NCBI GenBank assembly: GCA_019322485.1
Contig: JAHWIK010000015.1
Location: 23,216-87,215 of the forward strand
Direction of reading: 5' to 3'
Source: Candidatus Woesearchaeota archaeon
Lineage (GTDB): Archaea > Nanobdellota > Nanobdellia > Woesearchaeales > JAHWIC01
Length of the DNA: 64,000 nucleotides
Shown: positions 1 through 64,000 of the stretch, piece by piece
Layout: every line of letters begins with the position of its first letter
Position numbering within the stretch: position 1 is the stretch's first letter
Program-made: the position numbers and the translations under genes
Notes under the pieces: generated by a model
Databases searched by the model: none
What the model was told of the DNA's origin: nothing
The model's input: only the letters and a program-made list of their open reading frames with translations

Positions 1-168
1 TGGTGGTTCTATAAGGAGATGGAATCTTGGTTCTTCATTAAAGATGGGAGATGTTATGCATGCATTGATTGGACTTGTAACACCTTATATGACTGGAAAG
101 CTAGACGGCAGAGAAATAACAGATCCAGGTATCTTAAAGGTACATAGAAAGTATAAGCTTCCTGGTTA
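1..168 (+). CDS. C-terminal fragment of an unidentified protein (...GDVMHALIGLVTPYMTGKLDGREITDPGILKVHRKYKLPG*), runs off the 5' edge of the window
   Basis: Open frame 2 from position 2 to the TAA at 166-168; no start codon in the window. Product not recognised. Confidence 0.25.
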
Positions 169-169
169 A

Positions 170-1408
170 CTACAGAACAGAATAATAATCTTCTAAAACA
201 ATCTTATCCATATTCTCCAGGTCTCTTACAACATATAATCTGCCATTTCCCAGTTCTGTAATCCTTTCTGCCAGGGCTTTTGCTTTTGGCTCTAGCTTTA
301 TTCCAATCAAAGAAATAGTTATTCCAGCATTTCTTGCTTCTGAGATTGCTCTTATTGTTGCGTTCTCAGGGTCACTACCAACAGTTGGCATTGCGTCTGT
401 TATAAGAATCAAATGCTTTGTTATGTTTTCATTCGGGAATAACTCAATTGCTTTCTCTATTGTCTTTACAATGTTTGTTTCTTTTGAGGCCCTTATCTTT
501 GTGATTTCTTTTAACAGCATTCCAAAGTCATTTGTTGGTTCAATAGCTGTTTTTACTTCTGAACCAAATACAATTAAGCCAACCTTGTCTTTTTCATTAA
601 GGGCTTTAAACGCTAATGCAACACCTGCTTTTTTGCAGACATCAATCTTTGCGCCTTTCATTGAGCCGGATGCATCTAGGGCATAGATGATTGATATGCG
701 GCCTTTTCTCTGCCTTTCAAATGTCCTTAGGTCCTCTTTGATTAACTCCTTATGAGACCTTCTTACTGCCAGCTTGATTGAATCCCTTATTGCCAAATCC
801 TTGTATCTATCTCCTTTCTTGTATAGCTTGACATCCATCTTGTCGCCGTAATGCGCAGCTTTTTTATGCACTTTCTCTCCTAGAATTCCTTTAGGCATTA
901 GATTGCTTAATTCTTCTGTGTAAAGAATTAATGATGCAAGCTCAACACCTTTTTCCAGAATATTCCCTCTGCTGTCAATTAATTTATTATCTTTTAATTT
1001 CTCAATGTTCTCTTCAATATTCTTTCTTATCTCTTTCTGGAACTCAGGGATATTTATGTTTTTCTGGATATAGCCTGGCTCGTAATTGCTTAATAACCTT
1101 AGAATTGTGGGGCCAAAGACCTTCTTAGCCATTGAATAGCTTTTAACAAGCTGCTCCATCATTAAATCAGGAGTAAAGCAGCTAAGGCCCTGGTTGATTG
1201 ATTCTCTTATAAGCTTGCCGTCCTTGACTGTTTTCTTGTCGTTCTCAAGAACAGAATGCATTAATTTATCTCCAACCTTGCCTCTTGATAGTTTACCAGA
1301 AAGTTCTGTTATATCAGCCAGCTTTTCTACTTTAGTTTGCCGGCTGTCAAAGGCCACCACCCTTCTTGACGGCCTCGCTCTTTGAGAAATCCTTAAACTC
1401 CTCAGCAA
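170..1408 (-). CDS. von Willebrand factor A (vWA) domain protein, partner of the adjacent MoxR/ChlI-like ATPase; true start may be internal (Met at ~1261)
   Basis: vWA MIDAS-type motif 'ISIIYALDASGSMKG' near the middle. It sits directly downstream of an AAA+ ATPase on the same strand, a pairing typical of ChlI/ChlD-like or MoxR-vWA gene pairs. The 62-nt overlap with the upstream ORF suggests the annotated start is too early. Confidence 0.6.
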   Translation of the reverse strand: MLRSLRISQRARPSRRVVAFDSRQTKVEKLADITELSGKLSRGKVGDKLMHSVLENDKKTVKDGKLIRESINQGLSCFTPDLMMEQLVKSYSMAKKVFGPTILRLLSNYEPGYIQKNINIPEFQKEIRKNIEENIEKLKDNKLIDSRGNILEKGVELASLILYTEELSNLMPKGILGEKVHKKAAHYGDKMDVKLYKKGDRYKDLAIRDSIKLAVRRSHKELIKEDLRTFERQRKGRISIIYALDASGSMKGAKIDVCKKAGVALAFKALNEKDKVGLIVFGSEVKTAIEPTNDFGMLLKEITKIRASKETNIVKTIEKAIELFPNENITKHLILITDAMPTVGSDPENATIRAISEARNAGITISLIGIKLEPKAKALAERITELGNGRLYVVRDLENMDKIVLEDYYSVL

Positions 1409-2369
1409 TGTATTCCGTCGGGCTTTTGAGGTATTTAGCAGAAGGCTTTAACTCAATGCGATGGCTCAAGACAGAGACAACAGCCTCGGCTATATCTTCA
1501 AAATCAATTTTTTGCCTGCCTTTTAATTTTGCATTAGCTTGTGCTCTTTCATACAAGCCAATAGAAGCTCTAACACTAGGCTTTTTGCTTAGTTTGCTGT
1601 CTTCCCTTAATAACCTTACAAAGTAGATTGCTAGGTTTAGTAAATTATCTGCAAATTCAACATCAATTTTCTTTCCTTTTTGTTTTACTATCCCTGTTTC
1701 AATCTCTATGCTTTCTGGGTAAGCCATATATAAAACATCAAACCTGTCAATGAAAACATCTGATATGCGTTCTGTTGATGTGTCCTCTGGATTCATTGTT
1801 GCTATTAGTATGAAATTAGCAGGGATATCAACGTCATAGCTGCTTATGGTTGCTTTTCCTTCCTGCAGAACTTGCAGCAAGGCATTCTGCAGTTTCTCAG
1901 GGCACCTGTTGACTTCATCAAAGAACAAGATGCCATTATTTGCTTTGAATATCTTTCCTGGTGTAAAGGCCTCCATGCTTAAAGGGCCGGATTTTAATGC
2001 CTTTACAGGGTCAATGTCTCCAAGTAAATCCTCAACAGTTAAATCAGGACTTCCCTGGATTCTTATGAATCTTTCAACTCCTTTTACTTTCTTTGATTTT
2101 AGCTGTTTATTTGATTTACAAGAAGGGCAAACAGGATTCTTTGGGTCACAGTGGAACTCACAGCCATCAACAACATCAATCTCTGGCAGTAGTTCTGCAA
2201 CATTCTTTGCTAAGGTAGTCTTTCCAATACCGGGCGGCCCAACAATAATGATATGCCTTCCCATCAATAGGGCTGATTTTAGGCCGTGTTTTACCTTATC
2301 CTGCCCAAGAATATCTATAAATGGGTCTTTTTCCTTCAGGAAAATTGCTTCTAATTGTTTTGAAATCAT
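1347..2369 (-). CDS. AAA+ ATPase of the MoxR/Mg-chelatase ChlI-like family with an inserted Cys4 zinc-ribbon
   Basis: Walker A 'VGPPGIGKTTLAKN'; Walker B 'ILFFDEVNRC'; inserted 'CEFHCDPKNPVCPSCK' cysteine cluster; 340 aa. Confidence 0.7.
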   Translation of the reverse strand: MISKQLEAIFLKEKDPFIDILGQDKVKHGLKSALLMGRHIIIVGPPGIGKTTLAKNVAELLPEIDVVDGCEFHCDPKNPVCPSCKSNKQLKSKKVKGVERFIRIQGSPDLTVEDLLGDIDPVKALKSGPLSMEAFTPGKIFKANNGILFFDEVNRCPEKLQNALLQVLQEGKATISSYDVDIPANFILIATMNPEDTSTERISDVFIDRFDVLYMAYPESIEIETGIVKQKGKKIDVEFADNLLNLAIYFVRLLREDSKLSKKPSVRASIGLYERAQANAKLKGRQKIDFEDIAEAVVSVLSHRIELKPSAKYLKSPTEYIAEEFKDFSKSEAVKKGGGL

Positions 2370-2407
2370 TCCAAAATAAGAAGGTAGAATTACTTATAAA
2401 GGTTTGG

Positions 2408-3421
2408 TTATCGTGACTTGTATGCCCCAGTAGCTTTTTCACCATTCATTCCGCTTCTCAACAGCAAATGGCCGTTGCAGCGGAAATCATAGTACCTATT
2501 AGCTACAGTCCTTAAGATTTCCATATCTATTAACAGGGCTTCAGCTTTTTTTCTTGCTGAATCTTCACCACCCAAGTGTTCACTCACATATTTTTCCATA
2601 AAATGGTCCATTGCAGAGAATGCTCCCTTTAAATAATCTGCTCTGATTCTGCCCCTTAAGGGAATTGCTCTGCTTAGGTTACTATCTACCTGAGCAATTG
2701 CTCCTCTAAATCCGCTAAATTCGTCTCGTTGTCCTTCGGGTTTTGCCCCCAGGACTTTATCCTTGTATATTGCATCTATGTGTCTGCTTACACTTTCTCT
2801 GTATATACCACTGATTATACCGCTAAAAACAGCCTCTACTTCAGCAGGTTCATTGCCATACTTACGCATTTCATAGACTCCTACTTTATCCCACAGCTTT
2901 CTTGTTACATTAGCAACCATCTGGATAGACCTATTTGCTTTTACAGTAGGATGGTCCATCTCCCCATCCATAATCAAACCAAAATCAGTGCCATAATTTT
3001 CATATGCATAGTTTGTTGTGAATATTCTCATAACTGTCCCTAAGACTACCTCAGCCAGTAACATCCTTCTTGCGGGATCTTTAACAGGCTCTTCTACAAC
3101 AGCTCTTTCACCAAGTGCATCTCTTTCAATTCTTATTGTCGGTTCTGGGTCTTCTTCAGGATGAATAGCTAAGTGGACTTTAGCTGCATATACTCTTAAT
3201 GTGTCTATATCAAGATCGTGTAAATAGAATTTTTCTTCACCTTCTTCATCTGTAAAACTACCTTCTGTTGCTTCTCTTACAGCTGCTTGGAACTTAGCTT
3301 CTAATTTAACAATATCACTAAGCTCCTTCCTACTGCTTTCTCTATTTGCTGGGCTTCCTTGCCCTGCTTTGTTTAGTTCTTGCGTCATTTTTCCATAACT
3401 GCGAGAAGTAATCTCGCGCAC
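2408..3421 (-). CDS. hypothetical protein (337 aa), possibly the third component of the ATPase/vWA module
   Basis: Long ORF with a plausible start after an AT-rich TATA-like upstream region. No motif I can assign. Confidence 0.4.
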   Translation of the reverse strand: MREITSRSYGKMTQELNKAGQGSPANRESSRKELSDIVKLEAKFQAAVREATEGSFTDEEGEEKFYLHDLDIDTLRVYAAKVHLAIHPEEDPEPTIRIERDALGERAVVEEPVKDPARRMLLAEVVLGTVMRIFTTNYAYENYGTDFGLIMDGEMDHPTVKANRSIQMVANVTRKLWDKVGVYEMRKYGNEPAEVEAVFSGIISGIYRESVSRHIDAIYKDKVLGAKPEGQRDEFSGFRGAIAQVDSNLSRAIPLRGRIRADYLKGAFSAMDHFMEKYVSEHLGGEDSARKKAEALLIDMEILRTVANRYYDFRCNGHLLLRSGMNGEKATGAYKSR

Positions 3422-3517
3422 AGTCTTTTCACTTATTGAGGTTTTTCATACATAATCTAGAAGATTATATAATTTATATAATACGGGAAAATTAGGTACT
3501 TTATAAACCTTTTGTTT

Positions 3518-4114
3518 CTATAGAGTAGAGATAATCCTTGTTAGTTTAATAACAACAGAAGCAACAATTGGCATTACTATGTTATCATCTACCCTGCGCA
3601 TTCCGAACTTTATTTCAATGCCTTCTGCAATCATGGCAAAGATAGCAGCAAAAAAGGCTTCTGCTGGCCTGACAAATATAACTGCAGCAAGAAAGCCGGT
3701 GATTATGCCCACTATTGCACCTTCAATGAACTTGGCGCTGTCCAACGGATGTTTTACCCTTCCAAAATGCACTCCAACAAACCTTGAAATTGGGTCAGCA
3801 ATTGCAAGGATTGCTATTGAAGCAAGAGCGATATCCTGCGGGAAAAGGAAGACTACAATAGTAATTCCAGTGATATAAAAGAATGCACCCTTTGCTGGAA
3901 ACTTTTTTATGTCTTTTTCACGGTCAAATTGCTGCAGAAACCAGTGCATAACAGGTATTCTATATCTTTTTGAAATTAATGACAGCGCTAAAAGAGCTAG
4001 GGTCAATGTTAACAACAGCCATTTTGTAAGAAATTCAAATTTTAGCAGTAATATGATTATTGTACCGCACGTAATGTGGAACAATCCCCTTCTAAATTCA
4101 AACTTGCTAGCCAT
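3518..4114 (-). CDS. polyprenol/dolichol kinase-like CTP-dependent membrane protein
   Basis: Six predicted TM helices. The C-terminal motif 'ADPISRFVGVHFGRVKH...SAKFIEGAIVG' resembles the dolichol-kinase/CarS-type 'GDxxASxIGxxxGxxK....K(S/T)xEG' signature. Confidence 0.45.
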   Translation of the reverse strand: MASKFEFRRGLFHITCGTIIILLLKFEFLTKWLLLTLTLALLALSLISKRYRIPVMHWFLQQFDREKDIKKFPAKGAFFYITGITIVVFLFPQDIALASIAILAIADPISRFVGVHFGRVKHPLDSAKFIEGAIVGIITGFLAAVIFVRPAEAFFAAIFAMIAEGIEIKFGMRRVDDNIVMPIVASVVIKLTRIISTL

Positions 4115-4115
4115 T

Positions 4116-4694
4116 TTATCTTCTGAATATCTTTATTCTTTGAAAAATTTTATGCTTTTTTTCAATAAAGACAAAAAAGTGTGCAACTGCAAAACCAAGC
4201 AAAGCACCACCAATAACATCGCTTAAGTAGTGCACATTTAAATAGATTCTGCTAAAAGCGACTATAACTGCAAAAAGAACCCAGAACCATTTGAGCTTCG
4301 GAAATTCTAAATCAAGGATCGGTATTGCTGTGAAAGAGGCGCTTGCATGCAGGCTGGGGAATGAGTAAACTGTTGATATTATGAAATGCGCTGCTACCAG
4401 GTCTTCTGGCCTTGGCCTTGCGATAATGGATTTAAGGATAAGGCACAATATTGACGAAGCCAGGAAACTTACCCATAGGACAGGGATCCATTCACGCTTG
4501 CGTTCCTGCCATAAGAACAAGGAGGTCATTACTATCAAGACTATGAATACAGAGCCGAAATGGGTTACTGAGCCTAGGGCATAGTCTAGGATTGGATTTC
4601 TTACCATGCTTACCAATACTAATTTGTCTAAAAAGAAACTGATTATGAGAAGTATGATTCCTGCACTGTAGAAGATAATGTTTTTTGTTTTCAT
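4116..4694 (-). CDS. PAP2-family lipid phosphatase (phosphatidic acid/undecaprenyl-PP phosphatase type 2)
   Basis: PAP2 signatures 'ARPRPED' (KxxxxxxRP), 'SFPSLHAS' (PSGH) and 'SRIYLNVHYLSDV' (SRxxxxxHxxxD); multi-pass membrane protein. Confidence 0.7.
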   Translation of the reverse strand: MKTKNIIFYSAGIILLIISFFLDKLVLVSMVRNPILDYALGSVTHFGSVFIVLIVMTSLFLWQERKREWIPVLWVSFLASSILCLILKSIIARPRPEDLVAAHFIISTVYSFPSLHASASFTAIPILDLEFPKLKWFWVLFAVIVAFSRIYLNVHYLSDVIGGALLGFAVAHFFVFIEKKHKIFQRIKIFRR

Positions 4695-5566
4695 TTGGAT
4701 TTCTTAGTTACAATTGTCGTCGATAAAATCCCCAAAGCAAGGAAGAGAAGCATTACAACAATATTTGATATTGTCCACGAGGTTGTGTTCTGGCATACTT
4801 TCTTTATTGGAATGCTTAAACAACCAATTACCAACCCTAATAGGACATAGAGTGTTTTGCACTTGTCCTTTCTGAATAAAAATGATACAGCTCTTGAGAT
4901 GCTGAACGCCCCTAATATTGCCCCTATAGTGAACGCCATGAAATAATCAAGTTTTCCTAAGATATCATGCAGAACACTTAGCATAAACTCATAGATGCCC
5001 AATATAAGGAGTATGAATGCACCTGAGATTCCAGGCAGGAACATAGCGCTGATTGCAAGGAAACCTCCAATAAAAATATATGCTATATTTGGCGTTATTG
5101 TTGCTGGGATAAGTATTGAAAGTGATATGCCTACCAACAACCCGAGAAGACCGAACATGATATTTTTTGTATGGTGCCTTTCGATGTGGTCAAAGATTGC
5201 TTTTGATGACGCTAGAATCAGGCCAATAAAGAATGATATTGTGTATGCGTAATGATTCTCTAATAGGTAGGTTATAATCCTTGAGCCAATCAGTAATGCA
5301 GTAGCTATGCCTGCTCCTAATGTTATAAGGAAGATAAGGTCCAGCTTTTTTACATCCTGCTTTAATGCGCTTAAGCCCTGCTTGTCTCTCTTTATGCTGT
5401 ATCTGAACAAATCACCAACCAGCTTAGGAGAGAAGCTCTTTACAGCATTTATCAGTCTTGTATAAATCCCTGTGATAAAGGCAATTGTTCCTCCTGAGAT
5501 TCCAGGGATTATATCGCATATTCCCATCAAAACTCCTTTTAGAAATAATAAGGTAGTTTGCTTCAC
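4691..5566 (-). CDS. DUF368-family integral membrane protein
   Basis: Internally duplicated polytopic membrane protein with a 'GISGGT...GIY' motif in each half, as in DUF368; start/stop overlaps the neighbouring genes. Confidence 0.5.
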   Translation of the reverse strand: MKQTTLLFLKGVLMGICDIIPGISGGTIAFITGIYTRLINAVKSFSPKLVGDLFRYSIKRDKQGLSALKQDVKKLDLIFLITLGAGIATALLIGSRIITYLLENHYAYTISFFIGLILASSKAIFDHIERHHTKNIMFGLLGLLVGISLSILIPATITPNIAYIFIGGFLAISAMFLPGISGAFILLILGIYEFMLSVLHDILGKLDYFMAFTIGAILGAFSISRAVSFLFRKDKCKTLYVLLGLVIGCLSIPIKKVCQNTTSWTISNIVVMLLFLALGILSTTIVTKKSK

Positions 5567-6555
5567 TTCTTGACAACTCCTTTTAGTTTTTTATTCTTTT
5601 TTTTGATATTTGGCCAGATTAAGGTTCCTGGCTGTATAATTACGTTTTTTGCAGTTACTTTATCACCGATAATTGCGCCAAGTTTAAGAACTTTTATTTT
5701 TTTATTTTTTATAATTGAGATTACATTTGATTTTGATTCTATCTTTCCTTTGAAATAAACACCTTCTCCAATTATTGAATCCTTTACTATTGAACCTTTT
5801 TCAATGATTGAATTGTCCATAATGATTGAATTGATTACTTTTCCTTTGATTTTGCAGTTCTTTCCTATTGAGTTTCCTTTTATCCTGAATAATTTCTTTA
5901 CATCAAACAGATTCCATGGATAGCCAACTGATATCCATTGTTTTGCTGCAACACATTTTACTTTTTCTTTTTTTGCCAATGCCCTTACAGAATCAGTTAG
6001 CTCGTATTCTCCTCTTGGAGACCTTTTTATTTTTTTGAGTTCATTGAAGATTTCTTTGTCTAGAACATAAAGTGCAGTATTTGCTAGGTTTGATACTGGC
6101 TTTTTCGGCTTTTCAACTAAATCTGTTACAAAGCCGTTCTTTACAGTATAAACACCAAACCTTGAAGGGTCTTTTACTTTCTTGGCTAGAACTGAATATT
6201 TGTGTTTTATGCATTTTTTTATATCATTTCTCGAGTATAAATCATCTGCCATCAATACTATGAATTTGTTTTTTATCTTGTTTTTTGCTACAGCCAGGGC
6301 ATGGCCTGTTCCTAATTGCGGTTTCTGCAGAACATAACTAATCTTTAATTTTTTGTATCTTTTCTTGAATTGTTTTTTAATTGAATTTGCTTTAAAGCCA
6401 ACTATAAGGATTACTTCTTTAACCAAGCCATTTAACTGGTCTAGATTATATTCTAATAATGTTTTATTTCCTATTTTTAACAACGGCTTTGGCTTGTTTA
6501 TAGTCAGAGGATAGGTTCTTGTTGATTTACCTGCTGCTAGAATTACTGCCTGCAT
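5563..6555 (-). CDS. sugar-1-phosphate nucleotidyltransferase with a C-terminal left-handed beta-helix (GlmU/RmlA-like)
   Basis: N-terminal 'AVILAAGKSTRTYPLTINKPKPLL' nucleotidyltransferase P-loop-like motif; C-terminal hexapeptide repeats (IxGxxVxI...). Confidence 0.7.
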   Translation of the reverse strand: MQAVILAAGKSTRTYPLTINKPKPLLKIGNKTLLEYNLDQLNGLVKEVILIVGFKANSIKKQFKKRYKKLKISYVLQKPQLGTGHALAVAKNKIKNKFIVLMADDLYSRNDIKKCIKHKYSVLAKKVKDPSRFGVYTVKNGFVTDLVEKPKKPVSNLANTALYVLDKEIFNELKKIKRSPRGEYELTDSVRALAKKEKVKCVAAKQWISVGYPWNLFDVKKLFRIKGNSIGKNCKIKGKVINSIIMDNSIIEKGSIVKDSIIGEGVYFKGKIESKSNVISIIKNKKIKVLKLGAIIGDKVTAKNVIIQPGTLIWPNIKKKNKKLKGVVKK

Positions 6556-6556
6556 T

Positions 6557-7807
6557 TTATAGGAGTCTTATCTGCTTAACCTTTTCTTTTATGTATGGCT
6601 CTTTTATTAATTTTTTAACCAGGTCTTCTGGCTTTGTGAATTCTCTCTTCACCTTTGCAAAGACCTTTTTGCCTTTTGTGAATGTGTTCTTGTGCTTTGC
6701 TTTGAATCTTTTAACATGGAATTTCTGCTTTAATGCAGGCCCTTCGTGGAGCTTGATATTTGGCAGAGGTTTTTTATCGCAGATAAAGAAAATCGTTGCT
6801 TTTAATTCCTTATCCCAATGCCAGCCTTTTTCTAATATCTTGAAATCATTTCTTAGCAGTTTATCTGCCATATATTCAAAGGATTTTACGAGTTTTGCTC
6901 CTGCGATGTCTTCTTTTCTTCTTATTGTTTTGATGTCTAAGGCAATTAATTTCTTGTTTTTTGCTTTCTTTTTTAGGTCATCGGTTGTCAATACCTTTTC
7001 CTTGAAGAGCTCTTTTGACGGTTTTTTTAGGAAATTCTTGCAAGCCAATCTGAAATTATCGAATTTTTCCTTGCTAAGGGCTGCTGCAGCATTCCTGTCA
7101 TGCTGTACAGGGTCTATTAAGATTAATGGTGAATAGGCCTTTGATTTGTTTAGCTCCTGCAGCACATCCTTTCCTTTGTAGTATTTCTTTATGTCAATTA
7201 TTACCTTATCAGGCCATTTTGCTGCATTCCTTGCTAGTTTTAGGAACGAGCCGTAGTGGGTTGTTAGAACCTCGCAGATATAACCTGAGAATCCTCTTAT
7301 GTAGGATTCTGCACCATAGGCATTATTTGCTTTGCAGAATTGTTTTGTCAGCCTTATCTCATCTTTTAAGGCTTTATTTGTGTTGGCTGCAACCCATTTT
7401 GCATGCAATGGGCTTACATCAGTTATATTAACTGCCTGCTTGGCATCCTTTATATCGAGGATAGGGACTATCTCAAAGGTAAAGTTTCCTTTTTTTAGCT
7501 GAAAATAATCCCTGCTACCATGCAATTTTGTAATTCTTGGGAAAATTTTTTTTAATTTCTTCTCCAGGATACCGGATAACTGGTCGCTTTTGTCTTTATA
7601 CTTCGAATATTTGAAGCAGACAAATATATCTGCATCATTTGCACGCTTTAACCAGGTTCCTTTTGCACCAGAACCGCCCAGGATTACTTTAGCCTCTTTT
7701 ACCTTCTTCTTTAATGCTGAAAGAACAGAATAAATCTTTCCAGAAACCTCTGTTTTTAGCTCTTCATCTGGCTTTATTTCCTCTAAAACCTCTTTTAGTA
7801 AATTCAT
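6557..7807 (-). CDS. cca: archaeal class I CCA-adding tRNA nucleotidyltransferase
   Basis: Motif 'GGSGAKGTWLKRANDADIFV' (GS..KGT......DIDIF-like) and ~416 aa length, typical of the archaeal CCA enzyme. Confidence 0.75.
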   Translation of the reverse strand: MNLLKEVLEEIKPDEELKTEVSGKIYSVLSALKKKVKEAKVILGGSGAKGTWLKRANDADIFVCFKYSKYKDKSDQLSGILEKKLKKIFPRITKLHGSRDYFQLKKGNFTFEIVPILDIKDAKQAVNITDVSPLHAKWVAANTNKALKDEIRLTKQFCKANNAYGAESYIRGFSGYICEVLTTHYGSFLKLARNAAKWPDKVIIDIKKYYKGKDVLQELNKSKAYSPLILIDPVQHDRNAAAALSKEKFDNFRLACKNFLKKPSKELFKEKVLTTDDLKKKAKNKKLIALDIKTIRRKEDIAGAKLVKSFEYMADKLLRNDFKILEKGWHWDKELKATIFFICDKKPLPNIKLHEGPALKQKFHVKRFKAKHKNTFTKGKKVFAKVKREFTKPEDLVKKLIKEPYIKEKVKQIRLL

Positions 7808-8663
7808 GGCGAGAATAAAAGATATTGAGTTTAAAAGGTTTATGTTTTTAAGGAAAAACTTAATAAACAGTAATTCTAATGCTTGCTGTATGATAAAAAT
7901 AGGTCCTGCCGGAACCTCAGGCTTGGGTTATCCTGATGGATTTATACACTGCAAGGAGATTGGCCTGGATGCTTTAGAGGTTGAGTTCACCCACAGCGTT
8001 CATATGAATAATGAAAAGGCAAAGCTTGCTGGACAGGCTGCCAGGAAGCTGAAGCTTGACCTTTCTGTTCATGCCCCTTATTTCATTAATTTAGCGTCTG
8101 AGGAAAAGCCGAAGATAACTGCTTCTAAGAAAAGGATTTTGATGAGCTGCGAAAGAGCGCATTATTTAGGTGCAAAATATGTTGTTTTTCATGCCGGCTT
8201 CTACGGCAAAAAAGACCATGAAGAGGTTTATTCTATTATTTCAAATGAGATAGCTGACATGCAAAAGACAATCAAAGCAAAGAAATGGAATGTTGTTTTA
8301 GCTCCTGAGACAACCGGCAAGCCGGTCCAGTTCTGCGGCTTGGATACTTTATTGAGGTTAAGGAAGGATGTTAAGTGTGAACTTTGCATTGATTTTGCAC
8401 ATATGAAAGCCAGAACCCAGGGCAAGATGTCATATGATGAGATGCTTGACAAGCTCAAAGGAATAAAGCACATACATTCACATTTTTCTGGAATAGAATG
8501 GACTCCTAAAGGAGAGAGAAGGCATTTACTGACGCAAGCTAAAGATATAAAAGAACTGCTTAGTTGCTTACTTAAACATAAGGTTGATGTTACTATAATA
8601 AATGAAAGTCCGGATCCAATTGGGGATGCTCTTAAGATGAAGAAGATTTTAGAAAAACTATGA
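7806..8663 (+). CDS. nfo: endonuclease IV-like AP endonuclease / xylose-isomerase-like TIM-barrel protein
   Basis: 'HAPYFINLAS' matches the Nfo 'HAPYLINL' signature; 285 aa TIM-barrel-sized protein. Confidence 0.55.
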   Translation: MARIKDIEFKRFMFLRKNLINSNSNACCMIKIGPAGTSGLGYPDGFIHCKEIGLDALEVEFTHSVHMNNEKAKLAGQAARKLKLDLSVHAPYFINLASEEKPKITASKKRILMSCERAHYLGAKYVVFHAGFYGKKDHEEVYSIISNEIADMQKTIKAKKWNVVLAPETTGKPVQFCGLDTLLRLRKDVKCELCIDFAHMKARTQGKMSYDEMLDKLKGIKHIHSHFSGIEWTPKGERRHLLTQAKDIKELLSCLLKHKVDVTIINESPDPIGDALKMKKILEKL

Positions 8664-9043
8664 AGAAAATAATCATTGACACAAACTTTTTAATGGCAGT
8701 AAGCCAGTTTAAGGTAGATATTTTCTCGGAGATAAGAAGGATTTGTGATTTTAGTTATCAATTATTTATCATCGACAAAACAATCAATGAACTCAAGTCA
8801 ATAATAGAAACCCAGAAGGGGAAGAATAAGGCTGCGGCCAAATTAGCATTATCAATAATAAAACTCAAAAAAATTAAAAAAATAAAAACAAAGGAAGGAA
8901 CTGTTGATGAGCTGATTCTAAAACTTCCGAAGAAAGACACAATTGTTGCGACGCAGGATATGGAATTAAAGGGCAGGCTGAGGAAAAAAGGAATTCCTCT
9001 TATTGTTTTAAGGCAGAAGAAGTATTTGGTTATAGTTGAGTAG
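8660..9043 (+). CDS. PIN-domain protein (Fcf1/Nob1-like small nuclease)
   Basis: N-terminal 'KIIIDTNFLM' followed by conserved acidic residues and a C-terminal 'TQDMELKGRLRKKGIPLI' motif, typical of PIN domains; overlaps the upstream stop. Confidence 0.5.
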   Translation: MKKIIIDTNFLMAVSQFKVDIFSEIRRICDFSYQLFIIDKTINELKSIIETQKGKNKAAAKLALSIIKLKKIKKIKTKEGTVDELILKLPKKDTIVATQDMELKGRLRKKGIPLIVLRQKKYLVIVE

Positions 9044-9059
9044 AAATTTAAATTATATG

Positions 9060-9893
9060 CTAGTATTTGCTAATCTTAGGAAATTCCCTCAATAAAAATC
9101 TTGTTAAAGGTGTTTGCGGTTTTTCTTCAACCTCTCTCCTATAGACATGATACGAATGTAATATCTCTCTTTTGAAAGATTCTCTGAGATTTGCTCTTTT
9201 CTTGAATGCTTTTATCTGGGCAGTATAGGCTTGAAGGTCATGGTAGACCTCAAATAAATCTCCATTAAGATTCAGAACTCTTCTTTGGAATTCTCTAAGT
9301 ACATCTGATTCCATCTCAATCTTACCCCCAGCAAATATCTCAACATGCCTGTATTCATGATCAACTAGCATACTCAAGAATTCATCTTCTGACTGCAAAC
9401 CCTTGAATGAGCCTCTGTATATTGTTGTTCTTAGCTTTTGAGCAACTCCTCTATAATTACTTGGAGCTATAAATTTTGTTCTCATAATCATTGCGCCAGA
9501 CTCGACTAGCGGATTTGGGTGATAATCACTCTTGTTGTCATATACAACCAATAGATCTCTTATTGGAGGGGGATTCTTTTTCACGACCTGTTTAATGTAT
9601 GTTTCTCTGTATGCCTCATTTGCTTTTGCTTCCAGGAATGAGAGTTCTCTGTTTGGAACGCTCTCTGGTTTAGAGTTCATTTCATATTGAGGCCTACTAG
9701 CTCTAGATGCATAATAAGCGTAAATAGATGTTCCAGTTATTGCTAAAGCTGCAAGCCCGCTTAAGCCCCATACCCAGAGTTTGCTTCTTTTTTGAGGAGC
9801 TTTAGCTTCTTGCTGAGCAGGCTGTTTCTTTTTTGCTTGCTTTCTTAGCCTTTTCTGCCTTTTGGTTAAACCCTTGTTTTTTTTCCTTCCCAT
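9060..9893 (-). CDS. membrane-anchored protein with an N-terminal basic tail, one TM helix and a conserved HExxH motif; short paralog of the next gene
   Basis: N-terminus 'MGRKKNKGLTKRQKRLRKQAKKK' is nearly identical to the N-terminus of the 864-aa neighbour; TM helix 'LWVWGLSGLAALAITG'; 'DHEYRH' = HExxH. Confidence 0.5.
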   Translation of the reverse strand: MGRKKNKGLTKRQKRLRKQAKKKQPAQQEAKAPQKRSKLWVWGLSGLAALAITGTSIYAYYASRASRPQYEMNSKPESVPNRELSFLEAKANEAYRETYIKQVVKKNPPPIRDLLVVYDNKSDYHPNPLVESGAMIMRTKFIAPSNYRGVAQKLRTTIYRGSFKGLQSEDEFLSMLVDHEYRHVEIFAGGKIEMESDVLREFQRRVLNLNGDLFEVYHDLQAYTAQIKAFKKRANLRESFKREILHSYHVYRREVEEKPQTPLTRFLLREFPKISKY

Positions 9894-9910
9894 TTTGCCT
9901 TAGTTAAGGT

Positions 9911-12505
9911 CTATTTAACATCCTTTACAGGACTTTCTCTAAAATCTTTAACACCGTCTCTTACAAGCTCAGCATACTTAACTGGATTCTGCATATAATC
10001 CTGGAGAACTGCTGCACGTCCTTGTTCTTCAACAAGTTTTAAGATGATAGGAACGCCTAAATAAAGATGGCTTTGATTCTCGCTAATCTCGCGGTCAATA
10101 GCTTTTTGCGATATGCCAAATCTCTCTTTGTTTTCTCTTATCCAGTGCCAGGCAAGGGCATGCACAATTGCTTCGTCTGTAATCTTGCTCATGTACTTAG
10201 CTTCTTCTAAATTCTCATATGTTATCTCATCTCCGTCTCTTGAAACTTTAATGAGACTTTCCATAATCTTCCCGCTGTAAGGACCGATTAGGCAATGCAG
10301 TGTCTCACAATACATTGAAAAGTGTGCCCCTCCTACGTCTTCTTCATGAGCTTTGACAAAGATATATTCAGGGTCTAGCTTGACCTTTCCGTCTTTAAGA
10401 TTGCCTGTTCCTCCTCCACGGCCTCCTTCTCCTGCATCTAAATCAAGTGGTGGCAGTTTATCTTTGCGACCATCTGCATGAACAGCATAGGTTTGTCCAA
10501 TTACTCTCCTCCCAACTTGATTTACAATATAGATTGGCATGGAATCTCCCTTAGTTTCAGCTAAATCATCAATACTTTGAACTGCCTTAAGATGAAAATT
10601 AGTTCTTAGACCAAGCTTATCATAATCTTCAACTACATGACCAAGTGCTTCTTGAAACATAGACGGTTCATACTTCTTCAATGGCTGAATATATGTTCTC
10701 GTCTTTAATGTCTCAAATGAAACCTCAGTCACATCACTAAAACGTCCTCTGTGTTTTGGATGCCTCAAACTTTTCCAGATCCAGTCTCTGACCTTTAGTA
10801 GCAGTCCATCTTCCCTTATAGAGTTTTCAAAATTTCCTTTAACAATCACACCTTCTTCAGGAATATAACGATAATCTCCAACTTTTTTTGCTTTTAGCCT
10901 CAACTGGACTCTTCCAGCCTGGATTCTATCTAAGCTTGTATATTCGAGAAGCAATTCAATACCTGCTCTTTGAGGGCTGTTCCTTGTATCTTCAAAAAGT
11001 TGATTTTTCATCTCCCTGTAATCGGCTAATGCAACGTCATAAGTAATACTGCTTACTTTTCTTCTTCCACTTACAATCATAAGTAAAGGATGTATAGAAC
11101 TATGGTATTCCTCGAGGAGTGCACCTAAGTCTCCATTACCTGGTTGCCACAAGGCATCGAATAAGGCTTTGATATGTTGTATCTCTTCTTCGCTCATATC
11201 CTTGATAATAGGCCAATCTAATTGCCTATGATGTTTAGTTGCCGCATGCACAGACTCATTATCAACAGCAGAAAGCAGGTCTTGTTCAGTTTGGAACCCA
11301 AACCCAAAAGCATGCTTGGTCACACATACAGTTGCTGGCTGTCCACTTGGCTGATTACGTTCAACGTACATAGCTGTCTTTCCACTAAACTTCTTAATCC
11401 CATCATTTTCTCGAGTATCATCTCCTACATACCTGAACTCTCTAATAGACTCAAATAGAGGATTCTCGTCTCCTAAATGCTCCAGCAATTCATCAAGATA
11501 CTGCTGCCTTAGATTCTCAGCAACTTTTGCTTCGTGGTAAGTAAGTAAGCGTTCTGGCGGGCCATCCTGTCCAGCCTTTGAAAGTCTTTTTCCTATGGCA
11601 CTTAAATGATGGGGAAGATTAAATCTTGTTTTTAGGGCGTCAACAACTCCTGGCCTTACTTCCTCCCAATTTCTTGCTTCCTCTAACTTGGAGAGATATT
11701 CAAGATGGGTTGTAAGTAAATGTTCGGCATATCTTAGAGATATTGTATCAGGCGGTATAAGCCCACCACTAGGGTCAATCTTGATATGTTTTCTAATCTG
11801 ATGCTCATAACAGTCAAGTTCCTCTACAATGTCAAGTAGTCTTGTTGAGAGCGTTCCTTCTGCAGTTAAGCAGTATTTAATCAAGTCATTCCGTCCTGAG
11901 GCATACTGTTTACCATGTCTGAATTCATGATCTCTTAGAGCACATATAAAATCAGCTGCAGTCTCCATACTGGATTTTTCAGTGCTAAATGCACGAGAAC
12001 TTATTTCAATTCTGCTATTCTTGCCCTCTACTTTTCCATCTATGAACCTTGAGTTCTCTGGAGTAAATGCCCTCATTGCTGCCCTAGTGTCCTTTTTGAA
12101 ATAATCTGAGTTTGGAGCATATTTCATACCCATAACATATTCAGGCAAACCAATCTGTTTCTTGACTAAATCAATAAAATGAGCTCTTCTGCCTTCATCC
12201 CTTTGAGCAAGCCTGAATTCCTTTTCTAAATCAACTTTTGCTTCCCTAACAATAGGTGGTTTTTCTGCTATTGGCCTAGAATCAACCGCAGGACTGCTTC
12301 TTGAGAGATACCAGCCAGCTAAACCAGCAACTATAGAAAATCCAGCTGCAGCAATTATTCCAGGAACAGCATAACTTCTTTGTTGCTGCGCCTCTTGAGC
12401 TGCTTGCTCAGCAGCTTCTCTTTCTGCAGCCTGCTTTTTTAGCCTTTCCTGCCTTTTGGTTAAACCCTTGTGTTTTTCTCTCTTCTTTCTGCTTTTTGAA
12501 CCCAT
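9911..12505 (-). CDS. large (864 aa) membrane-anchored protein with a conserved HExxH motif (putative zinc metallopeptidase-like ectodomain)
   Basis: N-terminus 'MGSKSRKKREKHKGLTKRQERLKKQA' followed by a TM helix; 'DHEFRHGKQY' aligns with 'DHEYRHVEIF' of the paralog. No other recognised domain. Confidence 0.5.
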   Translation of the reverse strand: MGSKSRKKREKHKGLTKRQERLKKQAAEREAAEQAAQEAQQQRSYAVPGIIAAAGFSIVAGLAGWYLSRSSPAVDSRPIAEKPPIVREAKVDLEKEFRLAQRDEGRRAHFIDLVKKQIGLPEYVMGMKYAPNSDYFKKDTRAAMRAFTPENSRFIDGKVEGKNSRIEISSRAFSTEKSSMETAADFICALRDHEFRHGKQYASGRNDLIKYCLTAEGTLSTRLLDIVEELDCYEHQIRKHIKIDPSGGLIPPDTISLRYAEHLLTTHLEYLSKLEEARNWEEVRPGVVDALKTRFNLPHHLSAIGKRLSKAGQDGPPERLLTYHEAKVAENLRQQYLDELLEHLGDENPLFESIREFRYVGDDTRENDGIKKFSGKTAMYVERNQPSGQPATVCVTKHAFGFGFQTEQDLLSAVDNESVHAATKHHRQLDWPIIKDMSEEEIQHIKALFDALWQPGNGDLGALLEEYHSSIHPLLMIVSGRRKVSSITYDVALADYREMKNQLFEDTRNSPQRAGIELLLEYTSLDRIQAGRVQLRLKAKKVGDYRYIPEEGVIVKGNFENSIREDGLLLKVRDWIWKSLRHPKHRGRFSDVTEVSFETLKTRTYIQPLKKYEPSMFQEALGHVVEDYDKLGLRTNFHLKAVQSIDDLAETKGDSMPIYIVNQVGRRVIGQTYAVHADGRKDKLPPLDLDAGEGGRGGGTGNLKDGKVKLDPEYIFVKAHEEDVGGAHFSMYCETLHCLIGPYSGKIMESLIKVSRDGDEITYENLEEAKYMSKITDEAIVHALAWHWIRENKERFGISQKAIDREISENQSHLYLGVPIILKLVEEQGRAAVLQDYMQNPVKYAELVRDGVKDFRESPVKDVK

Positions 12506-12661
12506 GGGAAAGGAGAATTTTTAACCTTATAAAAACCTTTGCTATGTTACTACTTATAAATAATCATAGAGTAAGCTTTTCTTTTATTCACTATTGAGCG
12601 AAACCTTTAAAAATCACCCATATTTCTTCTATAAGACATCAATTAATTAGGAGACTATAAT

Positions 12662-13294
12662 ATGTTTTACAAAGTTGAACTGAAAGACCACATAAGGGTG
12701 CCGCCTGATTTATTTGGCTTGCCTTTAGATGAAGCTGTGATAAAGAGGATAAAGACAAAGTACTCTGGGTTTATATCAAAGGACCTTGGTGTGGTTATTG
12801 ATGTTTCTGAAGTAGACAGCATAGGTGAAGGAATAATAGTGCCTGGTGATGGCGCTTCTTACTATGATGTTACATTCAAGCTTCTTACTTTTAGGCCGGA
12901 ATTGCAGGAAGTTGTTATGGGAAAGATAAGGGAAATAGCTGACTTTGGTGCTTTTATGACTCTAGGCCCAATAGACGGCATGATACACATTTCACAAACA
13001 ATGGATGATTTTGTAAGCTTTAGCAAGGATAAGACCCTGTCTGGAAAGGAAACAAAGAAATCCCTGAGTGTTAATGACGTTTGCAGGGGCAGGGTAATAG
13101 CTGTGTCCTATAAAGATCCAATGAATCCCAAGATTGGCCTGACAATGAGGCAAGGCGGCTTGGGAAGGCTTGACTGGATAGAAGCAGAGCATGAGAAGGA
13201 AGAAAAAGAAAAAGCTGAAGAAGAGCCTGAAGAAAAGAAAGGCAAGGAAAAGCCAAAAGAGAAGAAGAAGGCTAAAGGGAATAAGAAAAAATGA
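12662..13294 (+). CDS. rpoE: DNA-directed RNA polymerase subunit E' (Rpo7/Rpb7 homolog) with a Lys/Glu-rich C-terminal tail
   Basis: 'MFYKVELKDHIRVPPDLFG' N-terminus and an S1 domain, characteristic of Rpo7; followed by spt4, S24e and S27ae as in the conserved archaeal cluster. Confidence 0.85.
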   Translation: MFYKVELKDHIRVPPDLFGLPLDEAVIKRIKTKYSGFISKDLGVVIDVSEVDSIGEGIIVPGDGASYYDVTFKLLTFRPELQEVVMGKIREIADFGAFMTLGPIDGMIHISQTMDDFVSFSKDKTLSGKETKKSLSVNDVCRGRVIAVSYKDPMNPKIGLTMRQGGLGRLDWIEAEHEKEEKEKAEEEPEEKKGKEKPKEKKKAKGNKKK

Positions 13295-13341
13295 GCTTAG
13301 AAATCAAAGATTTCTGGCTCATTGAAATTCGGTGAATTTCA

Positions 13342-13527
13342 ATGAAGAAAAAGGTATGCAAGGAATGCAAGATATTTGTTGAAGGCAATGTATGTCCTGT
13401 TTGCAAAGGTAATCAGTTTTCTCCAAATTGGCAGGGTAGATTGCATATTCTTGACGCAGATAAGTCAATAGTAGCAAAGAAAGTAGGGCTAAAGGTACAC
13501 GGCGAGTATGCAATAAAGGTAAGGTGA
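13342..13527 (+). CDS. spt4: RNA polymerase subunit E'' / transcription elongation factor Spt4
   Basis: 61-aa Zn-ribbon 'CKECKIFVEGNVCPVCKG'; conserved position between rpoE and S24e. Confidence 0.75.
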   Translation: MKKKVCKECKIFVEGNVCPVCKGNQFSPNWQGRLHILDADKSIVAKKVGLKVHGEYAIKVR

Positions 13528-13531
13528 AACT

Positions 13532-13936
13532 ATGGATCTTAAGATTATTGAGAAGAAAGAACAACCTATGCTCTCTAGGATAGAGATAAAGGGAAAACTT
13601 GAGTTTCAGGGAGCAACCCCTTCAGCTAATGAGGTTAAAAAACAATTATCTTCAGAATTAAAGGTTGATGAAAAGCTTATTGCTGTTAAGAACATCTCCA
13701 CCTATTTTGGTGTTAACAATGCTGACTTAGTTGCTTATGCTTATCTTAACAAAGAAGATATGGACAAGGTAGAGCCAAAGCCAAAGGAAAAGGCTGGAGC
13801 AAAGCCTGCTGCTAAAGAAGCTCCTAAGGAAGCTGCTAAAGAGGCTCCTAAGGAAGCGCCAAAAGAAAAGCCTAAAGAAGAAGCTCCTAAAGAAAAGCCT
13901 AAAGAGGCACCAAAGGAAGAAAAGCCTAAGGAATAA
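13532..13936 (+). CDS. rps24e: 30S ribosomal protein S24e with a KEAP-repeat C-terminal tail
   Basis: 'KIIEKKEQPMLSRIEIKGKLEFQGATPS' matches the S24e N-terminal consensus; tail 'KEAPKEAAKEAPKEAPKEKPKEEAPKEKPKE'. Confidence 0.8.
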   Translation: MDLKIIEKKEQPMLSRIEIKGKLEFQGATPSANEVKKQLSSELKVDEKLIAVKNISTYFGVNNADLVAYAYLNKEDMDKVEPKPKEKAGAKPAAKEAPKEAAKEAPKEAPKEKPKEEAPKEKPKEAPKEEKPKE

Positions 13937-13938
13937 AA

Positions 13939-14160
13939 ATGGCAAAGAAAAAAGTAAAACCAAAGAGACCAAGCAAAAGATACTCATTATACGAGAAATC
14001 AGGAGAGAAGAAGAACAGGTTCTGCCCTAAGTGCGGCCCTGGAATTTTTATGGCAAAGCATAATGATAGAATAGTTTGCGGTACATGCCATTATACTGAA
14101 TTTATTAAGTCAGAAACACCAGCTGATAAAAAAGCAGATAAACCAGCTGAGAAAAAATAA
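13939..14160 (+). CDS. rps27ae: 30S ribosomal protein S27ae
   Basis: C4 zinc-ribbon 'CPKCGPGIFMAKHNDRIVCGTCHYTEF', typical of S27ae. Confidence 0.8.
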   Translation: MAKKKVKPKRPSKRYSLYEKSGEKKNRFCPKCGPGIFMAKHNDRIVCGTCHYTEFIKSETPADKKADKPAEKK

Positions 14161-14162
14161 TC

Positions 14163-15056
14163 CTATTTCTTTGATTCTGAGCCCTGAAAAATAAGCAAGT
14201 CCTCTGTTGTAAGCTTTTCTCTCTTTTTTATCTTTTCCTGGACAAGTTCTTCCTTATCCTTTAACATAGTTTCTACCTTTTTCTTTTTTGCTTCCCTGGT
14301 TTCAATGTTGTTTTTGTCCAGCTCTTCTTTTATCTTGCCCAGCTCTGCGAGTTTATGCTTCAATTCATTATTGACATCATTGAATTTAACCTTGAATTCA
14401 GTAAATTTCATAAATGCTTTTTCTTCCTCGAGCTTTAACTCATCAAGCTGCTTAACTGAGGTAACCATTTCCTCATGCCTTTTCTGGGATTCTTTTGCTG
14501 TGGTCTGTATCTTTTTATGGATGTCCTGCGCCTTATTTTTCGCTTCATCTGTTTTTACTGATATGCCCCCTATGTCTTCACTGAGCTTCTTTATCTCTTT
14601 TGATTCGTTATACTTCTTTTTTAGGGTGTTAATCTGTTTCATCAGTTTCTTTTCCTTCTCAAATGACATTGCCTCTGTTTCTATACTCCCCTCCAGCCTT
14701 TCTATGAGGGGCTTTAGATTAGACGGATCTTCTTCTATATGCAGTTTTTTCATCAGGTCTGTCTTCTGGGTCCTTAGGCCTTTTATCTTAGAAATATGCT
14801 TTTTTGTTTCCTTGTTGAGCTTATCGCGCTCTTTCTTATCCTTCTTGACCTGATCTGTTAGAGAATTACGCTGATCCTTATTTTCGTTTACACTTTTTCT
14901 GATGTCACTTATCTTGTTTTTGAACTCTTCTTTTTTCTTGAACCATTCCTCTTTTTGTTCATCTATCTGGTTCAATCTTTCTTTTAATACAGACAGTTCC
15001 TTCTTCTTCTCATCCAGTTTCCTAAATAGCTCTTTCTTCTGTTCTTGCGTTAACAT
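14163..15056 (-). CDS. coiled-coil protein (K/E-rich, 297 aa), function unknown
   Basis: Heptad-like K/E/L-rich sequence throughout; no catalytic motif. Confidence 0.4.
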   Translation of the reverse strand: MLTQEQKKELFRKLDEKKKELSVLKERLNQIDEQKEEWFKKKEEFKNKISDIRKSVNENKDQRNSLTDQVKKDKKERDKLNKETKKHISKIKGLRTQKTDLMKKLHIEEDPSNLKPLIERLEGSIETEAMSFEKEKKLMKQINTLKKKYNESKEIKKLSEDIGGISVKTDEAKNKAQDIHKKIQTTAKESQKRHEEMVTSVKQLDELKLEEEKAFMKFTEFKVKFNDVNNELKHKLAELGKIKEELDKNNIETREAKKKKVETMLKDKEELVQEKIKKREKLTTEDLLIFQGSESKK

Positions 15057-15106
15057 ACTTAGTCACGTTCACTATTTGTTGCATTTTAAATAAAAGACAA
15101 AAAAGT

Positions 15107-15427
15107 TTAGCCGAATAAGGCGCCTAGACCGGCAGCTGCTTTTTCTTCAGATTTTTTCTCTTCTTCTGCTGACTTTTTCTTCTCTTCTTTCTTTTCACCG
15201 CCTGCAGCAGGTGCTTCAGCAGCACTTGGAGCGGCAGCGGGTGCAGCAGCAACAGCAGCTGTTTCTATAGCCTTCTCTATATCAACACCTTCAAGGCTAG
15301 CAACCAGAGCTTTTATCCTGGCGTCATCAACTTTAACACCAGCAGCTTCCAGTACTTTCTTTACAGATGCTTCTTCAACTTTTTGTCCAGCTTTATGCAA
15401 CAACATAGCTGCATATATGTATTCCAT
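15107..15427 (-). CDS. rpl12: 50S ribosomal stalk protein P1 (L12e)
   Basis: '[31 protein letters not shown]' N-terminal dimerisation domain, Ala/Glu-rich hinge, C-terminal 'GLGALFG'. Confidence 0.85.
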
Positions 15428-15431
15428 TTTT

Positions 15432-17414
15432 CTACCTCCTTAAAGTACCTTTCTTGACAAGATCTTTAGCTAATTTCTCTACATCCTTACTTTCTGTTTT
15501 TTGTTTTCTTTCTGCTAATTCTTGAGCAGTAGGAACGTCACCTTTAAATTCTGCTTTTCCCTTATTTTCAGCCAATTCCTGGATACTAGGGACATCACCA
15601 GGCTCTTTTTCCTTCTTTTCTGCCAGTTCATGAGCAGAAGGGACATCCACCCTTGGCTTAAGCTTTCCTTTTTGTTTGGTTAACTCTTGAATACTAGGAA
15701 CATGAATTCTAGGCTTTGGTTCAGGTTTTGGAGGTTCTTTCTTTACTTCTTCTATTAATTTTTCTGCAGTTGGTTCTGTTCCTTGGGCAAACTGTGTTGC
15801 CTGCTCAACCATCTTTGCTGTTTTGTCTTCTGTTTTGATTGCCTTTTCAACCTGCTTTTCCTCTTTTTTAATCTCTTTTTCTAAAACCTCAGCTGCCTTT
15901 TCAATCTCTTCTTTTTTCTCCGGCTCTTTAATCTCTTCTTTCTTTGCTTCTTTTTTAATCTCTTTTATCGTTTCTTCGGCTTCTTTCTTGACCTCTTTTA
16001 TTTCAGCCTCTTTCTTTGGGAAAGCTGTTCCCATCACTTCAGGTTTTTGTGGCTCTTGTATGACTCTCTTCTCTTCTACCTTCTTTGCTATCTGCTCGTC
16101 TACCTGTATCTCTTTTTCAACCTGCTTCTCTTCCTTTTCAACCTCTTTCTTCAGCTCTTTTGCTTCTTCAGGCTTGATTTCTTCTTTTTTTGCCAGTCCA
16201 TCAATCTCTTCCTTTATCTCCTTTGCCTCTTGCTTTAGCTCTTTGATTACTTCTTCCTTTTTTTCCTCGGTTGGCTTCTCTTCTGGCTTTGGTTCTTCTT
16301 TTTTCTCCACTACTGGCATCTCTTTCTTTACTTCAACTTCTGTTGGTGGTTTTACCTCAACAGCCTTTTCCTCAACCTTAGGTTCAGGTTTCGGCTCTTC
16401 TTTTTTCTCTTCAGCCTTAGGCTTTTCTTCTGCTTTCGGCTCTTCCTTAGGTTTTTCCTCTGCCTTTGGAGGTTCTGGCTTAGGCTCTTCAGCAGGTTTC
16501 TCTTCAGGCTTCTTTTCCTCAGCCTTAGGCTCTTCTTTTTTCTCTTCAGCCTTTTCTGCTGTTTCAATGTTTGCACTTGATTTTAAGCCAAGCATTCCTC
16601 TTTCAGCCTTTGCCAGTAAATCATCAATAATCCCTTTATCAATAATACCTTCAGATAATCCTAAAGCCTTTGCCTCTCTGAATGCTTTTGCAAGCAATGG
16701 TTCAATAGTGGTTTTTGTTGGATAGCCAACATAAATAGCAACATTAAATGCACCGGATGCAGCTGCTCTCAAGTCAGCGTTGAATTTGTCTTCATCAATA
16801 GCAAGAACATCCTTTCCGAAGATTACCCCGTTTTCATATGTTGCAGTAAGGTCCAGGCCAACTTCCATTGGCTGTATATTGAATCTTATCAGCAACTCAG
16901 CTACTTTTGGCTTTATCTTCTCTCCTTCCTTAACAACAACAGAATCCTCTTTTACTGCTACTTTTCCGCCCTCAACACCGCATTTTATCCCTACTGCACC
17001 AAGTTCACCGATTATTGGTCCTGGCATGAATGATGTAGGGCCAGCAGGTATAACAATATCCTTTGGAGAGGTCTGTCCTGGCTTTGCAGGAGCAGTACTC
17101 TTGCTTTTTTGCAGTGTTTTGTATAATTTGAAAGGATTTTCATTTGTGAATAATAAAGCAGGCATTCCTTTTAGGTGAGGCACTAATTGTTCAATTCCTG
17201 GCTTCTTTTCTTTTGCATTCTCAATCGCTATCTTCATTATTCTCCTTTTTGTCATGAACATAGTGACCTTATCTCTTAACTGCTGCTTCATCTTCTGCAG
17301 CTGCGGAGCTGGAAGATTCTCCATATTAACAGCTCCAACAATAGGATACTTACTAATTAAATCAACAATCTCCTTTACAATCTTCTTCTTTTTGTCTGAT
17401 ACGTGAGCTTTCAT
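15432..17414 (-). CDS. rpl10: 50S ribosomal stalk protein P0 (L10e) with a ~330-aa K/E/P-rich low-complexity extension
   Basis: N-terminal ~280 aa match the P0/L10 family ('[42 protein letters not shown]'). It is in the conserved L1-L10-L12 order. 660 aa against the usual ~340 aa. Confidence 0.8.
15554..16544 (-). repeat. low-complexity coding repeat region ([10 protein letters not shown] / EVKKEAEE units, then 4x 'DVPS[IA][QH]ELAE') inside the P0 gene
   Basis: Visible periodicity of gaa/aag/cct codons on the minus strand; the antisense S/F-rich ORF 15823..16725 is an artefact of this. Confidence 0.6.
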
Positions 17415-18256
17415 TTTTTAGCTTCACTCTTTGGAGCTTCCTTAGGCGTTTCGGCCTTAGGCTCTTCTTTTTTCTCTTCAGCCTTGGGTTCTTTTTGAGA
17501 AGTCTCCGACTTCTCTAAACCTTTCTCACTTTCGTTCGAAAGCTCTTTAGGAGCTTCCTTTGCAGGCTTTGGCTTCTTTCCCTTCTTTGCTTCTTCTTCT
17601 GTCTTTTCTCCTATCTTGACCACAGGACCCATGCTGAGCTTTAAGCAGACATTCTTCACATTATTCTTTCCGTCTGGCAGGTGGTGTATGACCTGGTCAT
17701 AGATAGACATTATGTTATCTATGACTTCATCGTCTTTCATATCCTCTTTTCCCGCTAAACATCTTACAACAGGATCATTAATTGTTCTTAATCTTATAGT
17801 TCTCTTTAGCTTTTCAGCTAATGGCTTTAGGTTTGCATTTGGCGGAACAACACACCCTGCTTTTGGGTTTGGCATCTTTCCTTTTGGGCCGAATACCCGG
17901 CCAAAAGATGTTGCTATCTTTGGCATGATTGTTGCCTGTGCTATGAAATAATCATAAGAGTTAGCCAGTTTCTTTACTATTTTCTTGTCCTTGTATTTTG
18001 GGAAATTATCAACAAGAACTGCTTCATCGCAGTTAGCTTTGGCGCTTTCACTTAGTTCAGGACCAATCAAAGCGCAGATTTTAGCCTGCTTCCCGCTTGG
18101 ATGGCTTAACTGCATGAAGAAATCAACCTTCTCTTCAGATTTCTTTAAGTTAATATGTTTTAGATTAATGATTAGGTCAACACTCTGTTTAAAATTCCTT
18201 TTAGTAGAAGTTTGCTTTACTCTCTTTAATGCTTCTGTTACTTGATTCTTATCCAT
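17411..18256 (-). CDS. rpl1: 50S ribosomal protein L1 with a K/E/P-rich C-terminal tail
   Basis: 'MDKNQVTEALKRVKQTSTKRNFKQSVDLIINLK' and overall L1 family similarity; overlaps the P0 start by 4 nt. Confidence 0.85.
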   Translation of the reverse strand: MDKNQVTEALKRVKQTSTKRNFKQSVDLIINLKHINLKKSEEKVDFFMQLSHPSGKQAKICALIGPELSESAKANCDEAVLVDNFPKYKDKKIVKKLANSYDYFIAQATIMPKIATSFGRVFGPKGKMPNPKAGCVVPPNANLKPLAEKLKRTIRLRTINDPVVRCLAGKEDMKDDEVIDNIMSIYDQVIHHLPDGKNNVKNVCLKLSMGPVVKIGEKTEEEAKKGKKPKPAKEAPKELSNESEKGLEKSETSQKEPKAEEKKEEPKAETPKEAPKSEAKK

Positions 18257-18348
18257 TCTACCCTCCTACTTGATAAGTAGTTGTACGGGAACAATTATGA
18301 GTATAGGATTTTGAGGGGGTTTATAAATGTTGTGGTGAAGGGGCAAAT

Positions 18349-19614
18349 TTAATTTATCCAGCCTAATTCTTTAGCAGTTTGTTGGCAAATTACAATCTGG
18401 TTTAGATTGGCACCCTGTCCTCCTCCATCCTCAGACAACACGATACCACCACACATTAAACATGCCTTATTTTGAGGATATAAAGGTTCTTTATTGGGCT
18501 CAGGAATTCCTTCTGGTATGTTGCAGCAGGACATGTAGGGTCCCCTTGGACAAGGTGCTGTATATTTGTCCTTTACAAAAGAAAGACCACTAAAATAACC
18601 AAGATTATGAGCATTTTCATGTATAAATGTTTCCAACTTTTCATCTCGATACGCGGATGAAGTTTCGAGTGAAATGTAAATGTTTGGGAAAGGGGCAAAA
18701 CTTAAGAAACCTTGATAACCACCATTTTGATGGAAGTCATTTAAAAAAATTATCGTGATACTGTCATAATGACTTATATTGATTTTCTGTTTTTTAATTT
18801 CTTTATCAAAAAAATCTACTATATCTTGATTTGACCCTGTGCGCCTTCCTCTTTGTGGAGGATCTTCTTCCAGCTTATATGGTCCAAAAATTGAAACATT
18901 AAAGATGTCATTATCATAGCTATAGCCATACCTTGCTGCTTCTTTCTTGAAAAAGTCATTTATATAAAACAAAGAGTGGGGTCCTGGGCTTCTGGTTGGT
19001 ACCGACTCGTCTGCTGTTACCTCGAGACCAAAATATCCATTAGGATTATTCAATACTTCTAAGAATGAAAAAGATTTATCTTCAATATCACAGTTCAATT
19101 GGCCGTTTGTCCAAAAACATTCTCTTTCGCCACTTAAATAATGTGTTCTGCAACAATAATAAGCTCTGCCATATTCAAAATCATCCTTAGCTTTAAATTC
19201 AATAACTGCAATTTTAATTGGCCTTCTTAATGACCCTTTTATACATTTGCCACCCTCACAAACAGAAAGCCCAGAACATTTATCTTGACATGATTTTATA
19301 CAAGCTCCATCTCTACAACCGTTTTCGCATTCATAAGGTTCAATTCTTATTCTATTGTTGCTGCAATAGTACTCATAAAGAGTATTGTTATTTCTGCATC
19401 TATCGGTATATATCCTTGTTATGCTTTTGTTCAGCCTAAACCAAGTCTTATAGGTATAACTTACACTTCCTTTTGTAAAATAATTTTGGCCGTCACTATC
19501 TGAACAGGATTCAGAACTTAACCAAAAAAATCCTCCGGTAAAATCTTTTATTTCTGCTAAATATACGGCTAGGAGGAGTAAGACAACCACAAGGATAATT
19601 GTTGACTTTTTCAT
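18349..19614 (-). CDS. secreted Cys-rich protein with an HExxH motif (putative zinc metallopeptidase)
   Basis: Signal/anchor 'MKKSTIILVVVLLLLAVYLA'; many Cys; 'IHENAHNLGYFSGLSF' zincin-like motif near the C-terminus. Confidence 0.5.
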   Translation of the reverse strand: MKKSTIILVVVLLLLAVYLAEIKDFTGGFFWLSSESCSDSDGQNYFTKGSVSYTYKTWFRLNKSITRIYTDRCRNNNTLYEYYCSNNRIRIEPYECENGCRDGACIKSCQDKCSGLSVCEGGKCIKGSLRRPIKIAVIEFKAKDDFEYGRAYYCCRTHYLSGERECFWTNGQLNCDIEDKSFSFLEVLNNPNGYFGLEVTADESVPTRSPGPHSLFYINDFFKKEAARYGYSYDNDIFNVSIFGPYKLEEDPPQRGRRTGSNQDIVDFFDKEIKKQKINISHYDSITIIFLNDFHQNGGYQGFLSFAPFPNIYISLETSSAYRDEKLETFIHENAHNLGYFSGLSFVKDKYTAPCPRGPYMSCCNIPEGIPEPNKEPLYPQNKACLMCGGIVLSEDGGGQGANLNQIVICQQTAKELGWIN

Positions 19615-19636
19615 TGATTTAGATTATTTTTTTGGT

Positions 19637-19647
19637 TGTATATAAAT
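19637..19647 (-). promoter_or_regulatory. TATA-box-like element ~27 nt upstream of the 18349..19614 gene
   Basis: 'ttgtatataaa' in the divergent intergenic region. Confidence 0.3.
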
Positions 19648-19736
19648 TTTTTGACCCATTCAATCATTTTTTTGTTTATTGCTGACCTGCTTTAAGCGGC
19701 TCTTGCAGACTCAAAAATTGAATATGCTATAGAAAA

Positions 19737-19746
19737 CTATAAATAC
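19737..19746 (+). promoter_or_regulatory. TATA-box-like element ~25 nt upstream of the 19768 start
   Basis: 'actataaata' at archaeal BRE/TATA spacing. Confidence 0.3.
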
Positions 19747-19767
19747 CAATTCATTCAAAATAAGAGT

Positions 19768-20229
19768 ATGAAATACACAATATTATTGTCTTTATTGTCA
19801 ATTATAATAATAAGCGGTTGTTATGCTGAAAAATTAAATGAGGGGGATATTTATATCGATAGGATTGAAATAGTGAATCAGAGGTCTTGCGAAGAAATTG
19901 AAGCAGCTATGGAAACATCGGAATTAGCGAGACTTGATGGTTATAAAACAATGGCTGAAGTTTATACTTATGTAAGCCCTATAGAAGAATCGAGTGGACA
20001 AGATTATGCTTGCATTATCTTAAGAGAGGATCAGTATGATATGTATAAAAAAACTGGCAAGTTAGGATATACTGGTTGGAAACCTGGACTAAATAAAGCT
20101 GAAAGTCTACTTGGATTAGAACTAGATAAAACCACTAAAGTGTATTTTTGTTGTTATATTGTTGATGAGAATGGAGAGAAGATTTCTAATGATTTATGCA
20201 GTGAAAAGACATTTGAAAAAGTTTGTTAG
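19768..20229 (+). CDS. small secreted protein (153 aa), Cys-containing, unknown function
   Basis: N-terminal hydrophobic signal 'MKYTILLSLLSIIIISGC' (lipobox-like). Confidence 0.35.
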   Translation: MKYTILLSLLSIIIISGCYAEKLNEGDIYIDRIEIVNQRSCEEIEAAMETSELARLDGYKTMAEVYTYVSPIEESSGQDYACIILREDQYDMYKKTGKLGYTGWKPGLNKAESLLGLELDKTTKVYFCCYIVDENGEKISNDLCSEKTFEKVC

Positions 20230-20388
20230 TAACAAAAGAGCGATTAAATTAGCAGCAGACTTTATAGTTAAATTAATTCTTGCTTTAGTCTTATTCTTTT
20301 TGGGAATAGTTTTTGTAATAAGATGGATAGGGTTATTTTAGTGGATGAGCCGCCTATATGTTCTTTCTGAATTGGATATAGTTGATAT

Positions 20389-20739
20389 TTACCTTATCTC
20401 AACTTCACAGGTCTTCTTCGGCTCAACAGAAGCCTTTAGGACTCTTATTGTAAGTCCAAGAGCGCTTCTCTCTGTTCCTGTTGTTATGGTCAGGGTTTCT
20501 TCATCAACCCTTATCCTGCAGAAGGTTTCCTGCGGGCTGACATCAACAAGGATAAGATTTCTGCCTTCATGCTCAGTGATAAATCCTTTTCTAAGCACTA
20601 CAACAGGTTCTGGCTCAGGCTCTTTCTCTACTGCTGCTTCTTCTTCAGCTGCAGCCTCTGGTTCAGGAGCTTCCTCCTCAACAGGCTTAGCGCAGCCAAT
20701 AAGCAAAAACAAGATAAGAACTGAAATTATCTTTTTCAT
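20389..20739 (-). CDS. small lipoprotein-like secreted protein; paralog A (shared ~60-aa C-terminal two-Cys domain)
   Basis: 'MKKIISVLILFLLIGCAKP' lipobox-like signal, acidic/Pro-rich linker, C-terminal domain alignable to 20744..21232. Confidence 0.4.
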   Translation of the reverse strand: MKKIISVLILFLLIGCAKPVEEEAPEPEAAAEEEAAVEKEPEPEPVVVLRKGFITEHEGRNLILVDVSPQETFCRIRVDEETLTITTGTERSALGLTIRVLKASVEPKKTCEVEIR

Positions 20740-20743
20740 ATTA

Positions 20744-21232
20744 TCACCTCAACATAACTCTGCATGTTTCATCAGGGCTAAGGGATGGTTCAAGCACTTC
20801 TATGGTAATGCCCTGGATGCTTCTTGACTTTCCTTTGGTTATCAATATGCTCTCGCCATCTACCCTGAACGAGCAGTATGTTTTTTTTGGGCTTACATGG
20901 CTTAGAATAACATCCTTGCCCCTGAATTGAGTAACAATCCCAATTTCAAGCACTGTGCCAGGTTTTGGCGGCTCAGGCTCTGCCTCAACCTCTTCTATTT
21001 CCTCAACAACAGGCTCAAATTTAGGCTCTTCTTTTTTTCTTTCTGGTATTAACTCCTTGATGTTGCTTCTTACATCTTCGATAGAAATAAACTGCGATAG
21101 GTCTGGTCCAGCTAGAAACAGAAAAGCGAGAAGAAGCACAACCACAATAGCTATGTTAATCATGCGCGCCTTTCTTTGCTTCTCTAATTCATCTATGTCC
21201 TGTATTAACTTGGTTTCTGTTGTTTTCTTCAT
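20744..21232 (-). CDS. membrane-anchored/secreted protein; paralog B of the preceding gene
   Basis: TM helix, acidic/Pro-rich linker, and a C-terminal domain aligning with paralog A. Confidence 0.4.
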   Translation of the reverse strand: MKKTTETKLIQDIDELEKQRKARMINIAIVVVLLLAFLFLAGPDLSQFISIEDVRSNIKELIPERKKEEPKFEPVVEEIEEVEAEPEPPKPGTVLEIGIVTQFRGKDVILSHVSPKKTYCSFRVDGESILITKGKSRSIQGITIEVLEPSLSPDETCRVMLR

Positions 21233-21537
21233 AGTCTCTTGTATTCCTTCTTAACTCGTACCTTAATCTTGTTTATAGGAGCAAAGACTGGCCTCCCAAG
21301 GTGGTTAAACTCAACTCTTTTCTTCTCTTCATCTATATGCCTTACCTCTCCTTCTATATGGGGCTTGTCAGCTAGCCTAACCACATCGTGCATGGTTATT
21401 TGGTGTATACTGCGGACTGATTTCCAGCGGCCTCCCTTGCTTTTTACTCTGACCTGATGTATTTTAGCACTACTATCAGCTACTGATGAGCCAAATTTTT
21501 CGTGATGAGGCCTTCTCCTGGAAAATATTATTGACAT
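21229..21537 (-). CDS. small basic protein (102 aa), possibly an RNA-binding beta-barrel (Gar1-like?)
   Basis: Lys/Arg-rich; weak resemblance of 'LGRPVFAPINKIKV' to the Gar1 'GPINSPYISVK' motif; overlaps the upstream gene by 4 nt. Confidence 0.25.
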   Translation of the reverse strand: MSIIFSRRRPHHEKFGSSVADSSAKIHQVRVKSKGGRWKSVRSIHQITMHDVVRLADKPHIEGEVRHIDEEKKRVEFNHLGRPVFAPINKIKVRVKKEYKRL

Positions 21538-21585
21538 TTTTATTCCTTTTATGATATATGCAAAGCACTTATTTAAGTTTTACTG

Positions 21586-22830
21586 TTATTTCTTTTTGCT
21601 CTTTACCTTCTTTTTTCTTTTCAATTTTCTGCCGCATTTATAGCAGAATTTAGCGCCTGGCGCATTCCTGGCTTTGCATTTCCTGCATATGGTGAGCTTA
21701 GGCTTTGGCTGTTCTTTTAATTTTTTAGCTTTGATAATCCTGTAGATAATCCATCCAATTAAAATCAAAAAAGCCAGGCCTAAAGTTCCGAATGCAATTG
21801 TGTTCATAAAAGCCCTTAATTTCCATGCTTCCTGGGCCTCTTTTTTTATATCAGCTAATTCCTTTATGCGTTCTTCATCCTCTGTTCTTTTGCACTCACC
21901 GCAGTCAGCAGCACAGCCCCTACATGTTTCTCCAGGCTGGCAAACACCATCACCGCACCAGTCGCAATCCTCAGCACAAACACCCTGCTCTTCAACCTCA
22001 CAGATGCCATTTCCGCAGTATGTTTCACAAACACCTAAGGAGGTGCACCTTTCATAGGCGCCGCAGGCACAATCCTTTGCAGAATTCCTGCAGTTTTCGT
22101 TAACTCCAGCATCACAAAAGCCGTCATTTCTTATAAACGGCGAATGGCTGCATGCCTTATGCACGCAATAGCTCCCTTCGCACTCATCTGCTTCATTGCA
22201 GAATTGTCCATCACATTTGCCTACATCAACTGGGCAGTTGCTGCATGTCTCGTATTGTTTCTCTTTCACCTCATTGCCGCAGTAGGTTGCGCATTTACGC
22301 TCATCAACATCTCTTTTGGAATCGCCTTTATCATCTATACAGCTTTTATTTGGGTCACAGGAACAGTCATTTTCTGCGCTGATGCAGGATTCGTAGCTGT
22401 TCCTTGTAGTGCAGATGCCATCACCTTCATATCCAAAGTCAAAACTTATTGTCTTGGTCTCTGTCTTTGTTGGCGGTGATGTCGGCCATGGATAGCAGGT
22501 CCATGTCTGCTTGCCAACACAGTTTACAATCAGGGGGGTTGAAACATGCCCGAAAATACCCTTTGCTTCTACCCTAAACCCAAAATTCTTAGTCTGCCCC
22601 GCCACAAGGTCTTCGCCTATATCCCCATTATGGTCTTCAGTTTTCCAATTGCATGTAAGCTTGCAGATATTGCTAAGACCCATATTGATGTTAGAAGTAA
22701 GTTCTACAGTCTCCCCCTGGTAAGGAAGGGATGCAGGACTGGGAATAGAACCAATGGTATACTCATAGGCATATGCAGGCTGAAGACTTACTAATAAAAC
22801 AAACAAAATGCATAGCGGTGTTTTGAGCAT
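21586..22830 (-). CDS. secreted Cys-rich repeat protein with a C-terminal TM anchor and basic zinc-ribbon tail
   Basis: Signal peptide 'MLKTPLCILFVLLVSLQPAYA'; CGNGICE...CAEDCDWCGDGVCQPGETCRGCAADCGEC repeats; C-terminal TM plus 'CRKCKARNAPGAKFCYKCGRKLKRKKK'. Confidence 0.5.
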   Translation of the reverse strand: MLKTPLCILFVLLVSLQPAYAYEYTIGSIPSPASLPYQGETVELTSNINMGLSNICKLTCNWKTEDHNGDIGEDLVAGQTKNFGFRVEAKGIFGHVSTPLIVNCVGKQTWTCYPWPTSPPTKTETKTISFDFGYEGDGICTTRNSYESCISAENDCSCDPNKSCIDDKGDSKRDVDERKCATYCGNEVKEKQYETCSNCPVDVGKCDGQFCNEADECEGSYCVHKACSHSPFIRNDGFCDAGVNENCRNSAKDCACGAYERCTSLGVCETYCGNGICEVEEQGVCAEDCDWCGDGVCQPGETCRGCAADCGECKRTEDEERIKELADIKKEAQEAWKLRAFMNTIAFGTLGLAFLILIGWIIYRIIKAKKLKEQPKPKLTICRKCKARNAPGAKFCYKCGRKLKRKKKVKSKKK

Positions 22831-22869
22831 TTTTACTATACCTTGTCCTTTTGTAATTTAAAGTTTTCC

Positions 22870-24288
22870 TTAACCTGCTATAAACTCTATGATTCTGTCA
22901 TATACTTCCGGGGTAGTTAGAGGATACAGCATATAAGTGTGCTTAAACCTTTCTCCAGTGTAAGCCAGGTTCTTAGCGCCTTGTAAAGGCACGCTTGTAG
23001 AGCAGACAACATCATCATGGTATAGTTCAGTCTTGCCGCAGGGATAATAAGGCACTACACCAGCAACATGAATCATTCCTTTTTTTGCTTTTCCGGTTAT
23101 AGTCAGGTATCTTGTTCTACCTGGGGTTTCATCACCTGAGTTCAGCCTTGTCAGGAATGGACTTCCCTCAACCATGTCATAGCACTCCAGCCCAGGATGG
23201 GAAAAACTGCAGCCCACTGCAGGAGCTATTATATTTTCCCCGCCAATAATTCCGTGGTTTGGTGTTCCGATTGTAACAAGAACCTCAACACTCCCGCTTC
23301 CATATTTTCTTATATATTCTCTTGACACTAATCCGCCCATGGAATGGGCTATGATTATGACCTTGTTCTTTCCAGTGTAGTGCTTTAAGGTATCTATTGT
23401 CTTCTTAATCCTGTCTGAGTAGGCTGAGATATCCTTTTCATCCTCAACGCCAATTATCGAGCCCCTGTCATCATATACACCTAGGTAATAGGTTGTTCTT
23501 ACACAGACTGGTTTGTTTAGCTTTCCCCACAGTCCTGCTCCAACAGATTCCTCTCTTGCGCTTGGCAGCAGGATACCTTTGTTGATATAAAGGCCGTCTT
23601 TCTCAAGTTTATTCTGGAACTCTAAAAAATGATTTATGTTAGAATAATCTACATCCTCATTTTCTTTTGCAGAATGCCCATGGATAAGGATAATTGGTAA
23701 ATCAGTGTTGGGGTCAACGCTTTCTTGGGGTATGTATTCCTCTTTGCAGTCTGCAGGGCAATTCATTGGATTTTCATTAGCATCGCATCTTCCATTGCCG
23801 CAGGTTATAATCTCGCATCTTCTTGTTTTTGTGTTGCATCTTCCGTTAACACCACATCTGCAGTCATTAGGCGCTGTAACACAGTTTTCCCCAAGTTCAG
23901 ATTCACAGAGGCCGTCCTGGCAGTCAACTAAACCGCAGTCCTTGTCGCAGCCAAGCCCACACTCCCCAGGATTGCAGATTAGGTCGCCGCAATAAGAGTC
24001 TGCCTCGCAGCTTCCGCAGTCTTTTGCGCATGCAGAACAGCTTTCTTCTGCCTGGCAGAAATAATCCCCGCACCAGTCGCAGTCTAAGGAACATATGCCT
24101 CCCTCGTCTTCCTGGCAGATTCCGTCACCGCACCAGTCGCAATCAGCAAAACACAGTTCAACCTCATTTTCCTGGCAGATTCCATCACCGCAATAAGGCT
24201 TATTTGCAATGAAGAATAAATAACCAGAACCGCTTACCAAAAGGACAATGATGAACACCACAACTATTTCATTTTCAGATATTTTCAT
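22870..24288 (-). CDS. membrane-anchored alpha/beta-hydrolase (lipase/esterase, PGAP1/lipase class 2-like) with an N-terminal Cys-rich CGDGxC repeat stalk
   Basis: TM anchor; three 'CGDGICQE.E...C..DCDWC' repeats; hydrolase motifs 'ILIHGHSAKE' and nucleophile elbow 'IIIAHSMGGLVSREY'. Confidence 0.6.
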   Translation of the reverse strand: MKISENEIVVVFIIVLLVSGSGYLFFIANKPYCGDGICQENEVELCFADCDWCGDGICQEDEGGICSLDCDWCGDYFCQAEESCSACAKDCGSCEADSYCGDLICNPGECGLGCDKDCGLVDCQDGLCESELGENCVTAPNDCRCGVNGRCNTKTRRCEIITCGNGRCDANENPMNCPADCKEEYIPQESVDPNTDLPIILIHGHSAKENEDVDYSNINHFLEFQNKLEKDGLYINKGILLPSAREESVGAGLWGKLNKPVCVRTTYYLGVYDDRGSIIGVEDEKDISAYSDRIKKTIDTLKHYTGKNKVIIIAHSMGGLVSREYIRKYGSGSVEVLVTIGTPNHGIIGGENIIAPAVGCSFSHPGLECYDMVEGSPFLTRLNSGDETPGRTRYLTITGKAKKGMIHVAGVVPYYPCGKTELYHDDVVCSTSVPLQGAKNLAYTGERFKHTYMLYPLTTPEVYDRIIEFIAG

Positions 24289-24484
24289 AGGTGTGAGTTG
24301 GGGATTATCCTATTTAAGTTTTTGCTAAATTTAAAAAAACTTATAAAGAGGTTTGGACTTCCGGCAGTTATATGGCTCCTCTAGAAGTATCGGAAATGGC
24401 CCTGAGAATTGGTGTTCCTGTGTTGATGGGTATTACAGCTAGTGTCTATATTTTTGACTATTTTCTTAGAAGAAGGCAGTATGA

Positions 24485-24838
24485 TTAGTCTTTTGTGATT
24501 AGCTCATCAGCCTCAATATAAGGCTTTGTTCCTGCAAAAGGAATCTCACCATAACGGATTGTCCCCCTTACAACATAATCAACCTCATACTCAAATGTTT
24601 GCTGCGCTACTGCTTTCTTTACATAAAGATAAGGGCCACCGCTTACCTTAGCCCATTCCCGCTTTGCTGTTCCATCTATGATGCCCCTTATCTCAACTTC
24701 CATGCCTTCATACTTTTCAGGATTATCATTTATTGCTTTAATCAATGCACCATCACTTGCTTTTCTTACAATAATCTCATAGCCACCAAACTGGCAGCCG
24801 CATAAAAAAATTAAAAATAAAACTAATAGTTTTTTCAT
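24485..24838 (-). CDS. small secreted/lipoprotein-like protein (117 aa), last gene of the giant-protein operon
   Basis: 'MKKLLVLFLIFLCGCQFGG' signal; start overlaps the stop of the upstream gene by 4 nt. Confidence 0.4.
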   Translation of the reverse strand: MKKLLVLFLIFLCGCQFGGYEIIVRKASDGALIKAINDNPEKYEGMEVEIRGIIDGTAKREWAKVSGGPYLYVKKAVAQQTFEYEVDYVVRGTIRYGEIPFAGTKPYIEADELITKD

Positions 24839-26016
24839 TTTTTCTTCCTCTTTTTAGGCTTTAGTTTCTTTATCATTATTATCAATGCTGCAGCTATAAT
24901 AGCTAAGGCAACTGCCACATACAACAATGGAGATACCTTTCTTTCTGCTTCGTGCAGCTCTATTGTAAACTCCCTTTCAAAGGTTTTATCTTTATAGTAA
25001 GCCTTTGCCTTTAGTTCATAAGATCCAAGCTCCAGCTCATGCGCTTCCCAATGAAGCCTTACAGAGCTGTTCCTGTTTGGTTCGATATCAATCCTGTTTG
25101 CTTCCATAGCTGCAATTACTGTGCCATTCCTGATAATATCTGCAGTCAGGTTAACATCCTCAAGCTCTTTATTCCAGTTTGACCCTAAGAACATATTTAT
25201 CCTGTTGATTTTATCAACAACAGCAGTTCTTGTTCCTAAGAAAATCAGCACCCCTTCTTCACCAATCCTAAAACTTCCAGTTTCTTCTACTGCTTTTCCG
25301 GAAAACTTAATGATTGATTCTGCATCATACTCACCAGGCTTGAACAGGAACTTCTTTATGGTTAATTGGTTTTCATGACTTTTTCCAGGCTCAATAGTAA
25401 ATGTTGCTTTTGGCAGGGATAGTATCTTCTTCTCTGTATTTCCCAGAATCTTATAACCAAGCACTACATCATGGAATCCATTTACAAGTGCAGCTTTGTA
25501 CAGGCTTGCAACTTTCTCTTTATTCTCATATATGTTAAGGTCATTCTCTATTCCTCCAATTGTTATTGCGCCTTTGTTTTCCATTACTGTTGTAAATTTC
25601 ATAAGATATTGGCTGTCATCAATAACCAAAAGCTCTGTTTTAAGGTATTCCTCAGGATACGGAACAAATAAATTAACCGTATGATGTACTGATGGCTTTG
25701 TTGTTACTGTTCCTGAACCTGCTGGTTCTTCATATACAACTATCTTAGCCTGATGCTCGCCAGGCCCGAAAGGCCCTGATAGGTTAAAGCTGAATTCTTT
25801 TGGGCCTATTACAACCCCTTCACGCGCAATCTCCACGTCAAGCTCACCTTCAACACCAATTGTAATCCTTGTTGGAAGGTTTGATGAAGGTATAACTGTA
25901 AAAACACCTGAATGCTCTTTATTCCCAAAGAAATCTGTCTTTGCGGGCATTGCCCCTAAAGCAAACACAGCGTCTATTGAAAGCACCAATATAATAAATA
26001 AAATCCATTTTTTCAT
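24835..26016 (-). CDS. secreted protein with an N-terminal signal peptide and a C-terminal TM anchor plus KKRKKK tail (393 aa)
   Basis: Signal 'MKKWILFIILVLSIDAVFALG'; C-terminal 'PLLYVAVALAIIAAALIIMIKKLKPKKRKKK'; start overlaps the giant gene's stop. Confidence 0.45.
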   Translation of the reverse strand: MKKWILFIILVLSIDAVFALGAMPAKTDFFGNKEHSGVFTVIPSSNLPTRITIGVEGELDVEIAREGVVIGPKEFSFNLSGPFGPGEHQAKIVVYEEPAGSGTVTTKPSVHHTVNLFVPYPEEYLKTELLVIDDSQYLMKFTTVMENKGAITIGGIENDLNIYENKEKVASLYKAALVNGFHDVVLGYKILGNTEKKILSLPKATFTIEPGKSHENQLTIKKFLFKPGEYDAESIIKFSGKAVEETGSFRIGEEGVLIFLGTRTAVVDKINRINMFLGSNWNKELEDVNLTADIIRNGTVIAAMEANRIDIEPNRNSSVRLHWEAHELELGSYELKAKAYYKDKTFEREFTIELHEAERKVSPLLYVAVALAIIAAALIIMIKKLKPKKRKKK

Positions 26017-29000
26017 GTTGTTCTCACCAATATAGTTGAATTCTTCTGCCCCGAGGGCTCAAGCAACGGCACAGTTGCGTTCAAATCAATCTCTGCTGTG
26101 TCTGAGGCATCTTCCCAGTTTAGATTATATATTGCCGGCGTGCTGTTTGAAGGCATTGGAGTTAATGTTGTCGTTGCTGAAGTGAATGAGCCGGATTCAT
26201 TCACGCCTATTGCGAATTGATATGACTCATTTGGATTAGGCACTGTCTCAAACAAGTCAGTTGCATTTATTGATATGTTGACAATTAAATTGCCTACATT
26301 TTCCAATAGGAGCGGCAGTGGGCTGTCATCTTCTGTGGATTCACTAAAGCCAGGTATTACCACCCCAAAGTCAACTACATCCCTTGTCAGGTTTATTGCT
26401 ATGTATGAGCTTAATGTAAAGTTCCATACATCGCTCCATTCTCCTGAGATAATGGAGTGATAAGCCCTTACTCTCCAGAAATATGTCTTGTCAAGCTCGA
26501 GGTCGCTTATTAGTGTGTGGCTGGTTTCATTATTGCTTCCTTCTGATAGATTTCCTCTTGAGTAATCTAATGATGTAAAGATTGGCGAATCATCTATCTC
26601 TATCTCGTATTTTGCAGTTGTTGAGCCATTGTAGGTTGCATTGTACCAAGTGAATGTTGGCCTTAGCTCTGTTGTGGTGTTTCCGCTTTCCGGGCTTTTG
26701 AGGATAACCTTTGACGGCCTGTTGGCTTCTTCTCTTTCACATGCGTCTTTGCATGTGTAGCCATTGTATGTCTGGGTATAATCACAGACCCATATGTTCT
26801 CTTTGCTGTTTCCATTGCTCCAAGGCAGTTCTCCTGATACTGTTCTTGTGTCATTGTCATCTCTTAACTCAACCTCAACAGTATAGTATCCTTCACTCAA
26901 GCCGCTTAAACTGACTGTGCCATTGCACATTCCTGTTGATGCAAGCGGAACACTTCCGAGAGATATCCTGCTGCCAGGGCTGTTCTTTTCTGCATAAACA
27001 ACACAGCCAGAGGCATTAGCAGTAAATCCATAAGTGCTTGTGAAATTAACTGCTACATTCAGTGTTTCTGTTGGCACGTAATAATCCTTTGTTGGGTATG
27101 AAGTACTGCAGTTTGTGTCTATGCAGAAGAATCCTGTTGTTTGTTTTGGCAAGGTTCTTACATCAATGGTCAGGCTTGTGTTTGGACCAATATTGCCGAC
27201 ACCATCAACTGCCCTTGCATAGATTGTATTTAAGCCGTCAGATAATGTGAGGGCATACCTGCAGTCATAAGCTGATGTTTCATTTACCCATCCAGTGCCG
27301 TCATTAAACTGGCAAAGTTCAACGCCGGAATTCCATGTGCCAGAGTCAGTTGCATTTACTCTTACATAAACAGTGTCTGAGGCGCTTAATCTGGTAACTG
27401 TATTGTCTGTTTTTATCATTCTTAGCCTGGAGGTTGTGTAATCATCATCTGCAGGAGTTGTTTTTACAAATACTGGTGCTTGCGGCGGCTCTGTTTCAAG
27501 GATGTACTGCGTAACATCTGCATTTTGCTCTACTCCGCCTATACTTGTTGAGACATAATACGAGAAACTCGAGTTTTGTACAATTGTGTCATTATCAGGG
27601 ACAGTTATCCAGAATGTTAGGTTTAAAATCTGGTTTGGATATGCTCCGCTGTATTCTATAAGGACAGCCTGGTAATGATATCCTGATTGAGCACTGTACT
27701 GCACATTGAAATTACCAGAGTCTGTTCCATAGATTCCAGAGTTTGATGCATTCATCTCATAATCTAATGGCACATAGGTTGCGCTTGCACTTCCAAGATA
27801 AATCTGGATTGTTTTTCCGTTTACATTTGTGGCTGAGTCTGTGAATGTGAATGTAAGGTTTTTTCCTCTCCAATGATATTCTGTGTATGTCAGGTCAGGT
27901 GTTCCGCCGCCCCAGTTTGTGTTTACTGAGTAATCTGGGGGCTCTCCGCCTATGTAGCTGACTGCTGCTGCATCAGAGCATTTTAGCGTGCATGCTGCTA
28001 AACTATTTGTATACGGGGCCAGGCATGAAGCACCTGATGAACAATCTGAGTCTTCGCAGTCAACTGAATTGTCAAAATCATTGTCATAGCTGTCTGTGCA
28101 TGCTGATTCTGTTGTTCTATACCCTGTTCCTGCACTAGCCGAGTTGCAGATTCCTTGGCTTGTAGACCACACACCAACGATTCCATCACAGTCTGAATCC
28201 CTGCAGTCATAAACACCATCATTAAGGCTGGCGTTTATCTCATTAGGGTCATAATTTGTCTTTGAGATGTATTCATCTTGGTATTCATACTCATTGTTTA
28301 AGCCATCCATGCACGAATCTAGCGTTACATTCTCTTCTGGAGGACAGACCCTGCATAATCCTTGATGATAACATCCTGTATCATAACAGTTTGCAAGATT
28401 ATCGCCATCATTATCCATTGAGTAAGCTGTTGTTCCGCTTGAATTATAATCACCGCAAAGAGTATCATCAAAAGGATCAAAGTACATCTCTTCAAATAAT
28501 GCACATAAAATATCTCCTGGGCCCAGCAGGCCATTGCAGTCAGGGTCGCCACAATCTGTTCCTGAAGCATCATTTGTCTCGTATTCTGTTCCATTCCATG
28601 TGTAGGCATCTAGGTCATTGTCTAATGTGTCATTGCAGGTCTGCTCTACTATTGATAATCCTGAGCCGTCATCTGTACAGACATACAGGCCAGATTCCTG
28701 CACAGCATAGCAGTTATAATCATCACAATCTTCACCTGTATTTGCACCGGCATGTGCGCTTCCTGACTCTCCAACATAATAGGTTCCTAGGTCTTGGTCA
28801 TTGTCAACTCCATCAGAACAGTTGTATTCCCATCTTATTGTGCATAAGCCGATATTTCCTGAGTCATTTATGTAAGTGTTATTGCAGTCAGAGTCATAAT
28901 TATTCCATGCACAGTCAATTCCTGCTCCAGCTGCAGTACTTAGATTAATACCATCTGACAAATAATTATCAAGGTCATTGTCAATGCTGTCAAGGCACCA

Positions 29001-32000
29001 GTTTTGTGTGCTGTTGCAGCCAGTTGGTGAGCATGTATAGTTTTCCCGGCCAGGGCAGGCAGAATTGTTATAACAGCTGTAATCATTGCAGTCACCATCT
29101 TGCAGGTAGGTGTTTGCTCCAAAGTGGTATTGATATGATGCATTTGTCCATCCAGGGTTCTGCATCTGGCTGATGTAATAATCCTGGTCATTATCAAAAA
29201 CATCTGTACAGTTTCTTTCAATAATTAATTCACAGTTTTGTCCTGACGGGCCGATAGCTGTATCATTGCAGTCTTGGTCATATCTATAGCTGTCATAAGC
29301 AATAGCATACGGCCAGAATTGGTTTGGAGTGAGACCATATGCATAATAGATGCAGTCTATTCCGCCTGATAGGTTTTCCACTCTGTTTGAATCTAATAAA
29401 TAATCAGTTATGTTGTAGACATACCTGTCTAGGTCATTGTCAACTCCATCAGTGCACAATGATGCTGTTTCTGTTGTAGGGCATGCAGAGTCATTTGCAC
29501 AGTCATAATCATCACAATCATAGCCGCCAGAGGCGCTTGTCCTATTCCCGCCAGGATTGTATGCATTATCTAAGTCATTGTCATAACCATCTGTACAGTT
29601 TATCTCGTGGCCTAGCTCACATTTTCCAGGACCCATATCAACACCATCACAGTCTGCATCAGGGTAGTGGTTTCCATCATAGTTATATCTGCAGTCCATT
29701 CCACCGCCATACTGGTTGTTTGTTGCACTATATTGTGTTCCTGTCCAGCCGGTTATTGTATAATAATCAAGGTCATTATCCTTGTTGTCAGAACAGTTTG
29801 CTCCATCATTTTCCCAATAGTTTGTTACATTGCATGTTGATTGGCAGTCATACTCTCCATGTGCAATGTTGCTTCCACCTGCACCATATTGATAATTTGG
29901 GTTTGTTGTTGAGGCTCCTGTTGAGGTCGTATTGCAGTCAAGTTCCCCATCCTGGTCATTATCAAATCCATCTGAGCAGCTTGTTTCAAAGATTAATTGG
30001 CATGTTCCTGCTGGCAATACAGAACTATTGCAGTCTATATCATACTCTACCATCCTGCAGTCAGCTCCTGCTCCTGGCAAGCCCGAGTAAAAGTCTAGGT
30101 CATTGTCCTTTCCGTCAATGCATGTTATTCCTGACTCATTTATGGGACAGTTTGAATCATTGAAACAATCATATTCTCCATGAGGATAAGTTCCTCCACC
30201 AGAATAGGTTGACCTGGGGTTAGTTGGATTGCTTAAGTACTGGATTACCCCGCCTGTAAAGAATGCTGTTGTGTTGCAGTCAAATGCTCTGTCACGGTCA
30301 TTATCAAACAAGTCATTACATATTGTTTCTACCCCTAATTCGCATGTGCCATTGATTCCTCCAACATTATAGCTGAGCCAGCTTGAGTTTAGGATGTATG
30401 TGTTGTTGCAGTCAGTGTCCCATGTACCTGCATTATAATGGCAGTCTGTATCACCATCATCGTCATTGTCAAAGCCGTCTGTGCAGGAGTTATTTGTTGC
30501 AGCATATTTGCTTTCATTCTGGTAAGCGCATAAAGGATAGGTTCCGTCAGGGTTTGCCGATGTTGAACCAATATAAGCGTCGCAATCAATGTCAATACAG
30601 TCTGTTGTATAATCCAAGTCATTGTCATATGAGTCTGCACAAGATATATCATGTTCATCTCTTACGCCGTCATCTGAAATATTTATGTTAAATTTAAAGT
30701 CATATGCTGAACCATTAAATATCCTGTTCAAGACTAAGCCATACATTCCATAGAAGTTGTTTGTTGTATTCATCATTGCTTTTAGGACATTATCTAATGT
30801 GCTTTGGGTGTAAGGTGTTGGGTCAGAAGGAGGATTTGGGCCAGACTGGGCAATTATTGAGTTAGCACTTGTTGTTTTTCCGCTTAGACCGGTTGTTGCG
30901 GAGTAGTTTAATATCCAGAAATCACCAGGGTTTTCCTGCCATAATGATGTATTGAACTGCCACACCTTGAAATAAGCTGTATAGCCTGTTATTTGCGAGG
31001 TTTGATACAGCCTCATACTAAACAATGCTTCTGGCTGTATCTTGTATGTGTAAGTGACTGCTGTGTTCGATGCTGTTCCAGTGCATAAGTTTGGTGCGCA
31101 TGAAGCATCACAGGTTCCACCGTCTATGCATTGAAGTGACCCATCTAAATCACCTGGGTCATATGGCGGGTCATCTCTCCAGCCAGCTGCTGTTTTGTTG
31201 CAAGTCCATGCAGGAGTGCCCTGCTTGTTTGTATTAGAGCCCCCTACAATATAATATTCTCCGTAGACAATTGAAGCGCAGTCTGAATCCTCACAATCTA
31301 TTTTACCATCTCCATCATCATCTGCATTATTAGCACAGTGCGTCTCCACAACGTCAGGGGTATTCTTTTTCTTTATTGAGAAGTCAACGTCTTTTGCACC
31401 ATAATAATATGATGAGTCTGCGGGATTATAGAAAACACTTGAACAGGTGTTGTTTTCAAGGAAGTAGTTTGAGTTATCTACGCCGGCTGCACAGTTTGCT
31501 GCCCTGGTCACATAACCTACATACCATGCATAGTTGAGGGCAGCTTTACCCTCGTAGAAAGCAAGTTGCACTGTTCCGTTTAATCTTCTGCCAGATGTTA
31601 CAGGTATTGTGCATGTCCTGTGGCATTCTTCACCAACAGGGCATGTTGAATCCTCAGAGTTATTGACATTAGTCACTGTATTGCTTTGGCTTATTGTATA
31701 GGATATAGAGTAATTATTTCCTGCTGTGTTGGTAACTGTTTCTGCTCCATCTGCATAGTTCGAGTCCATGCAGGAGAAATTAGCTTTTAGGTTTTCGATT
31801 ATTCCTTCTCCGATTACTGTCAGATTTATTACTGAACCATCTTCGTAGAACACCCTTCTCCTGTAATTATTTGAGGTATCTGCCACTCTCAACAGGAAGA
31901 ATCCTACTGTTCCTGATGAGCTAGCTCCTCCTGTTATTTCTGTAATAGATGATAACTCTTTTCCATCAGGGATTATGAAGAAGTTTAGTGAACTGACAAG

Positions 32001-32063
32001 TAAGAGGATAATACAAAGTACTAATTTAATAATTTCAGATATCTTTTTTGTTTTATCTTTCAT
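26013..32063 (-). CDS. giant (2016 aa) cell-surface protein with ~14 MopE-like putative metal/Ca-binding repeats (C[ST]DGxDND[LQD]D...DC); N/T/S/D/G/Y-rich with many N-glycosylation sequons
   Basis: Uninterrupted 6051-nt ORF. N-terminal signal-anchor 'IIKLVLCIILLLVSSLNFFIIP'. Repeated motifs such as 'CTDGFDNDDDGDTDC', 'CSDGFDNDQDGELDC', 'CTDGYDNDLDN' and 'CANNADDDGDGKIDCEDSDC'. Almost no K/R/E in the mature region. Confidence 0.7.
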   Translation of the reverse strand: MKDKTKKISEIIKLVLCIILLLVSSLNFFIIPDGKELSSITEITGGASSSGTVGFFLLRVADTSNNYRRRVFYEDGSVINLTVIGEGIIENLKANFSCMDSNYADGAETVTNTAGNNYSISYTISQSNTVTNVNNSEDSTCPVGEECHRTCTIPVTSGRRLNGTVQLAFYEGKAALNYAWYVGYVTRAANCAAGVDNSNYFLENNTCSSVFYNPADSSYYYGAKDVDFSIKKKNTPDVVETHCANNADDDGDGKIDCEDSDCASIVYGEYYIVGGSNTNKQGTPAWTCNKTAAGWRDDPPYDPGDLDGSLQCIDGGTCDASCAPNLCTGTASNTAVTYTYKIQPEALFSMRLYQTSQITGYTAYFKVWQFNTSLWQENPGDFWILNYSATTGLSGKTTSANSIIAQSGPNPPSDPTPYTQSTLDNVLKAMMNTTNNFYGMYGLVLNRIFNGSAYDFKFNINISDDGVRDEHDISCADSYDNDLDYTTDCIDIDCDAYIGSTSANPDGTYPLCAYQNESKYAATNNSCTDGFDNDDDGDTDCHYNAGTWDTDCNNTYILNSSWLSYNVGGINGTCELGVETICNDLFDNDRDRAFDCNTTAFFTGGVIQYLSNPTNPRSTYSGGGTYPHGEYDCFNDSNCPINESGITCIDGKDNDLDFYSGLPGAGADCRMVEYDIDCNSSVLPAGTCQLIFETSCSDGFDNDQDGELDCNTTSTGASTTNPNYQYGAGGSNIAHGEYDCQSTCNVTNYWENDGANCSDNKDNDLDYYTITGWTGTQYSATNNQYGGGMDCRYNYDGNHYPDADCDGVDMGPGKCELGHEINCTDGYDNDLDNAYNPGGNRTSASGGYDCDDYDCANDSACPTTETASLCTDGVDNDLDRYVYNITDYLLDSNRVENLSGGIDCIYYAYGLTPNQFWPYAIAYDSYRYDQDCNDTAIGPSGQNCELIIERNCTDVFDNDQDYYISQMQNPGWTNASYQYHFGANTYLQDGDCNDYSCYNNSACPGRENYTCSPTGCNSTQNWCLDSIDNDLDNYLSDGINLSTAAGAGIDCAWNNYDSDCNNTYINDSGNIGLCTIRWEYNCSDGVDNDQDLGTYYVGESGSAHAGANTGEDCDDYNCYAVQESGLYVCTDDGSGLSIVEQTCNDTLDNDLDAYTWNGTEYETNDASGTDCGDPDCNGLLGPGDILCALFEEMYFDPFDDTLCGDYNSSGTTAYSMDNDGDNLANCYDTGCYHQGLCRVCPPEENVTLDSCMDGLNNEYEYQDEYISKTNYDPNEINASLNDGVYDCRDSDCDGIVGVWSTSQGICNSASAGTGYRTTESACTDSYDNDFDNSVDCEDSDCSSGASCLAPYTNSLAACTLKCSDAAAVSYIGGEPPDYSVNTNWGGGTPDLTYTEYHWRGKNLTFTFTDSATNVNGKTIQIYLGSASATYVPLDYEMNASNSGIYGTDSGNFNVQYSAQSGYHYQAVLIEYSGAYPNQILNLTFWITVPDNDTIVQNSSFSYYVSTSIGGVEQNADVTQYILETEPPQAPVFVKTTPADDDYTTSRLRMIKTDNTVTRLSASDTVYVRVNATDSGTWNSGVELCQFNDGTGWVNETSAYDCRYALTLSDGLNTIYARAVDGVGNIGPNTSLTIDVRTLPKQTTGFFCIDTNCSTSYPTKDYYVPTETLNVAVNFTSTYGFTANASGCVVYAEKNSPGSRISLGSVPLASTGMCNGTVSLSGLSEGYYTVEVELRDDNDTRTVSGELPWSNGNSKENIWVCDYTQTYNGYTCKDACEREEANRPSKVILKSPESGNTTTELRPTFTWYNATYNGSTTAKYEIEIDDSPIFTSLDYSRGNLSEGSNNETSHTLISDLELDKTYFWRVRAYHSIISGEWSDVWNFTLSSYIAINLTRDVVDFGVVIPGFSESTEDDSPLPLLLENVGNLIVNISINATDLFETVPNPNESYQFAIGVNESGSFTSATTTLTPMPSNSTPAIYNLNWEDASDTAEIDLNATVPLLEPSGQKNSTILVRTT

Positions 32064-32212
32064 TATTCTATTAACACCACTTTTACTTTTTTGTTAGCCC
32101 AGTGTTTAGGAACGTAGATTTGAGCACCGTTGCCGCTGTGTTTTGCGGTCTTCTCAATAACCTCATAACCTTCCATTTCCATTTGAATCGGCTTTCTCTT
32201 TAGGCGTTTCAT
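32063..32212 (-). CDS. DUF2080-like small protein, copy 1 (49 aa; MKRLKRKPIQMEMEGYEVIEKTAKHSGNGAQIYVPKHWANKKVKVVLIE); stop overlaps the giant gene's ATG (TAATG)
   Basis: Translated by hand from the minus strand; below the 60-aa cutoff of the ORF track. '...GNxAxIxVPKxWxxKxVKVxLxE' matches my recollection of the archaeal DUF2080 ('putative transposon-encoded') family. Confidence 0.5.
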   Translation of the reverse strand: MKRLKRKPIQMEMEGYEVIEKTAKHSGNGAQIYVPKHWANKKVKVVLIE

Positions 32213-32352
32213 TATTCTATTAACACCACCTTGACTTTTTTGTTAGCCCAGTGTTTAGGAACGTAGATTTGAGCACCGTTGCCGCTGTGTTTTGCAGTCT
32301 TCTCAACTACCTCATGCCCTTCTATTTTCATCTGAATTGGCTTACTTTTCAT
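32064..32352. repeat. tandem direct duplication (2 x ~145 bp, the first ~100 nt nearly identical) carrying the two DUF2080-like genes
   Basis: 'ttctattaacaccac(c)tt(t/g)acttttttgttagcccagtgtttaggaacgtagatttgagcaccgttgccgctgtgttttgc' occurs at 32066 and 32215. Confidence 0.8.
32212..32352 (-). CDS. DUF2080-like small protein, copy 2 (46 aa; MKSKPIQMKIEGHEVVEKTAKHSGNGAQIYVPKHWANKKVKVVLIE); stop overlaps the copy-1 ATG
   Basis: Tandem duplicate of copy 1; the 3' two-thirds are near-identical at nucleotide level and the N-terminal coding part has diverged. Confidence 0.5.
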   Translation of the reverse strand: MKSKPIQMKIEGHEVVEKTAKHSGNGAQIYVPKHWANKKVKVVLIE

Positions 32353-32388
32353 GTAGCTACAATGTAGCTACATCACTTTATAAAGATT
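32351..32388 (-). promoter_or_regulatory. putative promoter/operator of the DUF2080-giant-protein operon: TATA-like 'TTTATAAA' (32378-32385) plus duplicated palindrome 'ATGTAGCTAC-A-ATGTAGCTAC' (32351-32371) abutting the start codon
   Basis: The TATA-like element is ~29 nt upstream of the minus-strand ATG at 32352. GTAGCTAC is self-complementary and occurs twice in tandem. Confidence 0.4.
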
Positions 32389-32436
32389 TCGGTATTTTAG
32401 AAGATATTTTGAGAAAGAACGTCAGAAAGAAACTAT

Positions 32437-32715
32437 TTACTGAATATCCTCAATCCTAATTATATGATATCCAAACTGAGTCTTTACGGGGCCGACAATG
32501 TCTCCTTTCTTTGCATTGAAGCAGGCATTCTCAAACTCTTTTGCCATTTGACCTCTTTTAAACCATCCAAGATTTCCTCCCTTTTTTCTTGAAGGGCACA
32601 TTGATTTCTCTTTAGCAACCTCTGCAAAGTCCTTTCCATGAGTCACATCATAAGAAACAACAAGAGCTTCCTGCTCTGTTTTAACTAAGATATGCGATGC
32701 ATTGACTTTTTTCAT
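32437..32715 (-). CDS. parvulin-type peptidyl-prolyl cis-trans isomerase (Par10/PinA-like)
   Basis: 92 aa; 'ASHILVK...CPSRKKGGNLGWFKRGQMAKEFENACF...GYHIIRIE' parvulin signature. Confidence 0.75.
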   Translation of the reverse strand: MKKVNASHILVKTEQEALVVSYDVTHGKDFAEVAKEKSMCPSRKKGGNLGWFKRGQMAKEFENACFNAKKGDIVGPVKTQFGYHIIRIEDIQ

Positions 32716-32729
32716 AAAACACCCCTGAT

Positions 32730-33452
32730 TTATTCAACATAAACCTTTTCCTTTCCTAGATTCTTAAATGGAATCTCACCAAATCTGCAATTTCTGCAGG
32801 TTGCATCCAAATCAACCCAGTGGTCCATTGATTTATAGCTTTTCAGGGCATCTGGAAGATAAGCCTGGACATAAACATGCCTTGGAATGAAAACTAACCT
32901 TGTGTTTACACCAATTGCTTCTAAGAGAGTTGCTAATAGAACAGCAGCATCATCGCAGTCACCACCCTGAACAGAAAGAGATTCTTTGGCTGTCTTAACA
33001 TACTCAAACTCATTTGGGTCAGAGACATAATTGAAATTATCACGAATAAAATAATAGAGGGCTTTTGCATGGCATACGCGATTAGTAGGGCAGCCCATAA
33101 CTGAAACCCTGTCAGCAGTCTGCTTGATTAAAGGGTCTGTTGGGTCTATTAACTCCAAGAAATCGTATTTGTTGGTCACATTATGTTTTGTAAGGTTTAA
33201 TGAGAATTCTGGAACAACCTCGCTGATTGTTGGAATATAATTAGGTGCAGGATCAATCTTTATAGAATAAGAAGGAACCAGCCATAGCACAACTAATAAT
33301 AACAGAAATATTGCCATAATCCATTTTATAGGGCCTCTCCACCATGGCTCTTGCTCAATATCCTCATGAACTTCGTGTTCTTCTTCCATATTGATTGTTT
33401 TTTCTTCTATGTTTATATTGTTTTTGTTTGAGGAAAGCTTTATAAATCGCAT
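32730..33452 (-). CDS. membrane-anchored transglutaminase-like cysteine protease domain protein
   Basis: TM helix, then 'VQGGDCDDAAVLLATLLEAIGVNTRLV' (transglutaminase-core Cys motif) and downstream His/Asp. Confidence 0.55.
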   Translation of the reverse strand: MRFIKLSSNKNNINIEEKTINMEEEHEVHEDIEQEPWWRGPIKWIMAIFLLLLVVLWLVPSYSIKIDPAPNYIPTISEVVPEFSLNLTKHNVTNKYDFLELIDPTDPLIKQTADRVSVMGCPTNRVCHAKALYYFIRDNFNYVSDPNEFEYVKTAKESLSVQGGDCDDAAVLLATLLEAIGVNTRLVFIPRHVYVQAYLPDALKSYKSMDHWVDLDATCRNCRFGEIPFKNLGKEKVYVE

Positions 33453-33472
33453 AAAAATCCTGCGCTGGAAAA

Positions 33473-33925
33473 ATGGACTATGCTGAATCAGATAGGGAAC
33501 ATTTGGAGAGCACCTTAGCAGCTGCTACTTCGCCAGTATTAGCTTATTATAGAACTGGCTCAACAGTGAATGGCCAAGCTTTGCCTCACTCTGATATAGA
33601 TTATATTATAATAAATGACATGGATACACATACTCCTTATGGGCATGTTGCCCGTGTCTGGGACCCAAATGCTGCAAAGTTTGTTGATTTTGTTCATTTT
33701 ACAAGAAAGGACCTGGAGTCTCCATCAACAATACCAGATGAGCAGGGCAGAGATGGCAAAATTAAGTATTTGATGAGAGAATTAGTGCGTGAGAGGATAC
33801 TTCTTCATGGTGGAGATGCTTTTCTTGCTTTATTAAATGAAGGAGACCTAAAAAGAGTAGCAGAACAATTAGGGATAGATTCTAGTTCAATGGCAAGGCT
33901 GAAAAATGCAGTATCCTGGGAATAG
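33473..33925 (+). CDS. Pol-beta-superfamily nucleotidyltransferase domain protein (MNT-like)
   Basis: 'GSTVNGQALPHSDIDYIIIND' matches the GS...G...SDIDL nucleotidyltransferase motif. Confidence 0.5.
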   Translation: MDYAESDREHLESTLAAATSPVLAYYRTGSTVNGQALPHSDIDYIIINDMDTHTPYGHVARVWDPNAAKFVDFVHFTRKDLESPSTIPDEQGRDGKIKYLMRELVRERILLHGGDAFLALLNEGDLKRVAEQLGIDSSSMARLKNAVSWE

Positions 33926-33954
33926 GTTTTTCTTTTTATCCCGAAATTAAAACA

Positions 33955-33965
33955 ACCTTTATAAA
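33955..33965 (+). promoter_or_regulatory. TATA-box-like element upstream of dxs
   Basis: 'cctttataaac' ~35 nt upstream of the dxs ATG. Confidence 0.25.
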
Positions 33966-33996
33966 CAATAATTCTTAACTTTTTCTGGGGGAAATA

Positions 33997-35889
33997 ATGG
34001 TTAAAGAGGAGTTAGATAGAAGTCACTTTCTTGATTTAGTCAGTAGTCCGAAGGATTTGAGGCTGTTGAATAAGCAGCAGTTAGATATGCTTGCTGAGGA
34101 ATTAAGAAGGCTAATAATTGAAACTGTAAGCAAGACAGGCGGCCACTTAGCGTCCAGCCTTGGTGTTATTGAATTAACTATTGCTTTGCATTATGTTTTT
34201 GACTCACCAAATGACAAGATAGTATGGGATGTTGGACATCAGGCTTATGCACATAAGCTGTTAACAGGAAGAAAAAATAAGTTCCATACCTTAAGGCAGC
34301 ACAAGGGCATAGCTGGTTTTCCAAAATCAAAGGAGAGCCCTCACGATGCCTTTGATACTGGACACAGCTCAACAGCAATATCAGCAGCTTTAGGAATAGC
34401 AGCTGCTCGCGATTTAAAGCATGAAAAAAACAAGGTGATAGCTGTTATTGGAGACGGAGCTTTAACTGGCGGAATGTCTTTTGAAGCCTTAAATCATGCT
34501 GGCTCATTAAAGAAAGACCTCATAGTAATCCTTAATGATAATGAGATGTCAATAAGCAAGAATGTAGGTGCTTTATCCTCTTATCTTTCAAAGCTGGTAT
34601 CAAAGCCTGGTTATGTCGACAGAAGAAAGAAAGTAGAAAGGATTTTAAGGGGGATACCTGGCCTGAGAAGGCAGGCTGCTAAGGTTTTTGGAATCGAGGA
34701 TACAATAAGGGCTTTAGCAGCTACAACTCCTGGCCTGATATTCAGGGAGCTTGGTTTTAGGTATTTTGGACCTGTTGATGGCCATAATATCGAGCAGATG
34801 ATAAAAACATTAGAGAACATAGAACAGCTTAAAGGTCCTATATTGCTTCATGTCATAACAAAAAAAGGGAAAGGCTATAGCTATGCAGAAGCTGACAGGA
34901 CAAGGTTTCATGGCATTGCGCCATTCAACATAGAGAATGGTGAAAAGAAGCACAAGAGCAGCGTTACATACACAACAGCATTCTCAAGATGTTTGACAAA
35001 GCTTGCAAAGCAGGACAAAAGGGTAGTTGCAATAACAGCAGCAATGAAGCCTGGAACAGGATTAGACCAGTTTGCAGGAATGTTTCCAGACAGGTTATTT
35101 GACGTCGGCATAGCAGAGCAGCATGCAGTTACATTTGCAGCTGGCTTGGCTAAGAACGGCTATAAGCCGGTATGCGCGATTTATTCTACTTTCCTGCAAA
35201 GGGCTTATGACCAGATTGTGCACGATGTTTGTTTGCAGAACCTGCCTGTTGTCTTTGCAATTGATAGAGCTGGCTTGGTCGGAGAGGACGGACCAACACA
35301 TCATGGAAGTTTTGATTTATCTTATCTGAGGCATATACCAAACATGACTGTAATGGCTCCAAAGGACGAGAATGAACTGGGGCATATGCTAAAAACAGCT
35401 TTAGAGATTGACGGGCCGGTTGCAGTAAGATACCCAAGAGGTACGGGCTTGGGGGTTGCAATACAGAACCCATACCACCCAATAGAATTAGGAAAAGCAG
35501 AAGTAATGCAGAAAGGAAAAGATTTGGCAATATTAGCAGTTGGTTCTTGCGTTGATATGGCGAATAAGGCTGCTGAGAAACTGGGGAAGAATAAAATAAA
35601 TGCAACCGTTGTTAATGTAAGGTTTGTAAAGCCTCTGGACGAGAAACTAATACTGAACCTAGCAAAGAAACACAGGAAACTGATTACTATAGAGGAGAAT
35701 GCATTAGATGGCGGTTTTGGTTCTGGTGTGCTGGAATTGTTGGAGCAGTATAACACCAAGGCAACGGTAAAAAGAATTGGAATACCTGATAAATTTGTAG
35801 AGCACGGTTCAATGTCAATCTTAAGAGAAAAAATTGGATTAACTGAGGATAATATAGTGAAGGAAGCGAAGTCGTTGATGGCAAAATGA
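33997..35889 (+). CDS. dxs: 1-deoxy-D-xylulose-5-phosphate synthase
   Basis: Signature 'GGHLASSLGVIELTIALHYVFDSPNDKIVWDVGHQAYAHKLLTGR', ThDP-binding 'GDGALTGGMSFEALNHAG', 630 aa. Confidence 0.9.
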   Translation: MVKEELDRSHFLDLVSSPKDLRLLNKQQLDMLAEELRRLIIETVSKTGGHLASSLGVIELTIALHYVFDSPNDKIVWDVGHQAYAHKLLTGRKNKFHTLRQHKGIAGFPKSKESPHDAFDTGHSSTAISAALGIAAARDLKHEKNKVIAVIGDGALTGGMSFEALNHAGSLKKDLIVILNDNEMSISKNVGALSSYLSKLVSKPGYVDRRKKVERILRGIPGLRRQAAKVFGIEDTIRALAATTPGLIFRELGFRYFGPVDGHNIEQMIKTLENIEQLKGPILLHVITKKGKGYSYAEADRTRFHGIAPFNIENGEKKHKSSVTYTTAFSRCLTKLAKQDKRVVAITAAMKPGTGLDQFAGMFPDRLFDVGIAEQHAVTFAAGLAKNGYKPVCAIYSTFLQRAYDQIVHDVCLQNLPVVFAIDRAGLVGEDGPTHHGSFDLSYLRHIPNMTVMAPKDENELGHMLKTALEIDGPVAVRYPRGTGLGVAIQNPYHPIELGKAEVMQKGKDLAILAVGSCVDMANKAAEKLGKNKINATVVNVRFVKPLDEKLILNLAKKHRKLITIEENALDGGFGSGVLELLEQYNTKATVKRIGIPDKFVEHGSMSILREKIGLTEDNIVKEAKSLMAK

Positions 35890-36923
35890 GAAGCAAAACA
35901 AAAGAAATCAGGATTGGAAAACTGAAGATTGGCGGAGATAATCCTATTGCAATACAGTCAATGACTAATACTGATACAAAAGACGAGGAAGCAACAATAA
36001 AACAGATTCATGAGCTAGAGGAGAATGGCTGCGAGATAGTTAGGGTTTCTGTTCCTGACAAGGAATCGTTGCTTTCATTAAGAGCAATAAAAGAAAACAT
36101 AAGCATTCCATTGGTTGCTGATATTCATTTTGACCATAAATTAGCTGTAGAAGCTGCAAGGATTGCAGACAAGATAAGGATTAACCCAGGAAATATTGGG
36201 AAAGAGAACCTGAAAGAGGTTGTTGATGCTGTTATGGATTCAAATATTCCGATGAGGGTGGGGATTAACCTAGGTTCTTTGGAAAAAGACATTGAGAAGA
36301 AGTTTGGCCTTACTGCATTAGGTATGGTTGAGAGCGCAATGAGGTCTGTGAAAGAGATAGAAAGGCTTGGCTTCTACAATATGGTTATTTCATTAAAGGC
36401 TTCTGATGTGTTAAAGACAATAGAAGCTTACAGATTGTTTTCACAGAGGTCACAATACCCTTTACACGTCGGTATAACCGAGTCTGGGAGCAGTTTTACA
36501 GGAACTGTTAATTCATCAGTTGGAATTGGAGCTTTATTATTGCAGGGAATTGGAGATACAATCCGCGTTTCATTATCAGCTGAGCCTGTTGAAGAGGTTA
36601 AAGTTGGCTGGCAGATTCTGAAAGCACTTAGGCTTAGGAAGAGGGGGATTGACATAACAAGCTGCCCAACGTGCGCAAGAAAAGGCATAGATGTTATCAA
36701 TATTGTCAAGGAGCTTGAGCAAAGAACCTCAAAAATGAACAAGCCTTTGCATATTGCAGTTATGGGCTGCGGTGTTAATGGTCCAGGAGAAGCTAAAGAA
36801 GCTGATATTGGTGTTGTCGGCGGAAAAGGAAATGTTTTGCTTTACAAGAATGGAATGATGGTCGGCAATATTGAGGGAGATGTTCTTGAAAGGTTGATGA
36901 AGGAGATAGAGAATTCAAAATGA
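35886..36923 (+). CDS. ispG: 4-hydroxy-3-methylbut-2-en-1-yl diphosphate synthase (GcpE/IspG)
   Basis: 'IRIGKLKIGGDNPIAIQSMTNTDTKD' N-terminal TIM-barrel signature; C-terminal [4Fe-4S] ligands 'CPTCAR...MGCGVNGPGE'; start overlaps the dxs stop. Confidence 0.9.
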   Translation: MRSKTKEIRIGKLKIGGDNPIAIQSMTNTDTKDEEATIKQIHELEENGCEIVRVSVPDKESLLSLRAIKENISIPLVADIHFDHKLAVEAARIADKIRINPGNIGKENLKEVVDAVMDSNIPMRVGINLGSLEKDIEKKFGLTALGMVESAMRSVKEIERLGFYNMVISLKASDVLKTIEAYRLFSQRSQYPLHVGITESGSSFTGTVNSSVGIGALLLQGIGDTIRVSLSAEPVEEVKVGWQILKALRLRKRGIDITSCPTCARKGIDVINIVKELEQRTSKMNKPLHIAVMGCGVNGPGEAKEADIGVVGGKGNVLLYKNGMMVGNIEGDVLERLMKEIENSK

Positions 36924-38305
36924 GCTGGAAATTAATCACATTAAAACAGTATCCGATGTTCTCGAGATGGTGGATACATGAAGCGTTTCTCCACGATATG
37001 AAAGATACTTTAGGTATGAATTTTAAAATGTACAAATCGCTCTATAGCGGGACTTATGCTGATAGTGATGAGGTTGAAAAGTTAAGGTCTATGTTAATAT
37101 CTAAACTTGAAAAAGATATTGATTCAATTAGGAAATTATGTGAGAATTGGAAACATGATTGTGATGAGCTTATTAGATTTACAAAAGAATTAGAAAAATC
37201 GGACTTCTCAAAAAACTCTGATGAGGAATTAGTTAATTTATCAGAGAATTGCATTAAAAAATTAAGAAGAAGCGCTTCATATATTTATCTGTCAGTTGTT
37301 TTGGATGAATATTTTCAGAATTGGCTGAATAAAATACTTGAAGCTAAGGTTCAGGACCAGAATGAGAGGACAAAATACTTCCAAATTCTTACATCTCCAA
37401 CAAAAAATACTAAATTAATTGACGCTAAGAAGGTATTAATTGAGATTTCTAAAGTTGTTAAAGAGAAAGGTCTTGAGGGAGCAGAGGACTTAATCAAAGA
37501 TTATGTATCTAAATTTAAATGGCTTGGATATGATACTGGAATTGGAAGTGATTTAACTATAGAACAAACAAAGGATAAGATTTCTAATATTCTTGAGCAA
37601 AAACAGCACGACTCTGATGTTAAAAATAGGGATGAGGTCTTGTCTGAGTTGGATCTCAATGAAAAAGATAAAGAATTACTTGACTTGATGGACGAACTTA
37701 TTTTCCTAAGGACTTATAGGGCTGAAAGCAATATGGTTGCAGGAGCTGATATAAGGCCTATTCTTGAAGAACTTGCAAAAAGAGCCAATACAAATTATGA
37801 TAATCTAGTTCAATTAACCATTGATGAAATAAAAGACTCAATAAAGTCAAAAAAAGTAGACTTGAAGAAGATTGAGGAGAGAAAGAATAAGTATGGCTTG
37901 TTAATGGTCGATGGAAAGAATACAATCTACAGTGGAGATGAAGTGGATAAAGTAGAGGAAAAGGTTGAAGTTCCTGAAGGATTGACAGAGTTAAAAGGAT
38001 TAGTAGCACACCATGGAAATAAGAGGGGCCATGTTAAGATTGTTTTGAGGCATAAAGACTTTGATAAGATTGAATTTGGAGATATTTTGGTAACAAAGAT
38101 GACTAATCCTGATTTTATAGTTGTTTTAGAACAGTGTTCTGGAATAATTACAGACATTGGAGGGATAACCTCTCATGCAGCGATTGTTGCACGAGAACTA
38201 AACAAGCCATGCATTACAGGAACTCAATATGCTACAAAAGTCTTGAAAGATGGTGACTTAGTTGAGCTTGATACAGATAAAGGCATTGTAAAGATAATAA
38301 AATGA
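36920..38305 (+). CDS. PEP-utilising-enzyme mobile (phosphohistidine swivel) domain protein with a ~340-aa helical N-terminal region of unknown function
   Basis: C-terminal 'GIITDIGGITSHAAIVARELNKPCITGT' is the PpsA/PPDK/rifampin-phosphotransferase His-domain signature. There is no ATP-grasp or PEP-binding TIM-barrel domain. Start and stop overlap ispG and ispDF by 4 nt each. Confidence 0.6.
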   Translation: MSWKLITLKQYPMFSRWWIHEAFLHDMKDTLGMNFKMYKSLYSGTYADSDEVEKLRSMLISKLEKDIDSIRKLCENWKHDCDELIRFTKELEKSDFSKNSDEELVNLSENCIKKLRRSASYIYLSVVLDEYFQNWLNKILEAKVQDQNERTKYFQILTSPTKNTKLIDAKKVLIEISKVVKEKGLEGAEDLIKDYVSKFKWLGYDTGIGSDLTIEQTKDKISNILEQKQHDSDVKNRDEVLSELDLNEKDKELLDLMDELIFLRTYRAESNMVAGADIRPILEELAKRANTNYDNLVQLTIDEIKDSIKSKKVDLKKIEERKNKYGLLMVDGKNTIYSGDEVDKVEEKVEVPEGLTELKGLVAHHGNKRGHVKIVLRHKDFDKIEFGDILVTKMTNPDFIVVLEQCSGIITDIGGITSHAAIVARELNKPCITGTQYATKVLKDGDLVELDTDKGIVKIIK

Positions 38306-39453
38306 ACATAGCAATCATAACAGCAGCTGGAAAAGGAACAAGGATGAATGAAAAAGTCAATAAAATATTGTTATCTTTAGTCGATAAATCAATAATTGAA
38401 GAAACAATCGAGGTTTTTGAGGCGTGTAAAGATATTGATGAGATAATTATTGTTGGAAACAGCGATGATATTGAATCATTAAACAAAATCAATGAAAAAA
38501 ATAATTATAAAAAAATTAAAAAAATCATTGAAGGCGGAGAACAACGGCAGGATTCAGTGTTTAATGGAATAAAATCCATTGAAAATGCGAGTAATGATGA
38601 TATTTTATTGATTCATAATGGTGCAAACCCCCTTGTAGACGAGAAAACGATTCTTGAATGTATTAAAGAAGCAAAGGAGCATGGGGCAGCTGTTGCTGCA
38701 ATGCCTGCAAAAGATACAATAAAACAGGTTGAGAATGGTTTTGTTGCTAAAACATTGGATAGAAAGCAGCTCTGGCAGATGCAGACACCGCAAACAATCC
38801 AGTTTGGGCTTGCGAAAGAGGCTTTTGAAAAGGCATTTGCTGATAATTTCTATGGAACTGATGATGTTGGGCTTGTAGAAAGGCTTGGAAAAAAGGTTAA
38901 GATTGTTGAGTGCAATACTGAGAACGTAAAAATCACAACAAAGAATGATTTAGAACAAGCAAGACTCTTGCTTAATGCTTCTGTTGTTGGAATCGGACAG
39001 GATTCCCACAAATTTACCGACGAGAAAAAGGATTTAGTTTTGGGTGGTGTAGTAATTCCAAATGAGCAGGGCTTAGAAGCAAACTCTGATGGTGATGTCA
39101 TCCTGCATGCCTTGTTTAATGCTTTAAGCCAGGCAGCTGGAGAAAAATCATTGGGAAATTATGCAGATTCAATGTGTGAGAATGGAATAAAAGACAGCAG
39201 AGAGTATCTAAGAGTGATTTTAGACATAATCAACAAGAAAAATTACAAGATAAATAATGTTGGCTTTATGATAGAAGCAAAAAAGCCAAGGCTAGGGGCT
39301 AATGAAGACAGAATAAAAGAGAATATTGCAAATTTATTGGGAATAACTAAAGATAAAGTTGGAATAACAGCAACCTCAGGAGAGGAATTAACTCCATTTG
39401 GCCAGGGCAAGGCAATACAGGTATTTTCAGTTGCAAGCTTAACAAGAAAATAA
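38302..39453 (+). CDS. ispDF: bifunctional IspD/IspF (MEP cytidylyltransferase / MEcPP synthase)
   Basis: N-terminal 'MNIAIITAAGKGTRM' (IspD); C-terminal 'GIGQDSHKFTD' and 'SDGDVILHALFNALSQAAG' (IspF metal/CDP-binding motifs). Confidence 0.9.
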   Translation: MNIAIITAAGKGTRMNEKVNKILLSLVDKSIIEETIEVFEACKDIDEIIIVGNSDDIESLNKINEKNNYKKIKKIIEGGEQRQDSVFNGIKSIENASNDDILLIHNGANPLVDEKTILECIKEAKEHGAAVAAMPAKDTIKQVENGFVAKTLDRKQLWQMQTPQTIQFGLAKEAFEKAFADNFYGTDDVGLVERLGKKVKIVECNTENVKITTKNDLEQARLLLNASVVGIGQDSHKFTDEKKDLVLGGVVIPNEQGLEANSDGDVILHALFNALSQAAGEKSLGNYADSMCENGIKDSREYLRVILDIINKKNYKINNVGFMIEAKKPRLGANEDRIKENIANLLGITKDKVGITATSGEELTPFGQGKAIQVFSVASLTRK

Positions 39454-39474
39454 TGAAAATCAAAGATTTTCAGT

Positions 39475-40344
39475 ATGTCAAAAACCAAGGTTTTTAACAT
39501 GATCCAGCTAAAAGCACACGCAAAGATAAACCTGACCTTAGATGTACTTGCAAGGCTGGATGACGGCTATCATCGGATAGAATCTATAAAACAGCAGGTT
39601 GGTTTGCACGATAAAATCTCATTAGGGCCATTGGATGATATAAAGGTAATCTGCAGCCATCCTAACATAACCACAAAAGAAAATCTTGTCTTTAAAACAG
39701 CATTGTTGCTAAAAAATGAATTTAATGTAGCAGAGGGAGCGAAGATAACAATAGAAAAAAATATTCCATTAGCTGCTGGCTTGGCTGGAGGCTCATCAGA
39801 CGCAGCAGCAACCCTGGTAGGATTAAACAAGCTTTGGAAACTTGAGCTTGATGAGCAGGAACTGACAAAATTAGCTGCAGAGATTGGAATGGATGTTCCT
39901 TTTTCTGTTGTTGGCGGTTCTTGTTTTGCAGAGGGCAAAGGCACTAAACTAAGCAGGATAGAGCTGCCTGAGATGCATGTGCTGTTAATCAACCCTGGTT
40001 TTGAAGTCTCTACAAGAACAGCTTACCAAAGCCTTGACTTGTCAAGAACAGGAAAGGCAATGGCAACAAAGAAACTATTGGAAGTAAGGAACATGGGTGT
40101 GAGAGAAATATCAAAGGTCATGCATAATGACTTTGAAGCTGTGGTGCTGGGGAAGCATTCTATTCTGAAAGAGATAAAGGGCAAATTAATGGAGAATAAT
40201 GCCTTGAATGCAATAGTATCTGGCTCAGGGCCAACTGTTTTTGGCTTGTTTGAGGATGAATCAACTATAAGCAAGGCTTACGAATCTCTTAAAGAAACTT
40301 ATCCATTTGTATTCATGACAAAAACAGTAGCGAGGAAAGAATGA
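39475..40344 (+). CDS. ispE: 4-diphosphocytidyl-2-C-methyl-D-erythritol kinase (GHMP kinase)
   Basis: 'AHAKINLTLDV' and GHMP motif 'PLAAGLAGGSSDAAATLVGLNKLW'. Confidence 0.85.
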   Translation: MSKTKVFNMIQLKAHAKINLTLDVLARLDDGYHRIESIKQQVGLHDKISLGPLDDIKVICSHPNITTKENLVFKTALLLKNEFNVAEGAKITIEKNIPLAAGLAGGSSDAAATLVGLNKLWKLELDEQELTKLAAEIGMDVPFSVVGGSCFAEGKGTKLSRIELPEMHVLLINPGFEVSTRTAYQSLDLSRTGKAMATKKLLEVRNMGVREISKVMHNDFEAVVLGKHSILKEIKGKLMENNALNAIVSGSGPTVFGLFEDESTISKAYESLKETYPFVFMTKTVARKE

Positions 40345-41153
40345 GAATTAAAAAAGCAAAGCACTCTGGATTTTGTTTTGGTGTTAAGAGGGCAGTAGAG
40401 TCAGCGCTGGGCACAGAGGGGGAAGTAAAGACATTAGGCCCATTAATACATAATCCTCAGTTTATAGCAGAGCTTGAGAAAAAGGGAATAAAATCTGTTG
40501 ATTCTGTCGATGAGGTTGAAAAAGGCTCTTTGATAATAAGGGCGCATGGTGTCCCGGATTCTGTTATAGAAAAGGCCAGGGGAAAAGGGCTTAATGTAAC
40601 TGATTTAACATGTCCTTTTGTCAGGAAGGTGCATGATTATGCTAAGGAATTCTACAAACAAGGCTATAGTGTGGTTGTGGTTGGAGAGAAAAACCATCCT
40701 GAGGTTGTAGGAATAATTGGCAACATTGATGGTATTGTTGTGGGCAATGCAGATGATGCAAGGAAACTTGGCAGGTTCGAAAAGATTGGAGTGGTTGCAC
40801 AAACAACACAATCACTTGAGAACTTTAACAATGTTGTTGATGAGCTGAAAAAGCATACAGATGAGTTAAAGGTACATAATACCATATGCTCTGAAACAGA
40901 TTCAAGGCAGAAACACGCTATTGAGCTGGCAAAAGAGGTTGACTTGATGATAGTTATTGGGGGGAGAAACTCTGGAAATACCAGAAGGCTTGCCCAGCTT
41001 TGCTCTAAATTAACTGAAACAAAGCATATTGAGTCTGAGGATGAGTTAAAGGAGGGGTGGTTTGCAGGCAAGGGTTGTGTTGGGATAACAGCTGGCGCTT
41101 CAACACCGGACAGCACAATCAAGAAGATTGAGGATAGAATCAGGGAGATATGA
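40341..41153 (+). CDS. ispH: 4-hydroxy-3-methylbut-2-enyl diphosphate reductase (LytB/IspH)
   Basis: 'HSGFCFGVKRAVE', 'LTCPFVRKVH', 'ICSETDSRQ' and 'VIGGRNSGNTRRL' LytB motifs. Confidence 0.85.
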   Translation: MRIKKAKHSGFCFGVKRAVESALGTEGEVKTLGPLIHNPQFIAELEKKGIKSVDSVDEVEKGSLIIRAHGVPDSVIEKARGKGLNVTDLTCPFVRKVHDYAKEFYKQGYSVVVVGEKNHPEVVGIIGNIDGIVVGNADDARKLGRFEKIGVVAQTTQSLENFNNVVDELKKHTDELKVHNTICSETDSRQKHAIELAKEVDLMIVIGGRNSGNTRRLAQLCSKLTETKHIESEDELKEGWFAGKGCVGITAGASTPDSTIKKIEDRIREI

Positions 41154-41157
41154 GATT

Positions 41158-42246
41158 ATGGAATTCATACAAGCAGTAGGGCAATACAAGGGAATAGTCA
41201 ATAAGACTTTAAGCACGTTCTTTGATAATCATATCAATAAAACACAGGATGGCTTTCTAAAATTTAATTATTCTACACTTAGGGATTATGTTTTGCGGGA
41301 CGGCAAGAGATTAAGGCCAATCACACTGATAATGGCTTACAAGTCAATAACTGATAATGATGAGCAGAAGATTTACATGCCTTCTTTGAGTATGGAACTG
41401 TTCCATGCTTCCTCATTAATACATGATGATATAATGGATGAGGATGATTTAAGGAGGGGAAAAGAGAGCATGCATACCCTGTTTAACCAGTGGTTTGTTG
41501 ATAATCACGGCCAGGCAGGCTATAATGGGCCTATATTTAACCAGTTATCTACTAAGTTTGGGGTTTCTATGGCAATACTGCAGGGAAATATACTGATTGC
41601 TTTAGGTGAGTCCTGCTTGTCAGGCTCCTCATTTGCCCCGGAACAGATAAAGGCTGCTTTAATGGTGTGCAATAACACAAACAAGGTAGTTAATGAAGGC
41701 CAGATACAGGACATTGTTCTGGAGACAAAGAGGGAGTTTACTGAAAATGATTATTTGAGTATGATTGCTAAGAAAACAGGCAAATTATTCAGCACATCTC
41801 TTGAGATAGGTGCAGTATTTGCAGGTGCAACAGATTCTCAGAGAAAAGCGCTTGATAATTATGCATTATCTGCAGCAACAACATTCCAGATACAGGACGA
41901 TATAATGGACATAAGCCCTGATATGAAAAAGGGGCATGAGGTTGGCTCTGATATAAAGCAGGGAAAAAGAACCTTGCTTGTTATGAAGGCCCTGGAAAAA
42001 GGGGATGAAGGCCAAAAAAAGGTTTTGTTTGATGCTCTTGGCAATGAGAAAGCAACACCAGAAGAAATAGAGATTGCTATCGATGTTATGCACGCTACAG
42101 GGGCAGTTGATTATGCAAAGAATCTTGCAGCTGATATGATTAAGAAAGGAAAGGATGCGCTTAAGGAAGCAGACCCTGCTTTATCTTCTGATGGATTGAA
42201 GTTCTTTAATGATTTAGCAGATTATATGGTAAATAGAAATGTCTAG
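41158..42246 (+). CDS. idsA: trans-polyprenyl diphosphate synthase (probable GGPP synthase); start moved to the Met after the ispH stop
   Basis: FARM 'LIHDDIMDEDDLRRGKES' and SARM 'FQIQDDIMD'; last gene of the MEP cluster. Confidence 0.8.
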   Translation: MEFIQAVGQYKGIVNKTLSTFFDNHINKTQDGFLKFNYSTLRDYVLRDGKRLRPITLIMAYKSITDNDEQKIYMPSLSMELFHASSLIHDDIMDEDDLRRGKESMHTLFNQWFVDNHGQAGYNGPIFNQLSTKFGVSMAILQGNILIALGESCLSGSSFAPEQIKAALMVCNNTNKVVNEGQIQDIVLETKREFTENDYLSMIAKKTGKLFSTSLEIGAVFAGATDSQRKALDNYALSAATTFQIQDDIMDISPDMKKGHEVGSDIKQGKRTLLVMKALEKGDEGQKKVLFDALGNEKATPEEIEIAIDVMHATGAVDYAKNLAADMIKKGKDALKEADPALSSDGLKFFNDLADYMVNRNV

Positions 42247-42764
42247 GATTTGATTAGTTTCTCTAGCTTGTCCCAATTGTCTGCTGAGTTTTCTTCGCAG
42301 TTATAGGTTGCCAGCTTGACTCCTTGAGGTATGACCTTGACTTTGTATGCATGAGCTCCTTTAGAGTTTACTTTCTCATTTCTTATGCTTTTTTTAATCT
42401 CTTCAGAGCAGGCAAAGCCAATAACTCCTCTTGGCTTGTGTTTCTTTATAATCCTCTTCATGAAGTTAAGAGAAGGAACAACAAAGAATTTAGAGCCAAG
42501 GCCTTCGCTTAATTTTCTTATGTCCCCTATCTTACACAGTCCGCAGCTGATGCACTTAACCCCTTCTAATGAATCAAGCCTTGCAGGACATTTAGGATTT
42601 CTTAAGCAGTGAGGCAGAAAAACGGCTCTTTCATTCTTAGGTATTTTCCTGAAGTCTTCCTCATAATATTTGTTGATAGCATCTAGGATATCATGTTTTA
42701 TTCCTAATAGCTTTCTAAGTGGATATAACGATACTGTCAGGAAGAATTTCACTTTTTTATTCAT
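42243..42764 (-). CDS. Cys-rich protein, possibly DUF116-like (173 aa)
   Basis: Conserved cysteines 'LPHCLRNPKCPARL...CISCGLCKIG...GFAC'; convergent with the GGPP synthase gene. Confidence 0.3.
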   Translation of the reverse strand: MNKKVKFFLTVSLYPLRKLLGIKHDILDAINKYYEEDFRKIPKNERAVFLPHCLRNPKCPARLDSLEGVKCISCGLCKIGDIRKLSEGLGSKFFVVPSLNFMKRIIKKHKPRGVIGFACSEEIKKSIRNEKVNSKGAHAYKVKVIPQGVKLATYNCEENSADNWDKLEKLIKS

Positions 42765-42788
42765 TTTTTTGAATAAAAATAAAAAAAT

Positions 42789-43244
42789 TTATTCTAACAA
42801 CATTCTTGCTCTTGATGGATCATATTTCCACTCAGAGGATAATTTTCCAGTTCTCTTGTAGTACTTTACAAGCCTGTTTATCTTTGACGAGGTTAACAAC
42901 AAGCCTCTTTTTGCAGTTGAGTCTCTTGTGTTTGCCTCAAGATGCTTGTGTATCTTAACTGCCCTCCTTATGAGGCTTTGCAGGTCCTCAGGCATAGCTG
43001 GCAGAATTTTCTTTTCTTTTAGAATCTGCGTAATGTCCTTTTTTGTTAACAGCTTAACATTAGGAACACCGTAAGTATCTCTTAGTGAAATGCCTATCTG
43101 GGAAGGTGTTTTGCCTTCTTTTGCCAGCCTTACAATCAATAATTCTATTTCCTTTCCTTTGTACCTTGTCCATGTGGGTGTTGTTGTCTGTAATGGTTTT
43201 TTGCTTTTAGCTTTACCTTTCCTTCTTGAATACATTCTTGCCAT
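42789..43244 (-). CDS. rps15: 30S ribosomal protein S15P/S13e
   Basis: 151 aa; 'MARMYSRRKGKAKSKKP...' N-terminal extension and the C-terminal S15 fold motif 'RDSTAKRGLLLTSSKINRLVKYYK'. Confidence 0.85.
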   Translation of the reverse strand: MARMYSRRKGKAKSKKPLQTTTPTWTRYKGKEIELLIVRLAKEGKTPSQIGISLRDTYGVPNVKLLTKKDITQILKEKKILPAMPEDLQSLIRRAVKIHKHLEANTRDSTAKRGLLLTSSKINRLVKYYKRTGKLSSEWKYDPSRARMLLE

Positions 43245-43382
43245 AGTATCACCTTTAGTCTATTTTATTTGGAAACAAATGAGAATTCATTTTGTCTCCA
43301 GTATAAGCGAGCCATTATTGACCTGCTTATCTCTCGATATAATATAGGAATGATAATTGGTTTAAAAACCTTACTATATGAA

Positions 43383-43554
43383 GAAATAATCAATAGCCCC
43401 GGGCAGATTCGAACTGCCGTCCCCGGCTGTTTTCGATGGAAATCGCAAAACTGTTGGAAATCTTTGATTTCCACCACCAAAAGCAGGGATGATTTGTCGG
43501 AAATCGGAGATTTCTGAGCAAATTGAAAATCTCCGATTTTCAATTGACCACTAC
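43383..43554 (-). tRNA. tRNA-like gene (acceptor AGCCCCG/CGGGGCU-A, canonical D-loop start, canonical T-arm GGCAG-UUCGAAU-CUGCC) interrupted by ~100 nt of structured insert; isotype unresolved (5' end resembles archaeal tRNA-Gln)
   Basis: Hand reverse-complement gives a 7-bp acceptor stem, 'UAGUGUAGUGGUC' D-region and a perfect T-arm. The 99 nt in between contain long hairpins with recurring GAAAUC/GAUUUC motifs. A contiguous anticodon arm could not be placed. Confidence 0.4.
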
Positions 43555-43644
43555 ACTACGGGGCTCTAAAGCTAAGAAACTCCTCGCGAATATATAAAAG
43601 TTGTGATAAACTAAATCAAAAATTATTTATACCAGTGTTTTAGA

Positions 43645-44247
43645 TTGTTAGTCATGGCACTATTGACCAGTATGTTGGAGGCCTTGAATCAGATAGGGGC
43701 TTCTTTTACTCAGGATTATAGTTTGTGGTGGTATCTTGCACCTGTTTTTTTGCTGTGGACCCTATTGGAGCTTTATTTTGGCAAATATAAGAGGGAAAAG
43801 CTTGGTTGGAACACCTCTCTCGGTAATGGGATTACTTTAACCTGGATTAGTGTTGAGTCAATGCGTTTCCTGTTTGAAAAGCAGCCCTCAAATTTTTGGT
43901 TTAAATTTGGAATTATAATGGCAATATTGCTTTATGCAATGTTGATAGTTTATTTTGCATTCTCACATAAATTATCTGCTAAGGTCACTTATACCCTGGC
44001 AAGCCCTAGTCCGGTGTATTTTCTGAGCGCTGTTACGATTTTATGGGGCCATGGAGTTTTGATTGTGACCTGGTGGGTTCTGCTTGACCTGGTCATTATA
44101 TATATCCTCTTGGCGATTATTTTTTTAATTATCAAAAAGATTATGCCAGAGTCAACAAGGGATATGGAAGGAGAACAGCCTCCAGGGTTAGGGGGCATGG
44201 GTAAAGAGGATTTAGGTTTGAAAGATCTCAAAGATTTAAAGATCTAA
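43645..44247 (+). CDS. polytopic membrane protein (200 aa), unknown
   Basis: Four to five hydrophobic helices; acidic/Gly-rich C-terminus. Confidence 0.4.
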   Translation: MLVMALLTSMLEALNQIGASFTQDYSLWWYLAPVFLLWTLLELYFGKYKREKLGWNTSLGNGITLTWISVESMRFLFEKQPSNFWFKFGIIMAILLYAMLIVYFAFSHKLSAKVTYTLASPSPVYFLSAVTILWGHGVLIVTWWVLLDLVIIYILLAIIFLIIKKIMPESTRDMEGEQPPGLGGMGKEDLGLKDLKDLKI

Positions 44248-44255
44248 TTTTCAAC

Positions 44256-44558
44256 ATGAAAAAAATTATTTTATTTTGTTTGGTGCTTCTAGTAGTGCTA
44301 GCTGGCTGCAGGCCAAAGGAAAAGATAGTTATTGCAGACAAAACAGGAGCTATGACTAAATCTATGGGAGGGCCTTCCTTGAACTGCCAGGACAGTGACG
44401 GAGGAAATACTCCAGAAGTAAAGGGAACTGTTACAGTGACTGGAGCTGAGGAAACTGACTCCTGCCTTGGAGATTTCCTGGTAGAGTATTACTGCGAGAA
44501 TGGAAGGAAAACACATACGAATATAAGATGCGATTGTGAAGACGGCGCTTGTTCTTAG
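44256..44558 (+). CDS. small secreted lipoprotein-like Cys-containing protein (100 aa)
   Basis: 'MKKIILFCLVLLVVLAGC' lipobox-like signal; C-terminal 'CENGRKTHTNIRCDCEDGAC'. Confidence 0.35.
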   Translation: MKKIILFCLVLLVVLAGCRPKEKIVIADKTGAMTKSMGGPSLNCQDSDGGNTPEVKGTVTVTGAEETDSCLGDFLVEYYCENGRKTHTNIRCDCEDGACS

Positions 44559-45286
44559 CTGTAAAGCTTAAGTGATTCTTCTTCCATGAAATGCAGATTT
44601 CCCGGTATGATTAAACACTGAGGATATTTTTCAATCTTTAGATTCTTAATGTCTCTCAATTTAGCTGATTTGATAAAGGGAGCATCAGAGCCGAGCTGTG
44701 CGCAGGCAACAGCTAGTTTGTCACTCTCAACACCTTCTTTTATCAGATATTTAGCTGCATCACCTATAGTTAGGAACTTGTTGTTTTTGGGGTCTAAGTC
44801 TAATAGAAACAAAGTATGGAACCCAATTGACTGGTTGCTTTTCAATACACTAACTGGTGATTTAATATCTTTATTATTGAATGGAATGGAGGTTGTTTTT
44901 CCGAATTTATACAGCTCTAAACCAGTTATGCCAACAGCAGTCAGTATAGAGGCATTATGGATTATTTTTGTCTTAACTCCAGCTTTCTTTGCTCTCATAA
45001 GAATGTCAATATGTGTTGTCGCTCCAAACACATCGCCAATTATCAATAAAGCAGTTTCCTTGGTTTTTGCATCTTTGAGTATGGTTTCTTCAGCTTTTTT
45101 CTCTACTAGGTCTCTATCAGCCACTATAATCTTCTTTCCGTAGACTTTCTCTAGAGCTCCTACAGAACAATTAAGCTTAGATGTGTAGCTTTCCAAGTAA
45201 ACTGATTCACATTTCCTTACAGCTTCCAAGCCTTTAACACTGATATCTTTCTCATCATTAAGGCCGATTCCTATTAGGTATAACAT
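44555..45286 (-). CDS. dph5: diphthine synthase (tetrapyrrole-methylase-fold SAM methyltransferase)
   Basis: 'MLYLIGIGLNDEKDISVKGLEAVRKCESVYLESYTS' closely matches the Dph5 N-terminus; 243 aa. Confidence 0.8.
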   Translation of the reverse strand: MLYLIGIGLNDEKDISVKGLEAVRKCESVYLESYTSKLNCSVGALEKVYGKKIIVADRDLVEKKAEETILKDAKTKETALLIIGDVFGATTHIDILMRAKKAGVKTKIIHNASILTAVGITGLELYKFGKTTSIPFNNKDIKSPVSVLKSNQSIGFHTLFLLDLDPKNNKFLTIGDAAKYLIKEGVESDKLAVACAQLGSDAPFIKSAKLRDIKNLKIEKYPQCLIIPGNLHFMEEESLKLYS

Positions 45287-45448
45287 GGGAAAGGAAAATT
45301 AAGGCTGTTTTATAAACATTATTAAAAATAAAAAAAGAAAAAAAATCCCCGCTATGCGCAGGGGATTCAAGGCCTTCATCCTAAAACGCGTTGGGGGGTG
45401 GTTTAAAAGATGAAGGCAGAATTTCACCGAACTGGTGAATATGATGCC

Positions 45449-46522
45449 TTACCTCACTACGTCTATTCCAAGCTCTTCGCTTATCTGCATAGCTTGAGGG
45501 CTTGCTTTTGTGTAGTCAATCTTGCCTAGGATCCATGGAGACTTTACTCCAGTTATTATAGTCATAACTGTTAACTTGCCTTTTAGTGTGTCATCAACTC
45601 TTGCTCCCCAGATAACATTTGCATCAGGGTCAAGGCTTTCAGTTACTTGTTCTCCAACCTTGTTGATTTCATCCAAGGTCATATCTGGACCACCAGCTAT
45701 ATGTATTAATGCGCCTGTTGCTCCTTTGTAGCTTATGTCAAGCAAAGGATTGCTTAATGCTCCCTTTACTGCTTCATCTACTCTGTTGTTTGTGTCAGAA
45801 GCACCAACTCCGATAGCTGCTACTCCGCCGTTTGTCATTATTGTTTTAACATCTGCATAATCAAGGTTAACCAAGCTAGGTATTGCTATTGTCTCAACAA
45901 TTCCTTTTATCATTGTAGCTATTAGTTCGTTAGCTACGGCAAACGCTTGTTTTATAGGCAGGTTACCTGCTATATTTACCAGCCTGTTGTTATCAATGAC
46001 TATAACTGTGTCTGCAACTTGTCTTAATTGCTGCAAGCCAAATTCAGCTTTGTCTACTCTCGCGCGCTCAATCTTAAATGGCATTGTCACTGTTCCTATT
46101 ACTATGGAACCAGTGTCTTTTGCTACTTGTGCTATTATTGGGGCTCCGCCTGTACCTGTGCCGCCACCCATGCCTGCGCAGACAAATACCATGTCTGAGC
46201 TTTTTAGCACTTCTTTTATCTCCTGTATGCTTTCCTGTGCTGCTTCAGCACCTTTCTCTGGATAGCCTCCACAGCCTAGGCCACGAGTTACTTCTTTCCC
46301 AACCAGGAACTTGCGGTCAGAATCAGTTATATCTAAGTGCTGTCTGTCAGTGTTGGCTGCGATTATTTCAGCACCTTTTATACCCTTTTGGTATAGCCAG
46401 CCAACCATGTTATTGCCAGCTCCGCCAATACCAATTACCTTTATATTTGCTTGACCTATGTCAAGTTCTTTTGTTCCCTGTTCTTCTGCGTGTTTTAACG
46501 CACTATCTATTATAAAGTCCAT
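45449..46522 (-). CDS. ftsZ: cell division GTPase FtsZ
   Basis: 'IKVIGIGGAGNNMV' and tubulin signature 'GGGTGTGGAPIIAQVAKD'. Confidence 0.85.
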   Translation of the reverse strand: MDFIIDSALKHAEEQGTKELDIGQANIKVIGIGGAGNNMVGWLYQKGIKGAEIIAANTDRQHLDITDSDRKFLVGKEVTRGLGCGGYPEKGAEAAQESIQEIKEVLKSSDMVFVCAGMGGGTGTGGAPIIAQVAKDTGSIVIGTVTMPFKIERARVDKAEFGLQQLRQVADTVIVIDNNRLVNIAGNLPIKQAFAVANELIATMIKGIVETIAIPSLVNLDYADVKTIMTNGGVAAIGVGASDTNNRVDEAVKGALSNPLLDISYKGATGALIHIAGGPDMTLDEINKVGEQVTESLDPDANVIWGARVDDTLKGKLTVMTIITGVKSPWILGKIDYTKASPQAMQISEELGIDVVR

Positions 46523-46565
46523 TTTTTCTCCCCCATTTTTGTTTTTGTGGTTTTCATAATATATT

Positions 46566-46593
46566 TTTCGATATATACATCGAATTATCGAAA
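46566..46593 (-). promoter_or_regulatory. palindromic AT-rich element 'TTTCGATATATACATCGAATTATCGAAA' 44-72 nt upstream of ftsZ (TATA-like core inside an inverted repeat)
   Basis: Inverted repeat ttcgata/tatcgaa flanking 'atatata'; two further 'TTTCGCCAAAA' direct repeats at 46687 and 46747. Confidence 0.3.
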
Positions 46594-46839
46594 TATTTAA
46601 ATAGGAGCTTATACTATATACTCCTTAGAACGGGTTTAACACTTGCGCCAACAGGTGTTTAAGCTTGTGCACGGCGGTTTGACTATCTTTCGCCAAAAGG
46701 ATTCCAAAAACCGCTTTTTTCAACCAACAAACGTTTTTAATTGAGTTTTTCGCCAAAAAAACCCAATAGACACGATTTCTATTTTATTATACACATATGT
46801 ATACTAGTATTTAAATTTTTCTATTATAGATTATATAAA

Positions 46840-47499
46840 TCAACGTTTGAGCTTTTCCTTAACTTTCTCAGAAATCTTTTCATGCAGTTTCTTTAGGCTT
46901 TTTACTCCTTCTTTTAGGTATATCTCTGTTCTCTTGGACCACCAGCCCCAGGATGAAGGAGGTATATGCTTTCTTGATCCCCATCTGTTCACAAAGAATA
47001 TTGCAAAGGCCCTGTTCTTTGGTGGCGGCTCTGGTTCTTCAGCAGCATAACCCACTGTAATAATAGCCTGAGGTATCACTTCCTCTGGCAGGCCTAAAGC
47101 CCTGCGCATCATGTCTTCATCAAAGGCACTAACCCAGCAGGCACCTAAGCCAAGTGCATGGGCTGCTATTAACATGTTTTCTGCAGCAGCAGCACAATTC
47201 TGTATTGCGTATAAACGCTCGCCTCTGACACCATAGAATCTTTTTACTTTCTCAGGCACTGCTATGATAGCAAAGTGTACTGGCGCTTGAACCATCCATG
47301 TTTGTTGCAAGGCGGCTTCAGCTACCTGTTTCCTTACTGCCTCTTCCCTGATGATTATAAATTTCCAGCTTTGTATATTTCCTGAAGAAGGAGCCAGCCT
47401 TCCGGAATCTAGGATAGTTGCTATCATATCCCAAGGCACTGCCTTATCCTTGTACTTCCTTACAGACCTTCTTGTAATAATACATTCAATTGCATCCAT
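46840..47499 (-). CDS. nitroreductase-family NAD(P)H-flavin oxidoreductase
   Basis: 'ITRRSVRKYKDKAVPWDMIATILDSGRLAPSSGNIQSWKFIII' nitroreductase N-terminal signature. Confidence 0.7.
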   Translation of the reverse strand: MDAIECIITRRSVRKYKDKAVPWDMIATILDSGRLAPSSGNIQSWKFIIIREEAVRKQVAEAALQQTWMVQAPVHFAIIAVPEKVKRFYGVRGERLYAIQNCAAAAENMLIAAHALGLGACWVSAFDEDMMRRALGLPEEVIPQAIITVGYAAEEPEPPPKNRAFAIFFVNRWGSRKHIPPSSWGWWSKRTEIYLKEGVKSLKKLHEKISEKVKEKLKR

Positions 47500-47541
47500 C
47501 TAACAAGTTTTTTATACTTACTTATATTTATATCTAACGGT

Positions 47542-49299
47542 ATGAAGTATCAAAATCTGGTTAATGTTTATCAAAAACTTGAAGCAACAACAAAGCGCTT
47601 AGAGAAGACCCATATTATCTCTGAGTTTTTGAAAACAATTGAAGCAGAGGATTTACCTAAGGTTATTCTGCTGCTGCAGGGAAAGCTATTTCCAAATTGG
47701 GATCCAAGCAAGATTGGTGTTGCTTCCAGGCTGATTTTGAAGGCTATTGCAATTTCTACTGGAATTGATACGAGCAAGGTTGAGAATAGCTGGAAGCGAA
47801 GCGGTGACCTGGGAAAAACTGCTGAAGAGCTTGTTGTGCTCAAGAAACAGGCAACACTCTTTTCAAAAGAGTTGGATGTAAAGAAGGTCTTTGATAACCT
47901 GAGAAAACTTGCAACCTTGGAAGGAGCAGGCACTGTTGAAAGAAAGATTCAATTAATTGCTGAGTTGCTGACAAGTGCAGAGCCGTTAGAAGCAAGATAT
48001 ATAGTACGGACTGTTTTAGGTGAGCTAAGGGTTGGTGTTGGAGAAGGAAGCTTGCGTGATGCAGTTGTTTGGGCATTCTTTACAGATGAGATAGGCTTTA
48101 CATATAATACTAAAGAAAATAATATTGAGATTGAGAACAGGGATGATTATAACAAGTATGCAAATGCTGTTCAGCAGGCTTACGATTTGACAAATGATTT
48201 TTCTTCTGTTGCTAAGGTTGCTAAGACTGCTGGCATTGATGGCTTGTTGAATATGGAGCTTGAGGTTAACAGGCCTGTTAAGGTTATGCTTGCCATAAAG
48301 GTAAAGGATATTGGTGATGGCTTTGAAAGGGTTGGAAAGCCAGCTGCTGTTGAGTTTAAGTATGACGGCTTTAGGATGCAGATACATAAAGCGCATGATA
48401 AGATAACTATATTTACCCGGCGTTTAGAGGATGTCACAAGACAGTTTCCTGAGGTTGTTAAGTATGTTAAGGATAATGTTAAGGGCAAGGAATTTATTAT
48501 TGATTCTGAGGCTGTTGGTTACGACCCTAAAACAGATAAGTATCTGCCTTTCCAGAGTGTTTCCCAGAGAATAAAAAGAAAGTATGATATTGAGAAGATG
48601 GCTAAGGATTTCCCTGTTGAGCTTAATGTTTTTGATATAATCTATTTTGAGGGAAAGAATCTGATAAAAGAAGGATTTGGCAGAAGACGAGAGGTTCTCT
48701 GGAAGATTGTAAACCAGGTTCCTAAGAGGATAGTTCTTGCAAAGAATCTGATAACCTCTAGTGAGGATGAGGTTAGGGCTTTTTATAATGAATCTTTAGA
48801 GGCTGGCAATGAGGGGATTATGTTTAAGACTCTTGATGCTCCCTACAAGCCTGGTGCTCGTGTTGGCCATATGGTAAAGTTAAAGCCTACAATGGAAACA
48901 CTTGATTTAGTCATAGTTGGTGCTGACTGGGGCGAGGGTAAAAGAGCTTCATGGCTTTCAAGCTTTACAATTGCATGCATTGATGATAATGGAAATTTTC
49001 TTGAGGTTGGAAAGGTTGGCACTGGTATAAAGGAAAAAGAAACTGAAGAAGGGGTAACGTTTAAGCAGCTTACTGAATTGCTTAAGCCTTTGATAATTGC
49101 AGAGAAAGGCAAAGAGGTTAAGATACAGCCGAAGATTGTTATTGAGATAACCTATGAAGAGATACAGAAAAGTCCTACTTATGCTTCTGGTTATGCTTTA
49201 AGGTTTCCTAGGCTGCTTAATATTCGTGAAGACCGTTCTGCTGAGGATATAAGCACTTTAGAGATGGTTGAGGAGTTTTATCTTGGACAGAAGAAATAA
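47542..49299 (+). CDS. lig: ATP-dependent DNA ligase (archaeal Lig)
   Basis: Adenylation motif I 'EFKYDGFRMQIH' (KxDGxR); OB-fold and DNA-binding domain lengths consistent (585 aa). Confidence 0.85.
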   Translation: MKYQNLVNVYQKLEATTKRLEKTHIISEFLKTIEAEDLPKVILLLQGKLFPNWDPSKIGVASRLILKAIAISTGIDTSKVENSWKRSGDLGKTAEELVVLKKQATLFSKELDVKKVFDNLRKLATLEGAGTVERKIQLIAELLTSAEPLEARYIVRTVLGELRVGVGEGSLRDAVVWAFFTDEIGFTYNTKENNIEIENRDDYNKYANAVQQAYDLTNDFSSVAKVAKTAGIDGLLNMELEVNRPVKVMLAIKVKDIGDGFERVGKPAAVEFKYDGFRMQIHKAHDKITIFTRRLEDVTRQFPEVVKYVKDNVKGKEFIIDSEAVGYDPKTDKYLPFQSVSQRIKRKYDIEKMAKDFPVELNVFDIIYFEGKNLIKEGFGRRREVLWKIVNQVPKRIVLAKNLITSSEDEVRAFYNESLEAGNEGIMFKTLDAPYKPGARVGHMVKLKPTMETLDLVIVGADWGEGKRASWLSSFTIACIDDNGNFLEVGKVGTGIKEKETEEGVTFKQLTELLKPLIIAEKGKEVKIQPKIVIEITYEEIQKSPTYASGYALRFPRLLNIREDRSAEDISTLEMVEEFYLGQKK

Positions 49300-50502
49300 T
49301 TATTTATTCGGAACAAAATACATTATTCCTAATCCTATAACAAAGAATCCCATCAACAGCCATAAAGCTGGCTGGTAGCCTGCTCTGACAACAATAAAAC
49401 CAAACAGTACAGGTCCAATCAAGCCAGAGAATTTCTCTGTTAAACCTTGGAAGCCGAAGAATTGCGCCAACTTGTTCTTTGGGCTTAGGTGTACTAACAT
49501 TGGCCTGTTTAAGGTCCAGATTGCACCTAAGGCTGCTCCGCCAAGGCAGCCAGCTATTATGAATGTAACTACATTGTTAACCTTCATTAATAAGTATATG
49601 ATTCCAATCCAAAGAAACAAAGCAGTAACTATAGATCTCTTTGAGCCGATCTTGTCTCCAAGTTTTCCGAATATTAAAGCACCTAAAGCAGAGGTTAAAG
49701 CCATTCCTGCATAAGCATAAAAGAAATTAACCATACTGATTCCTATTTGCTCGCGGCCGTAAAGATAAAGGAATACAATTGCAGTATTCATTCCGTCTGT
49801 ATATAACAAACAAGCTATTAAGAAAATGAATAAGCTCTTGTGTTTTCTTGCCTCCCTGAAGGTTGATTTAATTGCTGAATAGGCTTTTTTAATCCCTTCT
49901 TTTAGGCTTACTGTTGCTTTTCTTACTTTGTCTTTGACAAGGATGAAGGTGATTATTGAAAAACCTAGGAAGAAAATTGCTGTTGCTGGAAAGATTGATT
50001 TTACTGCTGCTTCTGTTTCCCAGCCAAGCATACTCATTAATATGTATGCCATGACCAGGCTTAGGATTGTTCCAACATAACCCATTGCAACACCATAGCC
50101 AGAGATCTTTGACATATTCTTTTTTGTCGAGATATCTGTTAGTATTGCATCATAGACATCCAGGCATGCATGGAAGGTAAGTGTTGCAAATACTCCAAGA
50201 ATTAAGGCACCATACAATCCAATATAAGGTGTTAATGCTGTTGCAGTAACGCAAAGCAGGGTAAAGAAAATAACATAAGGCATCTTCCTTCCAGTTGAGT
50301 CAGATAAAGCACCAATAAAAGGAACAAATACGCCAGCAAGGAATATTCCAAGGCTTGTTACTAAGCCCACATGGAATTCATTCCCGCCCAAGAAAACCTT
50401 GATTAAAACAGGAAAGAAGAATGTTACATATAAAGCAGAGAAAGCAGTATTTGCTAAGTCATATATTGTCCAGCCAAAGATTTTTTTTGTTAGTTTCTTC
50501 AC
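49300..50502 (-). CDS. MFS-type transporter (12 TM)
   Basis: Twelve hydrophobic segments with a central loop; starts 1 nt after the ligase stop on the opposite strand. Confidence 0.6.
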   Translation of the reverse strand: MKKLTKKIFGWTIYDLANTAFSALYVTFFFPVLIKVFLGGNEFHVGLVTSLGIFLAGVFVPFIGALSDSTGRKMPYVIFFTLLCVTATALTPYIGLYGALILGVFATLTFHACLDVYDAILTDISTKKNMSKISGYGVAMGYVGTILSLVMAYILMSMLGWETEAAVKSIFPATAIFFLGFSIITFILVKDKVRKATVSLKEGIKKAYSAIKSTFREARKHKSLFIFLIACLLYTDGMNTAIVFLYLYGREQIGISMVNFFYAYAGMALTSALGALIFGKLGDKIGSKRSIVTALFLWIGIIYLLMKVNNVVTFIIAGCLGGAALGAIWTLNRPMLVHLSPKNKLAQFFGFQGLTEKFSGLIGPVLFGFIVVRAGYQPALWLLMGFFVIGLGIMYFVPNK

Positions 50503-50619
50503 AAGCTTCTTTCTGATATAATAGTATAAAATCTTTTTGGTTTACTATCTCTATTGTTTACTATTTTGTAGTGGTAAAATTGAAAAGCTTTATATATAAA
50601 AAACCATTTTGGTCCTATT

Positions 50620-52584
50620 ATGGTACCAGATAATGGAGAAAAGGATACTGGTAACTCTACAGAAGGACCTCCAGAGGACACCCAAGGAGAACCTACAGAG
50701 AGCCCTACAGAAGCCTCTACAGAAGAACCTGAAGAAGAAAAGCTTCTAGTAATAAGACCTTTTGATGAGGTTAAGGCGGATTTGATAAGGCTATCTGAAT
50801 CAACGGATGATGCTGAGAAGGAAGTGATTCGTGGTAGGTTACATGAGGACTTCGATTCTGTCTATCCTATGTTAAAGGGACTGCCTCGCGGGGAAGATGC
50901 TACACTTCTTTCCTACCCTGGGCAAGAGAATATGGTTTCTGCTGTGGATATGGTTGCTAAAAAACCCAAAAAGAAATATGTAGATATGGCAAGCCAACAA
51001 CTAGGCAGGCTTTATGAATCGTATCAGGCAGAGGTTCTTCAAGCGAAATGGAATACTGAAGCTGAGAAACTGCAGTCAGCAGTAGCAAACCCACAAGAGA
51101 CAATAACCCATCTAAGAACTTCCCTTTCTTCTCATCTGTCAGGGCTTCATAGAGATGTTCGTGCTTGTACCATCGACCTATTAATAAAATATAGGGACTT
51201 TAAAATAGGGGAAGATCCTGCTCGGGATGAGGAGAGGATCACTGATAGTTTGCTTGACCCTGAAGATGGGTATTACATCTTAGGTTATACCATAAGGATT
51301 TTTGAGGATGTAAGCGCTAGATATAATGATGTCCGGCTTAAGCAACTTGCACTGAATCCAAGTATTGCTGATACAGCCCGTACCTTATTGCAGATAGTTA
51401 ATGAGGCTCGAAAGATAACTGGGGAGGCTGGCCTTAGTTTAGAAATCTCGTGCAGGGAAGAACTTGAAGCTATGCTGGAGAAAGGAGAGCCTTCTCCTGC
51501 TGATTCAGAGAGGATACTTGCCACTAATAACGAAATACTAATACAACTTGGTAATTTCTTGCTTGATGCTGTTCAAGGCACAAGTTTAGAAGGTAAGTTG
51601 GATTATAAGAAACAAGACTTGCCTGAGAGAGAGCAGGCAGATAAACCAAAAGCGCCACGCAGGGAATATAAAAGGTCTGCTCCGAGCAGGGTATTTTCAA
51701 ATGAATCTCACTCTGAACTTGCAGGTCTTATTTGCACGCTTTCTGCTTCAGAGAATAACGAGGAGTGGGCAGAGATGAGGGGGTGTATAAAAGGAATGCT
51801 GAGTGAGGCGTATAGAGCAATAGGGATAACAGAGGCACATGTGAACGAAATACGTTTGACCTATCCTAAAGAGGAGGAGTTATGTTCTTTGGCTGATAAA
51901 ATTCCTGAACAAAAGGAGACAACTTATGAATTAACTGCTAAGGTGAGAGCTCTTTATGAAGCTGGCACTGCTTACACTGCCCTGGCTTTTTGGAAGAGAT
52001 GGGTGGCTTCATTAAAGGAAGAGTTGGCAACTGAATCTATGGTATATGATACCTGGAAAGGTGCTTTATCAACTTATATGAAGCATTGCGCACCTGAATC
52101 TAGGGACGAAGTTAATAAACGTTTGATAGCGCGTAGAAGGTCAGTCATGGGAGAAGAAGAAAGCCAGAAGTATAGTGATGAGGAAATACTTTTAGCAGTA
52201 AATTCCGAGCTGGATGACAGAGGTAGGCCTGATTTAATGTTAGATCATTCTGCAATATTTTTTGAGGTTGCTATAGAAGATTACGCTCGTTTAGCAAATG
52301 ATGTATGTAAGAAATGGAGGGGCACAACTGAGTTTATTGGTGCTATGCTTAGGTTTTGTGGCGGTGTTTCTCCTTTGGCAGGCTCGTTAGGTATAACTGC
52401 AGATGATTCAGACAGCACCAAACTTAAGGAGTCGTATGAAAAAGGGCTGGGCTATGTTATGGAAGATGAGCATGACCCAAAAGATGTTGCTAATACTTTA
52501 GGTACTTCAAAGAATGTATTGAAGCAGTACGGGGAAATTTATATTAAAATTCTTGAGAAGGTTGCTGAAGAGAAACAGAAATAA
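50620..52584 (+). CDS. hypothetical acidic protein (654 aa) with an N-terminal low-complexity T/E/P region
   Basis: Long ORF, no recognisable domain; its stop codon directly abuts a convergent tRNA gene. Confidence 0.4.
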   Translation: MVPDNGEKDTGNSTEGPPEDTQGEPTESPTEASTEEPEEEKLLVIRPFDEVKADLIRLSESTDDAEKEVIRGRLHEDFDSVYPMLKGLPRGEDATLLSYPGQENMVSAVDMVAKKPKKKYVDMASQQLGRLYESYQAEVLQAKWNTEAEKLQSAVANPQETITHLRTSLSSHLSGLHRDVRACTIDLLIKYRDFKIGEDPARDEERITDSLLDPEDGYYILGYTIRIFEDVSARYNDVRLKQLALNPSIADTARTLLQIVNEARKITGEAGLSLEISCREELEAMLEKGEPSPADSERILATNNEILIQLGNFLLDAVQGTSLEGKLDYKKQDLPEREQADKPKAPRREYKRSAPSRVFSNESHSELAGLICTLSASENNEEWAEMRGCIKGMLSEAYRAIGITEAHVNEIRLTYPKEEELCSLADKIPEQKETTYELTAKVRALYEAGTAYTALAFWKRWVASLKEELATESMVYDTWKGALSTYMKHCAPESRDEVNKRLIARRRSVMGEEESQKYSDEEILLAVNSELDDRGRPDLMLDHSAIFFEVAIEDYARLANDVCKKWRGTTEFIGAMLRFCGGVSPLAGSLGITADDSDSTKLKESYEKGLGYVMEDEHDPKDVANTLGTSKNVLKQYGEIYIKILEKVAEEKQK

Positions 52585-52700
52585 TGCCCCTGCCGAGAAT
52601 CGAACTCGGGTCTTCAGGTTTTTGCAAAATTGCCGCAACCTAATATTCTTTTTGGCTATGCCGAACCTTGTTCAGCAAGTATCCACTATACTACAGGGGC
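52585..52700 (-). tRNA. intron-containing tRNA (116 nt; acceptor GCCCCUG/CAGGGGC-A, canonical T-arm CCGAG-UUCGAUU-CUCGG); anticodon not confidently assigned
   Basis: Hand fold gives a 7-bp acceptor, a D-arm with GG in the loop, an intact T-arm and ~40 extra nt containing a BHB-like hairpin (AGGUUGC...GCAAAAACCU). Confidence 0.5.
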
Positions 52701-52712
52701 AATAATTTGTTT

Positions 52713-53264
52713 TTAATCTGACTCTTTTAATAAACCTTTCTTAACTTTGAGGAAGAAATCCTGGTTTTCTTTTAGTTTGTAATCAGCAAAGGTATGGTTA
52801 AATTCAATAATCTCATCACCATTAAATCCCAGAACTTTATGCAAGAATATTCCATCTCCAATCTCTGTTTTAAACGGCCTGTGCTTTAAGCTTGCCATGA
52901 AAACTCCTTCTTCAGAAATATATCCAGGATCAATGTTAACTGTTCTTTTGTTATCAATTCTAAATTTGTCTTCAATCTTTCCGGTTTGGATTCTTATTTT
53001 TGCTAATTCTTCATCATTAATTATTTTTTTAAAAGAAATAAACCTCTTTTTTAGATTCTTTCCAGATTCTTTTTCGTAATAATCGGTAAAAGTAAAATCA
53101 TACTCTCCACTTTCATCATCAATTTCTCCAAATTGATTTTTCAATTCAATAACTGCTTTATCAAGAGCTTCTTTTTCTGAGTACATTACAGCCATTAATA
53201 GTTTCATCTTAACCATTATTTCAATCTTAATAAAAATAAATCTGAAAATTCCTTTCACAATCAC
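52713..53264 (-). CDS. hypothetical protein (start possibly at the internal Met 'MKLLMAV')
   Basis: ORF only; no motif recognised. Confidence 0.35.
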   Translation of the reverse strand: MIVKGIFRFIFIKIEIMVKMKLLMAVMYSEKEALDKAVIELKNQFGEIDDESGEYDFTFTDYYEKESGKNLKKRFISFKKIINDEELAKIRIQTGKIEDKFRIDNKRTVNIDPGYISEEGVFMASLKHRPFKTEIGDGIFLHKVLGFNGDEIIEFNHTFADYKLKENQDFFLKVKKGLLKESD

Positions 53265-53375
53265 TATAAAGGAATTTTCATCTGCTTAATTTACTTCATG
53301 ACATATGATGAGTTTTGCTTTAAAGGATGGAAGAAGGCAAAACTCAGATTTATTTCTTTTTATTGATTATTTTTC

Positions 53376-54944
53376 TCATTGATTCCAATCTTTAAGACTA
53401 ATCTGTCCTTTTCTCTTGCGTTCAGGAACTTTTGATTTATCTATGTCCTCGCCAACCTGCTTCTTGACGTCAATCGCAACCTTTTTCCCAAGTATTTGGA
53501 CTAGTTTTGTGATGTCAGCTTTCTTCACACCTGAAACATCCTTAATCTTGTTTCTGAATAAAGCTCTTGCACGCACTCTTCCAACATTCTTTATCCTAAG
53601 CAGAGGCAGCAGCTCTTCCTTAACACCATACTTAAGCCTTAACCTAAGCTTTATTATCTCGCTTATCAAAGATTTCAGCTTAAGAATCCTGCACAGCTCT
53701 TCTGCTGCATAAAGAAGCCAGTCCGCATTATCCACTTTAACCCGCAATTCACCAGGCCTTACATTAAACTCTTCAAGAATAAATTCCTCATCCTTTTCAT
53801 CTATCCAGTTCTGCATGAATAAGGCAGTCTTAACTGAGCTGAGAAAATCCTCATATTCTGGGTCATACATAGATGGAATCTCTTCCAGTATAGAGTCATG
53901 GTATGTCACCAAAGCTTCTTCTATTTTCTCGTATTCCTTTACCCTTACCTTGAGCAGGGGCCTTATTTCTAGTGTGTGCGATACCATCTGCAGGAATGAA
54001 AATGCTTCTGTCCTGTTATGGGCCTTTTTTAGACATTCAATAAAGAAATGCGCTGTCAGAGGGTCAATATAAAGCTCAGCAACCCTTTTTCCTAGGATTG
54101 TTGCCTTGTACTTTTCATTTCCAAATTCATCAGCTGTTTGGAAGTCAGCACTTTTGCTTGTGGATGTTAAGAATCCCCAGTCCTCAAGCAGGGTCAGCAT
54201 CCTCATGATAATCTCTTCAAGCTTTTCCATATCCTTGAACTGATAAGCCCAGAATGTTTTTTCAAAAAAATCAAGAATGCTTTTCTTGTCATTGATAAAG
54301 TTAGCAGCAATCAATGACAGCAGATAAGTCCTGAGAACAGGCTCGACTGCAAGCTTTGAATAGATGTCTTCCGGCTCTCCCAGGATATATTTCTCATGAA
54401 TCTTTTTTTTCTCAGGCTTTGTTGCAGCTATTGCTATTGCCTGGCCTTCCTTGTCATAATTAGGACGGCCGGCACGGCCAGCCATCTGCAGATATTCTAG
54501 GACAGGGATAAACTGCATTCCACGATGACCGTAACGCCTTAAATCCTTGAGGATAGCCCTGAATGCAGGCAAATCAACTCCTAAGGCGAGTGTTGGTGTG
54601 GCACAGATAATCTTTATTGTTCTGTCCCTGAAAGAATTCTCAATTAATTCTTTTTGCTTATGGGTTAAGCCTGCGTGATGGAATGCAATGCCTTTCTTGA
54701 CGCATGAAGCCAGCCTTTCACACTGCCTTGTTGGCCTTGAAAGAACTTTTAGTACAGCTTCAGAAAGTTCTTGAAGTTTTTTATCACTTATTTTGGCTTT
54801 TTTAGAAATCTCTTCTGCAGTTTTTTCAGCAGAGCGCTTTGTATTCACGAATACAATCGCCTGTTTATTTTTATTTATAGTATCTAATGCAAGGTTTATT
54901 GTTGCATCATCAGCATTCCCGCTAATCTTTACTGTTTTATCCAT
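53376..54944 (-). CDS. hel308: Hel308/Ski2-like DNA helicase, C-terminal portion only (RecA2 + winged-helix + ratchet + HLH domains); the RecA1/Walker domain is absent
   Basis: Motif IV 'AIVFVNTKRSAE', motif V 'ATPTLALGVDLPA' and motif VI 'YLQMAGRAGRP' are present. No Walker A/DEAH motifs. The ORF begins ~200 aa into the expected protein. Confidence 0.65.
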   Translation of the reverse strand: MDKTVKISGNADDATINLALDTINKNKQAIVFVNTKRSAEKTAEEISKKAKISDKKLQELSEAVLKVLSRPTRQCERLASCVKKGIAFHHAGLTHKQKELIENSFRDRTIKIICATPTLALGVDLPAFRAILKDLRRYGHRGMQFIPVLEYLQMAGRAGRPNYDKEGQAIAIAATKPEKKKIHEKYILGEPEDIYSKLAVEPVLRTYLLSLIAANFINDKKSILDFFEKTFWAYQFKDMEKLEEIIMRMLTLLEDWGFLTSTSKSADFQTADEFGNEKYKATILGKRVAELYIDPLTAHFFIECLKKAHNRTEAFSFLQMVSHTLEIRPLLKVRVKEYEKIEEALVTYHDSILEEIPSMYDPEYEDFLSSVKTALFMQNWIDEKDEEFILEEFNVRPGELRVKVDNADWLLYAAEELCRILKLKSLISEIIKLRLRLKYGVKEELLPLLRIKNVGRVRARALFRNKIKDVSGVKKADITKLVQILGKKVAIDVKKQVGEDIDKSKVPERKRKGQISLKDWNQ

Positions 54945-54976
54945 GAAAAAACAAGAAGAAATACGAATATAAATAG

Positions 54977-57130
54977 TTATACCTTTTCTGTTACAACGTA
55001 CGTCTTGTAAGTATACTGCCTTGGTGGTATTGGTTGAGGTGCGGGTTGAGGTGTTGGTTCTGGTGCAGGCTGTGGTGCTGGTGCAGGCGCTGGTGTTGGC
55101 TCAGGAGTAGGCTCCGGAGCTGGTTCTGGTGCAGGCTGTGGTGCTGGTGCAGGTGTTATTGGTGTTGGTTGCGGTGCGCTTGTAACAACCATTTGAGGAA
55201 GGGTTTGCCGTTCTATTACACTAACAATCCATCTGACACTTACAGCAGCTTTGCCATCAGAGATAATAACTCTCACCTCTTTTTTTCCAGGAGAAGTAAA
55301 CCAACGTCTATGCAGCGGGCCCCCTTTGTAGCGCGCAAGTGGACCAAATATCCATTCATAGCTTAGTGCATCACCATCAGGGTCCTGGGCAGATGCTTGG
55401 AACAAAACAGAGCTGTTGACATAAACACCAAATTGACCCACCATTGGGCTGACATTCCATACAACAGGCTCCCTGTTTGTGTTGTGCACAAGGACTACTG
55501 CATCTTCGCTTGAATTTAAGTCACCATCTGAAGCTGTAAAGGTGACTGTATATTGTTTTGCTTCCAGCCTTCTTGTCTCATCATGGCTGGGGGTCCAGCT
55601 AAACCCGTCTGCATCAAAACTTGAGCCGGCAGGCACATCTTCTGCAGATGTGACAATCCTGTCATTATCTGGGTCATAGGAATTAACATTAAAGTGTAAA
55701 ACTGCTCCTTCATCTACATCCTGCTGAGGTATTTCCTCAAGAACAGGCGGCCTGTTAACATTATTTACAACAACTGTTACGTTCTTCTCAACAGAGGTTT
55801 TGCTGTCAGATAATTTAATAAATACTGTGTAGGTGCCTGCATCATCATAACCAGTCCCTTTCACAGCTTTGTTCATCCAGCCGCTATATCTATAAGATAC
55901 CTTATCACCATCAAGGTCATATCCATTAGGCTCTAATACAAGGGTTTCCCCTTCATTCATGACTATTGTTCCCATATCTTCAAGCACAGGGGCCCTATTC
56001 TCTTCCATGACCCTAATCTTTATGGTTTTGGTTGTGCTAAATTCATTGCTTTCAGCCAGGAATGTTATAGTTTGAGTTCTGCTGAGTAAGTGGAAATTGT
56101 CAAGGAAATATGTAAAGAGGTTTGTTTTTTTAACAAAATCCTTGCTTGGTGTCCATTTAAAGACATTGCCATCAAATCCTGAATTTTCCGGCGCTTCAAG
56201 AACTGTGATTATTATATCATCGCCATCTGGGTCGCTGGCATTTACTACTAAGTTTACTTCCTCACCTTCTCTTACAGTTATATCATGGAGTGGTTCAATT
56301 ATCGGTTCGCGGTCTACATCATAAACTACAAGGTCTACCTTTTTTGAATATTCAAAATCCCTGTCCCTTATTGTTATTGTTACCATGTATTCACCATCAT
56401 CCTCATAGGTGGTTTGCCAGAAATTTTCATTGCCTATTGGCTCTGATATCTCATATTCAAGATGGTAGGCTCCTAAATCAGGAAGCTCGATACTTACTAT
56501 GTCTGTTTCATCTACTTCAATATAGCTTATGTTATCCAGGAGTTGTGCCCTGTCAACATCCTCAATATCCATAGTCCATTCCTGGGATGTTTTAAGCGTG
56601 CTGTCAGATACAACTACTTTTATGGTATGCGTTCCCTGGTCAAAATAGTCTGCGTAATACTCAATCTCTTGCTCCCTGCCTAAGAATTCATCATCAATGA
56701 ACCATTTGTAGGTTAGTTCATCTTCGTTTATGTCAGAGGCCTCAGCCCTGAAGTAGAGGCTTTCACCCTCTTCAATTGACAAAGAGGTATCTTCTGGGTA
56801 GAAATCATATATTTCAGGCTGTTCTTCTTTTTTGTTAACAACGATTATGACCTCTTCTTCTGTGATAAGGTCGCCGTCAGAAGCAGTGACTGAGGCAATA
56901 TAATTTCCAGCATCTCCATAGGTAGTTTGCCATTCTCCCTCGCTGTTTAAGGGGTATGTGTAGGAATATTCTAATGTATCACCGTCAGGATCATCAAAAG
57001 AAGGTTTTATGGAGACAAGGTCAGTCTCATTAACTATCATATTAGTTAGAGAATAAGTTATTGGCAATACAATAATTAGAACTAATACTAAAATTAACCA
57101 TTTCTTATCCATTAACCCAACCCCCAACAT
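54977..57130 (-). CDS. secreted multi-domain surface protein with repeated ~90-aa DPDGD-containing Ig/PKD-like modules and a Pro-rich (PAPEPTPE) C-terminal stalk
   Basis: Signal anchor 'WLILVLVLIIVLPITYS'; repeated '..DPDGD.L.Y.Y......W.T.YGD.G.Y...V..SDG' modules; C-terminal 'PAPAPQPAPEPAPEPTPEPTPAPAP'. Confidence 0.5.
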   Translation of the reverse strand: MLGVGLMDKKWLILVLVLIIVLPITYSLTNMIVNETDLVSIKPSFDDPDGDTLEYSYTYPLNSEGEWQTTYGDAGNYIASVTASDGDLITEEEVIIVVNKKEEQPEIYDFYPEDTSLSIEEGESLYFRAEASDINEDELTYKWFIDDEFLGREQEIEYYADYFDQGTHTIKVVVSDSTLKTSQEWTMDIEDVDRAQLLDNISYIEVDETDIVSIELPDLGAYHLEYEISEPIGNENFWQTTYEDDGEYMVTITIRDRDFEYSKKVDLVVYDVDREPIIEPLHDITVREGEEVNLVVNASDPDGDDIIITVLEAPENSGFDGNVFKWTPSKDFVKKTNLFTYFLDNFHLLSRTQTITFLAESNEFSTTKTIKIRVMEENRAPVLEDMGTIVMNEGETLVLEPNGYDLDGDKVSYRYSGWMNKAVKGTGYDDAGTYTVFIKLSDSKTSVEKNVTVVVNNVNRPPVLEEIPQQDVDEGAVLHFNVNSYDPDNDRIVTSAEDVPAGSSFDADGFSWTPSHDETRRLEAKQYTVTFTASDGDLNSSEDAVVLVHNTNREPVVWNVSPMVGQFGVYVNSSVLFQASAQDPDGDALSYEWIFGPLARYKGGPLHRRWFTSPGKKEVRVIISDGKAAVSVRWIVSVIERQTLPQMVVTSAPQPTPITPAPAPQPAPEPAPEPTPEPTPAPAPAPQPAPEPTPQPAPQPIPPRQYTYKTYVVTEKV

Positions 57131-57156
57131 TAAAAATTAAAAAAATAAAAAAGAAA

Positions 57157-58272
57157 TTATCTTTGTTCTATTCCTAGGAATACAGGTGCCCTGTTAACGT
57201 TTTCAACAGCCACGTTTATCTGCTGGCTTACTGAAAGGTCACCGTCGCTTACTGTTATTGTTACATCATAGCTGCCTGAATCATCATAGGTTGTATCCCA
57301 CGCAAAGACATTCCCTTCCTGCTCAAATTTGTCGCTATCTGCTGCAAAGGATAGGCCGTCTCCATCTAGGTCAGAGGCTTCTACAACAATTATTACAGGC
57401 TCATTTTCATTAACTATGATGTTGTCTAGTTCTTCCATTTCAGGCGGCCTGTTAACATTTTCAACTGTAATAGCCCATATCTGTGATGTCTCAAGTGTGC
57501 CGTCGGTTATTGATAACTTAATAGTGTGTGAACCAGCACTGTCATAGCCTAGGTCAAATGCGAATGAGGTGTCGGTTGATACTTCCTCGCCATCAATCTT
57601 CCATTCATAATCCAGGTAATCACCATTAAGGTCTGATGCTGATACGCTGAATTCTATGATGTTATCCTCTGCTATGATTAATTCTGTATCTGCTGGATTA
57701 GCAAACTCAATTATTGGGGCCTCTTCTTTTCTGTTTACAATTATTAATACATCCTGTGAAGCAGAAAGGTCTCCATCAGATGCGGTTATTGTTACTGTGT
57801 ATTCACCCTCATCTCCATAAGTAGTTTGCCAATCACCTATGCCATCAAGAGGTGATGTGAATGCGTAAGTTAAAGGGTCTCCATCAGGGTCAGTTGCGTC
57901 AGGTTCTAAGCTGACAAGCTCTGTTTCTTCTACTATGATAACAACTGCTTGCTGGTCAACAACGTCTACATCTTCTAATACTACTTCCTCCTCTTCCTCA
58001 ATAATCTCAATGACCTCTTCAATGTCTTCCTCGACCTCTTCTTCCTCTTCCTCATCTCTTCTGAAGATGTCAAGAGGGCTTGTTCTTTCTTCCTCCTCTT
58101 CCACTTCTTCTTCCTCTTCTGCAACCTCCTCATCTTCTTCACCCTCAACAACAATATCATCCATGCTTATTGTAGAAACATCAGATTTGCCATATATATC
58201 TTCATAGATTTGACATCCACTCAATAAGAACAAGACTATCACACCAATTACAAGTAAATATTTCTTAAACAT
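57157..58272 (-). CDS. secreted protein with a poly-Glu acidic region and three DPDGD Ig/PKD-like modules; paralog of the upstream gene
   Basis: Signal 'LLVIGVIVLFLLSGC'; 'EEDEEVAEEEEEVEEEEE' run; modules alignable to those in 54977..57130. Confidence 0.5.
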   Translation of the reverse strand: MFKKYLLVIGVIVLFLLSGCQIYEDIYGKSDVSTISMDDIVVEGEEDEEVAEEEEEVEEEEERTSPLDIFRRDEEEEEEVEEDIEEVIEIIEEEEEVVLEDVDVVDQQAVVIIVEETELVSLEPDATDPDGDPLTYAFTSPLDGIGDWQTTYGDEGEYTVTITASDGDLSASQDVLIIVNRKEEAPIIEFANPADTELIIAEDNIIEFSVSASDLNGDYLDYEWKIDGEEVSTDTSFAFDLGYDSAGSHTIKLSITDGTLETSQIWAITVENVNRPPEMEELDNIIVNENEPVIIVVEASDLDGDGLSFAADSDKFEQEGNVFAWDTTYDDSGSYDVTITVSDGDLSVSQQINVAVENVNRAPVFLGIEQR

Positions 58273-58456
58273 ATACCAACACCTCCAGGTTTTTGTGTTT
58301 TTATTATTTTTATCATTATAAAATGGGAACTTCTATATAAACTTTATGGTAGTCAAAGCTATAAAACCATTTTTTTTTTACCACTGTTTCCGACGACAAA
58401 CTTAGACTTTTTTCGTAACTGGGTTTGGACGAATCGGAAAAATTTGCTGAAAAATC

Positions 58457-58480
58457 TGAAAAAAATGGGCCCGCTGTGAC
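58457..58480. repeat. direct repeat copy 1 'TGAAAAAAATGGGCCCGCTGTGAC'
   Basis: Identical to 58573-58596 except one C/T; GC-rich island in an AT-rich intergenic region. Confidence 0.6.
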
Positions 58481-58572
58481 CTAAGGGTTTCACCCGATAG
58501 ACCCCTGTAGGGAACATAAAGTTCCCTGCCGCAATTTGCTGTATAGTTAAGATTGCGGATTGTTAAGTTTTT

Positions 58573-58596
58573 GAAAAAAATGGGCCCGCCGTGACT
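58573..58596. repeat. direct repeat copy 2 'TGAAAAAAATGGGCCCGCCGTGAC'
   Basis: See copy 1; a partial inverted copy (cacgggccca) lies at 58704-58713. Confidence 0.6.
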
Positions 58597-58728
58597 TTCT
58601 AGCCACAAGTTTTAGAACTTGATGACATTTGAACACGGGACCACTCGATGTCTGTATTTCGCTTGCGCGAAATGTATCAGTCGAGCGCGCCACCAGACTA
58701 TGCCACGGGCCCACTATCATAACAAAAA

Positions 58729-58856
58729 CGCCTCTGGGCAGATTTTCCCGCCATAAATCTTTCGGATTTAATGCGTCTCGAACTGCCGACCTTGTGATTT
58801 CTTCACCAAAGAATTGGTGTAACAGTCACACGCTCTACCTGCTAAGCTACAGAGGC
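58729..58856 (-). tRNA. tRNA-Asn (anticodon GUU) with two introns: a 21-nt intron in the anticodon loop (after nt 37) and a ~34-nt intron in the T-loop (after nt 58)
   Basis: Hand fold: GCCUCUG-UA-GCUU-AGCAGGUA-GAGC-G-UGUGA-CUGUUA[CACCAAUUCUUUGGUGAAGAA]A-UCACA-AGGUC-GGCAG-UUCGA[GACGCAUUAAAUCCGAAAGAUUUAUGGCGGGAAA]AU-CUGCC-CAGAGGC-G. All stems pair, GG sits in the D-loop, U33 and A37 are present, and the discriminator is G73 as expected for Asn. Confidence 0.6.
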
Positions 58857-58900
58857 ATTAAGTTCAAGAATTGATACTATATTTATATAATTTTCTATGG

Positions 58901-59395
58901 CTATGATTTCTTTTTCTTGAGTATAATATATACTATTATTGCAGCTAGAATTGCTGAAGCAAGAATAATGGGGATTGTTATAGTTAACCTTTTTTCCCTT
59001 AAATCAGCTGTCAACACATTTTCTTCTTTTTCATTGTATATGTTTATCTGCTTTGCATCTGGCAGCGAGGGCAGGATTAATGCAAAATCTGTATTATCTA
59101 CCCTAACAAGGCCCCCCTGGGTTTTGCCGTCCATATGAATATCTGTGTAATGTTCTAATGGAACCTCAAATCTGAATGAATATATGACATCATCATCTAC
59201 GGAAATTATTTCTGCCTTATAGCCTGCATCAGGCTGTATCTTTCTGTCGGGATAGTATCCATATGTTTCTATCTCGTCAATAATAGAGACTTTGCCATTA
59301 TCGTAATTGAGATTTAAGATTAATATTTTTTCAGCGCATGCTGCCTGCGCAAATAATAACAGCATTATCATTAAGATAAGTTTTTTAGTTTTCAT
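58901..59395 (-). CDS. secreted/membrane-anchored protein (signal peptide plus C-terminal TM and KKKKS tail)
   Basis: 'MKTKKLILMIMLLLFAQAACA' signal; C-terminal 'IPIILASAILAAIIVYIILKKKKS'. Confidence 0.35.
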   Translation of the reverse strand: MKTKKLILMIMLLLFAQAACAEKILILNLNYDNGKVSIIDEIETYGYYPDRKIQPDAGYKAEIISVDDDVIYSFRFEVPLEHYTDIHMDGKTQGGLVRVDNTDFALILPSLPDAKQINIYNEKEENVLTADLREKRLTITIPIILASAILAAIIVYIILKKKKS

Positions 59396-60546
59396 CTTTC
59401 GTACACGCTTAATTTTTCTATTATTGCTTCTTCATTAATTGGGCCGTAATATTCTGCGTAGAGGCTCCTCATCAATGAGTTTTCTGTTCCACGGTAATAT
59501 CCATCTGTTGAGCAGCCCTTTAAGCAGTCAGTTCCTTCTGTACCAGCCCATTTTGAGCATTGGCTGTTGTCACAATTCGGATACTCCTCTCCATCAAATT
59601 TTATTTGCAGGTAATAATCATCAACATATTCATCAGCCAGGTCACCAAAGCTGTGGCCAAACTCATGCATTAGTACAGATGGGTTGTCAGCTGTGTTGAT
59701 GTTTGCTATGTTTGCTATAGCGCTTGACCTGATTGGTATTACAAGATCCTTAATCTTGTTCCTTTCTATTAAAATAAAAATAAATTCATGAGGACATCTT
59801 GATGCAATCCTCTTCACCTTAAAATTATTGCACAAGACATAATTATTGAATGTACAGCTTAGGTCCTGGAAGTCATCCACCATATAGAAATTGAATTTGT
59901 CTCTGTTTGCGTGGAATGGCTCAAGCTTGAAGAAAACATTGTTTATATAATTATAAACCTCATCTTTGAATTCTTCTGTTGTCTTATATGCCTGGCCTAA
60001 AAAGACAATATCAATTCCATCATCTGGTTCTGAGGTATAGAAAACAGAGACACATTCTTCTCTTTCATCCTCTTCTGAAAAACCATCGATAGTTGAGGTT
60101 CCGAGCTTGCTTGTTAGTTTTAATCTAACCTTGCCATTAACTGCTTTGATGCATAGGGGGCTTCTGTCAATCTCAAAGTTTTCAAGTTTTTCTGCTCTGA
60201 GTTCTTCTGAAGGTAAAACAAAGAAATTTGAGTCTGGATAATTATCAATATTCATTGTAAGCTCGTTATTGGCAAAATCATCGAATTCTTTTGAGCGGTC
60301 AACAAAGCAAATAGAGGTTATATCCTTTGGTACAGCCATGGTCCTGTCTACATAGCTTCCATAGCCTTGCTTGCTTTGGACGCCTATAGCACTTTTGACA
60401 CTCTCAATAAATATTGCAACCTCTCTTTTCTGCGCAGATTCTTCAAGCTCCCTGATATAAACAAAACCAAATGATAGAACAAGTACTGCTAAAATAGCTG
60501 TTACAGCGAAGATAAATGGTTTTGCCGCTACCTGAGCTTTTGTCAT
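59392..60546 (-). CDS. membrane-anchored zinc metallopeptidase, M64 (IgA-peptidase)-like
   Basis: N-terminal TM; 'VLMHEFGHSFGDLADEYVDDYY' matches the M64 'HExGHxFGxLADEY' signature. Confidence 0.6.
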   Translation of the reverse strand: MTKAQVAAKPFIFAVTAILAVLVLSFGFVYIRELEESAQKREVAIFIESVKSAIGVQSKQGYGSYVDRTMAVPKDITSICFVDRSKEFDDFANNELTMNIDNYPDSNFFVLPSEELRAEKLENFEIDRSPLCIKAVNGKVRLKLTSKLGTSTIDGFSEEDEREECVSVFYTSEPDDGIDIVFLGQAYKTTEEFKDEVYNYINNVFFKLEPFHANRDKFNFYMVDDFQDLSCTFNNYVLCNNFKVKRIASRCPHEFIFILIERNKIKDLVIPIRSSAIANIANINTADNPSVLMHEFGHSFGDLADEYVDDYYLQIKFDGEEYPNCDNSQCSKWAGTEGTDCLKGCSTDGYYRGTENSLMRSLYAEYYGPINEEAIIEKLSVYER

Positions 60547-60578
60547 AATCTATTTTCTTGAGGAATTTATATATAAAC

Positions 60579-62030
60579 TTATTGCTTGACTCTAGCGATA
60601 ATGCTTCTCAACATATGCCCGATAACTTCAATATCATAGAATTTGTTTAATTCAAGCCTTTCTTTGACCCCTATGATTAAAGGATAGGTGCCAATCTGCC
60701 TTCCAAAGGTTGTTTTGCCGTCATAAATTTCCATTCTTACATCCTTGATAACAGTTCCTTCTGGAACAAGTTTCTTTAGCATAGGTGAATCAATCTCCTG
60801 CCTTATCTGGTTGCGCCATTTCCAGTAATATTTCTTGTTCTTTTTTATGAACTTGTTTCCAACAGTATTATATAGCTGGGTTCCTTCAAAAATATCAACC
60901 TGCCTGACATTGATTCTTCTTAGTAATAAGCCCTCACCCATAAAGCGCTTTAGCCATTGGATGTTATGCTCATTTGTGGATTTGCTCTCTCCAATCAGCC
61001 CAAACAGCAAGTTGATTCCAGGCAGGAATTTAGGCATGCCATTCTTGCCTCTTTCCTGGCCATATTTATTCAGTATTCTTCCAGCCTCGTAAGTAACCTC
61101 AGGGTCAGCGTTAAGGTTGTTTTGCTTTACAACCTCTGGGTCAAAGCTTTCAACGCCAAATGCAGCTGTATTGCCTGCTGTACCATACTTAACAATAGCT
61201 TTTGTTATCTCAATTCCTTTTTTTGACACAACATTTACAGGATTTACATTATCAATATGCAAAACCTTTGGCTCGCATTCTTTTCTAATGCCTTCAATAA
61301 TACCAATGGCTTCTGGGTGAGAATAGTAGTCAGACTGTTTTCCTAGTCTAAAATATTTTACACCAAGCTTGTCGAATGCTTTTGCTTCTTTTAGGATATC
61401 TTTTTTTGGTCTGAATGAGATGCTGTTTTTTATTGGCTCTGTGCAAAAGCTGCAATGTGTTTTTCTTGAGCAGCCTTTTGAGGTCTCTAGCTCAATTATT
61501 CTTAAGCTCGGGATTTGTTTTATCAATTCTGTTCCTTTGACTGCAAAATCTTCTACCTCTTCATAGCTGAAATTGAAATCTTTTATCTCGTTGAAATTTG
61601 AAAGGTCTGCCTTTTCAAAGAATCTTCCTCCCTCTGTTGATGTTCCGTAAACAGCAGGTCCAGTTAATATTTTTCTGCAGTTTAGGTCTTTTGTCAGCTG
61701 TATAATCTCCTTTAAAGTACCAGGAACAGCACTTAGGTATTTTCCAGGAGTATGAACACCAGCGATTATAATTAGTTCAGAAGTGGAGTTTAAGATTCCC
61801 TTTATTTCATCACTAGTTCTTGTGGTGTTATATTTTTTAATATTTGTTTTTTGAATTGATTTCTTTTCATTGATACTTTTTAGTAATCTTAAATCGTCTA
61901 TTGTAATATAGTTTGGAATCTTTTCTAAAGAACCGGCAATATATCTAGGATAAGTGCCCAAGTAAGGCGGAACACCTAGACCAGCTGGTTCATCTGTGTA
62001 GCAGTCTAATATTGTGAATACCATAGGCAT
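60579..62030 (-). CDS. radical-SAM-like TIM-barrel protein with a non-canonical Cx5Cx2C cluster motif (483 aa)
   Basis: 'TSKGCSRKTHCSFCTEP' Cys triad followed by Gly-rich SAM-binding-like segments; identity uncertain. Confidence 0.4.
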   Translation of the reverse strand: MPMVFTILDCYTDEPAGLGVPPYLGTYPRYIAGSLEKIPNYITIDDLRLLKSINEKKSIQKTNIKKYNTTRTSDEIKGILNSTSELIIIAGVHTPGKYLSAVPGTLKEIIQLTKDLNCRKILTGPAVYGTSTEGGRFFEKADLSNFNEIKDFNFSYEEVEDFAVKGTELIKQIPSLRIIELETSKGCSRKTHCSFCTEPIKNSISFRPKKDILKEAKAFDKLGVKYFRLGKQSDYYSHPEAIGIIEGIRKECEPKVLHIDNVNPVNVVSKKGIEITKAIVKYGTAGNTAAFGVESFDPEVVKQNNLNADPEVTYEAGRILNKYGQERGKNGMPKFLPGINLLFGLIGESKSTNEHNIQWLKRFMGEGLLLRRINVRQVDIFEGTQLYNTVGNKFIKKNKKYYWKWRNQIRQEIDSPMLKKLVPEGTVIKDVRMEIYDGKTTFGRQIGTYPLIIGVKERLELNKFYDIEVIGHMLRSIIARVKQ

Positions 62031-62057
62031 AGAATATTATTTCTTGTTATTAAAGCT

Positions 62058-62585
62058 TTACTTAGAACTCTTAATCATTTTAACGCCAATCATAAAATAT
62101 TGGATTGTAGTTAGAAGGCTGAGGATTATTGTTGCAGCTAACAGAAAATCCTTAAACTGATAATTAATGATAAATGATGCTATTACAACCACCTGTAAAA
62201 AGGTTGTTACTTTTCCCAGCTTACTTGCCTTCCAGACTGCTTTTCGTTTTATATGTGCAAGGAGTGAACCGCATAGTGAGATAATATCCCTGGAAAAAAT
62301 CAACAGCCCGTATAAAGGAAAATTGAATCCAATAATAAGTGCTATGACAGCTAGAGTAACCATAAACTTATCAGCCATGGGGTCAAGGAATTCACCAAAC
62401 TTTGTTCTTTGTTTTATGCGCCTGGCTACAAACCCGTCAACCCAATCAGTTAATGCAACAATAAGGAAAACAGTCAGCCCCAGAATGATTTTTGATTTTA
62501 GAAGTAGAATGAAAAATATTGGTGATGCAAGTATGCGAAGTATTGTCAGAACATTTGGGATTAACAGGATTTTTTTTAGTTTCAT
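62058..62585 (-). CDS. CDP-alcohol phosphatidyltransferase (start taken at the internal Met 'MKLKKILL')
   Basis: Signature 'DWVDGFVARRIKQRTKFGEFLDPMADK' (D-G-x2-A-R-x8-G-x3-D-x3-D). Confidence 0.75.
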   Translation of the reverse strand: MKLKKILLIPNVLTILRILASPIFFILLLKSKIILGLTVFLIVALTDWVDGFVARRIKQRTKFGEFLDPMADKFMVTLAVIALIIGFNFPLYGLLIFSRDIISLCGSLLAHIKRKAVWKASKLGKVTTFLQVVVIASFIINYQFKDFLLAATIILSLLTTIQYFMIGVKMIKSSK

Positions 62586-62586
62586 T

Positions 62587-63534
62587 TTAGAATAGATGCT
62601 TAAAATGCATATGATGTTTGGATTCTTTTTTAAGTTCTTTATGGTGGGCATGCACATGGAAATGGAATTCTTCTTTTTTCATCTTATTTTTAAGATGCTC
62701 CATTTCATTTTGATAGTGTGTTTTCAACCATAACAGCCCCTCATGCTTTTTTATGGCGCGCTTAAAATAAAATTTTTCCTTTACTATCTGGTGTATTGCG
62801 TCTGTAAAGAAGCATTCCTCTTTTCCTATGGCAATAGAATTGCCCCTGATTAGAGATTTGAGGAACGATTCAATGTCATTTCCATGAGCTAATGAAATAT
62901 CCAGGCCTAACTCAGCAGTTGTATGGCCGTCTGTTCCAGCAGTCATGCCTTTCTTTAGTTTGTTAGCCCAGTTTATAGCTTTTATGTTCATTCCTCTCAG
63001 GCAAACACCGTTAATACCTTCAATTAAATCTATCTTTTTTATTGTTTTTGGAGGGACATTTATTTTATTGATGCCTGTTACTCCAGGACCAAATGGATGC
63101 GACGCACAAATGACGCAGTTATATTTACTTGCAGCTTCAATTAAGTCTGCTATTTTTGTAGGGATAAAGAAAGGGTTTATTTTTTTCTGAAACAGGATTT
63201 CTTTTTTATAGAACTCCTTGCATTCTGATAATGAATAAAAATAAAGAAGCAGATGCGCGCCTTCATGACAGCTGACTTCTACTCCAGGTATAATGAATTC
63301 TTTTTTCTTAAGCTTAAAGGCTTTTATAACACCGCCAATCTCATTATGGTCTGTTATTGCAACACCAGTGTTAAGTTTCCTGCATCGCTTTAGAACGTTA
63401 TTTATTTTTGATATCCCATCCATGCTGAATTCTGTATGAAAGTGCATGTCAGCTGATGTATAGCCCTCTTTTTCCAGCAGTGATAATACTGGCCCGTAAA
63501 CACCAGCTGGGTTTTCAAGTACGATATCAGTCAT
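62587..63534 (-). CDS. PHP-domain metal-dependent phosphoesterase
   Basis: 'ADMHFHTEFSMDG' N-terminal His motif and further His/Asp ligands typical of the PHP family; C-terminal His-rich tail. Confidence 0.6.
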   Translation of the reverse strand: MTDIVLENPAGVYGPVLSLLEKEGYTSADMHFHTEFSMDGISKINNVLKRCRKLNTGVAITDHNEIGGVIKAFKLKKKEFIIPGVEVSCHEGAHLLLYFYSLSECKEFYKKEILFQKKINPFFIPTKIADLIEAASKYNCVICASHPFGPGVTGINKINVPPKTIKKIDLIEGINGVCLRGMNIKAINWANKLKKGMTAGTDGHTTAELGLDISLAHGNDIESFLKSLIRGNSIAIGKEECFFTDAIHQIVKEKFYFKRAIKKHEGLLWLKTHYQNEMEHLKNKMKKEEFHFHVHAHHKELKKESKHHMHFKHLF

Positions 63535-63631
63535 AAGTATAATCTTGTTAGATTAATATTTAAATCTACCGATATAAAACAAAATTTTTTAAATAGAACC
63601 ATTTCGTGATTATTAAAAGAGGGAATATAGA

Positions 63632-64000
63632 ATGATGTACCCAATAGCTAACCATACCTTATTTGCCTTTTTTAGGTTATTTGTGCGGAAGGTTGAAGGA
63701 CGGAAGAACATTCCAAAGAGTAAGCCGTTTATAATGGCTGCAAATCATGATAGTATTCTTGACCCTCTGATTTTATGCTCTACTATACTGCCCTGGATTG
63801 ACCGTAAGATACATTGGCTTGCGATGAAGGGAAGGTTCTGGAATCTTTTTGGGGACAGGATTTCTAGGAATTGGGCTGGCTGTGTTCCTTTTAATGAAGG
63901 CAAGAAAAAAGCTGTAAACACATTAATAGATTTTTTAAAAAAGGGAGATAATGTTGGCATATTCCCTGGCGGTCCAAGAAGCCTTAATGGAAGCCTGACA
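63632..64000 (+). CDS. PlsC-like lysophospholipid (glycerol-3-phosphate) acyltransferase, 5' part (runs off the 3' edge)
   Basis: Hand-translated open frame MMYPIANH... with acyltransferase motif I 'AANHDSILDP' (HxxxxD) and motif III 'IFPGGPRS' (FPEGTR-like). Absent from the ORF track because it has no stop in the window. Confidence 0.55.
   Translation, partial: MMYPIANHTLFAFFRLFVRKVEGRKNIPKSKPFIMAANHDSILDPLILCSTILPWIDRKIHWLAMKGRFWNLFGDRISRNWAGCVPFNEGKKKAVNTLIDFLKKGDNVGIFPGGPRSLNGSLT

Follow-up and report, generated by a model that had tools for sequence, protein, structure and literature searches.

P0 and P1 share a C-terminal tail, a general feature of the archaeal stalk that provides seven identical factor-binding sites, and aP0 itself normally bears the seventh copy (PMC7768734). 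The closest described system is the aP0(aP1)2(aP1)2(aP1)2 heptamer of Pyrococcus horikoshii and Pyrococcus furiosus (PDB 3A1Y and 4V6U). Here we describe a P0 encoded in a 64,000-nucleotide stretch of DNA from a Candidatus Woesearchaeota archaeon (the window; contig JAHWIK010000015.1, positions 23,216 to 87,215), which shares with canonical aP0 the L10 domain, the insertion domain, the three spine helices, and the L1-P0-P1 gene order. Canonical aP0 ends in a hinge of approximately 40 aa and a tail homologous to that of aP1 (PMC7768734), whereas the window P0 continues for 376 aa, approximately seven times the length of a normal hinge plus tail, and ends in a basic, amphipathic motif. A search of the accessible literature found no description of stalk or uL10 peculiarities in DPANN archaea. 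All coordinates below refer to the window, with the strand given in parentheses.

P0 gene, core, and operon

The open reading frame at 15432..17414(-) encodes 660 aa; its product is a true uL10/P0, from a DPANN archaeon of the Woesearchaeota type. The protein comprises a normal core of aa 1 to 284 [16563..17414(-)], as delimited by Pfam, PDB alignment, and AF2, and a C-terminal arm of 376 aa. Within the core, Pfam places the Ribosomal_L10 rRNA-binding domain (PF00466, E = 1.9e-23) at aa 6 to 104 and the P0 insertion domain (domain II; RL10P_insert, PF17777, E = 2.9e-17) at aa 110 to 180, and AF2 predicts the three spine helices at residues 208 to 229, 237 to 254, and 260 to 281 (pLDDT 72 to 84); pLDDT values of the core are mostly above 90 up to approximately aa 220. 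Pyrococcus P0 (4v6u_Bk, 339 aa; 3a1y_G) matches the window protein with E = 8e-74 over aa 3 to 330; the conserved part of this alignment stops at about aa 280, and the alignment to 3a1y_G runs through residue 279 of 284. Judged from alignment and model, the rRNA-binding core is intact, as are the three helices expected to bind P1. The remaining solved archaeal P0s have 344 to 348 aa, and an earlier note on this DNA was thus correct in calling a P0 of 660 aa oversized (339 to 348 aa in solved archaeal P0s). The note's term "insertion" did not hold up, as the protein aligns to archaeal P0 only up to about aa 280: by alignment, the arm is a replacement of the C-terminal hinge and tail.

The operon context is that of a stalk gene. 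The L1 stop and the P0 start overlap by 4 nt, the P0 stop and the P1 start are separated by 4 nt, and the order L1-P0-P1 is common to 78 of 80 related loci. The adjoining stalk protein P1 [106 aa; 15107..15427(-)], identified from its reading frame and Pfam (Ribosomal_60s, PF00428, E = 4.5e-15), carries a canonical hinge and C-terminal tail; of 78 related loci, 76 encode a P1 with a GLG(A/S)LFG-type ending.

Loss of the canonical tail from P0

The window P0 terminates in KKGTLRR, without the hinge and GLGALFG-type tail that P0 normally shares with P1, which bears out the earlier note; a GLGALFG-type motif near the end of P0 was not found in any frame. The canonical tail was likewise absent from all 121 sequences of a set combining the window P0 with its 120 best protein homologues. 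Among 79 species-representative genomes, it occurs in frame in three and out of frame in a fourth (L072), and 17 further representatives have P0s that are truly tail-less. The VPS and/or GTLR motif [KKGTLR(K/R)], searched with a strict pattern, was present in 46 of the 79 (approximately 60%), and the same architecture of core, arm, and terminal motif was seen in more than 100 independent assemblies. The arm is dispensable within the clade, because 17 related species have a tail-less P0.

The 80 best genomic relatives were all Woesearchaeota or Nanoarchaeota metagenome-assembled genomes (MAGs), which, together with the lack of a canonical tail in the 120 best homologues, upholds the proposal that the trait is lineage-specific. 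In all, a P0 is present in roughly 570 Woesearchaeal genomes. The suggested use as a taxonomic marker stands in part: the terminal motif helps to recognize a Woesearchaeal sub-clade, but the trait is patchy (46 of 79 with the VPS and/or GTLR motif, 17 tail-less, three canonical).

Modular architecture of the arm

The arm contains 24% lysine, 27% glutamate, and 10% proline and is a near-neutral polyampholyte with a net charge of -13. The earlier description of a K/E/P-rich low-complexity region was correct as to composition, but only approximately 97 aa are of the proline-rich EEPKPE type, approximately 164 aa form proline-poor E/K helices, and conserved islands are present in addition. The first module, a Pro/Glu/Lys spacer at aa 285 to 381 [16272..16562(-)], is predicted to be disordered from composition and AF2 (pLDDT below 50), has a net charge of -8, and is the least conserved part of the arm among close relatives. 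It is followed by two E/K-rich helical units assigned from AF2 and internal duplication, copy 1 at aa 382 to 460 [16035..16271(-)] and copy 2 at aa 466 to 545 [15780..16019(-)], the latter running into motif A. AF2 predicts helices at aa 383 to 452 and 468 to 543 with pLDDT values of approximately 60 to 90. The two units are diverged copies (alignment score 165 versus 89 +/- 8.5 for shuffles; 73% identity of the corresponding DNA repeat, D6), and their copy number varies among close relatives. Specifically, the P0s of two near-identical strains, with 718 aa (L001) and 616 aa (P0001) and cores that look identical in alignment, differ by a 102-aa repeat unit.

Three islands are conserved within or behind these repeats. 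Motif A [aa 526 to 560; 15735..15839(-)], defined as the consensus of alignments A1 and A3, has the clade consensus TDxKVAxMVxKTKKFxxGxxP(S/T)AxxLxEE, with V40 and A54 invariant in alignment A3. The second island consists of the four DVPS(I/A)(Q/H)ELAE repeats listed in the earlier note, which are indeed present at aa 571 to 636. These VPSxxEL peptides (aa 571 to 583, 590 to 600, 607 to 617, and 626 to 636) lie at 15507..15704(-) and were delimited from sequence, AF2, and DNA repeats; each is a predicted short helix, joined to the next by a flexible linker. At the DNA level they form repeat family D2, with 65 to 77% identity and a spacing of 51 to 57 nt, and relatives have one or two such peptides versus four in the window. 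The third island is the terminal motif described below. Overall, the predicted structure is one of disordered spacers, isolated helices, and a confident terminal helix.

Across the clade, the arm is hypervariable in length (71 to 433 aa); as far as can be read from the alignments, its motifs are conserved over a large part of the clade and its spacer lengths vary freely. A comparison of the window with L001 gave dN/dS values of approximately 0.19 (arm), 0.12 (helices), 0.20 (C terminus), and 0.09 (core), figures that are rough, as dS is near saturation and composition is biased. With pN far below pS, the arm appears to be under purifying selection. The repeats are not the product of repeat collapse, a concern raised earlier, because they have diverged to 65 to 77% DNA identity. 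Nor is the extension a separate gene in relatives: the sole split arm, in L032, results from a frameshift in a homopolymer run (A10), and the MAG concerned has, to go by its name, a coverage of approximately 8x.

A P0-specific terminal motif

The arm ends in a conserved motif at aa 641 to 660 [15435..15494(-)], recognized from a sequence logo and AF2. In the logo (n = 84), positions L-7, G-3, and L-1 are present in 84 of 84 sequences and L-11 and R0 in 83 of 84, resulting in a 17-aa motif that is near-invariant in sequences otherwise devoid of an alignable spacer. AF2 predicts it to be a helix (pLDDT 81 to 93) that is amphipathic and basic. A search of 1.84 billion representatives returned 33 matches at E<=1e-3, every one C-terminal, and the matches inspected were P0s, P0 fragments, or chimeras; further copies were found neither in the window nor in the 6,735 ORFs of the 80 related loci. 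Apart from chimeric contigs, the terminal module is, on this evidence, specific to P0. The sole apparent case of a portable module on another protein, an RPA OB-fold joined to the module (P0134), proved to be a chimera: the contig has 1.1 kb and 1.4x coverage, the tail is present in none of 119 homologues, and a K/E-rich stretch marks the exact point of divergence from the closest homologue.

Nothing significant was found for the terminal module in Pfam (E<=10) or in a PDB profile search. Weak matches to the CHIP N terminus suggest only PSAxEL as a common helix start. An assignment of the VExLAKELxKKG helix to SAP, HeH, or Rho_N was dismissed, with no Pfam match at E<=10 and no significant PDB match, as was a compact two-helix SAP/HeH fold: the AF2 model of aa 497 to 660 (pTM 0.22) displays isolated helices and no compact fold.

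The last two P0 codons, AGG AGG, double as the Shine-Dalgarno sequence of P1, and we therefore considered whether GTLR(K/R) is conserved as a by-product. The overlap with its 4-nt spacer is limited to the window, L001, and L002. This explanation was rejected as a general one because the motif is kept elsewhere, as KKGTLRK, where intergenic spacers of 20 to 330 nt have a GGAGG of their own; regardless of intergenic distance, the motif stays at the extreme C terminus.

Charged tails on other window proteins

As claimed in the earlier note, L1, S24e, and Rpo7 carry K/E-rich tails as well, and a short one was found on S27ae. L1 [281 aa; 17411..18256(-)] has its domain at aa 15 to 211 and, by reading frame and Pfam, a K/E/P tail of 70 aa at aa 212 to 281 [17414..17623(-)], versus a median of 14 aa (range, 3 to 80) in 78 relatives. 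The K/E/A/P tail of S24e [gene, 13532..13936(+)], at aa 84 to 134 [13781..13933(+)] according to reading frame, Pfam, and repeat, is a 12-nt (APKE) minisatellite; tails of 4 to 118 aa with a median of approximately 20 aa were found in relatives. For both L1 and S24e, the window tail greatly exceeds the clade median. Reading frames and Pfam also place a K/E tail at aa 176 to 210 [13187..13291(+)] of Rpo7/RpoE [gene, 12662..13294(+)], whose tail in 54 relatives has a median of 12 aa and a maximum of 25 aa, and a short K/A/D/P tail at aa 56 to 73 of S27ae [14104..14157(+)]. Arm and tails share a high FCR (0.54 to 0.77), and the prediction for them is disorder or a single helix; the tails other than the P0 arm are about neutral, with net charges of +2 to +3.

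Among the 60 putative window genes, K/E/P/A-rich runs were found only in Rpo7, S24e, P1, P0, and L1. A genome-wide K/E/P bias was discarded as a cause, since none is seen in the other 55. The tail-bearing proteins are ones that we take to be peripheral in their complexes. P0 arm length correlates weakly with the tail lengths of L1, S24e, and S27ae (rho 0.28 to 0.40, uncorrected for phylogeny), in keeping with a general tendency toward low-complexity expansion.

Possible function and origin of the arm

P0 has lost its own hinge and factor-binding tail, and in our judgment there is an even chance that the 376-aa arm in their place is a tether for a docking peptide specific to the lineage. One stalk arm in seven appears to have taken on a new role. 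P1 retains its GLGALFG tail, so that the six P1 copies, in place of seven arms, would recruit the translational GTPases. Spacer and helices could form a long, flexible tether with a contour length of several ribosome diameters, which would present the conserved peptides as putative docking sites near the GTPase-associated center; their partner may be lineage-specific, or they may dock back onto the ribosome itself. One stalk arm would in this way have been neofunctionalized, and the spacers, like the tails of L1, S24e, and S27ae, would gain and lose length through slippage and duplication. A more specific proposal, which we advance tentatively as a possibility, is that the terminal VExLAKELxKKGTLRK helix forms, together with the VPSxxEL peptides, an undescribed stalk docking module: in much of the Woesearchaeota, the specificity of the P0 arm would have changed, so that it brings another, lineage-specific factor to the GTPase-associated center, or latches onto another ribosomal site or a neighboring ribosome, leaving the GTPases to the six P1 arms.

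The strongest competing explanation, rather unlikely in our estimate, is mostly neutral low-complexity growth: with six P1 tails being enough, the P0 copy would have become dispensable and its hinge would have drifted and lengthened through slippage and duplication. The arm would then have no specific function, and its islands would reflect helix-forming or solubility constraints only. Much of the variation described above is what such growth would leave behind, namely the 17 truly tail-less P0s, arm lengths of 71 to 433 aa, the unit that distinguishes the 718-aa from the 616-aa protein of near-identical strains, the minisatellite of S24e, and the correlation of arm length with the other tails. 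It does not account for a 17-aa motif that is near-invariant in 84 sequences and always at the extreme C terminus, whatever the intergenic distance, nor for the conservation of motif A and the low pN relative to pS in the arm.

We regard it as improbable that the tails of P0, L1, S24e, S27ae, and Rpo7 act together as ribosome- or RNA-surface binders or as entropic bristles keeping protruding stalk elements soluble and apart. An acidic arm (net charge -13) and tails of +2 to +3 are unlike RNA-binding polycations, and no RNA-binding domain was found in the Pfam search at E<=10; the near-neutral polyampholyte character of the arm thus speaks against the general RNA binding suggested in the earlier note. 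An invariant P0-specific terminal motif would be superfluous for a bristle, and its presence among three conserved islands under apparent purifying selection is at odds with the note's mere low-complexity bristle. L1 and S24e tails are, moreover, short in most relatives. Binding or bristle functions would nevertheless agree with the confinement of the window tails to translation or transcription proteins, with their high charge and predicted disordered or single-helix state, and with the basic KKGTLRR terminus.

Finally, it is highly improbable that the long reading frame is an artifact of mis-assembly, of chimeric joining within K/E-rich sequence, of repeat expansion, or of a missed frameshift fusing P0 to another gene: public contigs joined at K/E-rich sequence exist (P0134/L081 and, apparently, P0135, P0139, P0140, and P0144), the L032 arm is split off at its A10 run, and L001 and P0001 differ by a repeat unit, but the same architecture recurs in independent assemblies, the diverged window repeats include no long exact repeat and the arm no clean tandem DNA repeats, coding constraint extends throughout the arm, and the tight L1-P0-P1 junctions are intact. 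In metagenome assemblies, chimeric or frameshifted gene calls concentrate at K/E-rich arms of this kind.

In this DPANN clade, the P0 copy of the tail can disappear altogether, as in the tail-less P0s, or give way to a far longer arm whose terminal peptide is another one and is strongly conserved. Should this peptide have a partner of its own, the ribosome would have two classes of stalk arm, which would be, to our knowledge, the first natural case of two stalk-arm specificities on one ribosome and would open a way to study translation in symbionts that are uncultured and have reduced genomes.

Comparison with other stalks and charged tethers

Eukaryotic P0 and the bacterial bL10/bL12 stalks likewise consist of an anchor protein with flexible arms ending in a short, conserved interaction element. 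In those systems, one element is present on all arms of the ribosome, whereas here the element of the P0 arm differs from that of the P1 arms. By analogy, the modules of the arm can also be compared with known extended spacers or tethers, such as the EP/KP region of TonB, the PEVK region of titin, and ER/K single α-helices. The EEPKPEPPK-type spacer at aa 285 to 381 resembles TonB EP/KP and titin PEVK, and the E/K-rich predicted isolated helices at aa 382 to 545 resemble ER/K helices, in both cases in composition only, with no sequence homology detected. Among the lysine-rich, low-complexity tails of other nucleic-acid-associated proteins, the PAKKA repeats of mycobacterial Ku are also lineage-specific, repeat-generated, charged C-terminal tails on a conserved core (PMC3553676); the Ku tails have a strongly basic character and are DNA-binding, in contrast to the near-neutral polyampholyte tails found here.

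P0 ends in a C-terminal arm in place of the canonical tail

The gene for the stalk anchor protein P0 (uL10; 15432..17414, minus strand, 660 aa) lies between those for L1 (17411..18256, minus, 281 aa), with which it overlaps by 4 nt, and P1 (15107..15427, minus, 106 aa), which begins 4 nt downstream of the P0 stop codon. A plus-strand group encoding Rpo7, Spt4, S24e, and S27ae (12662-14160) is followed by a minus-strand gene for a DUF7121 coiled-coil protein. The position upstream of L1 often held by L11 is occupied by a gene for a 421-aa Cys-rich protein (18349-19614, minus) that has a hydrophobic segment near its N terminus, contains an HExxH motif (HENAHNLG), and gave no match in Pfam. Antisense to the P0 arm, an S/F-rich ORF of 300 aa (15823-16725, plus) mirrors the K/E-rich coding strand and is almost certainly not a gene.

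The protein is clearly a member of the uL10/P0 family: four of the five defining features are present, including an L10 domain (aa 6 to 104) and an insertion domain (aa 110 to 180), and the fifth, the tail shared with P1, is missing. The earlier note had described an unusually long P0 with four VPSxxEL repeats and without the usual stalk tail. All of this was confirmed, as solved archaeal P0s measure 339 to 348 aa, the four repeats are present, and the hydrophobic tail is absent from the P0 C terminus and retained by the adjoining P1. The extension is, however, not an insertion, as had been proposed, but a C-terminal replacement: Pyrococcus P0 structures align only up to approximately aa 280, including the spine on which the P1 dimers sit, and the 376 residues from aa 285 onward have no counterpart in them.

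Predicted structure of the arm

In an AlphaFold2 model of P0 based on 58 homologues, the core, including its three spine helices, is confident. In the arm, a disordered P/E/K-rich stretch (aa 285 to 381, pLDDT values below 50) is followed by two long helices (aa 383 to 452 and 468 to 543), a short helix (aa 550 to 559), a disordered stretch with the VPS peptides (aa 560 to 626), and a terminal helix (aa 630 to 655, pLDDT values of 81 to 90). When residues 497 to 660 were modeled separately, the model had a pTM of 0.22; this portion is predicted to consist of short helices strung on linkers rather than to form a domain, and the terminal helix was again confident. The two helical blocks, judged by their sequences, represent an old internal duplication (local alignment score of 165 versus 89 ± 8.5 for shuffled sequences; 73% DNA identity). 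The VPS units share 65 to 77% DNA identity, and TRF detected no clean tandem array in the arm. Charged residues make up a fraction of 0.54 of the arm, a near-neutral polyampholyte whose net charge is −13.

Distribution of tail types among relatives

The 120 best database homologues of P0 are P0s of 363 to 661 aa, with Woesearchaeota or Nanoarchaeota as named sources; the canonical tail is absent from all of them, and their extensions comprise 71 to 375 aa with 39 to 70% K+E+P. Alignments revealed conserved islands between otherwise unalignable spacers, namely, motif A (consensus TDxKVAxMVxKTKKFxxGxxP(S/T)AxxLxEE), one to four VPS(A/I)(H/Q)(E/D)L peptides, and a terminal motif, K-E-Q-K-E-V-E-(D/E)-L-(A/T)-K-E-L-(I/V/L)-K-K-G-T-L-R-K, whose two Leu residues, Gly, last Leu, and Arg are essentially invariant in 84 sequences. 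Together with the P0 studied here (n = 121), 94 sequences contain a KGTLR-type and 92 a VPS-type motif. Five homologues (P0016, P0033, P0036, P0041, and P0055) share a further arm island, EDIYEEESREELTAEGEISPAEEGFMEGYEEAGK, which is absent here.

A scan for related loci with one genome per GTDB species yielded 80 loci, all from Woesearchaeota, Nanoarchaeota, or Nanoarchaeia MAGs, with some record titles reading "Methanosarcinales" (apparently a placeholder) and one "Aminicenantes." Among the 79 complete P0s, 3 possess the canonical tail and 46 match VPS and/or GTLR motifs under a strict pattern; 19 are short, of which two are frameshift splits and the other 17 truly tail-less. At locus L032 (3230-4020), an A10 homopolymer interrupts a short P0, whose VPS-bearing arm runs on in another frame, and at L072 the intergenic region downstream of a short P0 encodes AGLGALFG* in another frame. 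P1 retained GLG(A/S)LFG in 76 of 78 loci. At locus L030, a 1,107-nt insert between P0 and P1 (positions ~10900-12000) contains an ORF with LAGLIDADG-like sequence (LIAHLIGDGSV...), noticed on reading the printed sequence. In a rough neighbor-joining tree of P0 cores, the canonical-tail P0s form one group and the VPS/GTLR types fall in a large clade within which losses are scattered, a grouping that is suggestive only.

The closest relatives (66 to 78% identity) display the same architecture with variable unit numbers. The P0 of L001, a sister species, has 718 aa and three helical units versus two here, where there are also four VPS peptides instead of two. The homologue P0001 (616 aa) and the L001 protein have seemingly identical cores in the alignment and differ by a 102-aa helical-repeat unit, reflecting either strain polymorphism or repeat collapse in one assembly.

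The terminal module is specific to P0

Neither Pfam at an E value of ≤10 nor a PDB profile search returned anything meaningful for the terminal module. Searched against 1.84 billion representative proteins, its 36-position profile gave only 33 matches at an E value of ≤1e-3, all located at a C terminus. The module is thus specific to P0: the matches inspected were P0s, P0 fragments, or chimeras, and no further copy was present in the window or, except for the L032 split, among the 6,735 ORFs at related loci. Gene calls in public metagenomes that join a Woesearchaeal P0 tail to unrelated N termini (RPA OB-fold, Fmt-like fragment, protein-kinase fragment, presumed BCCP-like fragment, and antisense P0) were seen in locus L081 (ENA ERZ5996431 NODE_167767) and proteins P0134, P0135, P0139, P0140, and P0144; they appear to be chimeric contigs joined at K/E-rich low-complexity sequence, the detailed check covering P0134. 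This apparent RPA fusion was rejected, as its contig is 1.1 kb long with 1.4x coverage and its 119 homologues lack the tail.

In the window (15432-15440), L001, and another related locus, L002, the last two P0 codons, AGG AGG (Arg-Arg), form the P1 Shine-Dalgarno sequence GGAGG with a 4-nt spacer, which accounts for the terminal RR instead of RK. In most related loci, an intergenic region of 12 to 385 nt follows P0, and a separate GGAGG(T) lies a short distance before the P1 ATG. Conservation of the motif as a side effect of this ribosome binding site was rejected as a general explanation, since the motif is kept where a separate GGAGG sits 20 to 330 nt downstream.

Other tails and further content of the window

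The K/E/P tails that had been reported for L1, S24e, and Rpo7 are present, and S27ae likewise carries a short one. Tail lengths, compared with the medians in relatives, are 70 aa versus 14 aa for L1 (78 relatives; range, 3 to 80), ~44 to 51 aa, depending on the choice of core end, versus ~20 aa for S24e (range, 4 to 118), and 25 to 35 aa versus 12 aa for Rpo7. Long tails of this type recur in L001 and some other lineages. A 12-nt minisatellite (APKE) encodes the S24e tail, and no conserved motifs were seen in the L1, S24e, and Rpo7 tails, which are lineage-variable low-complexity appendages.

The content of the window is typical of Woesearchaeota. A bacterial-type MEP/DOXP isoprenoid cluster (33997-42246, plus) encodes Dxs, IspG (GcpE), a PEP-utilizer-domain protein, an IspD-IspF fusion, an IspE-like GHMP kinase, IspH (LytB), and a polyprenyl synthetase, with no recognizable Dxr; it includes an odd 461-aa protein (36920-38305). 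The MEP pathway has already been reported in a monophyletic Woesearchaeota clade (PMC8204110). Neighboring genes at 20389-20739 and 20744-21232 (both minus) encode small paralogous proteins, each with a hydrophobic N terminus and an acidic linker rich in Pro and Glu, whose Cys-containing C-terminal domains resemble each other (VDVSPQETFCRIRVDEE; SHVSPKKTYCSFRVDGE); a Pfam scan of the second returned nothing. Very large ORFs of 2,016 aa (26013-32063, minus) and 864 aa (9911-12505, minus), without Pfam matches at an E value of ≤1e-5, a protein with a WxL-interacting host-binding domain adjoining the former (24835-26016), and one with Big_9/PKD/cadherin-like repeats (54977-57130) probably represent cell surface proteins.

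Putative function of the arm

Arm-bearing P0s combine highly variable spacers with invariant short motifs, the best conserved of which always lies at the extreme C terminus. Because this is the pattern of a tether with docking peptides, we favor a neofunctionalized stalk arm with a putative docking function and infer a mechanism in which a flexible tether would present these peptides, bringing a lineage-specific partner to the GTPase-associated center or, alternatively, latching onto another site. The principal alternative, that low-complexity sequence grew in a largely neutral manner once constraint had been lost, is supported by the existence of tail-less species, the variable arm length, and its weak correlation with the L1, S24e, and S27ae tails (rho of 0.28 to 0.40, not phylogeny corrected). 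Between the window and L001, pN is clearly below pS in the arm, and dN/dS values, rough because dS is near saturation, are ~0.19 for the arm, 0.12 for its helices, 0.20 for the C terminus, and 0.09 for the core. L1, P0/P1, and Rpo7 are parts of protruding stalk elements, and the suggestion in the earlier note that K/E/P tails act as RNA binders or bristles fits in part: the tails in the window are confined to translation and transcription proteins, but the near-neutral charge and the P0-specific invariant terminal motif do not agree with it. Misassembly or gene fusion as the origin of the long ORF is very unlikely, given the divergence of the internal repeats and the recurrence of the core-plus-arm architecture in over 100 independent assemblies.

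The literature searched contained no description of this P0 variant and no report joining DPANN or Woesearchaeota with the stalk or uL10. Archaeal P0 ordinarily contributes a seventh factor-binding tail (PMC7768734). The P0 copy has been lost in this clade, leaving the six carried by P1, and the existence of tail-less P0s shows it to be dispensable.

Follow-up and report, generated by a model that had tools for sequence, protein, structure and literature searches.

Two adjoining genes of an uncultured archaeon most likely encode the two halves of a heterodimeric esterase/lipase complex at the cell surface. The window, a 64-kb stretch of a Candidatus Woesearchaeota MAG, carries the lipase lip472 and its partner cys414 within a block of cell-envelope genes next to the L1-P0-P1 ribosomal protein operon (Table 1). 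Each of the two proteins has a 100% identical NCBI entry from Candidatus Woesearchaeota, on a contig of 92.6 kb. The whole reading that we prefer, a paired surface lipase complex in a block of surface components that are not inherited together, has in our judgement an even chance of being correct. The genes and motifs named in a preliminary description of this DNA are all present, with every ORF in place, as is the M64-like peptidase further on.

Table 1. Features of the window; positions are counted from its first nucleotide.
Feature	Position	Strand	Description
P1 gene	15107-15427		member of the L1-P0-P1 operon
P0 gene	15432-17414		L1-P0-P1 operon, in which L1 is first; Ribosomal_L10, 2e-23
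L1 gene	17411..18256	-	ribosomal protein; Pfam Ribosomal_L1, 1e-41; NCBIfam PRK04203, 4e-60
inserted stretch	18257..32729	.	about 14.4 kb of lineage-specific cell-envelope genes, from L1 to the transglutaminase-like gene
hen421	18349..19614	-	exported protein, 421 aa; N-terminal Cys-rich module 'CSDSDG...', C-terminal HExxH domain
lp153	19768..20229	+	small lipoprotein; lipobox ISGC, 7 Cys; from ORF list and lipobox/hydropathy scan
lp116	20389..20739	-	small lipoprotein; lipobox LIGC; paralogue of lp162
lp162	20744..21232	-	paralogue of lp116; cytoplasmic N-terminus, TM helix 24-42, no lipobox
o102	21229..21537	-	basic 102-aa ORF; overlaps lp162 start by 4 nt
cys414	21586..22830	-	predicted type-I membrane protein, 414 aa, 39 Cys; conserved lipase partner
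cys414 double Cys module	21880..22026	-	membrane-proximal; residues 269-317
lip472	22870..24288	-	membrane-anchored lipase/esterase, 472 aa; Lipase_2, PGAP1 and Palm_thioest matches
Ser316 codon of lip472	23341..23343	-	putative nucleophile (in AHSMGG); invariant alignment column
lip472 Cys-rich stalk	23746..24192	-	three tandem 20-22-aa CGDGxC..E..C..DC units and four degenerate modules
lp117	24485..24838	-	small, probably exported protein; N-terminal hydrophobic segment ending in CGC
p393	24835..26016	-	surface protein; signal peptide, WxLIP host-binding-like domain, C-terminal TM helix, basic tail
giant protein	26013..32063	-	exported, 2016 aa, 89 Cys
two tandem small ORFs	32063..32352	-	46 aa (32212-32352) and 49 aa (32063-32212)
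PPIase	32437..32715	-	parvulin-type, 92 aa; Pfam Rotamase, 6e-24; last gene within the insertion
transglutaminase-like gene	32730..33452	-	membrane protein; Transglut_core, 4.6e-10; right edge of the insertion
M64-like peptidase	59392-60546		outside the block; PF09471, E 3e-9

As previously described, lip472 is an alpha/beta-hydrolase carried on three Cys repeats. An N-terminal TM helix (residues 8-28) leads into a Cys-rich stalk (33-181) and a hydrolase domain at about residues 190-472. The N-terminus is a predicted membrane anchor with no obviously cleavable signal peptide; topology throughout the block was read from hydropathy, motifs and AF2 helices. Lipase_2 (38.2 bits, E 1.5e-9), PGAP1 (32.4 bits, 1e-7) and Palm_thioest (29.3 bits, 9e-7) all matched above their Pfam cut-offs. 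The motif AHSMGGLVSR occupies residues 314-323, and H203-G204-H205, S316, D425 and H450 are invariant among 43 lipase sequences. This alignment identifies Ser316-Asp425-His450 as the predicted catalytic triad and HGH as the putative oxyanion motif. The AF2 model has pLDDT values above 90 across most of the catalytic domain, and its top Foldseek matches were true lipases (5h6g, 1.4e-10; 7v3k; 4gw3). The domain matches Lipase_2, PGAP1, Palm_thioest, LCAT, DUF915 and PhaZ7 about equally and allows no inference of substrate specificity. Since the PGAP1 and Palm_thioest matches are above cut-off, lip472 might also be a deacylase of the PGAP1 or thioesterase kind, acting on lipid-modified proteins of the cell's own surface (for example the neighbouring lipoproteins) to remodel or release them; lp116 and lp153 (both with a lipobox) and lp117 are encoded in the same block. 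We regard this as quite improbable: by fold, lip472 is nearest to secreted triacylglycerol lipases, the pair occurs in other genomes without the small lipoproteins, and an active site on so long a stalk would be remote from the membrane of the cell itself.

The partner, cys414, begins with a signal peptide (residues 1-21) and an Ig-like beta-sandwich (22-132). Its Cys-rich stalk occupies residues 133-313, and a helix with a TM segment (343-365) then leads to a basic tail of the form CxxC..CxxC (380-403). The match to Zn_Ribbon_1 (E 6e-5, 23.2 bits) is slightly below the cut-off of 25, and in the cys414 family the basic cytoplasmic tail is often a Zn-ribbon. With its distal Ig-like domain, stalk, double Cys module and TM helix, cys414 is a mirror image of lip472. 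The two had been taken for free secreted proteins; the N-terminal anchor of lip472 and the C-terminal TM helix of cys414 make them membrane-anchored surface proteins instead.

The stalks of the two proteins share a module. In lip472, three tandem CGDGxC...E...C..DC units span residues 33-94 and four degenerate Cys modules continue to residue 181; AF2 pLDDT is low over residues 30-120 (44-59) and moderate over 120-170 (70-84). The double module of cys414 follows the pattern CGNGICExxExGxCxxDCxWCGDGxCxxxExCxxCxxDCGxC and aligned with the module of the lipase family over 49 columns in a profile-profile comparison (hhalign, probability 98.9%, E 1.1e-17). Its DNA shares 67-70% identity with the lipase repeats at 24052-24195 (repeat family D6), and the module is membrane-proximal in both proteins. 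The strict motif CG[DN]GxC occurs five times in the six-frame translation of the window, whereas 200 shuffles gave 0.005 on average; each of the five lies in one of these two neighbouring genes. Alignments of 43 lipase and 42 cys414 homologues show no variation at the stalk cysteines. The likeness to the Myxococcus-type repeat that had been suggested was not borne out: TIGR02232 and PF13948 (DUF4215) matched neither stalk, even at E<=10, and both recovered the positive control P0124 (2.3e-10 and 7e-6). The cysteine spacing of both stalks is also unlike that repeat.

The two genes are conserved as a pair. A cys414 homologue directly adjoins the lipase gene, in the same orientation, in 8/8 contexts inspected (L001/2, L003/4, L087/88, L089, L090, L091, L092 and the window), with lipase identities of 39-60%. 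The genes overlap by 4 bp in several of these contexts, which suggests translational coupling. About 80 homologue clusters were found for lip472 and about 60 for cys414, the named ones being from DPANN or an unclassified archaeon only, and the pair occurs across Woese-, Pace- and Nanoarchaeota. In 25 lipase/cys cluster pairs, the longest contig was of equal size in both. P0040 is a natural in-frame fusion of the N-terminal half of a cys protein to a lipase, joined at the shared module and with neither TM helix; its contig is 2.8 kb long, and the fusion could be an assembly artefact in which the repeat was collapsed. No other gene of the block was found to travel with the pair in other genomes; the closest relative, L092, keeps the order p393-lp117-lipase-cys at 66-67% identity. 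Adjacency and the common module could alternatively stem from common descent by duplication.

Could the two genes be neighbours only because the stalk was copied by local duplication or recombination and they are regulated in common, with lip472 alone a membrane-tethered scavenging exo-esterase and cys414 an unrelated adhesin? The common module is short, and the DNA similarity between the genes fits recombination between neighbours. The gene order also flips between lineages: the lipase gene comes first in the window and in L092, the cys gene in the other contexts. Many longer lipase-domain proteins of the same phyla (650-816 aa, P0090-P0120) are built otherwise. Nevertheless, we consider this explanation unlikely, given the constant adjacency at such lipase divergence, the frequent overlap of the genes, the membrane-proximal position of the module in both proteins and the existence of P0040.

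A different partnership would make cys414 a membrane-anchored maturation factor for the lipase, a foldase or scaffold analogous to Lif, with no role in substrate binding. Family I.1/I.2 lipases of Pseudomonas and Burkholderia need the operon-encoded steric chaperone Lif. Lipases of these genera (1tah, 4lip, 1ex9, 1ys1) are among the Foldseek matches of lip472, and the lipase likewise sits in a conserved two-gene operon with a partner anchored on the outside of the membrane. In contrast to the all-helical fold of Lif, cys414 consists of an Ig-like beta-sandwich and a Cys stalk, and the best structural matches, Streptomyces MAS1, Proteus lipase and LipA, are Lif-independent. We therefore assign this analogy a low probability and favour the heterodimeric complex.

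The pair lies within an insertion, of which L1 is the left edge. Synteny was compared across 80 related L1 loci, where P0 directly follows L1 in 74. In 11 relatives, a homologue of the transglutaminase-like gene is found upstream of L1 and on the L1 strand, 90-200 nt away in five of them (L010, L005, L031, L009 and L024). In the closest relatives, it is the gene that ancestrally preceded L1. Since this short gap compares with about 14.4 kb in the window, the insertion is real. For none of the block's 11 genes did the 80 related genomes show a homologue in the 10 kb to either side of L1, and for the PPIase, which lacks an export signal, none was found in the 80 loci at E<=0.01. The MEP cluster is syntenic in L010. 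An insertion absent from relatives had been proposed, and this part holds; its size (18257-32729) is more than twice that reported. The enlarged insertion also takes in the giant Cys-rich protein, the WxLIP-like protein p393 and others.

Between the block and the remainder of the window, codon usage correlates at 0.972, compared to 0.975 +/- 0.010 for control subsets, and no tRNA genes, flanking repeats or integrase were found for the block. Its composition is native, and it is not a recognisable mobile element. At least three transcription units make up this mosaic, namely hen421 by itself, lipase-cys414-o102-lp162-lp116, and the two small ORFs-giant-p393-lp117. The block is not conserved as a unit; its widely conserved core is lip472 and cys414 only.

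The preliminary description had seen here an island that replaced L11 upstream of L1 and, more broadly, the look of a secreted 'effector' repertoire of a host-dependent archaeon. The broader view is neither borne out nor refuted by the surface anchoring of the proteins, the conservation of only the lipase/cys414 pair in other genomes and the lack of a mobile-element or foreign-composition signature. If an 'effector island' encoding secreted proteins with Myxococcus-type repeats had been acquired horizontally and had pushed rpl11 out of an L11-L1-P0-P1 operon, this would account for the absence of the block from this position in 80 relatives, for the lack of L11 in the whole 64-kb window and for weak DUF2080 ('transposon-encoded protein') matches near the right end. 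However, 68 of the related L1 loci extend 1.5 kb or more upstream of L1. L11 is the immediate upstream gene in just two of these, both outgroups, and is unlinked from L1 in 65 or 66, so the island displaced nothing. Together with the silent repeat models, the membrane anchors, the native codon usage and the lack of integrase, tRNA or terminal repeat, this largely refutes the idea of such an island, which we now hold to be very improbable. Synteny around rpl1 had been offered as a check, and its outcome is divided: rpl11 is located elsewhere, as foreseen for a refutation, and the relatives lack the island, against the shared gene order foreseen with it.

The other genes of the block are diverse. 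Where four consecutive minus-strand genes had been counted, there are six minus-strand ORFs and the plus-strand lipoprotein gene lp153. The HExxH motif of hen421 is HENAH (residues 332-336), and H332, E333, H336, D349, Y351 and M387 are invariant in six homologues. No match to hen421 was found in Pfam, NCBIfam or PDB sequences; an exhaustive profile search gathered a family of 501 clusters, whose distant members have sub-threshold Reprolysin_3/_5 matches (8e-5 to 2e-3). By these sequence features, hen421 is probably a metzincin-like zinc peptidase. Of the two small proteins described as paralogous lipoproteins, lp116 and lp162 are indeed paralogues (blastp, 46% identity over 69 aa, E 2e-20), but a lipobox is present in lp116 only. 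A family search with lp153 gave no match. o102 has a weak, sub-threshold KOW4_SPT5 match (E 0.023), with no hydrophobic segment or export signal in a hydropathy scan. The last 4 nt of p393 are also the first of lp117, and p393 matches PF11797 (E 2.8e-10; 40.7 bits, cut-off 28.9). The giant protein has periodic repeats of roughly 110-150 aa with acidic 'C.D..DND.D...DC' motifs (DNA repeat families D1-D4) and, near its C-terminus, Ig/fn3-like domains for which the Pfam matches are weak. The tandem small ORFs arose from a 143-nt duplication (direct repeat D5, 91% identity) and give DUF2080 matches at sub-threshold E of 0.008-0.03; overlaps of 1 nt join them to one another and to the start of the giant gene.

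In the proposed complex, lip472 and cys414 would stand side by side in the membrane in opposite topology and would associate through their homologous membrane-proximal modules. On stalks that are disulfide-rich or metal-stabilised, the esterase and the binding domain of Ig-like fold would stand about 10 nm outward, level with the S-layer or past it. The enzyme may hydrolyse ester-linked lipids or polyesters not made by the cell itself, and the Ig-like domain may supply attachment or substrate presentation. Candidate substrates would be the membranes of a bacterial partner or prey, or detrital lipids; the ether lipids of archaeal hosts offer no use for an ester hydrolase. The remaining genes, including the metzincin-like peptidase, the small lipoproteins, the WxLIP-like protein and the giant adhesin-like protein, would be further surface components gathered at a junction that varies between relatives, not a co-inherited system. 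Bacterial cell walls are the target of other large extracellular enzymes encoded by Woese- and Pacearchaeota, and a membrane-bound or extracellular location is common to many of the families specific to DPANN (PMC8204110). Because a lipase on a Cys-rich stalk is conserved as a pair with a partner bearing the same stalk module, lip472 and cys414 are a candidate surface machine to attack or harvest ester lipids.

The lipase with a Cys-rich stalk, lip472, scored above the Pfam cut-offs for Lipase_2 (38.2 bits against 20.3), PGAP1 (32.4 against 24.3), Palm_thioest (29.3 against 26.8) and LCAT (26.7 against 21). In an alignment of 43 sequences, H315, S316, G318 and G319 of the nucleophile elbow (AHSMGG, residues 314-319) were invariant, as were D425, H450, H203-G204-H205 and the cysteines of the stalk. 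From residue order and fold, we infer that S316, D425 and H450 form the catalytic triad and that the HG is the oxyanion motif. The AF2 model places a helix at residues 5-28 and exceeds a pLDDT of 90 over most of the 190-472 region; over the stalk, confidence is low in the first 90 residues (44-59) and moderate in residues 120-170. Hydropathy placed a 21-residue membrane anchor at the N-terminus. A Foldseek search with the catalytic domain returned 298 PDB chains at E<=1e-3, and the 50 best were nearly all lipases or esterases; the matches included Streptomyces MAS1 (5h6g, 1.4e-10), MAJ1, a Proteus lipase, LipA, CALB, DUF915 proteins and PhaZ7.

We compared lip472 with bacterial lipases and surface alpha/beta-hydrolases (Lipase_2, PF01674, e.g. 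Bacillus LipA; MAS1, 5H6G; the Proteus lipase, 4GW3; PGAP1, PF07819; DUF915, 3DS8; PhaZ7). Like the bacterial enzymes, lip472 has the alpha/beta fold, elbow, oxyanion motif and Ser-Asp-His triad, HMM scores above the Pfam cut-offs, and a catalytic domain predicted to lie outside the cell. In contrast, its identity to solved lipases in the Foldseek alignments is only 12-21%, and it sits on a Cys-rich stalk of ~150 aa behind its N-terminal membrane anchor. It also differs in that its gene adjoins a partner sharing the stalk module in all contexts read, and in that the family was seen only in DPANN or uncultured archaea where named. Judged from sequence and model, the lipase domain is unremarkable within a known superfamily, and its predicted activity is ester hydrolysis.

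The partner membrane protein, cys414, was modelled by AF2 with a mean pLDDT of 83. An Ig-like sandwich (residues 22-132) and a Cys-rich region (residues 133-313) are both modelled with confidence, and a long helix (residues 318-370) includes the transmembrane (TM) segment, a second, C-terminal hydrophobic helix that hydropathy placed at residues 343-365. The N-terminal domain gave no specific identity, only generic Ig/PapD/MSP-like matches; weak matches to NPC2, a lipid-binding ML domain (E about 2e-3), were taken to be uninformative. On the cytoplasmic side there is a basic tail; CxxC...CxxC is found in it in roughly half the family, the window protein and its close relatives among them, the rest being Lys-rich only. 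Against the Zn-ribbon PF13240 the window protein's tail scored 23.2 bits for a cut-off of 25, with all four Cys present. Within the tail, which runs to residue 414, residues 380-403 (21622-21693, minus strand) also gave a sub-threshold match (E 5.6e-5) to the NCBIfam model of ribosomal protein L40e, PRK04136, with 22.6 bits where the cut-off is 54.

Profile-profile comparison of the lipase and cys414 families revealed one common segment of 49 columns (probability 98.9%, E 1.1e-17), with the consensus CG[DN]GxCxxxExGxCxxDCxWCGDGxCxxxExCxSCxxDCGxC. This module follows straight after the TM anchor in lip472 and stands straight before the helix leading into the TM segment in cys414, so both proteins have it at the membrane surface, in opposite topologies. 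Six-frame translation of the window yields five copies of CG[DN]GxC, all in cys414 or lip472, compared to a mean of 0.005 in shuffled sequence (n=200); a looser module pattern gave seven copies. The preliminary description had likened these repeats to the Myxococcus type (TIGR02232 myxo_disulf_rpt; PF13948 DUF4215). The two do share a CG[DN]G start, an acidic residue before the next Cys, a tandem arrangement and an extracellular location. However, the isolated stalks matched neither TIGR02232 nor PF13948 at E<=10, whereas a positive control, the hen421 homologue P0124, matched both (2.3e-10 and 7e-6, respectively). The spacing also differs. The window unit is ~20 aa, C-x4-C-x7/8-C-x3-C (CGDGxC-x7/8-C-x2-DC), and lacks the DDGN core; in contrast, the true DUF4215 repeat of P0124, whose homologue hen421 is encoded near the pair, is C-x10-C-x11-C-x3-C (CGDGKKHVLEQCDDGNLINGDRCSSSC). 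With working positive controls, the HMM searches rule out membership in the Myxococcus repeat, and the resemblance ends at the CGDG...E..C start. The stalk module had no match among the Pfam and NCBIfam models searched.

About 80 near-full-length homologues of lip472 (39-60% identity) and about 60 of cys414 were found, the former belonging, where named, to Woese-, Pace-, Nano- or Aenigmatarchaeota or to an uncultured archaeon. The two genes lay side by side in the same orientation, and often overlapped by 4 bp, in every context read (n=8: L001/2, a 731-kb Woesearchaeota contig; L003/4; L087/88; L089, 505 kb; L090, 240 kb; L091, Pacearchaeota; L092; and the window). For 25 lipase clusters and cys414 clusters, the longest contigs were identical in size, down to contigs of 3 kb. 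No further gene of the region accompanied the pair except in the closest relative, L092, which has the window's order p393-lp117-lipase-cys; elsewhere the order is cys then lipase. One protein, P0040 (705 aa, Logan contig of 2803 bp), joins a cys414-type signal peptide, Ig-like domain and stalk in frame to a lipase stalk and catalytic domain. The two parts meet within the CDWCGDGxC sequence of the shared module, and neither TM helix is retained. P0040 may be real, as a Rosetta-stone fusion that gives the pair in secreted, single-chain form, or it may be an artefact of assembly caused by collapse across the repeat. Public annotations call these proteins 'alpha/beta hydrolase' or 'hypothetical protein', and our literature searches found neither family nor the pairing described.

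Collectively, lip472 and cys414 are co-encoded single-pass membrane proteins of opposite topology with a common membrane-proximal Cys module; lip472 has a lipase fold that is catalytically intact by sequence and model, and cys414 an Ig-like domain. We propose that the two would pair via the shared module, that the Cys-rich stalks would hold both heads off the membrane, and that the enzyme would cleave foreign ester substrates, the lipids of archaea being ethers, while attachment would fall to the Ig-like domain. The adjacency of the genes could also come from descent, with no complex formed; the shared module and, if it is a Rosetta-stone fusion, P0040 point to pairing. Alternatively, cys414 may be a maturation partner of the lipase. 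The Pseudomonas and Burkholderia lipase-Lif operons (family I.1/I.2) are likewise conserved two-gene cassettes for an exported lipase and a membrane-anchored extracytoplasmic partner. However, Lif is helical and unrelated in sequence and fold to the Ig-like domain and Cys stalk of cys414, and it alone is membrane-anchored there, whereas here both proteins are. The PGAP1 match would suit a third possibility, that the lipase remodels the cell's own envelope; an ester lipase on the surface of an ether-lipid archaeon points to foreign substrates, bacterial or detrital. Large extracellular enzymes directed at murein are encoded by Woese- and Pacearchaeota, and many of the families specific to DPANN are located outside the cell or bound to the membrane (PMC8204110). 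The murein-directed enzymes suggest bacterial partners and, given this background, bacterial or detrital ester lipids would be the most plausible targets of the proposed surface pair.

The pair lies in a block of cell-envelope genes between L1 and a transglutaminase-like (TGase-like) gene. The open reading frames of the preliminary description are present where it had placed them; where it counted four consecutive genes, the region holds seven, six on the minus strand and lp153 on the plus strand. To define the genomic setting, the L1 protein was scanned against one genome per GTDB species, giving 80 loci mostly labelled Woesearchaeota or Nanoarchaeota. The window genes from 18349 to 32715 had no homologue in any of them, and using 85 lipase and cys414 family members as queries did not change this. 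Homologues of the TGase-like gene, in contrast, precede L1 on its own strand in 11 relatives, with a gap of 90-200 nt in five (L010, L005, L031, L009 and L024), and the MEP-pathway cluster that follows this gene in the window (33997-42246) is syntenic in L010. Because the TGase-like gene adjoins L1 in relatives that lack the block genes, the inserted stretch is 18257-32729. An island next to L1-P0-P1 had thus been rightly recognised as an insertion relative to related genomes, but its extent is ~14.4 kb, over twice the span first reported.

Features of the L1-P0-P1 operon and the adjoining block of cell-envelope genes
Feature	Coordinates	Strand	Remarks
P1	15107-15427	-	L1-P0-P1 operon
P0	15432-17414	-	L1-P0-P1 operon
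L1	17411-18256	-	L1-P0-P1 operon
hen421	18349-19614	-	ORF
lp153	19768-20229	+	lipoprotein gene (candidate), lipobox ISGC
lp116	20389-20739	-	ORF, lipobox LIGC
lp162	20744-21232	-	ORF; internal TM helix, no lipobox
o102	21229-21537	-	ORF; no N-terminal hydrophobic segment
cys414	21586-22830	-	ORF
lip472	22870-24288	-	ORF
lp117	24485-24838	-	
p393	24835-26016	-	host-binding-like domain WxLIP_HBD, E 2.8e-10
Giant protein, 2016 aa, 89 Cys	26013-32063	-	exported
Two tandem ORFs, 46/49 aa	32063-32352	-	143-nt duplication
Parvulin	32437-32715	-	
TGase-like gene	32730-33452	-	Transglut_core, E 4.6e-10

Codon usage, tRNA genes and bounding repeats gave no support for a recent horizontal transfer or for a mobile island. 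Codon usage of the block correlated with the rest of the window at 0.972, compared to 0.975 +/- 0.010 for equal-sized control subsets. GC3 is uneven within the block (0.23-0.43), at 0.23-0.27 in hen421 and lp153 and 0.40-0.43 from lp162 through lip472. No tRNA genes were found in the window and no repeats bounding the block, and Pfam scans of the block genes gave no integrase, transposase or recombinase, the related signal being limited to weak DUF2080 matches. Gene overlaps indicate at least three transcription units. The block does not travel whole: only the pair is widely recurrent, with p393 and lp117 added in the closest relative. Nor is the junction a hot spot for surface genes. The TGase-L1 spacing in other relatives is 0.09-5.3 kb, and the fillers (0.6-5.3 kb) are unrelated and mostly cytoplasmic. 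We read the junction as one without conserved gene order, at which envelope genes accumulated in this lineage, and not as the site of a recently acquired mobile island.

The preliminary description had further held that the island displaced L11, the gene expected upstream of L1. P0 directly follows L1 in 74 of the 80 loci and P1 was found in 75, and the window's L1, P0 and P1 follow directly on one another in one orientation, in line with the L11-L1-L10(P0)-L12(P1) cluster of other archaea. L11, in contrast, is unlinked across the sampled Woese- and Nanoarchaeota neighbourhood, beyond this genome. It lies within 10 kb of L1 in only 6/80 loci; where 1.5 kb or more of sequence upstream of L1 was available (68 loci), it is directly upstream in just two (L052 and the Bathyarchaeia outgroup L084) and 1.4 kb away in one more. 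No L11 was found anywhere in the 64-kb window. Since its absence upstream of L1 is clade-wide, it is not a consequence of this insertion. Two tempting inferences are corrected in this way: L11 is generally not linked to L1 in the sampled clade, and the CGDGxC repeat is distinct from the Myxococcus repeat. The underlying observation is confirmed, and its interpretation supported in part only.

Further observations concern the ribosomal genes. In the very distant L091 (Pacearchaeota, ERZ23498405 scaffold_238, 5805-9278), a cys/lipase pair adjoins L1-P0-P1, divergent and 0.6 kb from L1, with Spt5 and L11 ~10 kb off on the other strand; this arrangement occurs in none of the 80 GTDB L1 loci and may be coincidence or a weak positional preference. 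The P0 of the window has 660 aa, about double the normal length, and ~330 aa of it are low-complexity sequence rich in K and E. The window L1 has a tail of ~65 aa and the L11 of L005 (3218-4027) one of ~110 aa; such ribosomal-protein extensions are rich in Lys, Glu, Pro and Ala.

By hydropathy and motif scans, all products of the region but o102 have a hydrophobic segment at the N-terminus. A reading of o102 as an Spt5 remnant of an Spt5-L11-L1 arrangement was rejected, its KOW match being sub-threshold (E 0.023) and synteny giving no support. lp116 and lp162, described as two small paralogous lipoproteins, are indeed paralogous, in the C-terminal 69 residues (46% identity, E 2e-20), but lp162 lacks the lipobox. 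The lipobox pattern, [LVI][ASTVI][GAS]C after an N-terminal hydrophobic segment, was met by lp116 and lp153, which by this motif alone are candidate lipoproteins; the hydrophobic segment of lp117 ends in CGC and does not match it. The genes for lp117, p393 and the giant protein have 4-nt overlaps and form an apparent operon. The giant protein has periodic repeats of ~110-150 aa with acidic 'C.DG.DND.D...DC' motifs, which recall the MopE-type metal-binding motif but were not detected as such, and weak Ig/fn3 Pfam matches close to its C-terminus. The two tandem ORFs are 91% identical over 143 nt (sequence MK..PIQM..EG.EV.EKTAKHSGNGAQIYVPKHWANKKVKVVLIE) and gave the weak matches to DUF2080 ('putative transposon-encoded protein', AbrB-like; E 0.008-0.03). 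Each has a 1-nt overlap with the next gene (TAATG), the second overlapping the giant gene at its start. Near the lipase pair, L003, L088, L089, L090 and L091 also have small genes that are MazE/AbrB-like. An Rfam search of the window returned no RNA families.

For hen421, a word-indexed search found only six close homologues, whereas an exhaustive profile search found 501 clusters at E<=1e-3. H332, E333, H336, D349, Y351 and M387 are invariant in the six homologues. This pattern, HExxHxLG...D.Y...M, fits a metzincin-like site with Asp as putative third ligand and M387 as a plausible Met-turn. hen421 resembles metzincin/reprolysin-like peptidases (Reprolysin_3/_5; snapalysin-type HExxHxxGxxD) in having HExxH, then ...LG...D.Y, and the downstream invariant Met; it differs in having 7 residues inserted after the HExxH helix, before the Asp. 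Sequence searches of Pfam, NCBIfam and the PDB gave no match to hen421, and the family (~500 clusters) has no Pfam or NCBIfam model among those searched; distant members gave sub-threshold Reprolysin_3/_5 scores. The earlier label 'metalloprotease-like' is therefore a reasonable but unproven one. At its N-terminus, hen421 has a module (residues 37-106, ~19297-19506; 'CSDSDG..Y.KG......D.C.....L.EYYC.......Y.C..GC..GAC') that occurs in tandem copies in the 688-aa P0127, has no Pfam match and appears to be another uncatalogued Cys-rich extracellular module.

Two further clusters lie beyond the block. A bacterial-type MEP/DOXP isoprenoid cluster (plus strand) encodes DXS (6e-122), IspG/GcpE (3e-141), an IspD-IspF fusion and a polyprenyl synthetase, and ORFs of 289 and 270 aa are taken to be putative IspE and IspH. 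No DXR was recognised in the cluster; the place between IspG and IspDF, where one might look for DXR, is taken by a protein of 461 aa that has a PEP-utilizers mobile domain (36920-38305) and may be worth a look as a DXR substitute. The MEP pathway is already known from a Woesearchaeota clade (PMC8204110, PMC8421398). A second surface-protein cluster (54977-60546, minus strand) comprises two PKD/Big_9/He_PIG-domain proteins (54977-57130 and 57157-58272) and, as first reported, an M64-like peptidase (59392-60546, minus strand; PF09471, E 3e-9).

Most lineage-specific DPANN surface proteins are without predicted function, and how these archaea attach to and feed on partners is largely unexplained (PMC8204110). 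The lipase-cys414 pair gives one such pair of families a concrete, testable description and bears on the question of whether Woese- and Pacearchaeota associate with bacteria. It is conceivable, though we think it improbable, that the pair is a dedicated host-contact organ of these lineages, a heterodimer at the cell surface whose Ig-like domain binds bacteria while the lipase hydrolyses their ester phospholipids, either to break through the membrane of the host or to obtain fatty acids and glycerol. If true, this would provide direct molecular evidence that these DPANN exploit bacteria, not archaea, and would make the pair a tractable marker.

What the first reader, a model, noticed from the sequence alone, without database searches (positions are those of the whole stretch)
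26013..32063. Giant 2016-aa surface protein built from ~14 'CxDGxDNDxDGxxDC' (MopE-like / putative Ca/metal-binding) repeats
The repeat 'C[ST]DG[FVY]DND[LQD]D...DC' recurs about every 80-120 residues. It matches the short 'putative metal-binding motif' (Pfam Cu-binding_MopE-type) described in bacterial surface proteins, and here it occurs in an archaeon. The protein is almost devoid of K/R/E, extremely rich in N/T/S/D/G/Y, and carries dozens of N-x-S/T sequons. This suggests a heavily N-glycosylated, calcium-stabilised adhesin or S-layer-associated protein for host attachment.
Basis: partly seen in the sequence, partly recalled or inferred. Interest (0 to 1): 0.6.

Follow-up and report, generated by a model that had tools for sequence, protein, structure and literature searches.

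The report
Giant calcium-repeat surface protein, Woesearchaeota
This is a real 2016-residue secreted protein of a tiny (DPANN) archaeon. [quoted passage not shown]

Summary
The ORF (26013..32063, minus strand, 2016 aa) and its repeated motif are real. There are 13 exact and 15 loose copies of C.D..DND.D, against about 0.01 expected by chance. The protein is deposited as a hypothetical protein of a Candidatus Woesearchaeota MAG and has 57-77 % identical orthologues.

Pfam PF11617 (MopE) and the Myxococcus Cys-rich repeat model give no hit. The repeats instead match NCBIfam NF033662, the "acidic double-disulfide repeat" (86 bits, cutoff 41).

A profile built only from these repeats finds one thing in the whole PDB: the teneurin C-rich domain (7plp, E = 1.6e-6). 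That domain binds three Ca2+ in a 1.5 Å crystal structure. Fourteen of the 15 repeats keep 7-9 of its 9 ligand side chains, in register with Cys 1, 2, 3 and 5. So the calcium-binding reading is supported through a different, structurally characterised relative.

Cys is 98 % invariant across orthologues. Sequons are about twice a reversed-motif control. The C-terminus is tandem Ig/fn3-like.

The gene sits in a conserved, translationally coupled cassette with a WxLIP-like membrane-anchored protein and a small lipoprotein-like protein.

Verdict: a new member of a known kind. Adhesion and host attachment remain inference.

The parts
26013..32063 (-). Giant ORF, 2016 aa. It is NCBI hypothetical protein KY360_02710 of a Candidatus Woesearchaeota archaeon.
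   Evidence: ORF listing. 100 % match to P0001, and orthologues P0002-P0004 at 57-62 % identity. P0008 is 77 % identical over the C-terminal region.
31971..32030 (-). N-terminal hydrophobic segment (about aa 12-31) after a basic n-region (MKDKTKK...). It is either a Sec signal peptide or a signal-anchor; which one is not resolved.
   Evidence: Sequence and Kyte-Doolittle scan. It is the only hydrophobic segment in the giant and in its three full-length orthologues P0002-P0004.
31377..31958 (-). N-terminal non-repeat region, aa 36-229. Fold and function unknown.
   Evidence: No Pfam or NCBIfam hit. A profile of the orthologues finds nothing in the PDB. It is conserved only in the orthologues and P0066, and weakly in P0006.
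31254..31352 (-). Repeat 1, compact form (aa 238-270, C243/C257/C262). It is the best NF033662 stretch.
   Evidence: NF033662 best stretch at aa 240-264. The N-terminal profile hits 7plp at this site. 7 of 9 ligand positions are identical and 9 of 9 are D/E/N.
30681..31253 (-). Cys-containing region between repeat 1 and repeat 2 (aa 271-461). Fold unknown.
   Evidence: No family hit. Conserved in the orthologues.
27921..30680 (-). Array of repeats 2-15 (aa 462-1381). These are acidic four-Cys units, some compact and some carrying insertions.
   Evidence: Motif positions. NF033662 scores 86.3 bits over 9 stretches. A profile of the repeats hits only teneurin C-rich domains in the PDB. Across orthologues Cys is 98 % and Asp 77 % invariant.
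28506..30344 (-). Five A+B super-repeats (aa 574-1186). Type A units (C-x7-C.D.[FYV]DND.D) start at aa 582, 696, 823, 952 and 1082. Type B units (..C.D..DNDLD) start at aa 648, 757, 870, 1023 and 1143.
   Evidence: Identity over the 12 residues upstream of C1 is 0.35 for A-A and 0.07 for A-B. Residue +8 is always L in type B.
28014..28124 (-). Repeat 15, compact form (aa 1314-1350). All 9 teneurin Ca2+-ligand positions are present, and the Cys spacing is C1-x13-C2-x4-C3-x5-C4.
   Evidence: phmmer hit to 7plp. Ligand table. AF2 pLDDT is about 78-87 for model residues 21-50.
27117..27401 (-). Predicted beta-sandwich domain (aa about 1555-1649).
   Evidence: AF2 model residues 256-350, block pLDDT mostly 77-87. 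Weak OmpL47-type hit at aa 1563-1635.
26832..27086 (-). Predicted beta-sandwich domain (aa about 1660-1744).
   Evidence: AF2 model residues 361-445, pLDDT 73-92. Foldseek matches tandem Ig/fn3 arrays.
26388..26726 (-). fn3 / Ig_Rha78A_N-like domain (aa about 1780-1892).
   Evidence: Sub-threshold Pfam hits PF25788, PF16656 and PF00041. Many fn3-annotated homologues match this stretch only. AF2 pLDDT is 90-97.
24835..26016 (-). Partner gene 1, 393 aa. It has a signal peptide, Ig-like domains including a WxLIP host-binding-domain-like domain, a C-terminal TM helix and a basic tail. Its ATG overlaps the giant's TGA (ATGA).
   Evidence: PF11797 E=2.8e-10, 40.7 bits against a cutoff of 28.9. Weak PDB hit to EfmWxLIP1 9i1y, E=0.0086. 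It is conserved next to the giant in L001, L002 and L003 at 38-42 % identity.
24485..24838 (-). Partner gene 2, 117 aa. It has an N-terminal hydrophobic segment followed by a lipobox-like L-x-G-C in 2 of 3 orthologues, and a 4-nt overlap with partner 1.
   Evidence: Alignment A3, 36-47 % identity. Same position in L001, L002 and L003.
32063..32352 (-). Two tandem small ORFs (46 and 49 aa, 87 % identical), each joined to the next gene by a TAATG overlap. They are specific to this window and not part of the conserved cassette.
   Evidence: Sequence. Sub-threshold DUF2080 hits. TRF finds a 149-bp unit x1.9. They are absent upstream of the orthologues in L001 and L003; L002 could not be searched because its file was missing, and its gene list shows no such gene upstream.

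Best explanation
The gene encodes an exported, very acidic, probably N-glycosylated cell-surface protein of a Woesearchaeota (DPANN) archaeon.

Layout:
- An N-terminal signal or anchor helix.
- About 430 aa of unknown fold, with one repeat embedded in it.
- A roughly 900-aa array of 14 further acidic four-cysteine mini-domains.
- A C-terminal string of Ig/fn3-like beta-sandwich domains.

Each mini-domain belongs to the NF033662 'acidic double-disulfide repeat' family and is homologous to the teneurin C-rich domain. By that homology each unit is expected to bind up to three Ca2+. The ligands would be E(-3), D+2, D+5, N+6, D+7, D+9, the Asp before Cys2, and the two Asp before Cys3. Two disulfides, C1-C3 and C2-C4, would lock the unit.

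The array would then be a calcium-rigidified, protease-resistant stalk that holds the terminal domains away from the cell.

The protein is co-translated with a WxLIP-like single-pass membrane protein and a small lipoprotein-like protein. These probably tether or organise it at the membrane. The likely role is attachment to a partner or host cell, or to a surface.

Shown:
- The ORF, the repeats and their family.
- Ligand and Cys conservation.
- The sequon excess.
- The conserved cassette.
- The beta-sandwich C-terminus.

Inferred:
- Actual Ca2+ binding.
- The disulfide pattern.
- Glycosylation.
- Tethering by the partner.
- Adhesion.

The confidence figure is for the whole statement. The structural part (exported protein built from NF033662 / teneurin-C-rich-type Ca2+-binding units) I put at about 0.8. 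The adhesion and tethering part I put at about 0.4.
For: Repeat family:
- NF033662 scores 86.3 bits against a cutoff of 41, over 9 stretches.
- The same model hits relatives P0006, P0003, P0007, P0028 and P0048.
- It also hits the tool-verified 26-aa Ten4 fragment at E=6.5e-10, 38.6 bits.

Link to teneurin:
- A profile made only from the giant's 12 repeat cores hits only teneurins in the PDB: 7plp at E=1.6e-6, and Ten2, Ten3, Ten4 and Ten-m at about 1e-3, all at the C-rich site.
- The Ten4 C-rich domain binds 3 Ca2+ through E835, D840, D843, N844, D845, D847, D851, D854 and D856. Its disulfides include C838-C857 and C852-C863 (PMC9058538).
- 14 of 15 repeats keep 7-9 of these 9 positions, and repeats 823, 1143 and 1322 keep all 9.

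Conservation:
- Across four orthologues at 57-62 % identity, Cys is 98 % invariant and Asp is 77 % invariant in the array. Ser and Thr are 14-21 % invariant.
- Every orthologue has exactly 88 Cys outside the N-terminal helix.

Glycosylation signal:
- Sequon counts are 71, 61, 65 and 56, against reversed-motif counts of 30, 29, 36 and 37.
- 28 of 71 sequons are conserved in all four, against 6 of 30 reversed motifs.

C-terminus:
- AF2 gives domain pLDDT of 73-97, and Foldseek matches tandem Ig/fn3 arrays of adhesion receptors, the SiiE adhesin, an archaeal S-layer protein and GhpA.

Cassette:
- Giant, then a roughly 400-aa WxLIP_HBD protein, then a roughly 120-aa protein, with 4-nt overlaps, in three further loci whose flanks differ.

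Relatives:
- Mostly giant proteins of Nanoarchaeota, Aenigmarchaeota and Woesearchaeota. Many have a signal peptide plus a C-terminal TM anchor, and many show a sequon excess.
Against: - No experimental data exist for this protein or for any NF033662 member found here.
- 10 of the 15 repeats carry 7-26-residue insertions between D+9 and Cys2 (C1-C2 gap 21-40 against 14 in Ten4). A partly overlapping set of 7, including two of the five C1-C2-compact repeats, carry longer C2-C3 gaps of 9-37 residues against 5 in Ten4. The first insertion site covers the position of the Ten4 backbone ligand L849. Not all three sites need survive in every unit.
- Teneurin's third disulfide (the CC doublet and Cys6) is absent.
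- AF2 failed on an insertion-bearing super-repeat (pLDDT 41). The geometry of the confidently modelled compact repeat could not be superposed on 7plp with the tools available.
- Orthologues come from an oxygen-depleted water column (Saanich Inlet 200 m), where extracellular disulfides are less certain.
- The giant has no C-terminal anchor. The partner shows no sequence similarity to the anchored C-termini of the relatives, so tethering by the partner is only an analogy with WxLIP.
- No WxL domain was detected in the giant.
- No AglB/STT3 gene lies in the window.
Confidence: 0.6

Rival explanations
1. It is an S-layer or other cell-envelope lattice protein rather than an adhesin. The acidic, glycosylated, Ca2+-bridged molecule would tile the cell surface.
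For: - It is very acidic, rich in sequons and exported.
- Foldseek hits include the Haloferax pentameric S-layer protein 7ptp.
- From general knowledge, Ca2+ commonly bridges S-layer subunits.
Against: - The 7ptp match is only generic tandem beta-sandwich similarity, with TM-scores of 0.11.
- The family is tiny and patchy: 79 cluster representatives among 1.84 billion. The cassette was found in only one GTDB species genome.
- The window holds other candidate surface proteins.
- There is no evidence of lattice contacts or of high expression.
Confidence: 0.15
2. It is a MopE-type copper (or other transition-metal) binding or scavenging protein, as implied by the Pfam name the first reader used.
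For: - The motif half 'C.DG.DND.DG..D' resembles positions 13-29 of PF11617. Bacterial compact repeats get sub-threshold PF11617 hits of 13.7-22.1 bits.
- Tucker 2012 aligned the teneurin core with the 'MopE Cu-binding motif'.
Against: - PF11617 gives no hit on the giant, either whole or as eight single repeats at E<=10.
- MopE's Cu site is two His plus a kynurenine (PMC3423442 abstract). CorA and MopE* carry a separate Ca2+ site made of acidic side chains (PMC3912023).
- The giant has only 15 His (0.74 %), and they are poorly conserved (33 %).
- In the one solved structure of this motif, it binds Ca2+.
Confidence: 0.04
3. The invariant cysteines are metal ligands (Zn or Fe-S-like knuckles) or free thiols, not disulfides, because the organism lives in anoxic water. 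The repeats would be metal-thiolate knots that still present acidic loops.
For: - There are four invariant Cys per unit.
- One orthologue comes from a Saanich Inlet 200 m metagenome (SI34jun09_200m, L002), which from general knowledge is oxygen-depleted water. L003 is a Woesearchaeota MAG named SI073_bin58.
Against: - The Cys positions are in register with the disulfide-bonded Cys 1, 2, 3 and 5 of the Ten4 C-rich domain.
- NCBI curators named the family 'double-disulfide'.
- The extracellular Cys count is even, 88, in all orthologues.
- The protein is exported.
Confidence: 0.1
4. It is a secreted scaffold for substrate capture or degradation, a Ca2+-dependent polysaccharide- or particle-binding protein working with neighbouring hydrolases, rather than a cell-cell adhesin.
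For: - The next gene downstream in this window (22870-24288) encodes a Cys-rich secreted lipase/PGAP1-like hydrolase.
- The fn3/Ig_Rha78A_N-like domain is shared with Bacteroidota T9SS-sorted proteins and with a subtilase-containing protein, P0005.
- The same repeat core occurs in a diatom endo-1,3-beta-glucosidase (PMC3278476).
Against: - No catalytic or carbohydrate-binding module was detected in the giant.
- The hydrolase neighbour is not conserved in the orthologous loci.
Confidence: 0.1

Closest known systems
NCBIfam NF033662, acidic double-disulfide repeat-containing proteins
   Same: - The HMM match is above the curated cutoff (86.3 bits against 41).
- Each unit has four Cys and the core C.DG.DND.DG..DC.D.DC.
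- The same model scores bacterial proteins made of little else: P0028 at 535 bits over 23 stretches, and P0048 at 301 bits.
   Different: - Only 5 of the 15 units have the canonical C1-C2 spacing of 14 residues, and only 3 of those also have the canonical C2-C3 spacing. The rest carry 7-37-residue insertions at one of two sites and alternate as A/B super-repeats.
- The HMM therefore sees only 9 stretches.
- The units are embedded in a 2016-aa multidomain archaeal protein.
Teneurin C-rich domain (human Teneurin-4 residues 834-871; PDB 7PLP; Meijer et al. 2022, PMC9058538)
   Same: - It is the only PDB family hit by the repeat profile (E=1.6e-6).
- All nine Ca2+-ligand side chains are in register, as are Cys 1, 2, 3 and 5.
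- Both are extracellular and lie next to beta-sandwich domains.
   Different: - Teneurin has a single copy with six Cys (a CC doublet and a third disulfide, 4-6). It sits between the EGF repeats and the TTR/YD-shell superfold.
- The giant has 15 copies with four Cys each, and no EGF, TTR, NHL or YD domains.
- Ca2+ binding is shown experimentally only for teneurin.
Pfam PF11617 Cu-binding_MopE ('putative metal-binding motif') and the Myxococcus Cys-rich repeat
   Same: They share the half-motif C-DG-x-DND-x-DG-xx-D. PF11617 gives sub-threshold hits on bacterial compact repeats. Tucker 2012 aligned the two motifs.
   Different: Neither model matches the giant. The PF11617 unit has a different first half and a DNDCDG Cys that is absent here.
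Thrombospondin type 3 repeats and LDL-receptor class A modules
   Same: According to Meijer et al., Ca sites I and II of the homologous teneurin domain resemble T3 repeats. Site III and the disulfide pattern resemble LA modules. All are small Ca2+/disulfide-stabilised extracellular units arranged in tandem.
   Different: No Pfam hit to TSP_3 or Ldl_recept_a. This is a resemblance of coordination chemistry only, not detectable homology.
Gram-positive WxL / Csc surface clusters (WxLIP = DUF916 + DUF3324 + TM helix; PMC10599100)
   Same: - The 393-aa partner has a signal peptide, Ig-like domains, a Pfam WxLIP_HBD hit above cutoff, a C-terminal TM helix and a basic tail.
- It is encoded next to a large surface protein and a small exported protein.
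   Different: - No DUF916 (PGBD) hit and no WxL domain in the giant.
- The host is an archaeon without peptidoglycan.
- The PDB match to EfmWxLIP1 is weak (E=0.0086).
Giant surface proteins of DPANN archaea (for example those discussed for nanohaloarchaea, PMC10266531) and giant Ca2+-dependent bacterial adhesins such as SiiE
   Same: All are very large, exported, acidic, repeat-built proteins in reduced-genome episymbionts or on bacterial surfaces. SiiE appears among the Foldseek hits.
   Different: The repeat chemistry differs: four-Cys acidic knots rather than BIg or cadherin-like Ca2+ junctions. No homology beyond generic beta-sandwiches was shown.

Membership tests
NCBIfam NF033662 acidic double-disulfide repeat | HMM score at or above the curated cutoff (41 bits) | tested here: met
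   86.3 bits, E=7.7e-25, 9 stretches. Orthologue P0003 scores 63.7 and relative P0006 scores 114.3.
NCBIfam NF033662 acidic double-disulfide repeat | Four conserved Cys per unit (two disulfides) in a strongly acidic context | tested here: met
   C1-C4 were identified for all 15 units. Cys is 98 % invariant across orthologues. Each orthologue has 88 extracellular Cys. Formation of the disulfides themselves was not tested.
Teneurin C-rich domain | Significant sequence similarity to the solved domain | tested here: met
   Profile A1 against the PDB gives 7plp at E=1.6e-6 and only teneurins below E=0.1. In the reverse direction, the 26-aa Ten4 fragment hits NF033662 at E=6.5e-10.
Teneurin C-rich domain | Nine Ca2+-coordinating side chains: E-3, D+2, D+5, N+6, D+7, D+9, D before Cys2, D-3 and D-1 of Cys3 | tested here: met
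   14 of 15 repeats have 7-9 identical positions, and three repeats have 9 of 9. Repeat 14 (aa 1251) is degenerate with 5 of 9. The ligand list comes from PMC9058538.
Teneurin C-rich domain | Six Cys with a CC doublet, consensus ...DCxxx(D/E)CCxxxxCxxxxxC, giving three disulfides 1-3, 2-5 and 4-6 | tested here: not met
   No CC doublet and no sixth Cys. The units have four Cys. The consensus comes from PMC3278476.
Teneurin C-rich domain | Teneurin context: EGF repeats upstream and TTR, FN-plug, NHL and YD shell downstream | tested here: not met
   Pfam and NCBIfam find none of these domains.
Teneurin C-rich domain | Actual binding of three Ca2+ per unit | not testable with these tools
   This needs ITC, crystallography, or ion-aware structure prediction.
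Pfam PF11617 Cu-binding_MopE | HMM score at or above the gathering threshold (27 bits) | tested here: not met
   No hit on the whole protein at E<=1 or on 8 single repeats at E<=10. Bacterial compact repeats reach only 13.7-22.1 bits.
Myxococcus cysteine-rich repeat (TIGR02232) | HMM match | tested here: not met
   The NCBIfam scan at E<=1 lists only NF033662 and a weak OmpL47 hit; the Myxococcus Cys-rich repeat model, whose accession TIGR02232 I give from memory and whose presence in this library I did not check, is not among the hits.
Thrombospondin type 3 repeat / LDLR class A | Pfam HMM match (TSP_3, Ldl_recept_a) | tested here: not met
   Both are absent from the Pfam results at E<=1 and at E<=10 on single repeats.
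WxLIP (for the 393-aa partner) | DUF3324/HBD domain followed by a C-terminal TM helix | tested here: met
   PF11797 scores 40.7 bits against a cutoff of 28.9, at aa 263-358. A hydrophobic helix and a KKRKKK tail lie at the C-terminus.
WxLIP (for the 393-aa partner) | DUF916/PGBD domain, and a WxL-domain partner protein in the cluster | tested here: not met
   No PF06030 hit in the partner. No WxL domain hit in the giant or in the 117-aa protein.
Archaeal N-glycoprotein | Sequon enrichment and conservation beyond what composition gives | tested here: met
   71 sequons against 34.8 +/- 5.1 in shuffles. The excess over the reversed motif is about 2:1 in all four orthologues. 28 of 71 are conserved, against 6 of 30 reversed motifs.
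Archaeal N-glycoprotein | AglB oligosaccharyltransferase in the genome; glycans actually on the protein | not testable with these tools
   No STT3/AglB gene among the window ORFs scanned. The rest of the genome was not available.

The most novel reading that the evidence does not exclude
The prokaryotic acidic double-disulfide repeat would be the evolutionary source of the teneurin C-rich Ca2+-binding domain. Its origin has so far been attributed tentatively to a diatom or algal gene. In a Woesearchaeota clade the module would have been expanded into insertion-bearing A/B super-repeats. These would form a calcium-dependent stalk that is displayed through a previously undescribed archaeal counterpart of the Gram-positive WxL/WxLIP anchoring system: the giant, a WxLIP-like TM protein and a small lipoprotein.
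Probability: 0.15. Interest if true: 0.6.

Novelty: new member of a known kind. Interest (0 to 1): 0.4.

Why it matters
This gives a concrete, testable annotation to a 'hypothetical' giant protein of an uncultivated DPANN archaeon: roughly 15 Ca2+/disulfide knots of a structurally characterised type, a glycosylated stalk, and Ig/fn3 ends.

It also ties the curated but unpublished NF033662 repeat to the only solved structure of this motif, the teneurin C-rich domain. That link supplies ligand-level predictions for hundreds of bacterial and archaeal proteins. It adds prokaryotic tandem versions to the discussion of where the teneurin C-rich domain came from.

The conserved cassette with a WxLIP-like membrane protein suggests how a DPANN cell might mount such fibres without a cell wall.

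None of this overturns current views. Giant surface proteins are expected in DPANN, and the repeat class is already catalogued.

Tried and rejected
1. Pfam PF11617 and the Myxococcus Cys-rich repeat as the family. There was no hit for the whole protein or for single repeats, so this was rejected.
2. AF2 of one A+B super-repeat (aa 688-814) with an 18-row alignment of paralogous and orthologous units. Mean pLDDT was 41 and pTM 0.28. The model was unusable and was not fold-searched.
3. Rosetta-stone idea that the 393-aa partner corresponds to the anchored C-terminus of fused relatives. phmmer of the partner, the 117-aa protein and the 472-aa neighbour against 88 relatives gave no hit at E<=0.01.
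4. Broad distribution of the cassette. A GTDB scan with the partner alignment found one locus (L003), which is the same lineage as L001. The cassette is therefore narrow.
5. First attempt at a profile search with the 31-aa repeat core. That search returned only 40-84-aa proteins.
6. N-terminal region profile against the PDB. Nothing was found except repeat 1 hitting 7plp.
7. Foldseek of the aa 1300-2016 model. The hits were dominated by generic Ig/fn3 arrays. The small repeat could not be compared with 7plp because the model cannot be cropped and no coordinates are accessible.
8. tRNA and Rfam scans of the window found nothing.
9. DNA-level tandem repeats inside the gene: none, so the repeats are old.
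It was superseded, which used only the 26 residues printed by the tool.
11. Search for AglB or glycosyltransferases in the window found none.
12. The per-ion ligand assignment in Ten4 appears only in the paper's figures, not in the text. I therefore do not claim which site the insertions affect.

Full report
**1. Observation**

- The strict pattern C.D..DND.D occurs 13 times. A looser acidic version occurs 15 times, between aa 243 and aa 1322.
- In 2000 composition-preserving shuffles the mean was 0.012 and the maximum 2.
- Composition is D 10.0 %, T 9.8, N 9.5, S 9.0, G 8.5, Y 6.9 and C 4.4 % (89 Cys). K is 2.0 % and R 2.3 %.
- D+E = 290 against K+R = 86, and the pI is about 4.05.

Two details of the observation are wrong.

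- E is not rare (4.4 %).
- Motif starts are 47-108 aa apart, mostly 47-82, rather than 80-120.

There are 71 N-x-S/T sequons, against 34.8 +/- 5.1 in shuffles.

**2. Organism and reality of the gene**

- The window is archaeal. It holds L10P/P0 with its insertion domain, L1, an ATP-dependent DNA ligase, a Hel308-type helicase, Rpb7, S24e, S15 and FtsZ.
- The protein is identical to NCBI 'hypothetical protein KY360_02710 [Candidatus Woesearchaeota archaeon]'.
- Full-length orthologues of 2045-2053 aa are 57-62 % identical. A partial orthologue is 77 % identical over the C-terminal region.
- In the four-way alignment Cys is 98 % invariant, Asp 69 % (77 % inside the array) and Trp 76 %. Ser, Thr and Ile are only 14-26 % invariant.

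This is the signature of a real protein under structural constraint, not of a low-complexity artefact. No DNA-level tandem repeats remain inside the gene, so the repeats are old.

**3. What the repeat is**

*The proposed families fail.*

- Pfam gives no PF11617 (Cu-binding_MopE) hit on the whole protein at E<=1, nor on eight isolated repeats at E<=10.
- The NCBIfam scan at E<=1 does not return the Myxococcus Cys-rich repeat.

*The family that matches.*

- NCBIfam NF033662, 'acidic double-disulfide repeat', matches at 86.3 bits against a cutoff of 41, over 9 stretches.
- The same model scores relatives strongly. P0006 gets 114 bits. The bacterial proteins P0028 and P0048, which consist almost only of this unit, get 535 and 301 bits.

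*The link to teneurin.*

- A plain phmmer of the giant against all PDB sequences gave, apart from a non-significant cystatin match (E=0.38), one hit: Teneurin-4 chain 7plp_A, at E=0.011, over aa 1318-1343.
- A profile built only from 12 of the giant's own repeat cores raised this to E=1.6e-6. It then found every teneurin in the PDB (Ten2, Ten3, Ten4 and fly Ten-m) at the same C-rich site, and nothing else.
- In the reverse direction, the 26 Ten4 residues printed by the tool hit NF033662 at E=6.5e-10, 38.6 bits, covering model positions 4-27 of 32.

*What is known about the teneurin domain (Meijer et al. 2022, PMC9058538).*

- They solved this domain at 1.5 Å.
- Three octahedral Ca2+ are held by E835, D840, D843, N844, D845, D847, D851, D854 and D856, plus three backbone carbonyls.
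- The disulfides are C838-C857, C852-C863 and C858-C869.
- Removing calcium lowers the thermal stability of the Ten4 ectodomain.

*How the archaeal repeats compare.*

- I anchored each archaeal repeat on its motif Cys.
- 14 of 15 repeats keep 7-9 of the nine ligand side chains in register. Repeats at aa 823, 1143 and 1322 keep all nine. Repeat 14 (aa 1251) is degenerate, with 5 of 9.
- Cys1, Cys2 and Cys3 align with teneurin Cys 1, 2 and 3. A fourth Cys lies 4-26 residues after Cys3, and exactly 6 in four repeats. It corresponds to teneurin Cys5.
- The CC doublet and the sixth Cys are missing, hence the name 'double-disulfide'.
- All four orthologues have exactly 88 Cys outside the N-terminal helix.

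The calcium interpretation therefore stands.

*Status of the MopE resemblance.*

- PF11617 gives sub-threshold hits (13.7-22.1 bits, model positions 13-29 of 30) on bacterial compact repeats.
- Tucker et al. 2012 had already aligned the teneurin core with the 'MopE Cu-binding motif' and with a diatom glucosidase (PMC3278476).
- MopE's copper site is made of two His and a kynurenine.
- CorA and MopE* have a separate acidic Ca2+ site.
- The giant has only 15 poorly conserved His.

So the MopE resemblance is real but partial, and copper binding is unlikely.

**4. Anatomy of the protein**

- aa 1-35: a basic n-region and one hydrophobic helix. This is either a signal peptide or a signal-anchor, and was not resolved.
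- aa 36-229 and aa 271-461: regions of unknown fold flanking compact repeat 1. They have no family or PDB match.
- aa 462-1381: repeats 2-15.
  - Repeats 1, 2, 3, 4, 6 and 15 have the compact C1-x13-C2 spacing.
  - The others carry 7-26-residue insertions between D+9 and Cys2. Type A units 4 and 6 instead carry 30-37 residues between Cys2 and Cys3.
  - Repeats 4-13 alternate between a type A unit (C-x7-C.D.[FYV]DND.D) and a type B unit (...C.D..DNDLD), giving five super-repeats of about 113-130 aa.
  - Identity over the 12 residues upstream of C1 is 0.35 for A-A against 0.07 for A-B.
- aa 1382-2016: beta-rich.

*Structure prediction.*

- I ran AF2 on aa 1300-2016 with a composite alignment of orthologues, partial homologues, fn3 hits and 42 compact repeats.
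- Mean pLDDT was 63.7, with confident domains:
  - repeat 15, pLDDT about 78-87, loop-rich;
  - beta-sandwiches at aa about 1555-1649 and 1660-1744, pLDDT 73-92;
  - an fn3-like domain at aa about 1780-1892, pLDDT 90-97.
- Foldseek against the PDB returns only strings of Ig/fn3 domains. These include PTPδ, contactins, NCAM2, the SiiE giant adhesin, the Haloferax S-layer protein 7ptp and GhpA. TM-scores are 0.1-0.29. This says 'tandem beta-sandwiches' and nothing more specific.
- An earlier AF2 run on one super-repeat failed, with pLDDT 41.

**5. Glycosylation signal**

- Sequons outnumber the reversed motif S/T-x-N in all four orthologues: 71/30, 61/29, 65/36 and 56/37.
- 28 of 71 sequons are conserved in all four, against 6 of 30 reversed motifs.
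- Most giant relatives show the same excess, for example P0007 with 262 against 82. Short bacterial relatives do not.

This supports selection for N-glycosylation sites. The modification itself is not shown, and no AglB gene lies in the window.

**6. Genomic context**

The giant is the third gene in a chain of five minus-strand ORFs joined by 1- or 4-nt stop/start overlaps:

1. 46 aa
2. 49 aa
3. 2016 aa (the giant)
4. 393 aa
5. 117 aa

- *The 393-aa protein.* It has a signal peptide, a Pfam WxLIP_HBD (DUF3324) match above cutoff (E=2.8e-10), a C-terminal TM helix and a KKRKKK tail. Its profile weakly hits E. faecium WxLIP1 in the PDB (E=0.0086).
- *The 117-aa protein.* It has an N-terminal hydrophobic segment and a lipobox-like L-x-G-C in two of three orthologues.
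- *Conservation.* In the loci of orthologues P0003 (L001) and P0004 (L002), and in the only GTDB hit (L003, Ca. Woesearchaeota SI073_bin58), the order giant, then about 413-421 aa, then about 127-129 aa is kept, with the same 4-nt overlap. The flanking genes differ between lineages. This is a conserved three-gene cassette in a narrow Woesearchaeota clade.
- *The WxLIP analogy.* WxLIP proteins of Gram-positive bacteria are Ig-like, membrane-anchored partners that hold WxL surface proteins (PMC10599100). The analogy suggests, but does not show, that the 393-aa protein tethers the giant.
- *A test that failed.* The partner has no detectable similarity to the anchored C-termini of relatives that carry their own TM helix.
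- *The two small ORFs.* They are not found upstream of the orthologues in L001 and L003. L002 could not be searched, but its gene list shows no such gene upstream.

**7. Distribution**

- Exhaustive phmmer of the array (aa 462-1381) against 1.84 billion cluster representatives found only 79 proteins at E<=1e-3, and 8 at E<=1e-30. Most are 1200-4150 aa.
- Those with names are Nanoarchaeota, Aenigmarchaeota and Woesearchaeota MAG proteins, plus one partial 'Deltaproteobacteria' fragment. All are labelled 'hypothetical'.
- Many have a signal peptide plus a C-terminal TM anchor.
- The compact canonical repeat is more widespread in bacteria, including Myxococcota, Polyangiales, Binatia and Actinobacteria fragments.

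**8. Most likely mechanism**

*Shown.*
- An exported, acidic, Cys-invariant, sequon-rich multidomain protein.
- Fifteen units of the NF033662 / teneurin C-rich type.
- Ig/fn3-like C-terminal domains.
- A conserved, translationally coupled partner set.

*Inferred from homology.*
- Each unit chelates up to three Ca2+.
- Each unit is cross-linked C1-C3 and C2-C4.
- The array therefore becomes a rigid, protease-resistant stalk when calcium is present, as in seawater.

*Inferred from context and from general knowledge of DPANN biology.*
- The molecule is displayed on the cell surface, perhaps held by the WxLIP-like partner.
- It serves attachment to a host, a partner cell or a particle.

*Main uncertainties.*
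- Whether the insertion-bearing units keep all Ca2+ sites.
- Whether disulfides form in oxygen-poor habitats.
- Which end is distal.
- Whether the role is adhesion, envelope structure or substrate capture.

**9. Comparison and novelty**

- The protein is a bona fide member of the NF033662 repeat class.
- Its units are homologous to the teneurin C-rich domain, but they fail that domain's six-Cys definition and its architectural context.
- It is not a PF11617 member.
- I found no paper that names NF033662.
- None of the teneurin papers I read mentions prokaryotic tandem arrays of the C-rich motif. Tucker 2012 proposed a diatom or algal source.
- Giant surface proteins are expected in DPANN archaea.

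I therefore rate this a new member of a known kind, of moderate interest. The useful products are a ligand-level annotation and a small conserved cassette, not a new principle.

Noticed in passing
window 32063-32352 (minus strand): Two tandem, 87 % identical small ORFs (46 and 49 aa...EKTAKHSGNGAQIYVPKHWANKKVKVVLIE) lie directly upstream of the giant. Each is joined to the next gene by a TAATG overlap. They give sub-threshold Pfam DUF2080 ('putative transposon-encoded protein') hits of 14.5 and 16.4 bits against a cutoff of 21.5. TRF sees a 149-bp unit x1.9 at 91 % identity. They are absent upstream of the orthologues in L001 and L003; L002 could not be searched by tblastn, and its gene list shows none.
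   Followed up: partly
window 32351-32372: A perfect 11-bp direct duplication, ATGTAGCTACA x2, contains the palindrome TGTAGCTACA. It sits exactly at the start codon of the first small ORF and is a possible operator or regulatory site.
   Followed up: no
window 33997-42246 (plus strand): A bacterial-type MEP isoprenoid pathway cluster sits in this archaeal window. It comprises DXS, IspG (GcpE), a 461-aa PEP-utilizer-domain protein, IspDF, IspE, IspH (LytB) and a polyprenyl synthetase. This is already documented for some Woesearchaeota subgroups (PMC8421398). No DXR was seen among the ORFs scanned.
   Followed up: partly
window 15432-17414 (minus strand): The ribosomal protein L10/P0 ORF is 660 aa, but its Pfam domains cover only the first roughly 180 aa. 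The region has a very strong AT skew of about -0.36 to -0.37. The long C-terminal extension is unexplained.
   Followed up: no
window 22870-24288 (minus strand): A 472-aa exported protein combines a different Cys-rich repeat (CGDGxCxxxE...C..DC, several copies) with a lipase/PGAP1-like alpha/beta-hydrolase domain. It lies just downstream of the cassette in this window only.
   Followed up: partly
window 54977-58272 (minus strand): Two adjacent ORFs (717 and 371 aa) carry PKD, Big_9, cadherin-like and He_PIG domains, so they are further candidate surface proteins. A Peptidase_M64-like ORF lies at 59392-60546.
   Followed up: no
window 9911-12505 and 50620-52584: Two large ORFs (864 and 654 aa) have no Pfam hit at all.
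   Followed up: no
P0006 (Woesearchaeota JW968_07260), aa about 1640-1725: This relative carries a second kind of Cys-rich repeat (C.DGI.N.GE.GIDCGGPC.PCP, four copies) just before its C-terminal TM helix. A long charged cytoplasmic tail follows. The giant lacks both features.
   Followed up: no
window 32437-33452 (minus strand): A parvulin-type PPIase (92 aa) and a membrane-anchored transglutaminase-like protein (240 aa) lie immediately upstream of the operon. They may be involved in folding or cross-linking of exported proteins. They are not conserved in the orthologous loci.
   Followed up: no
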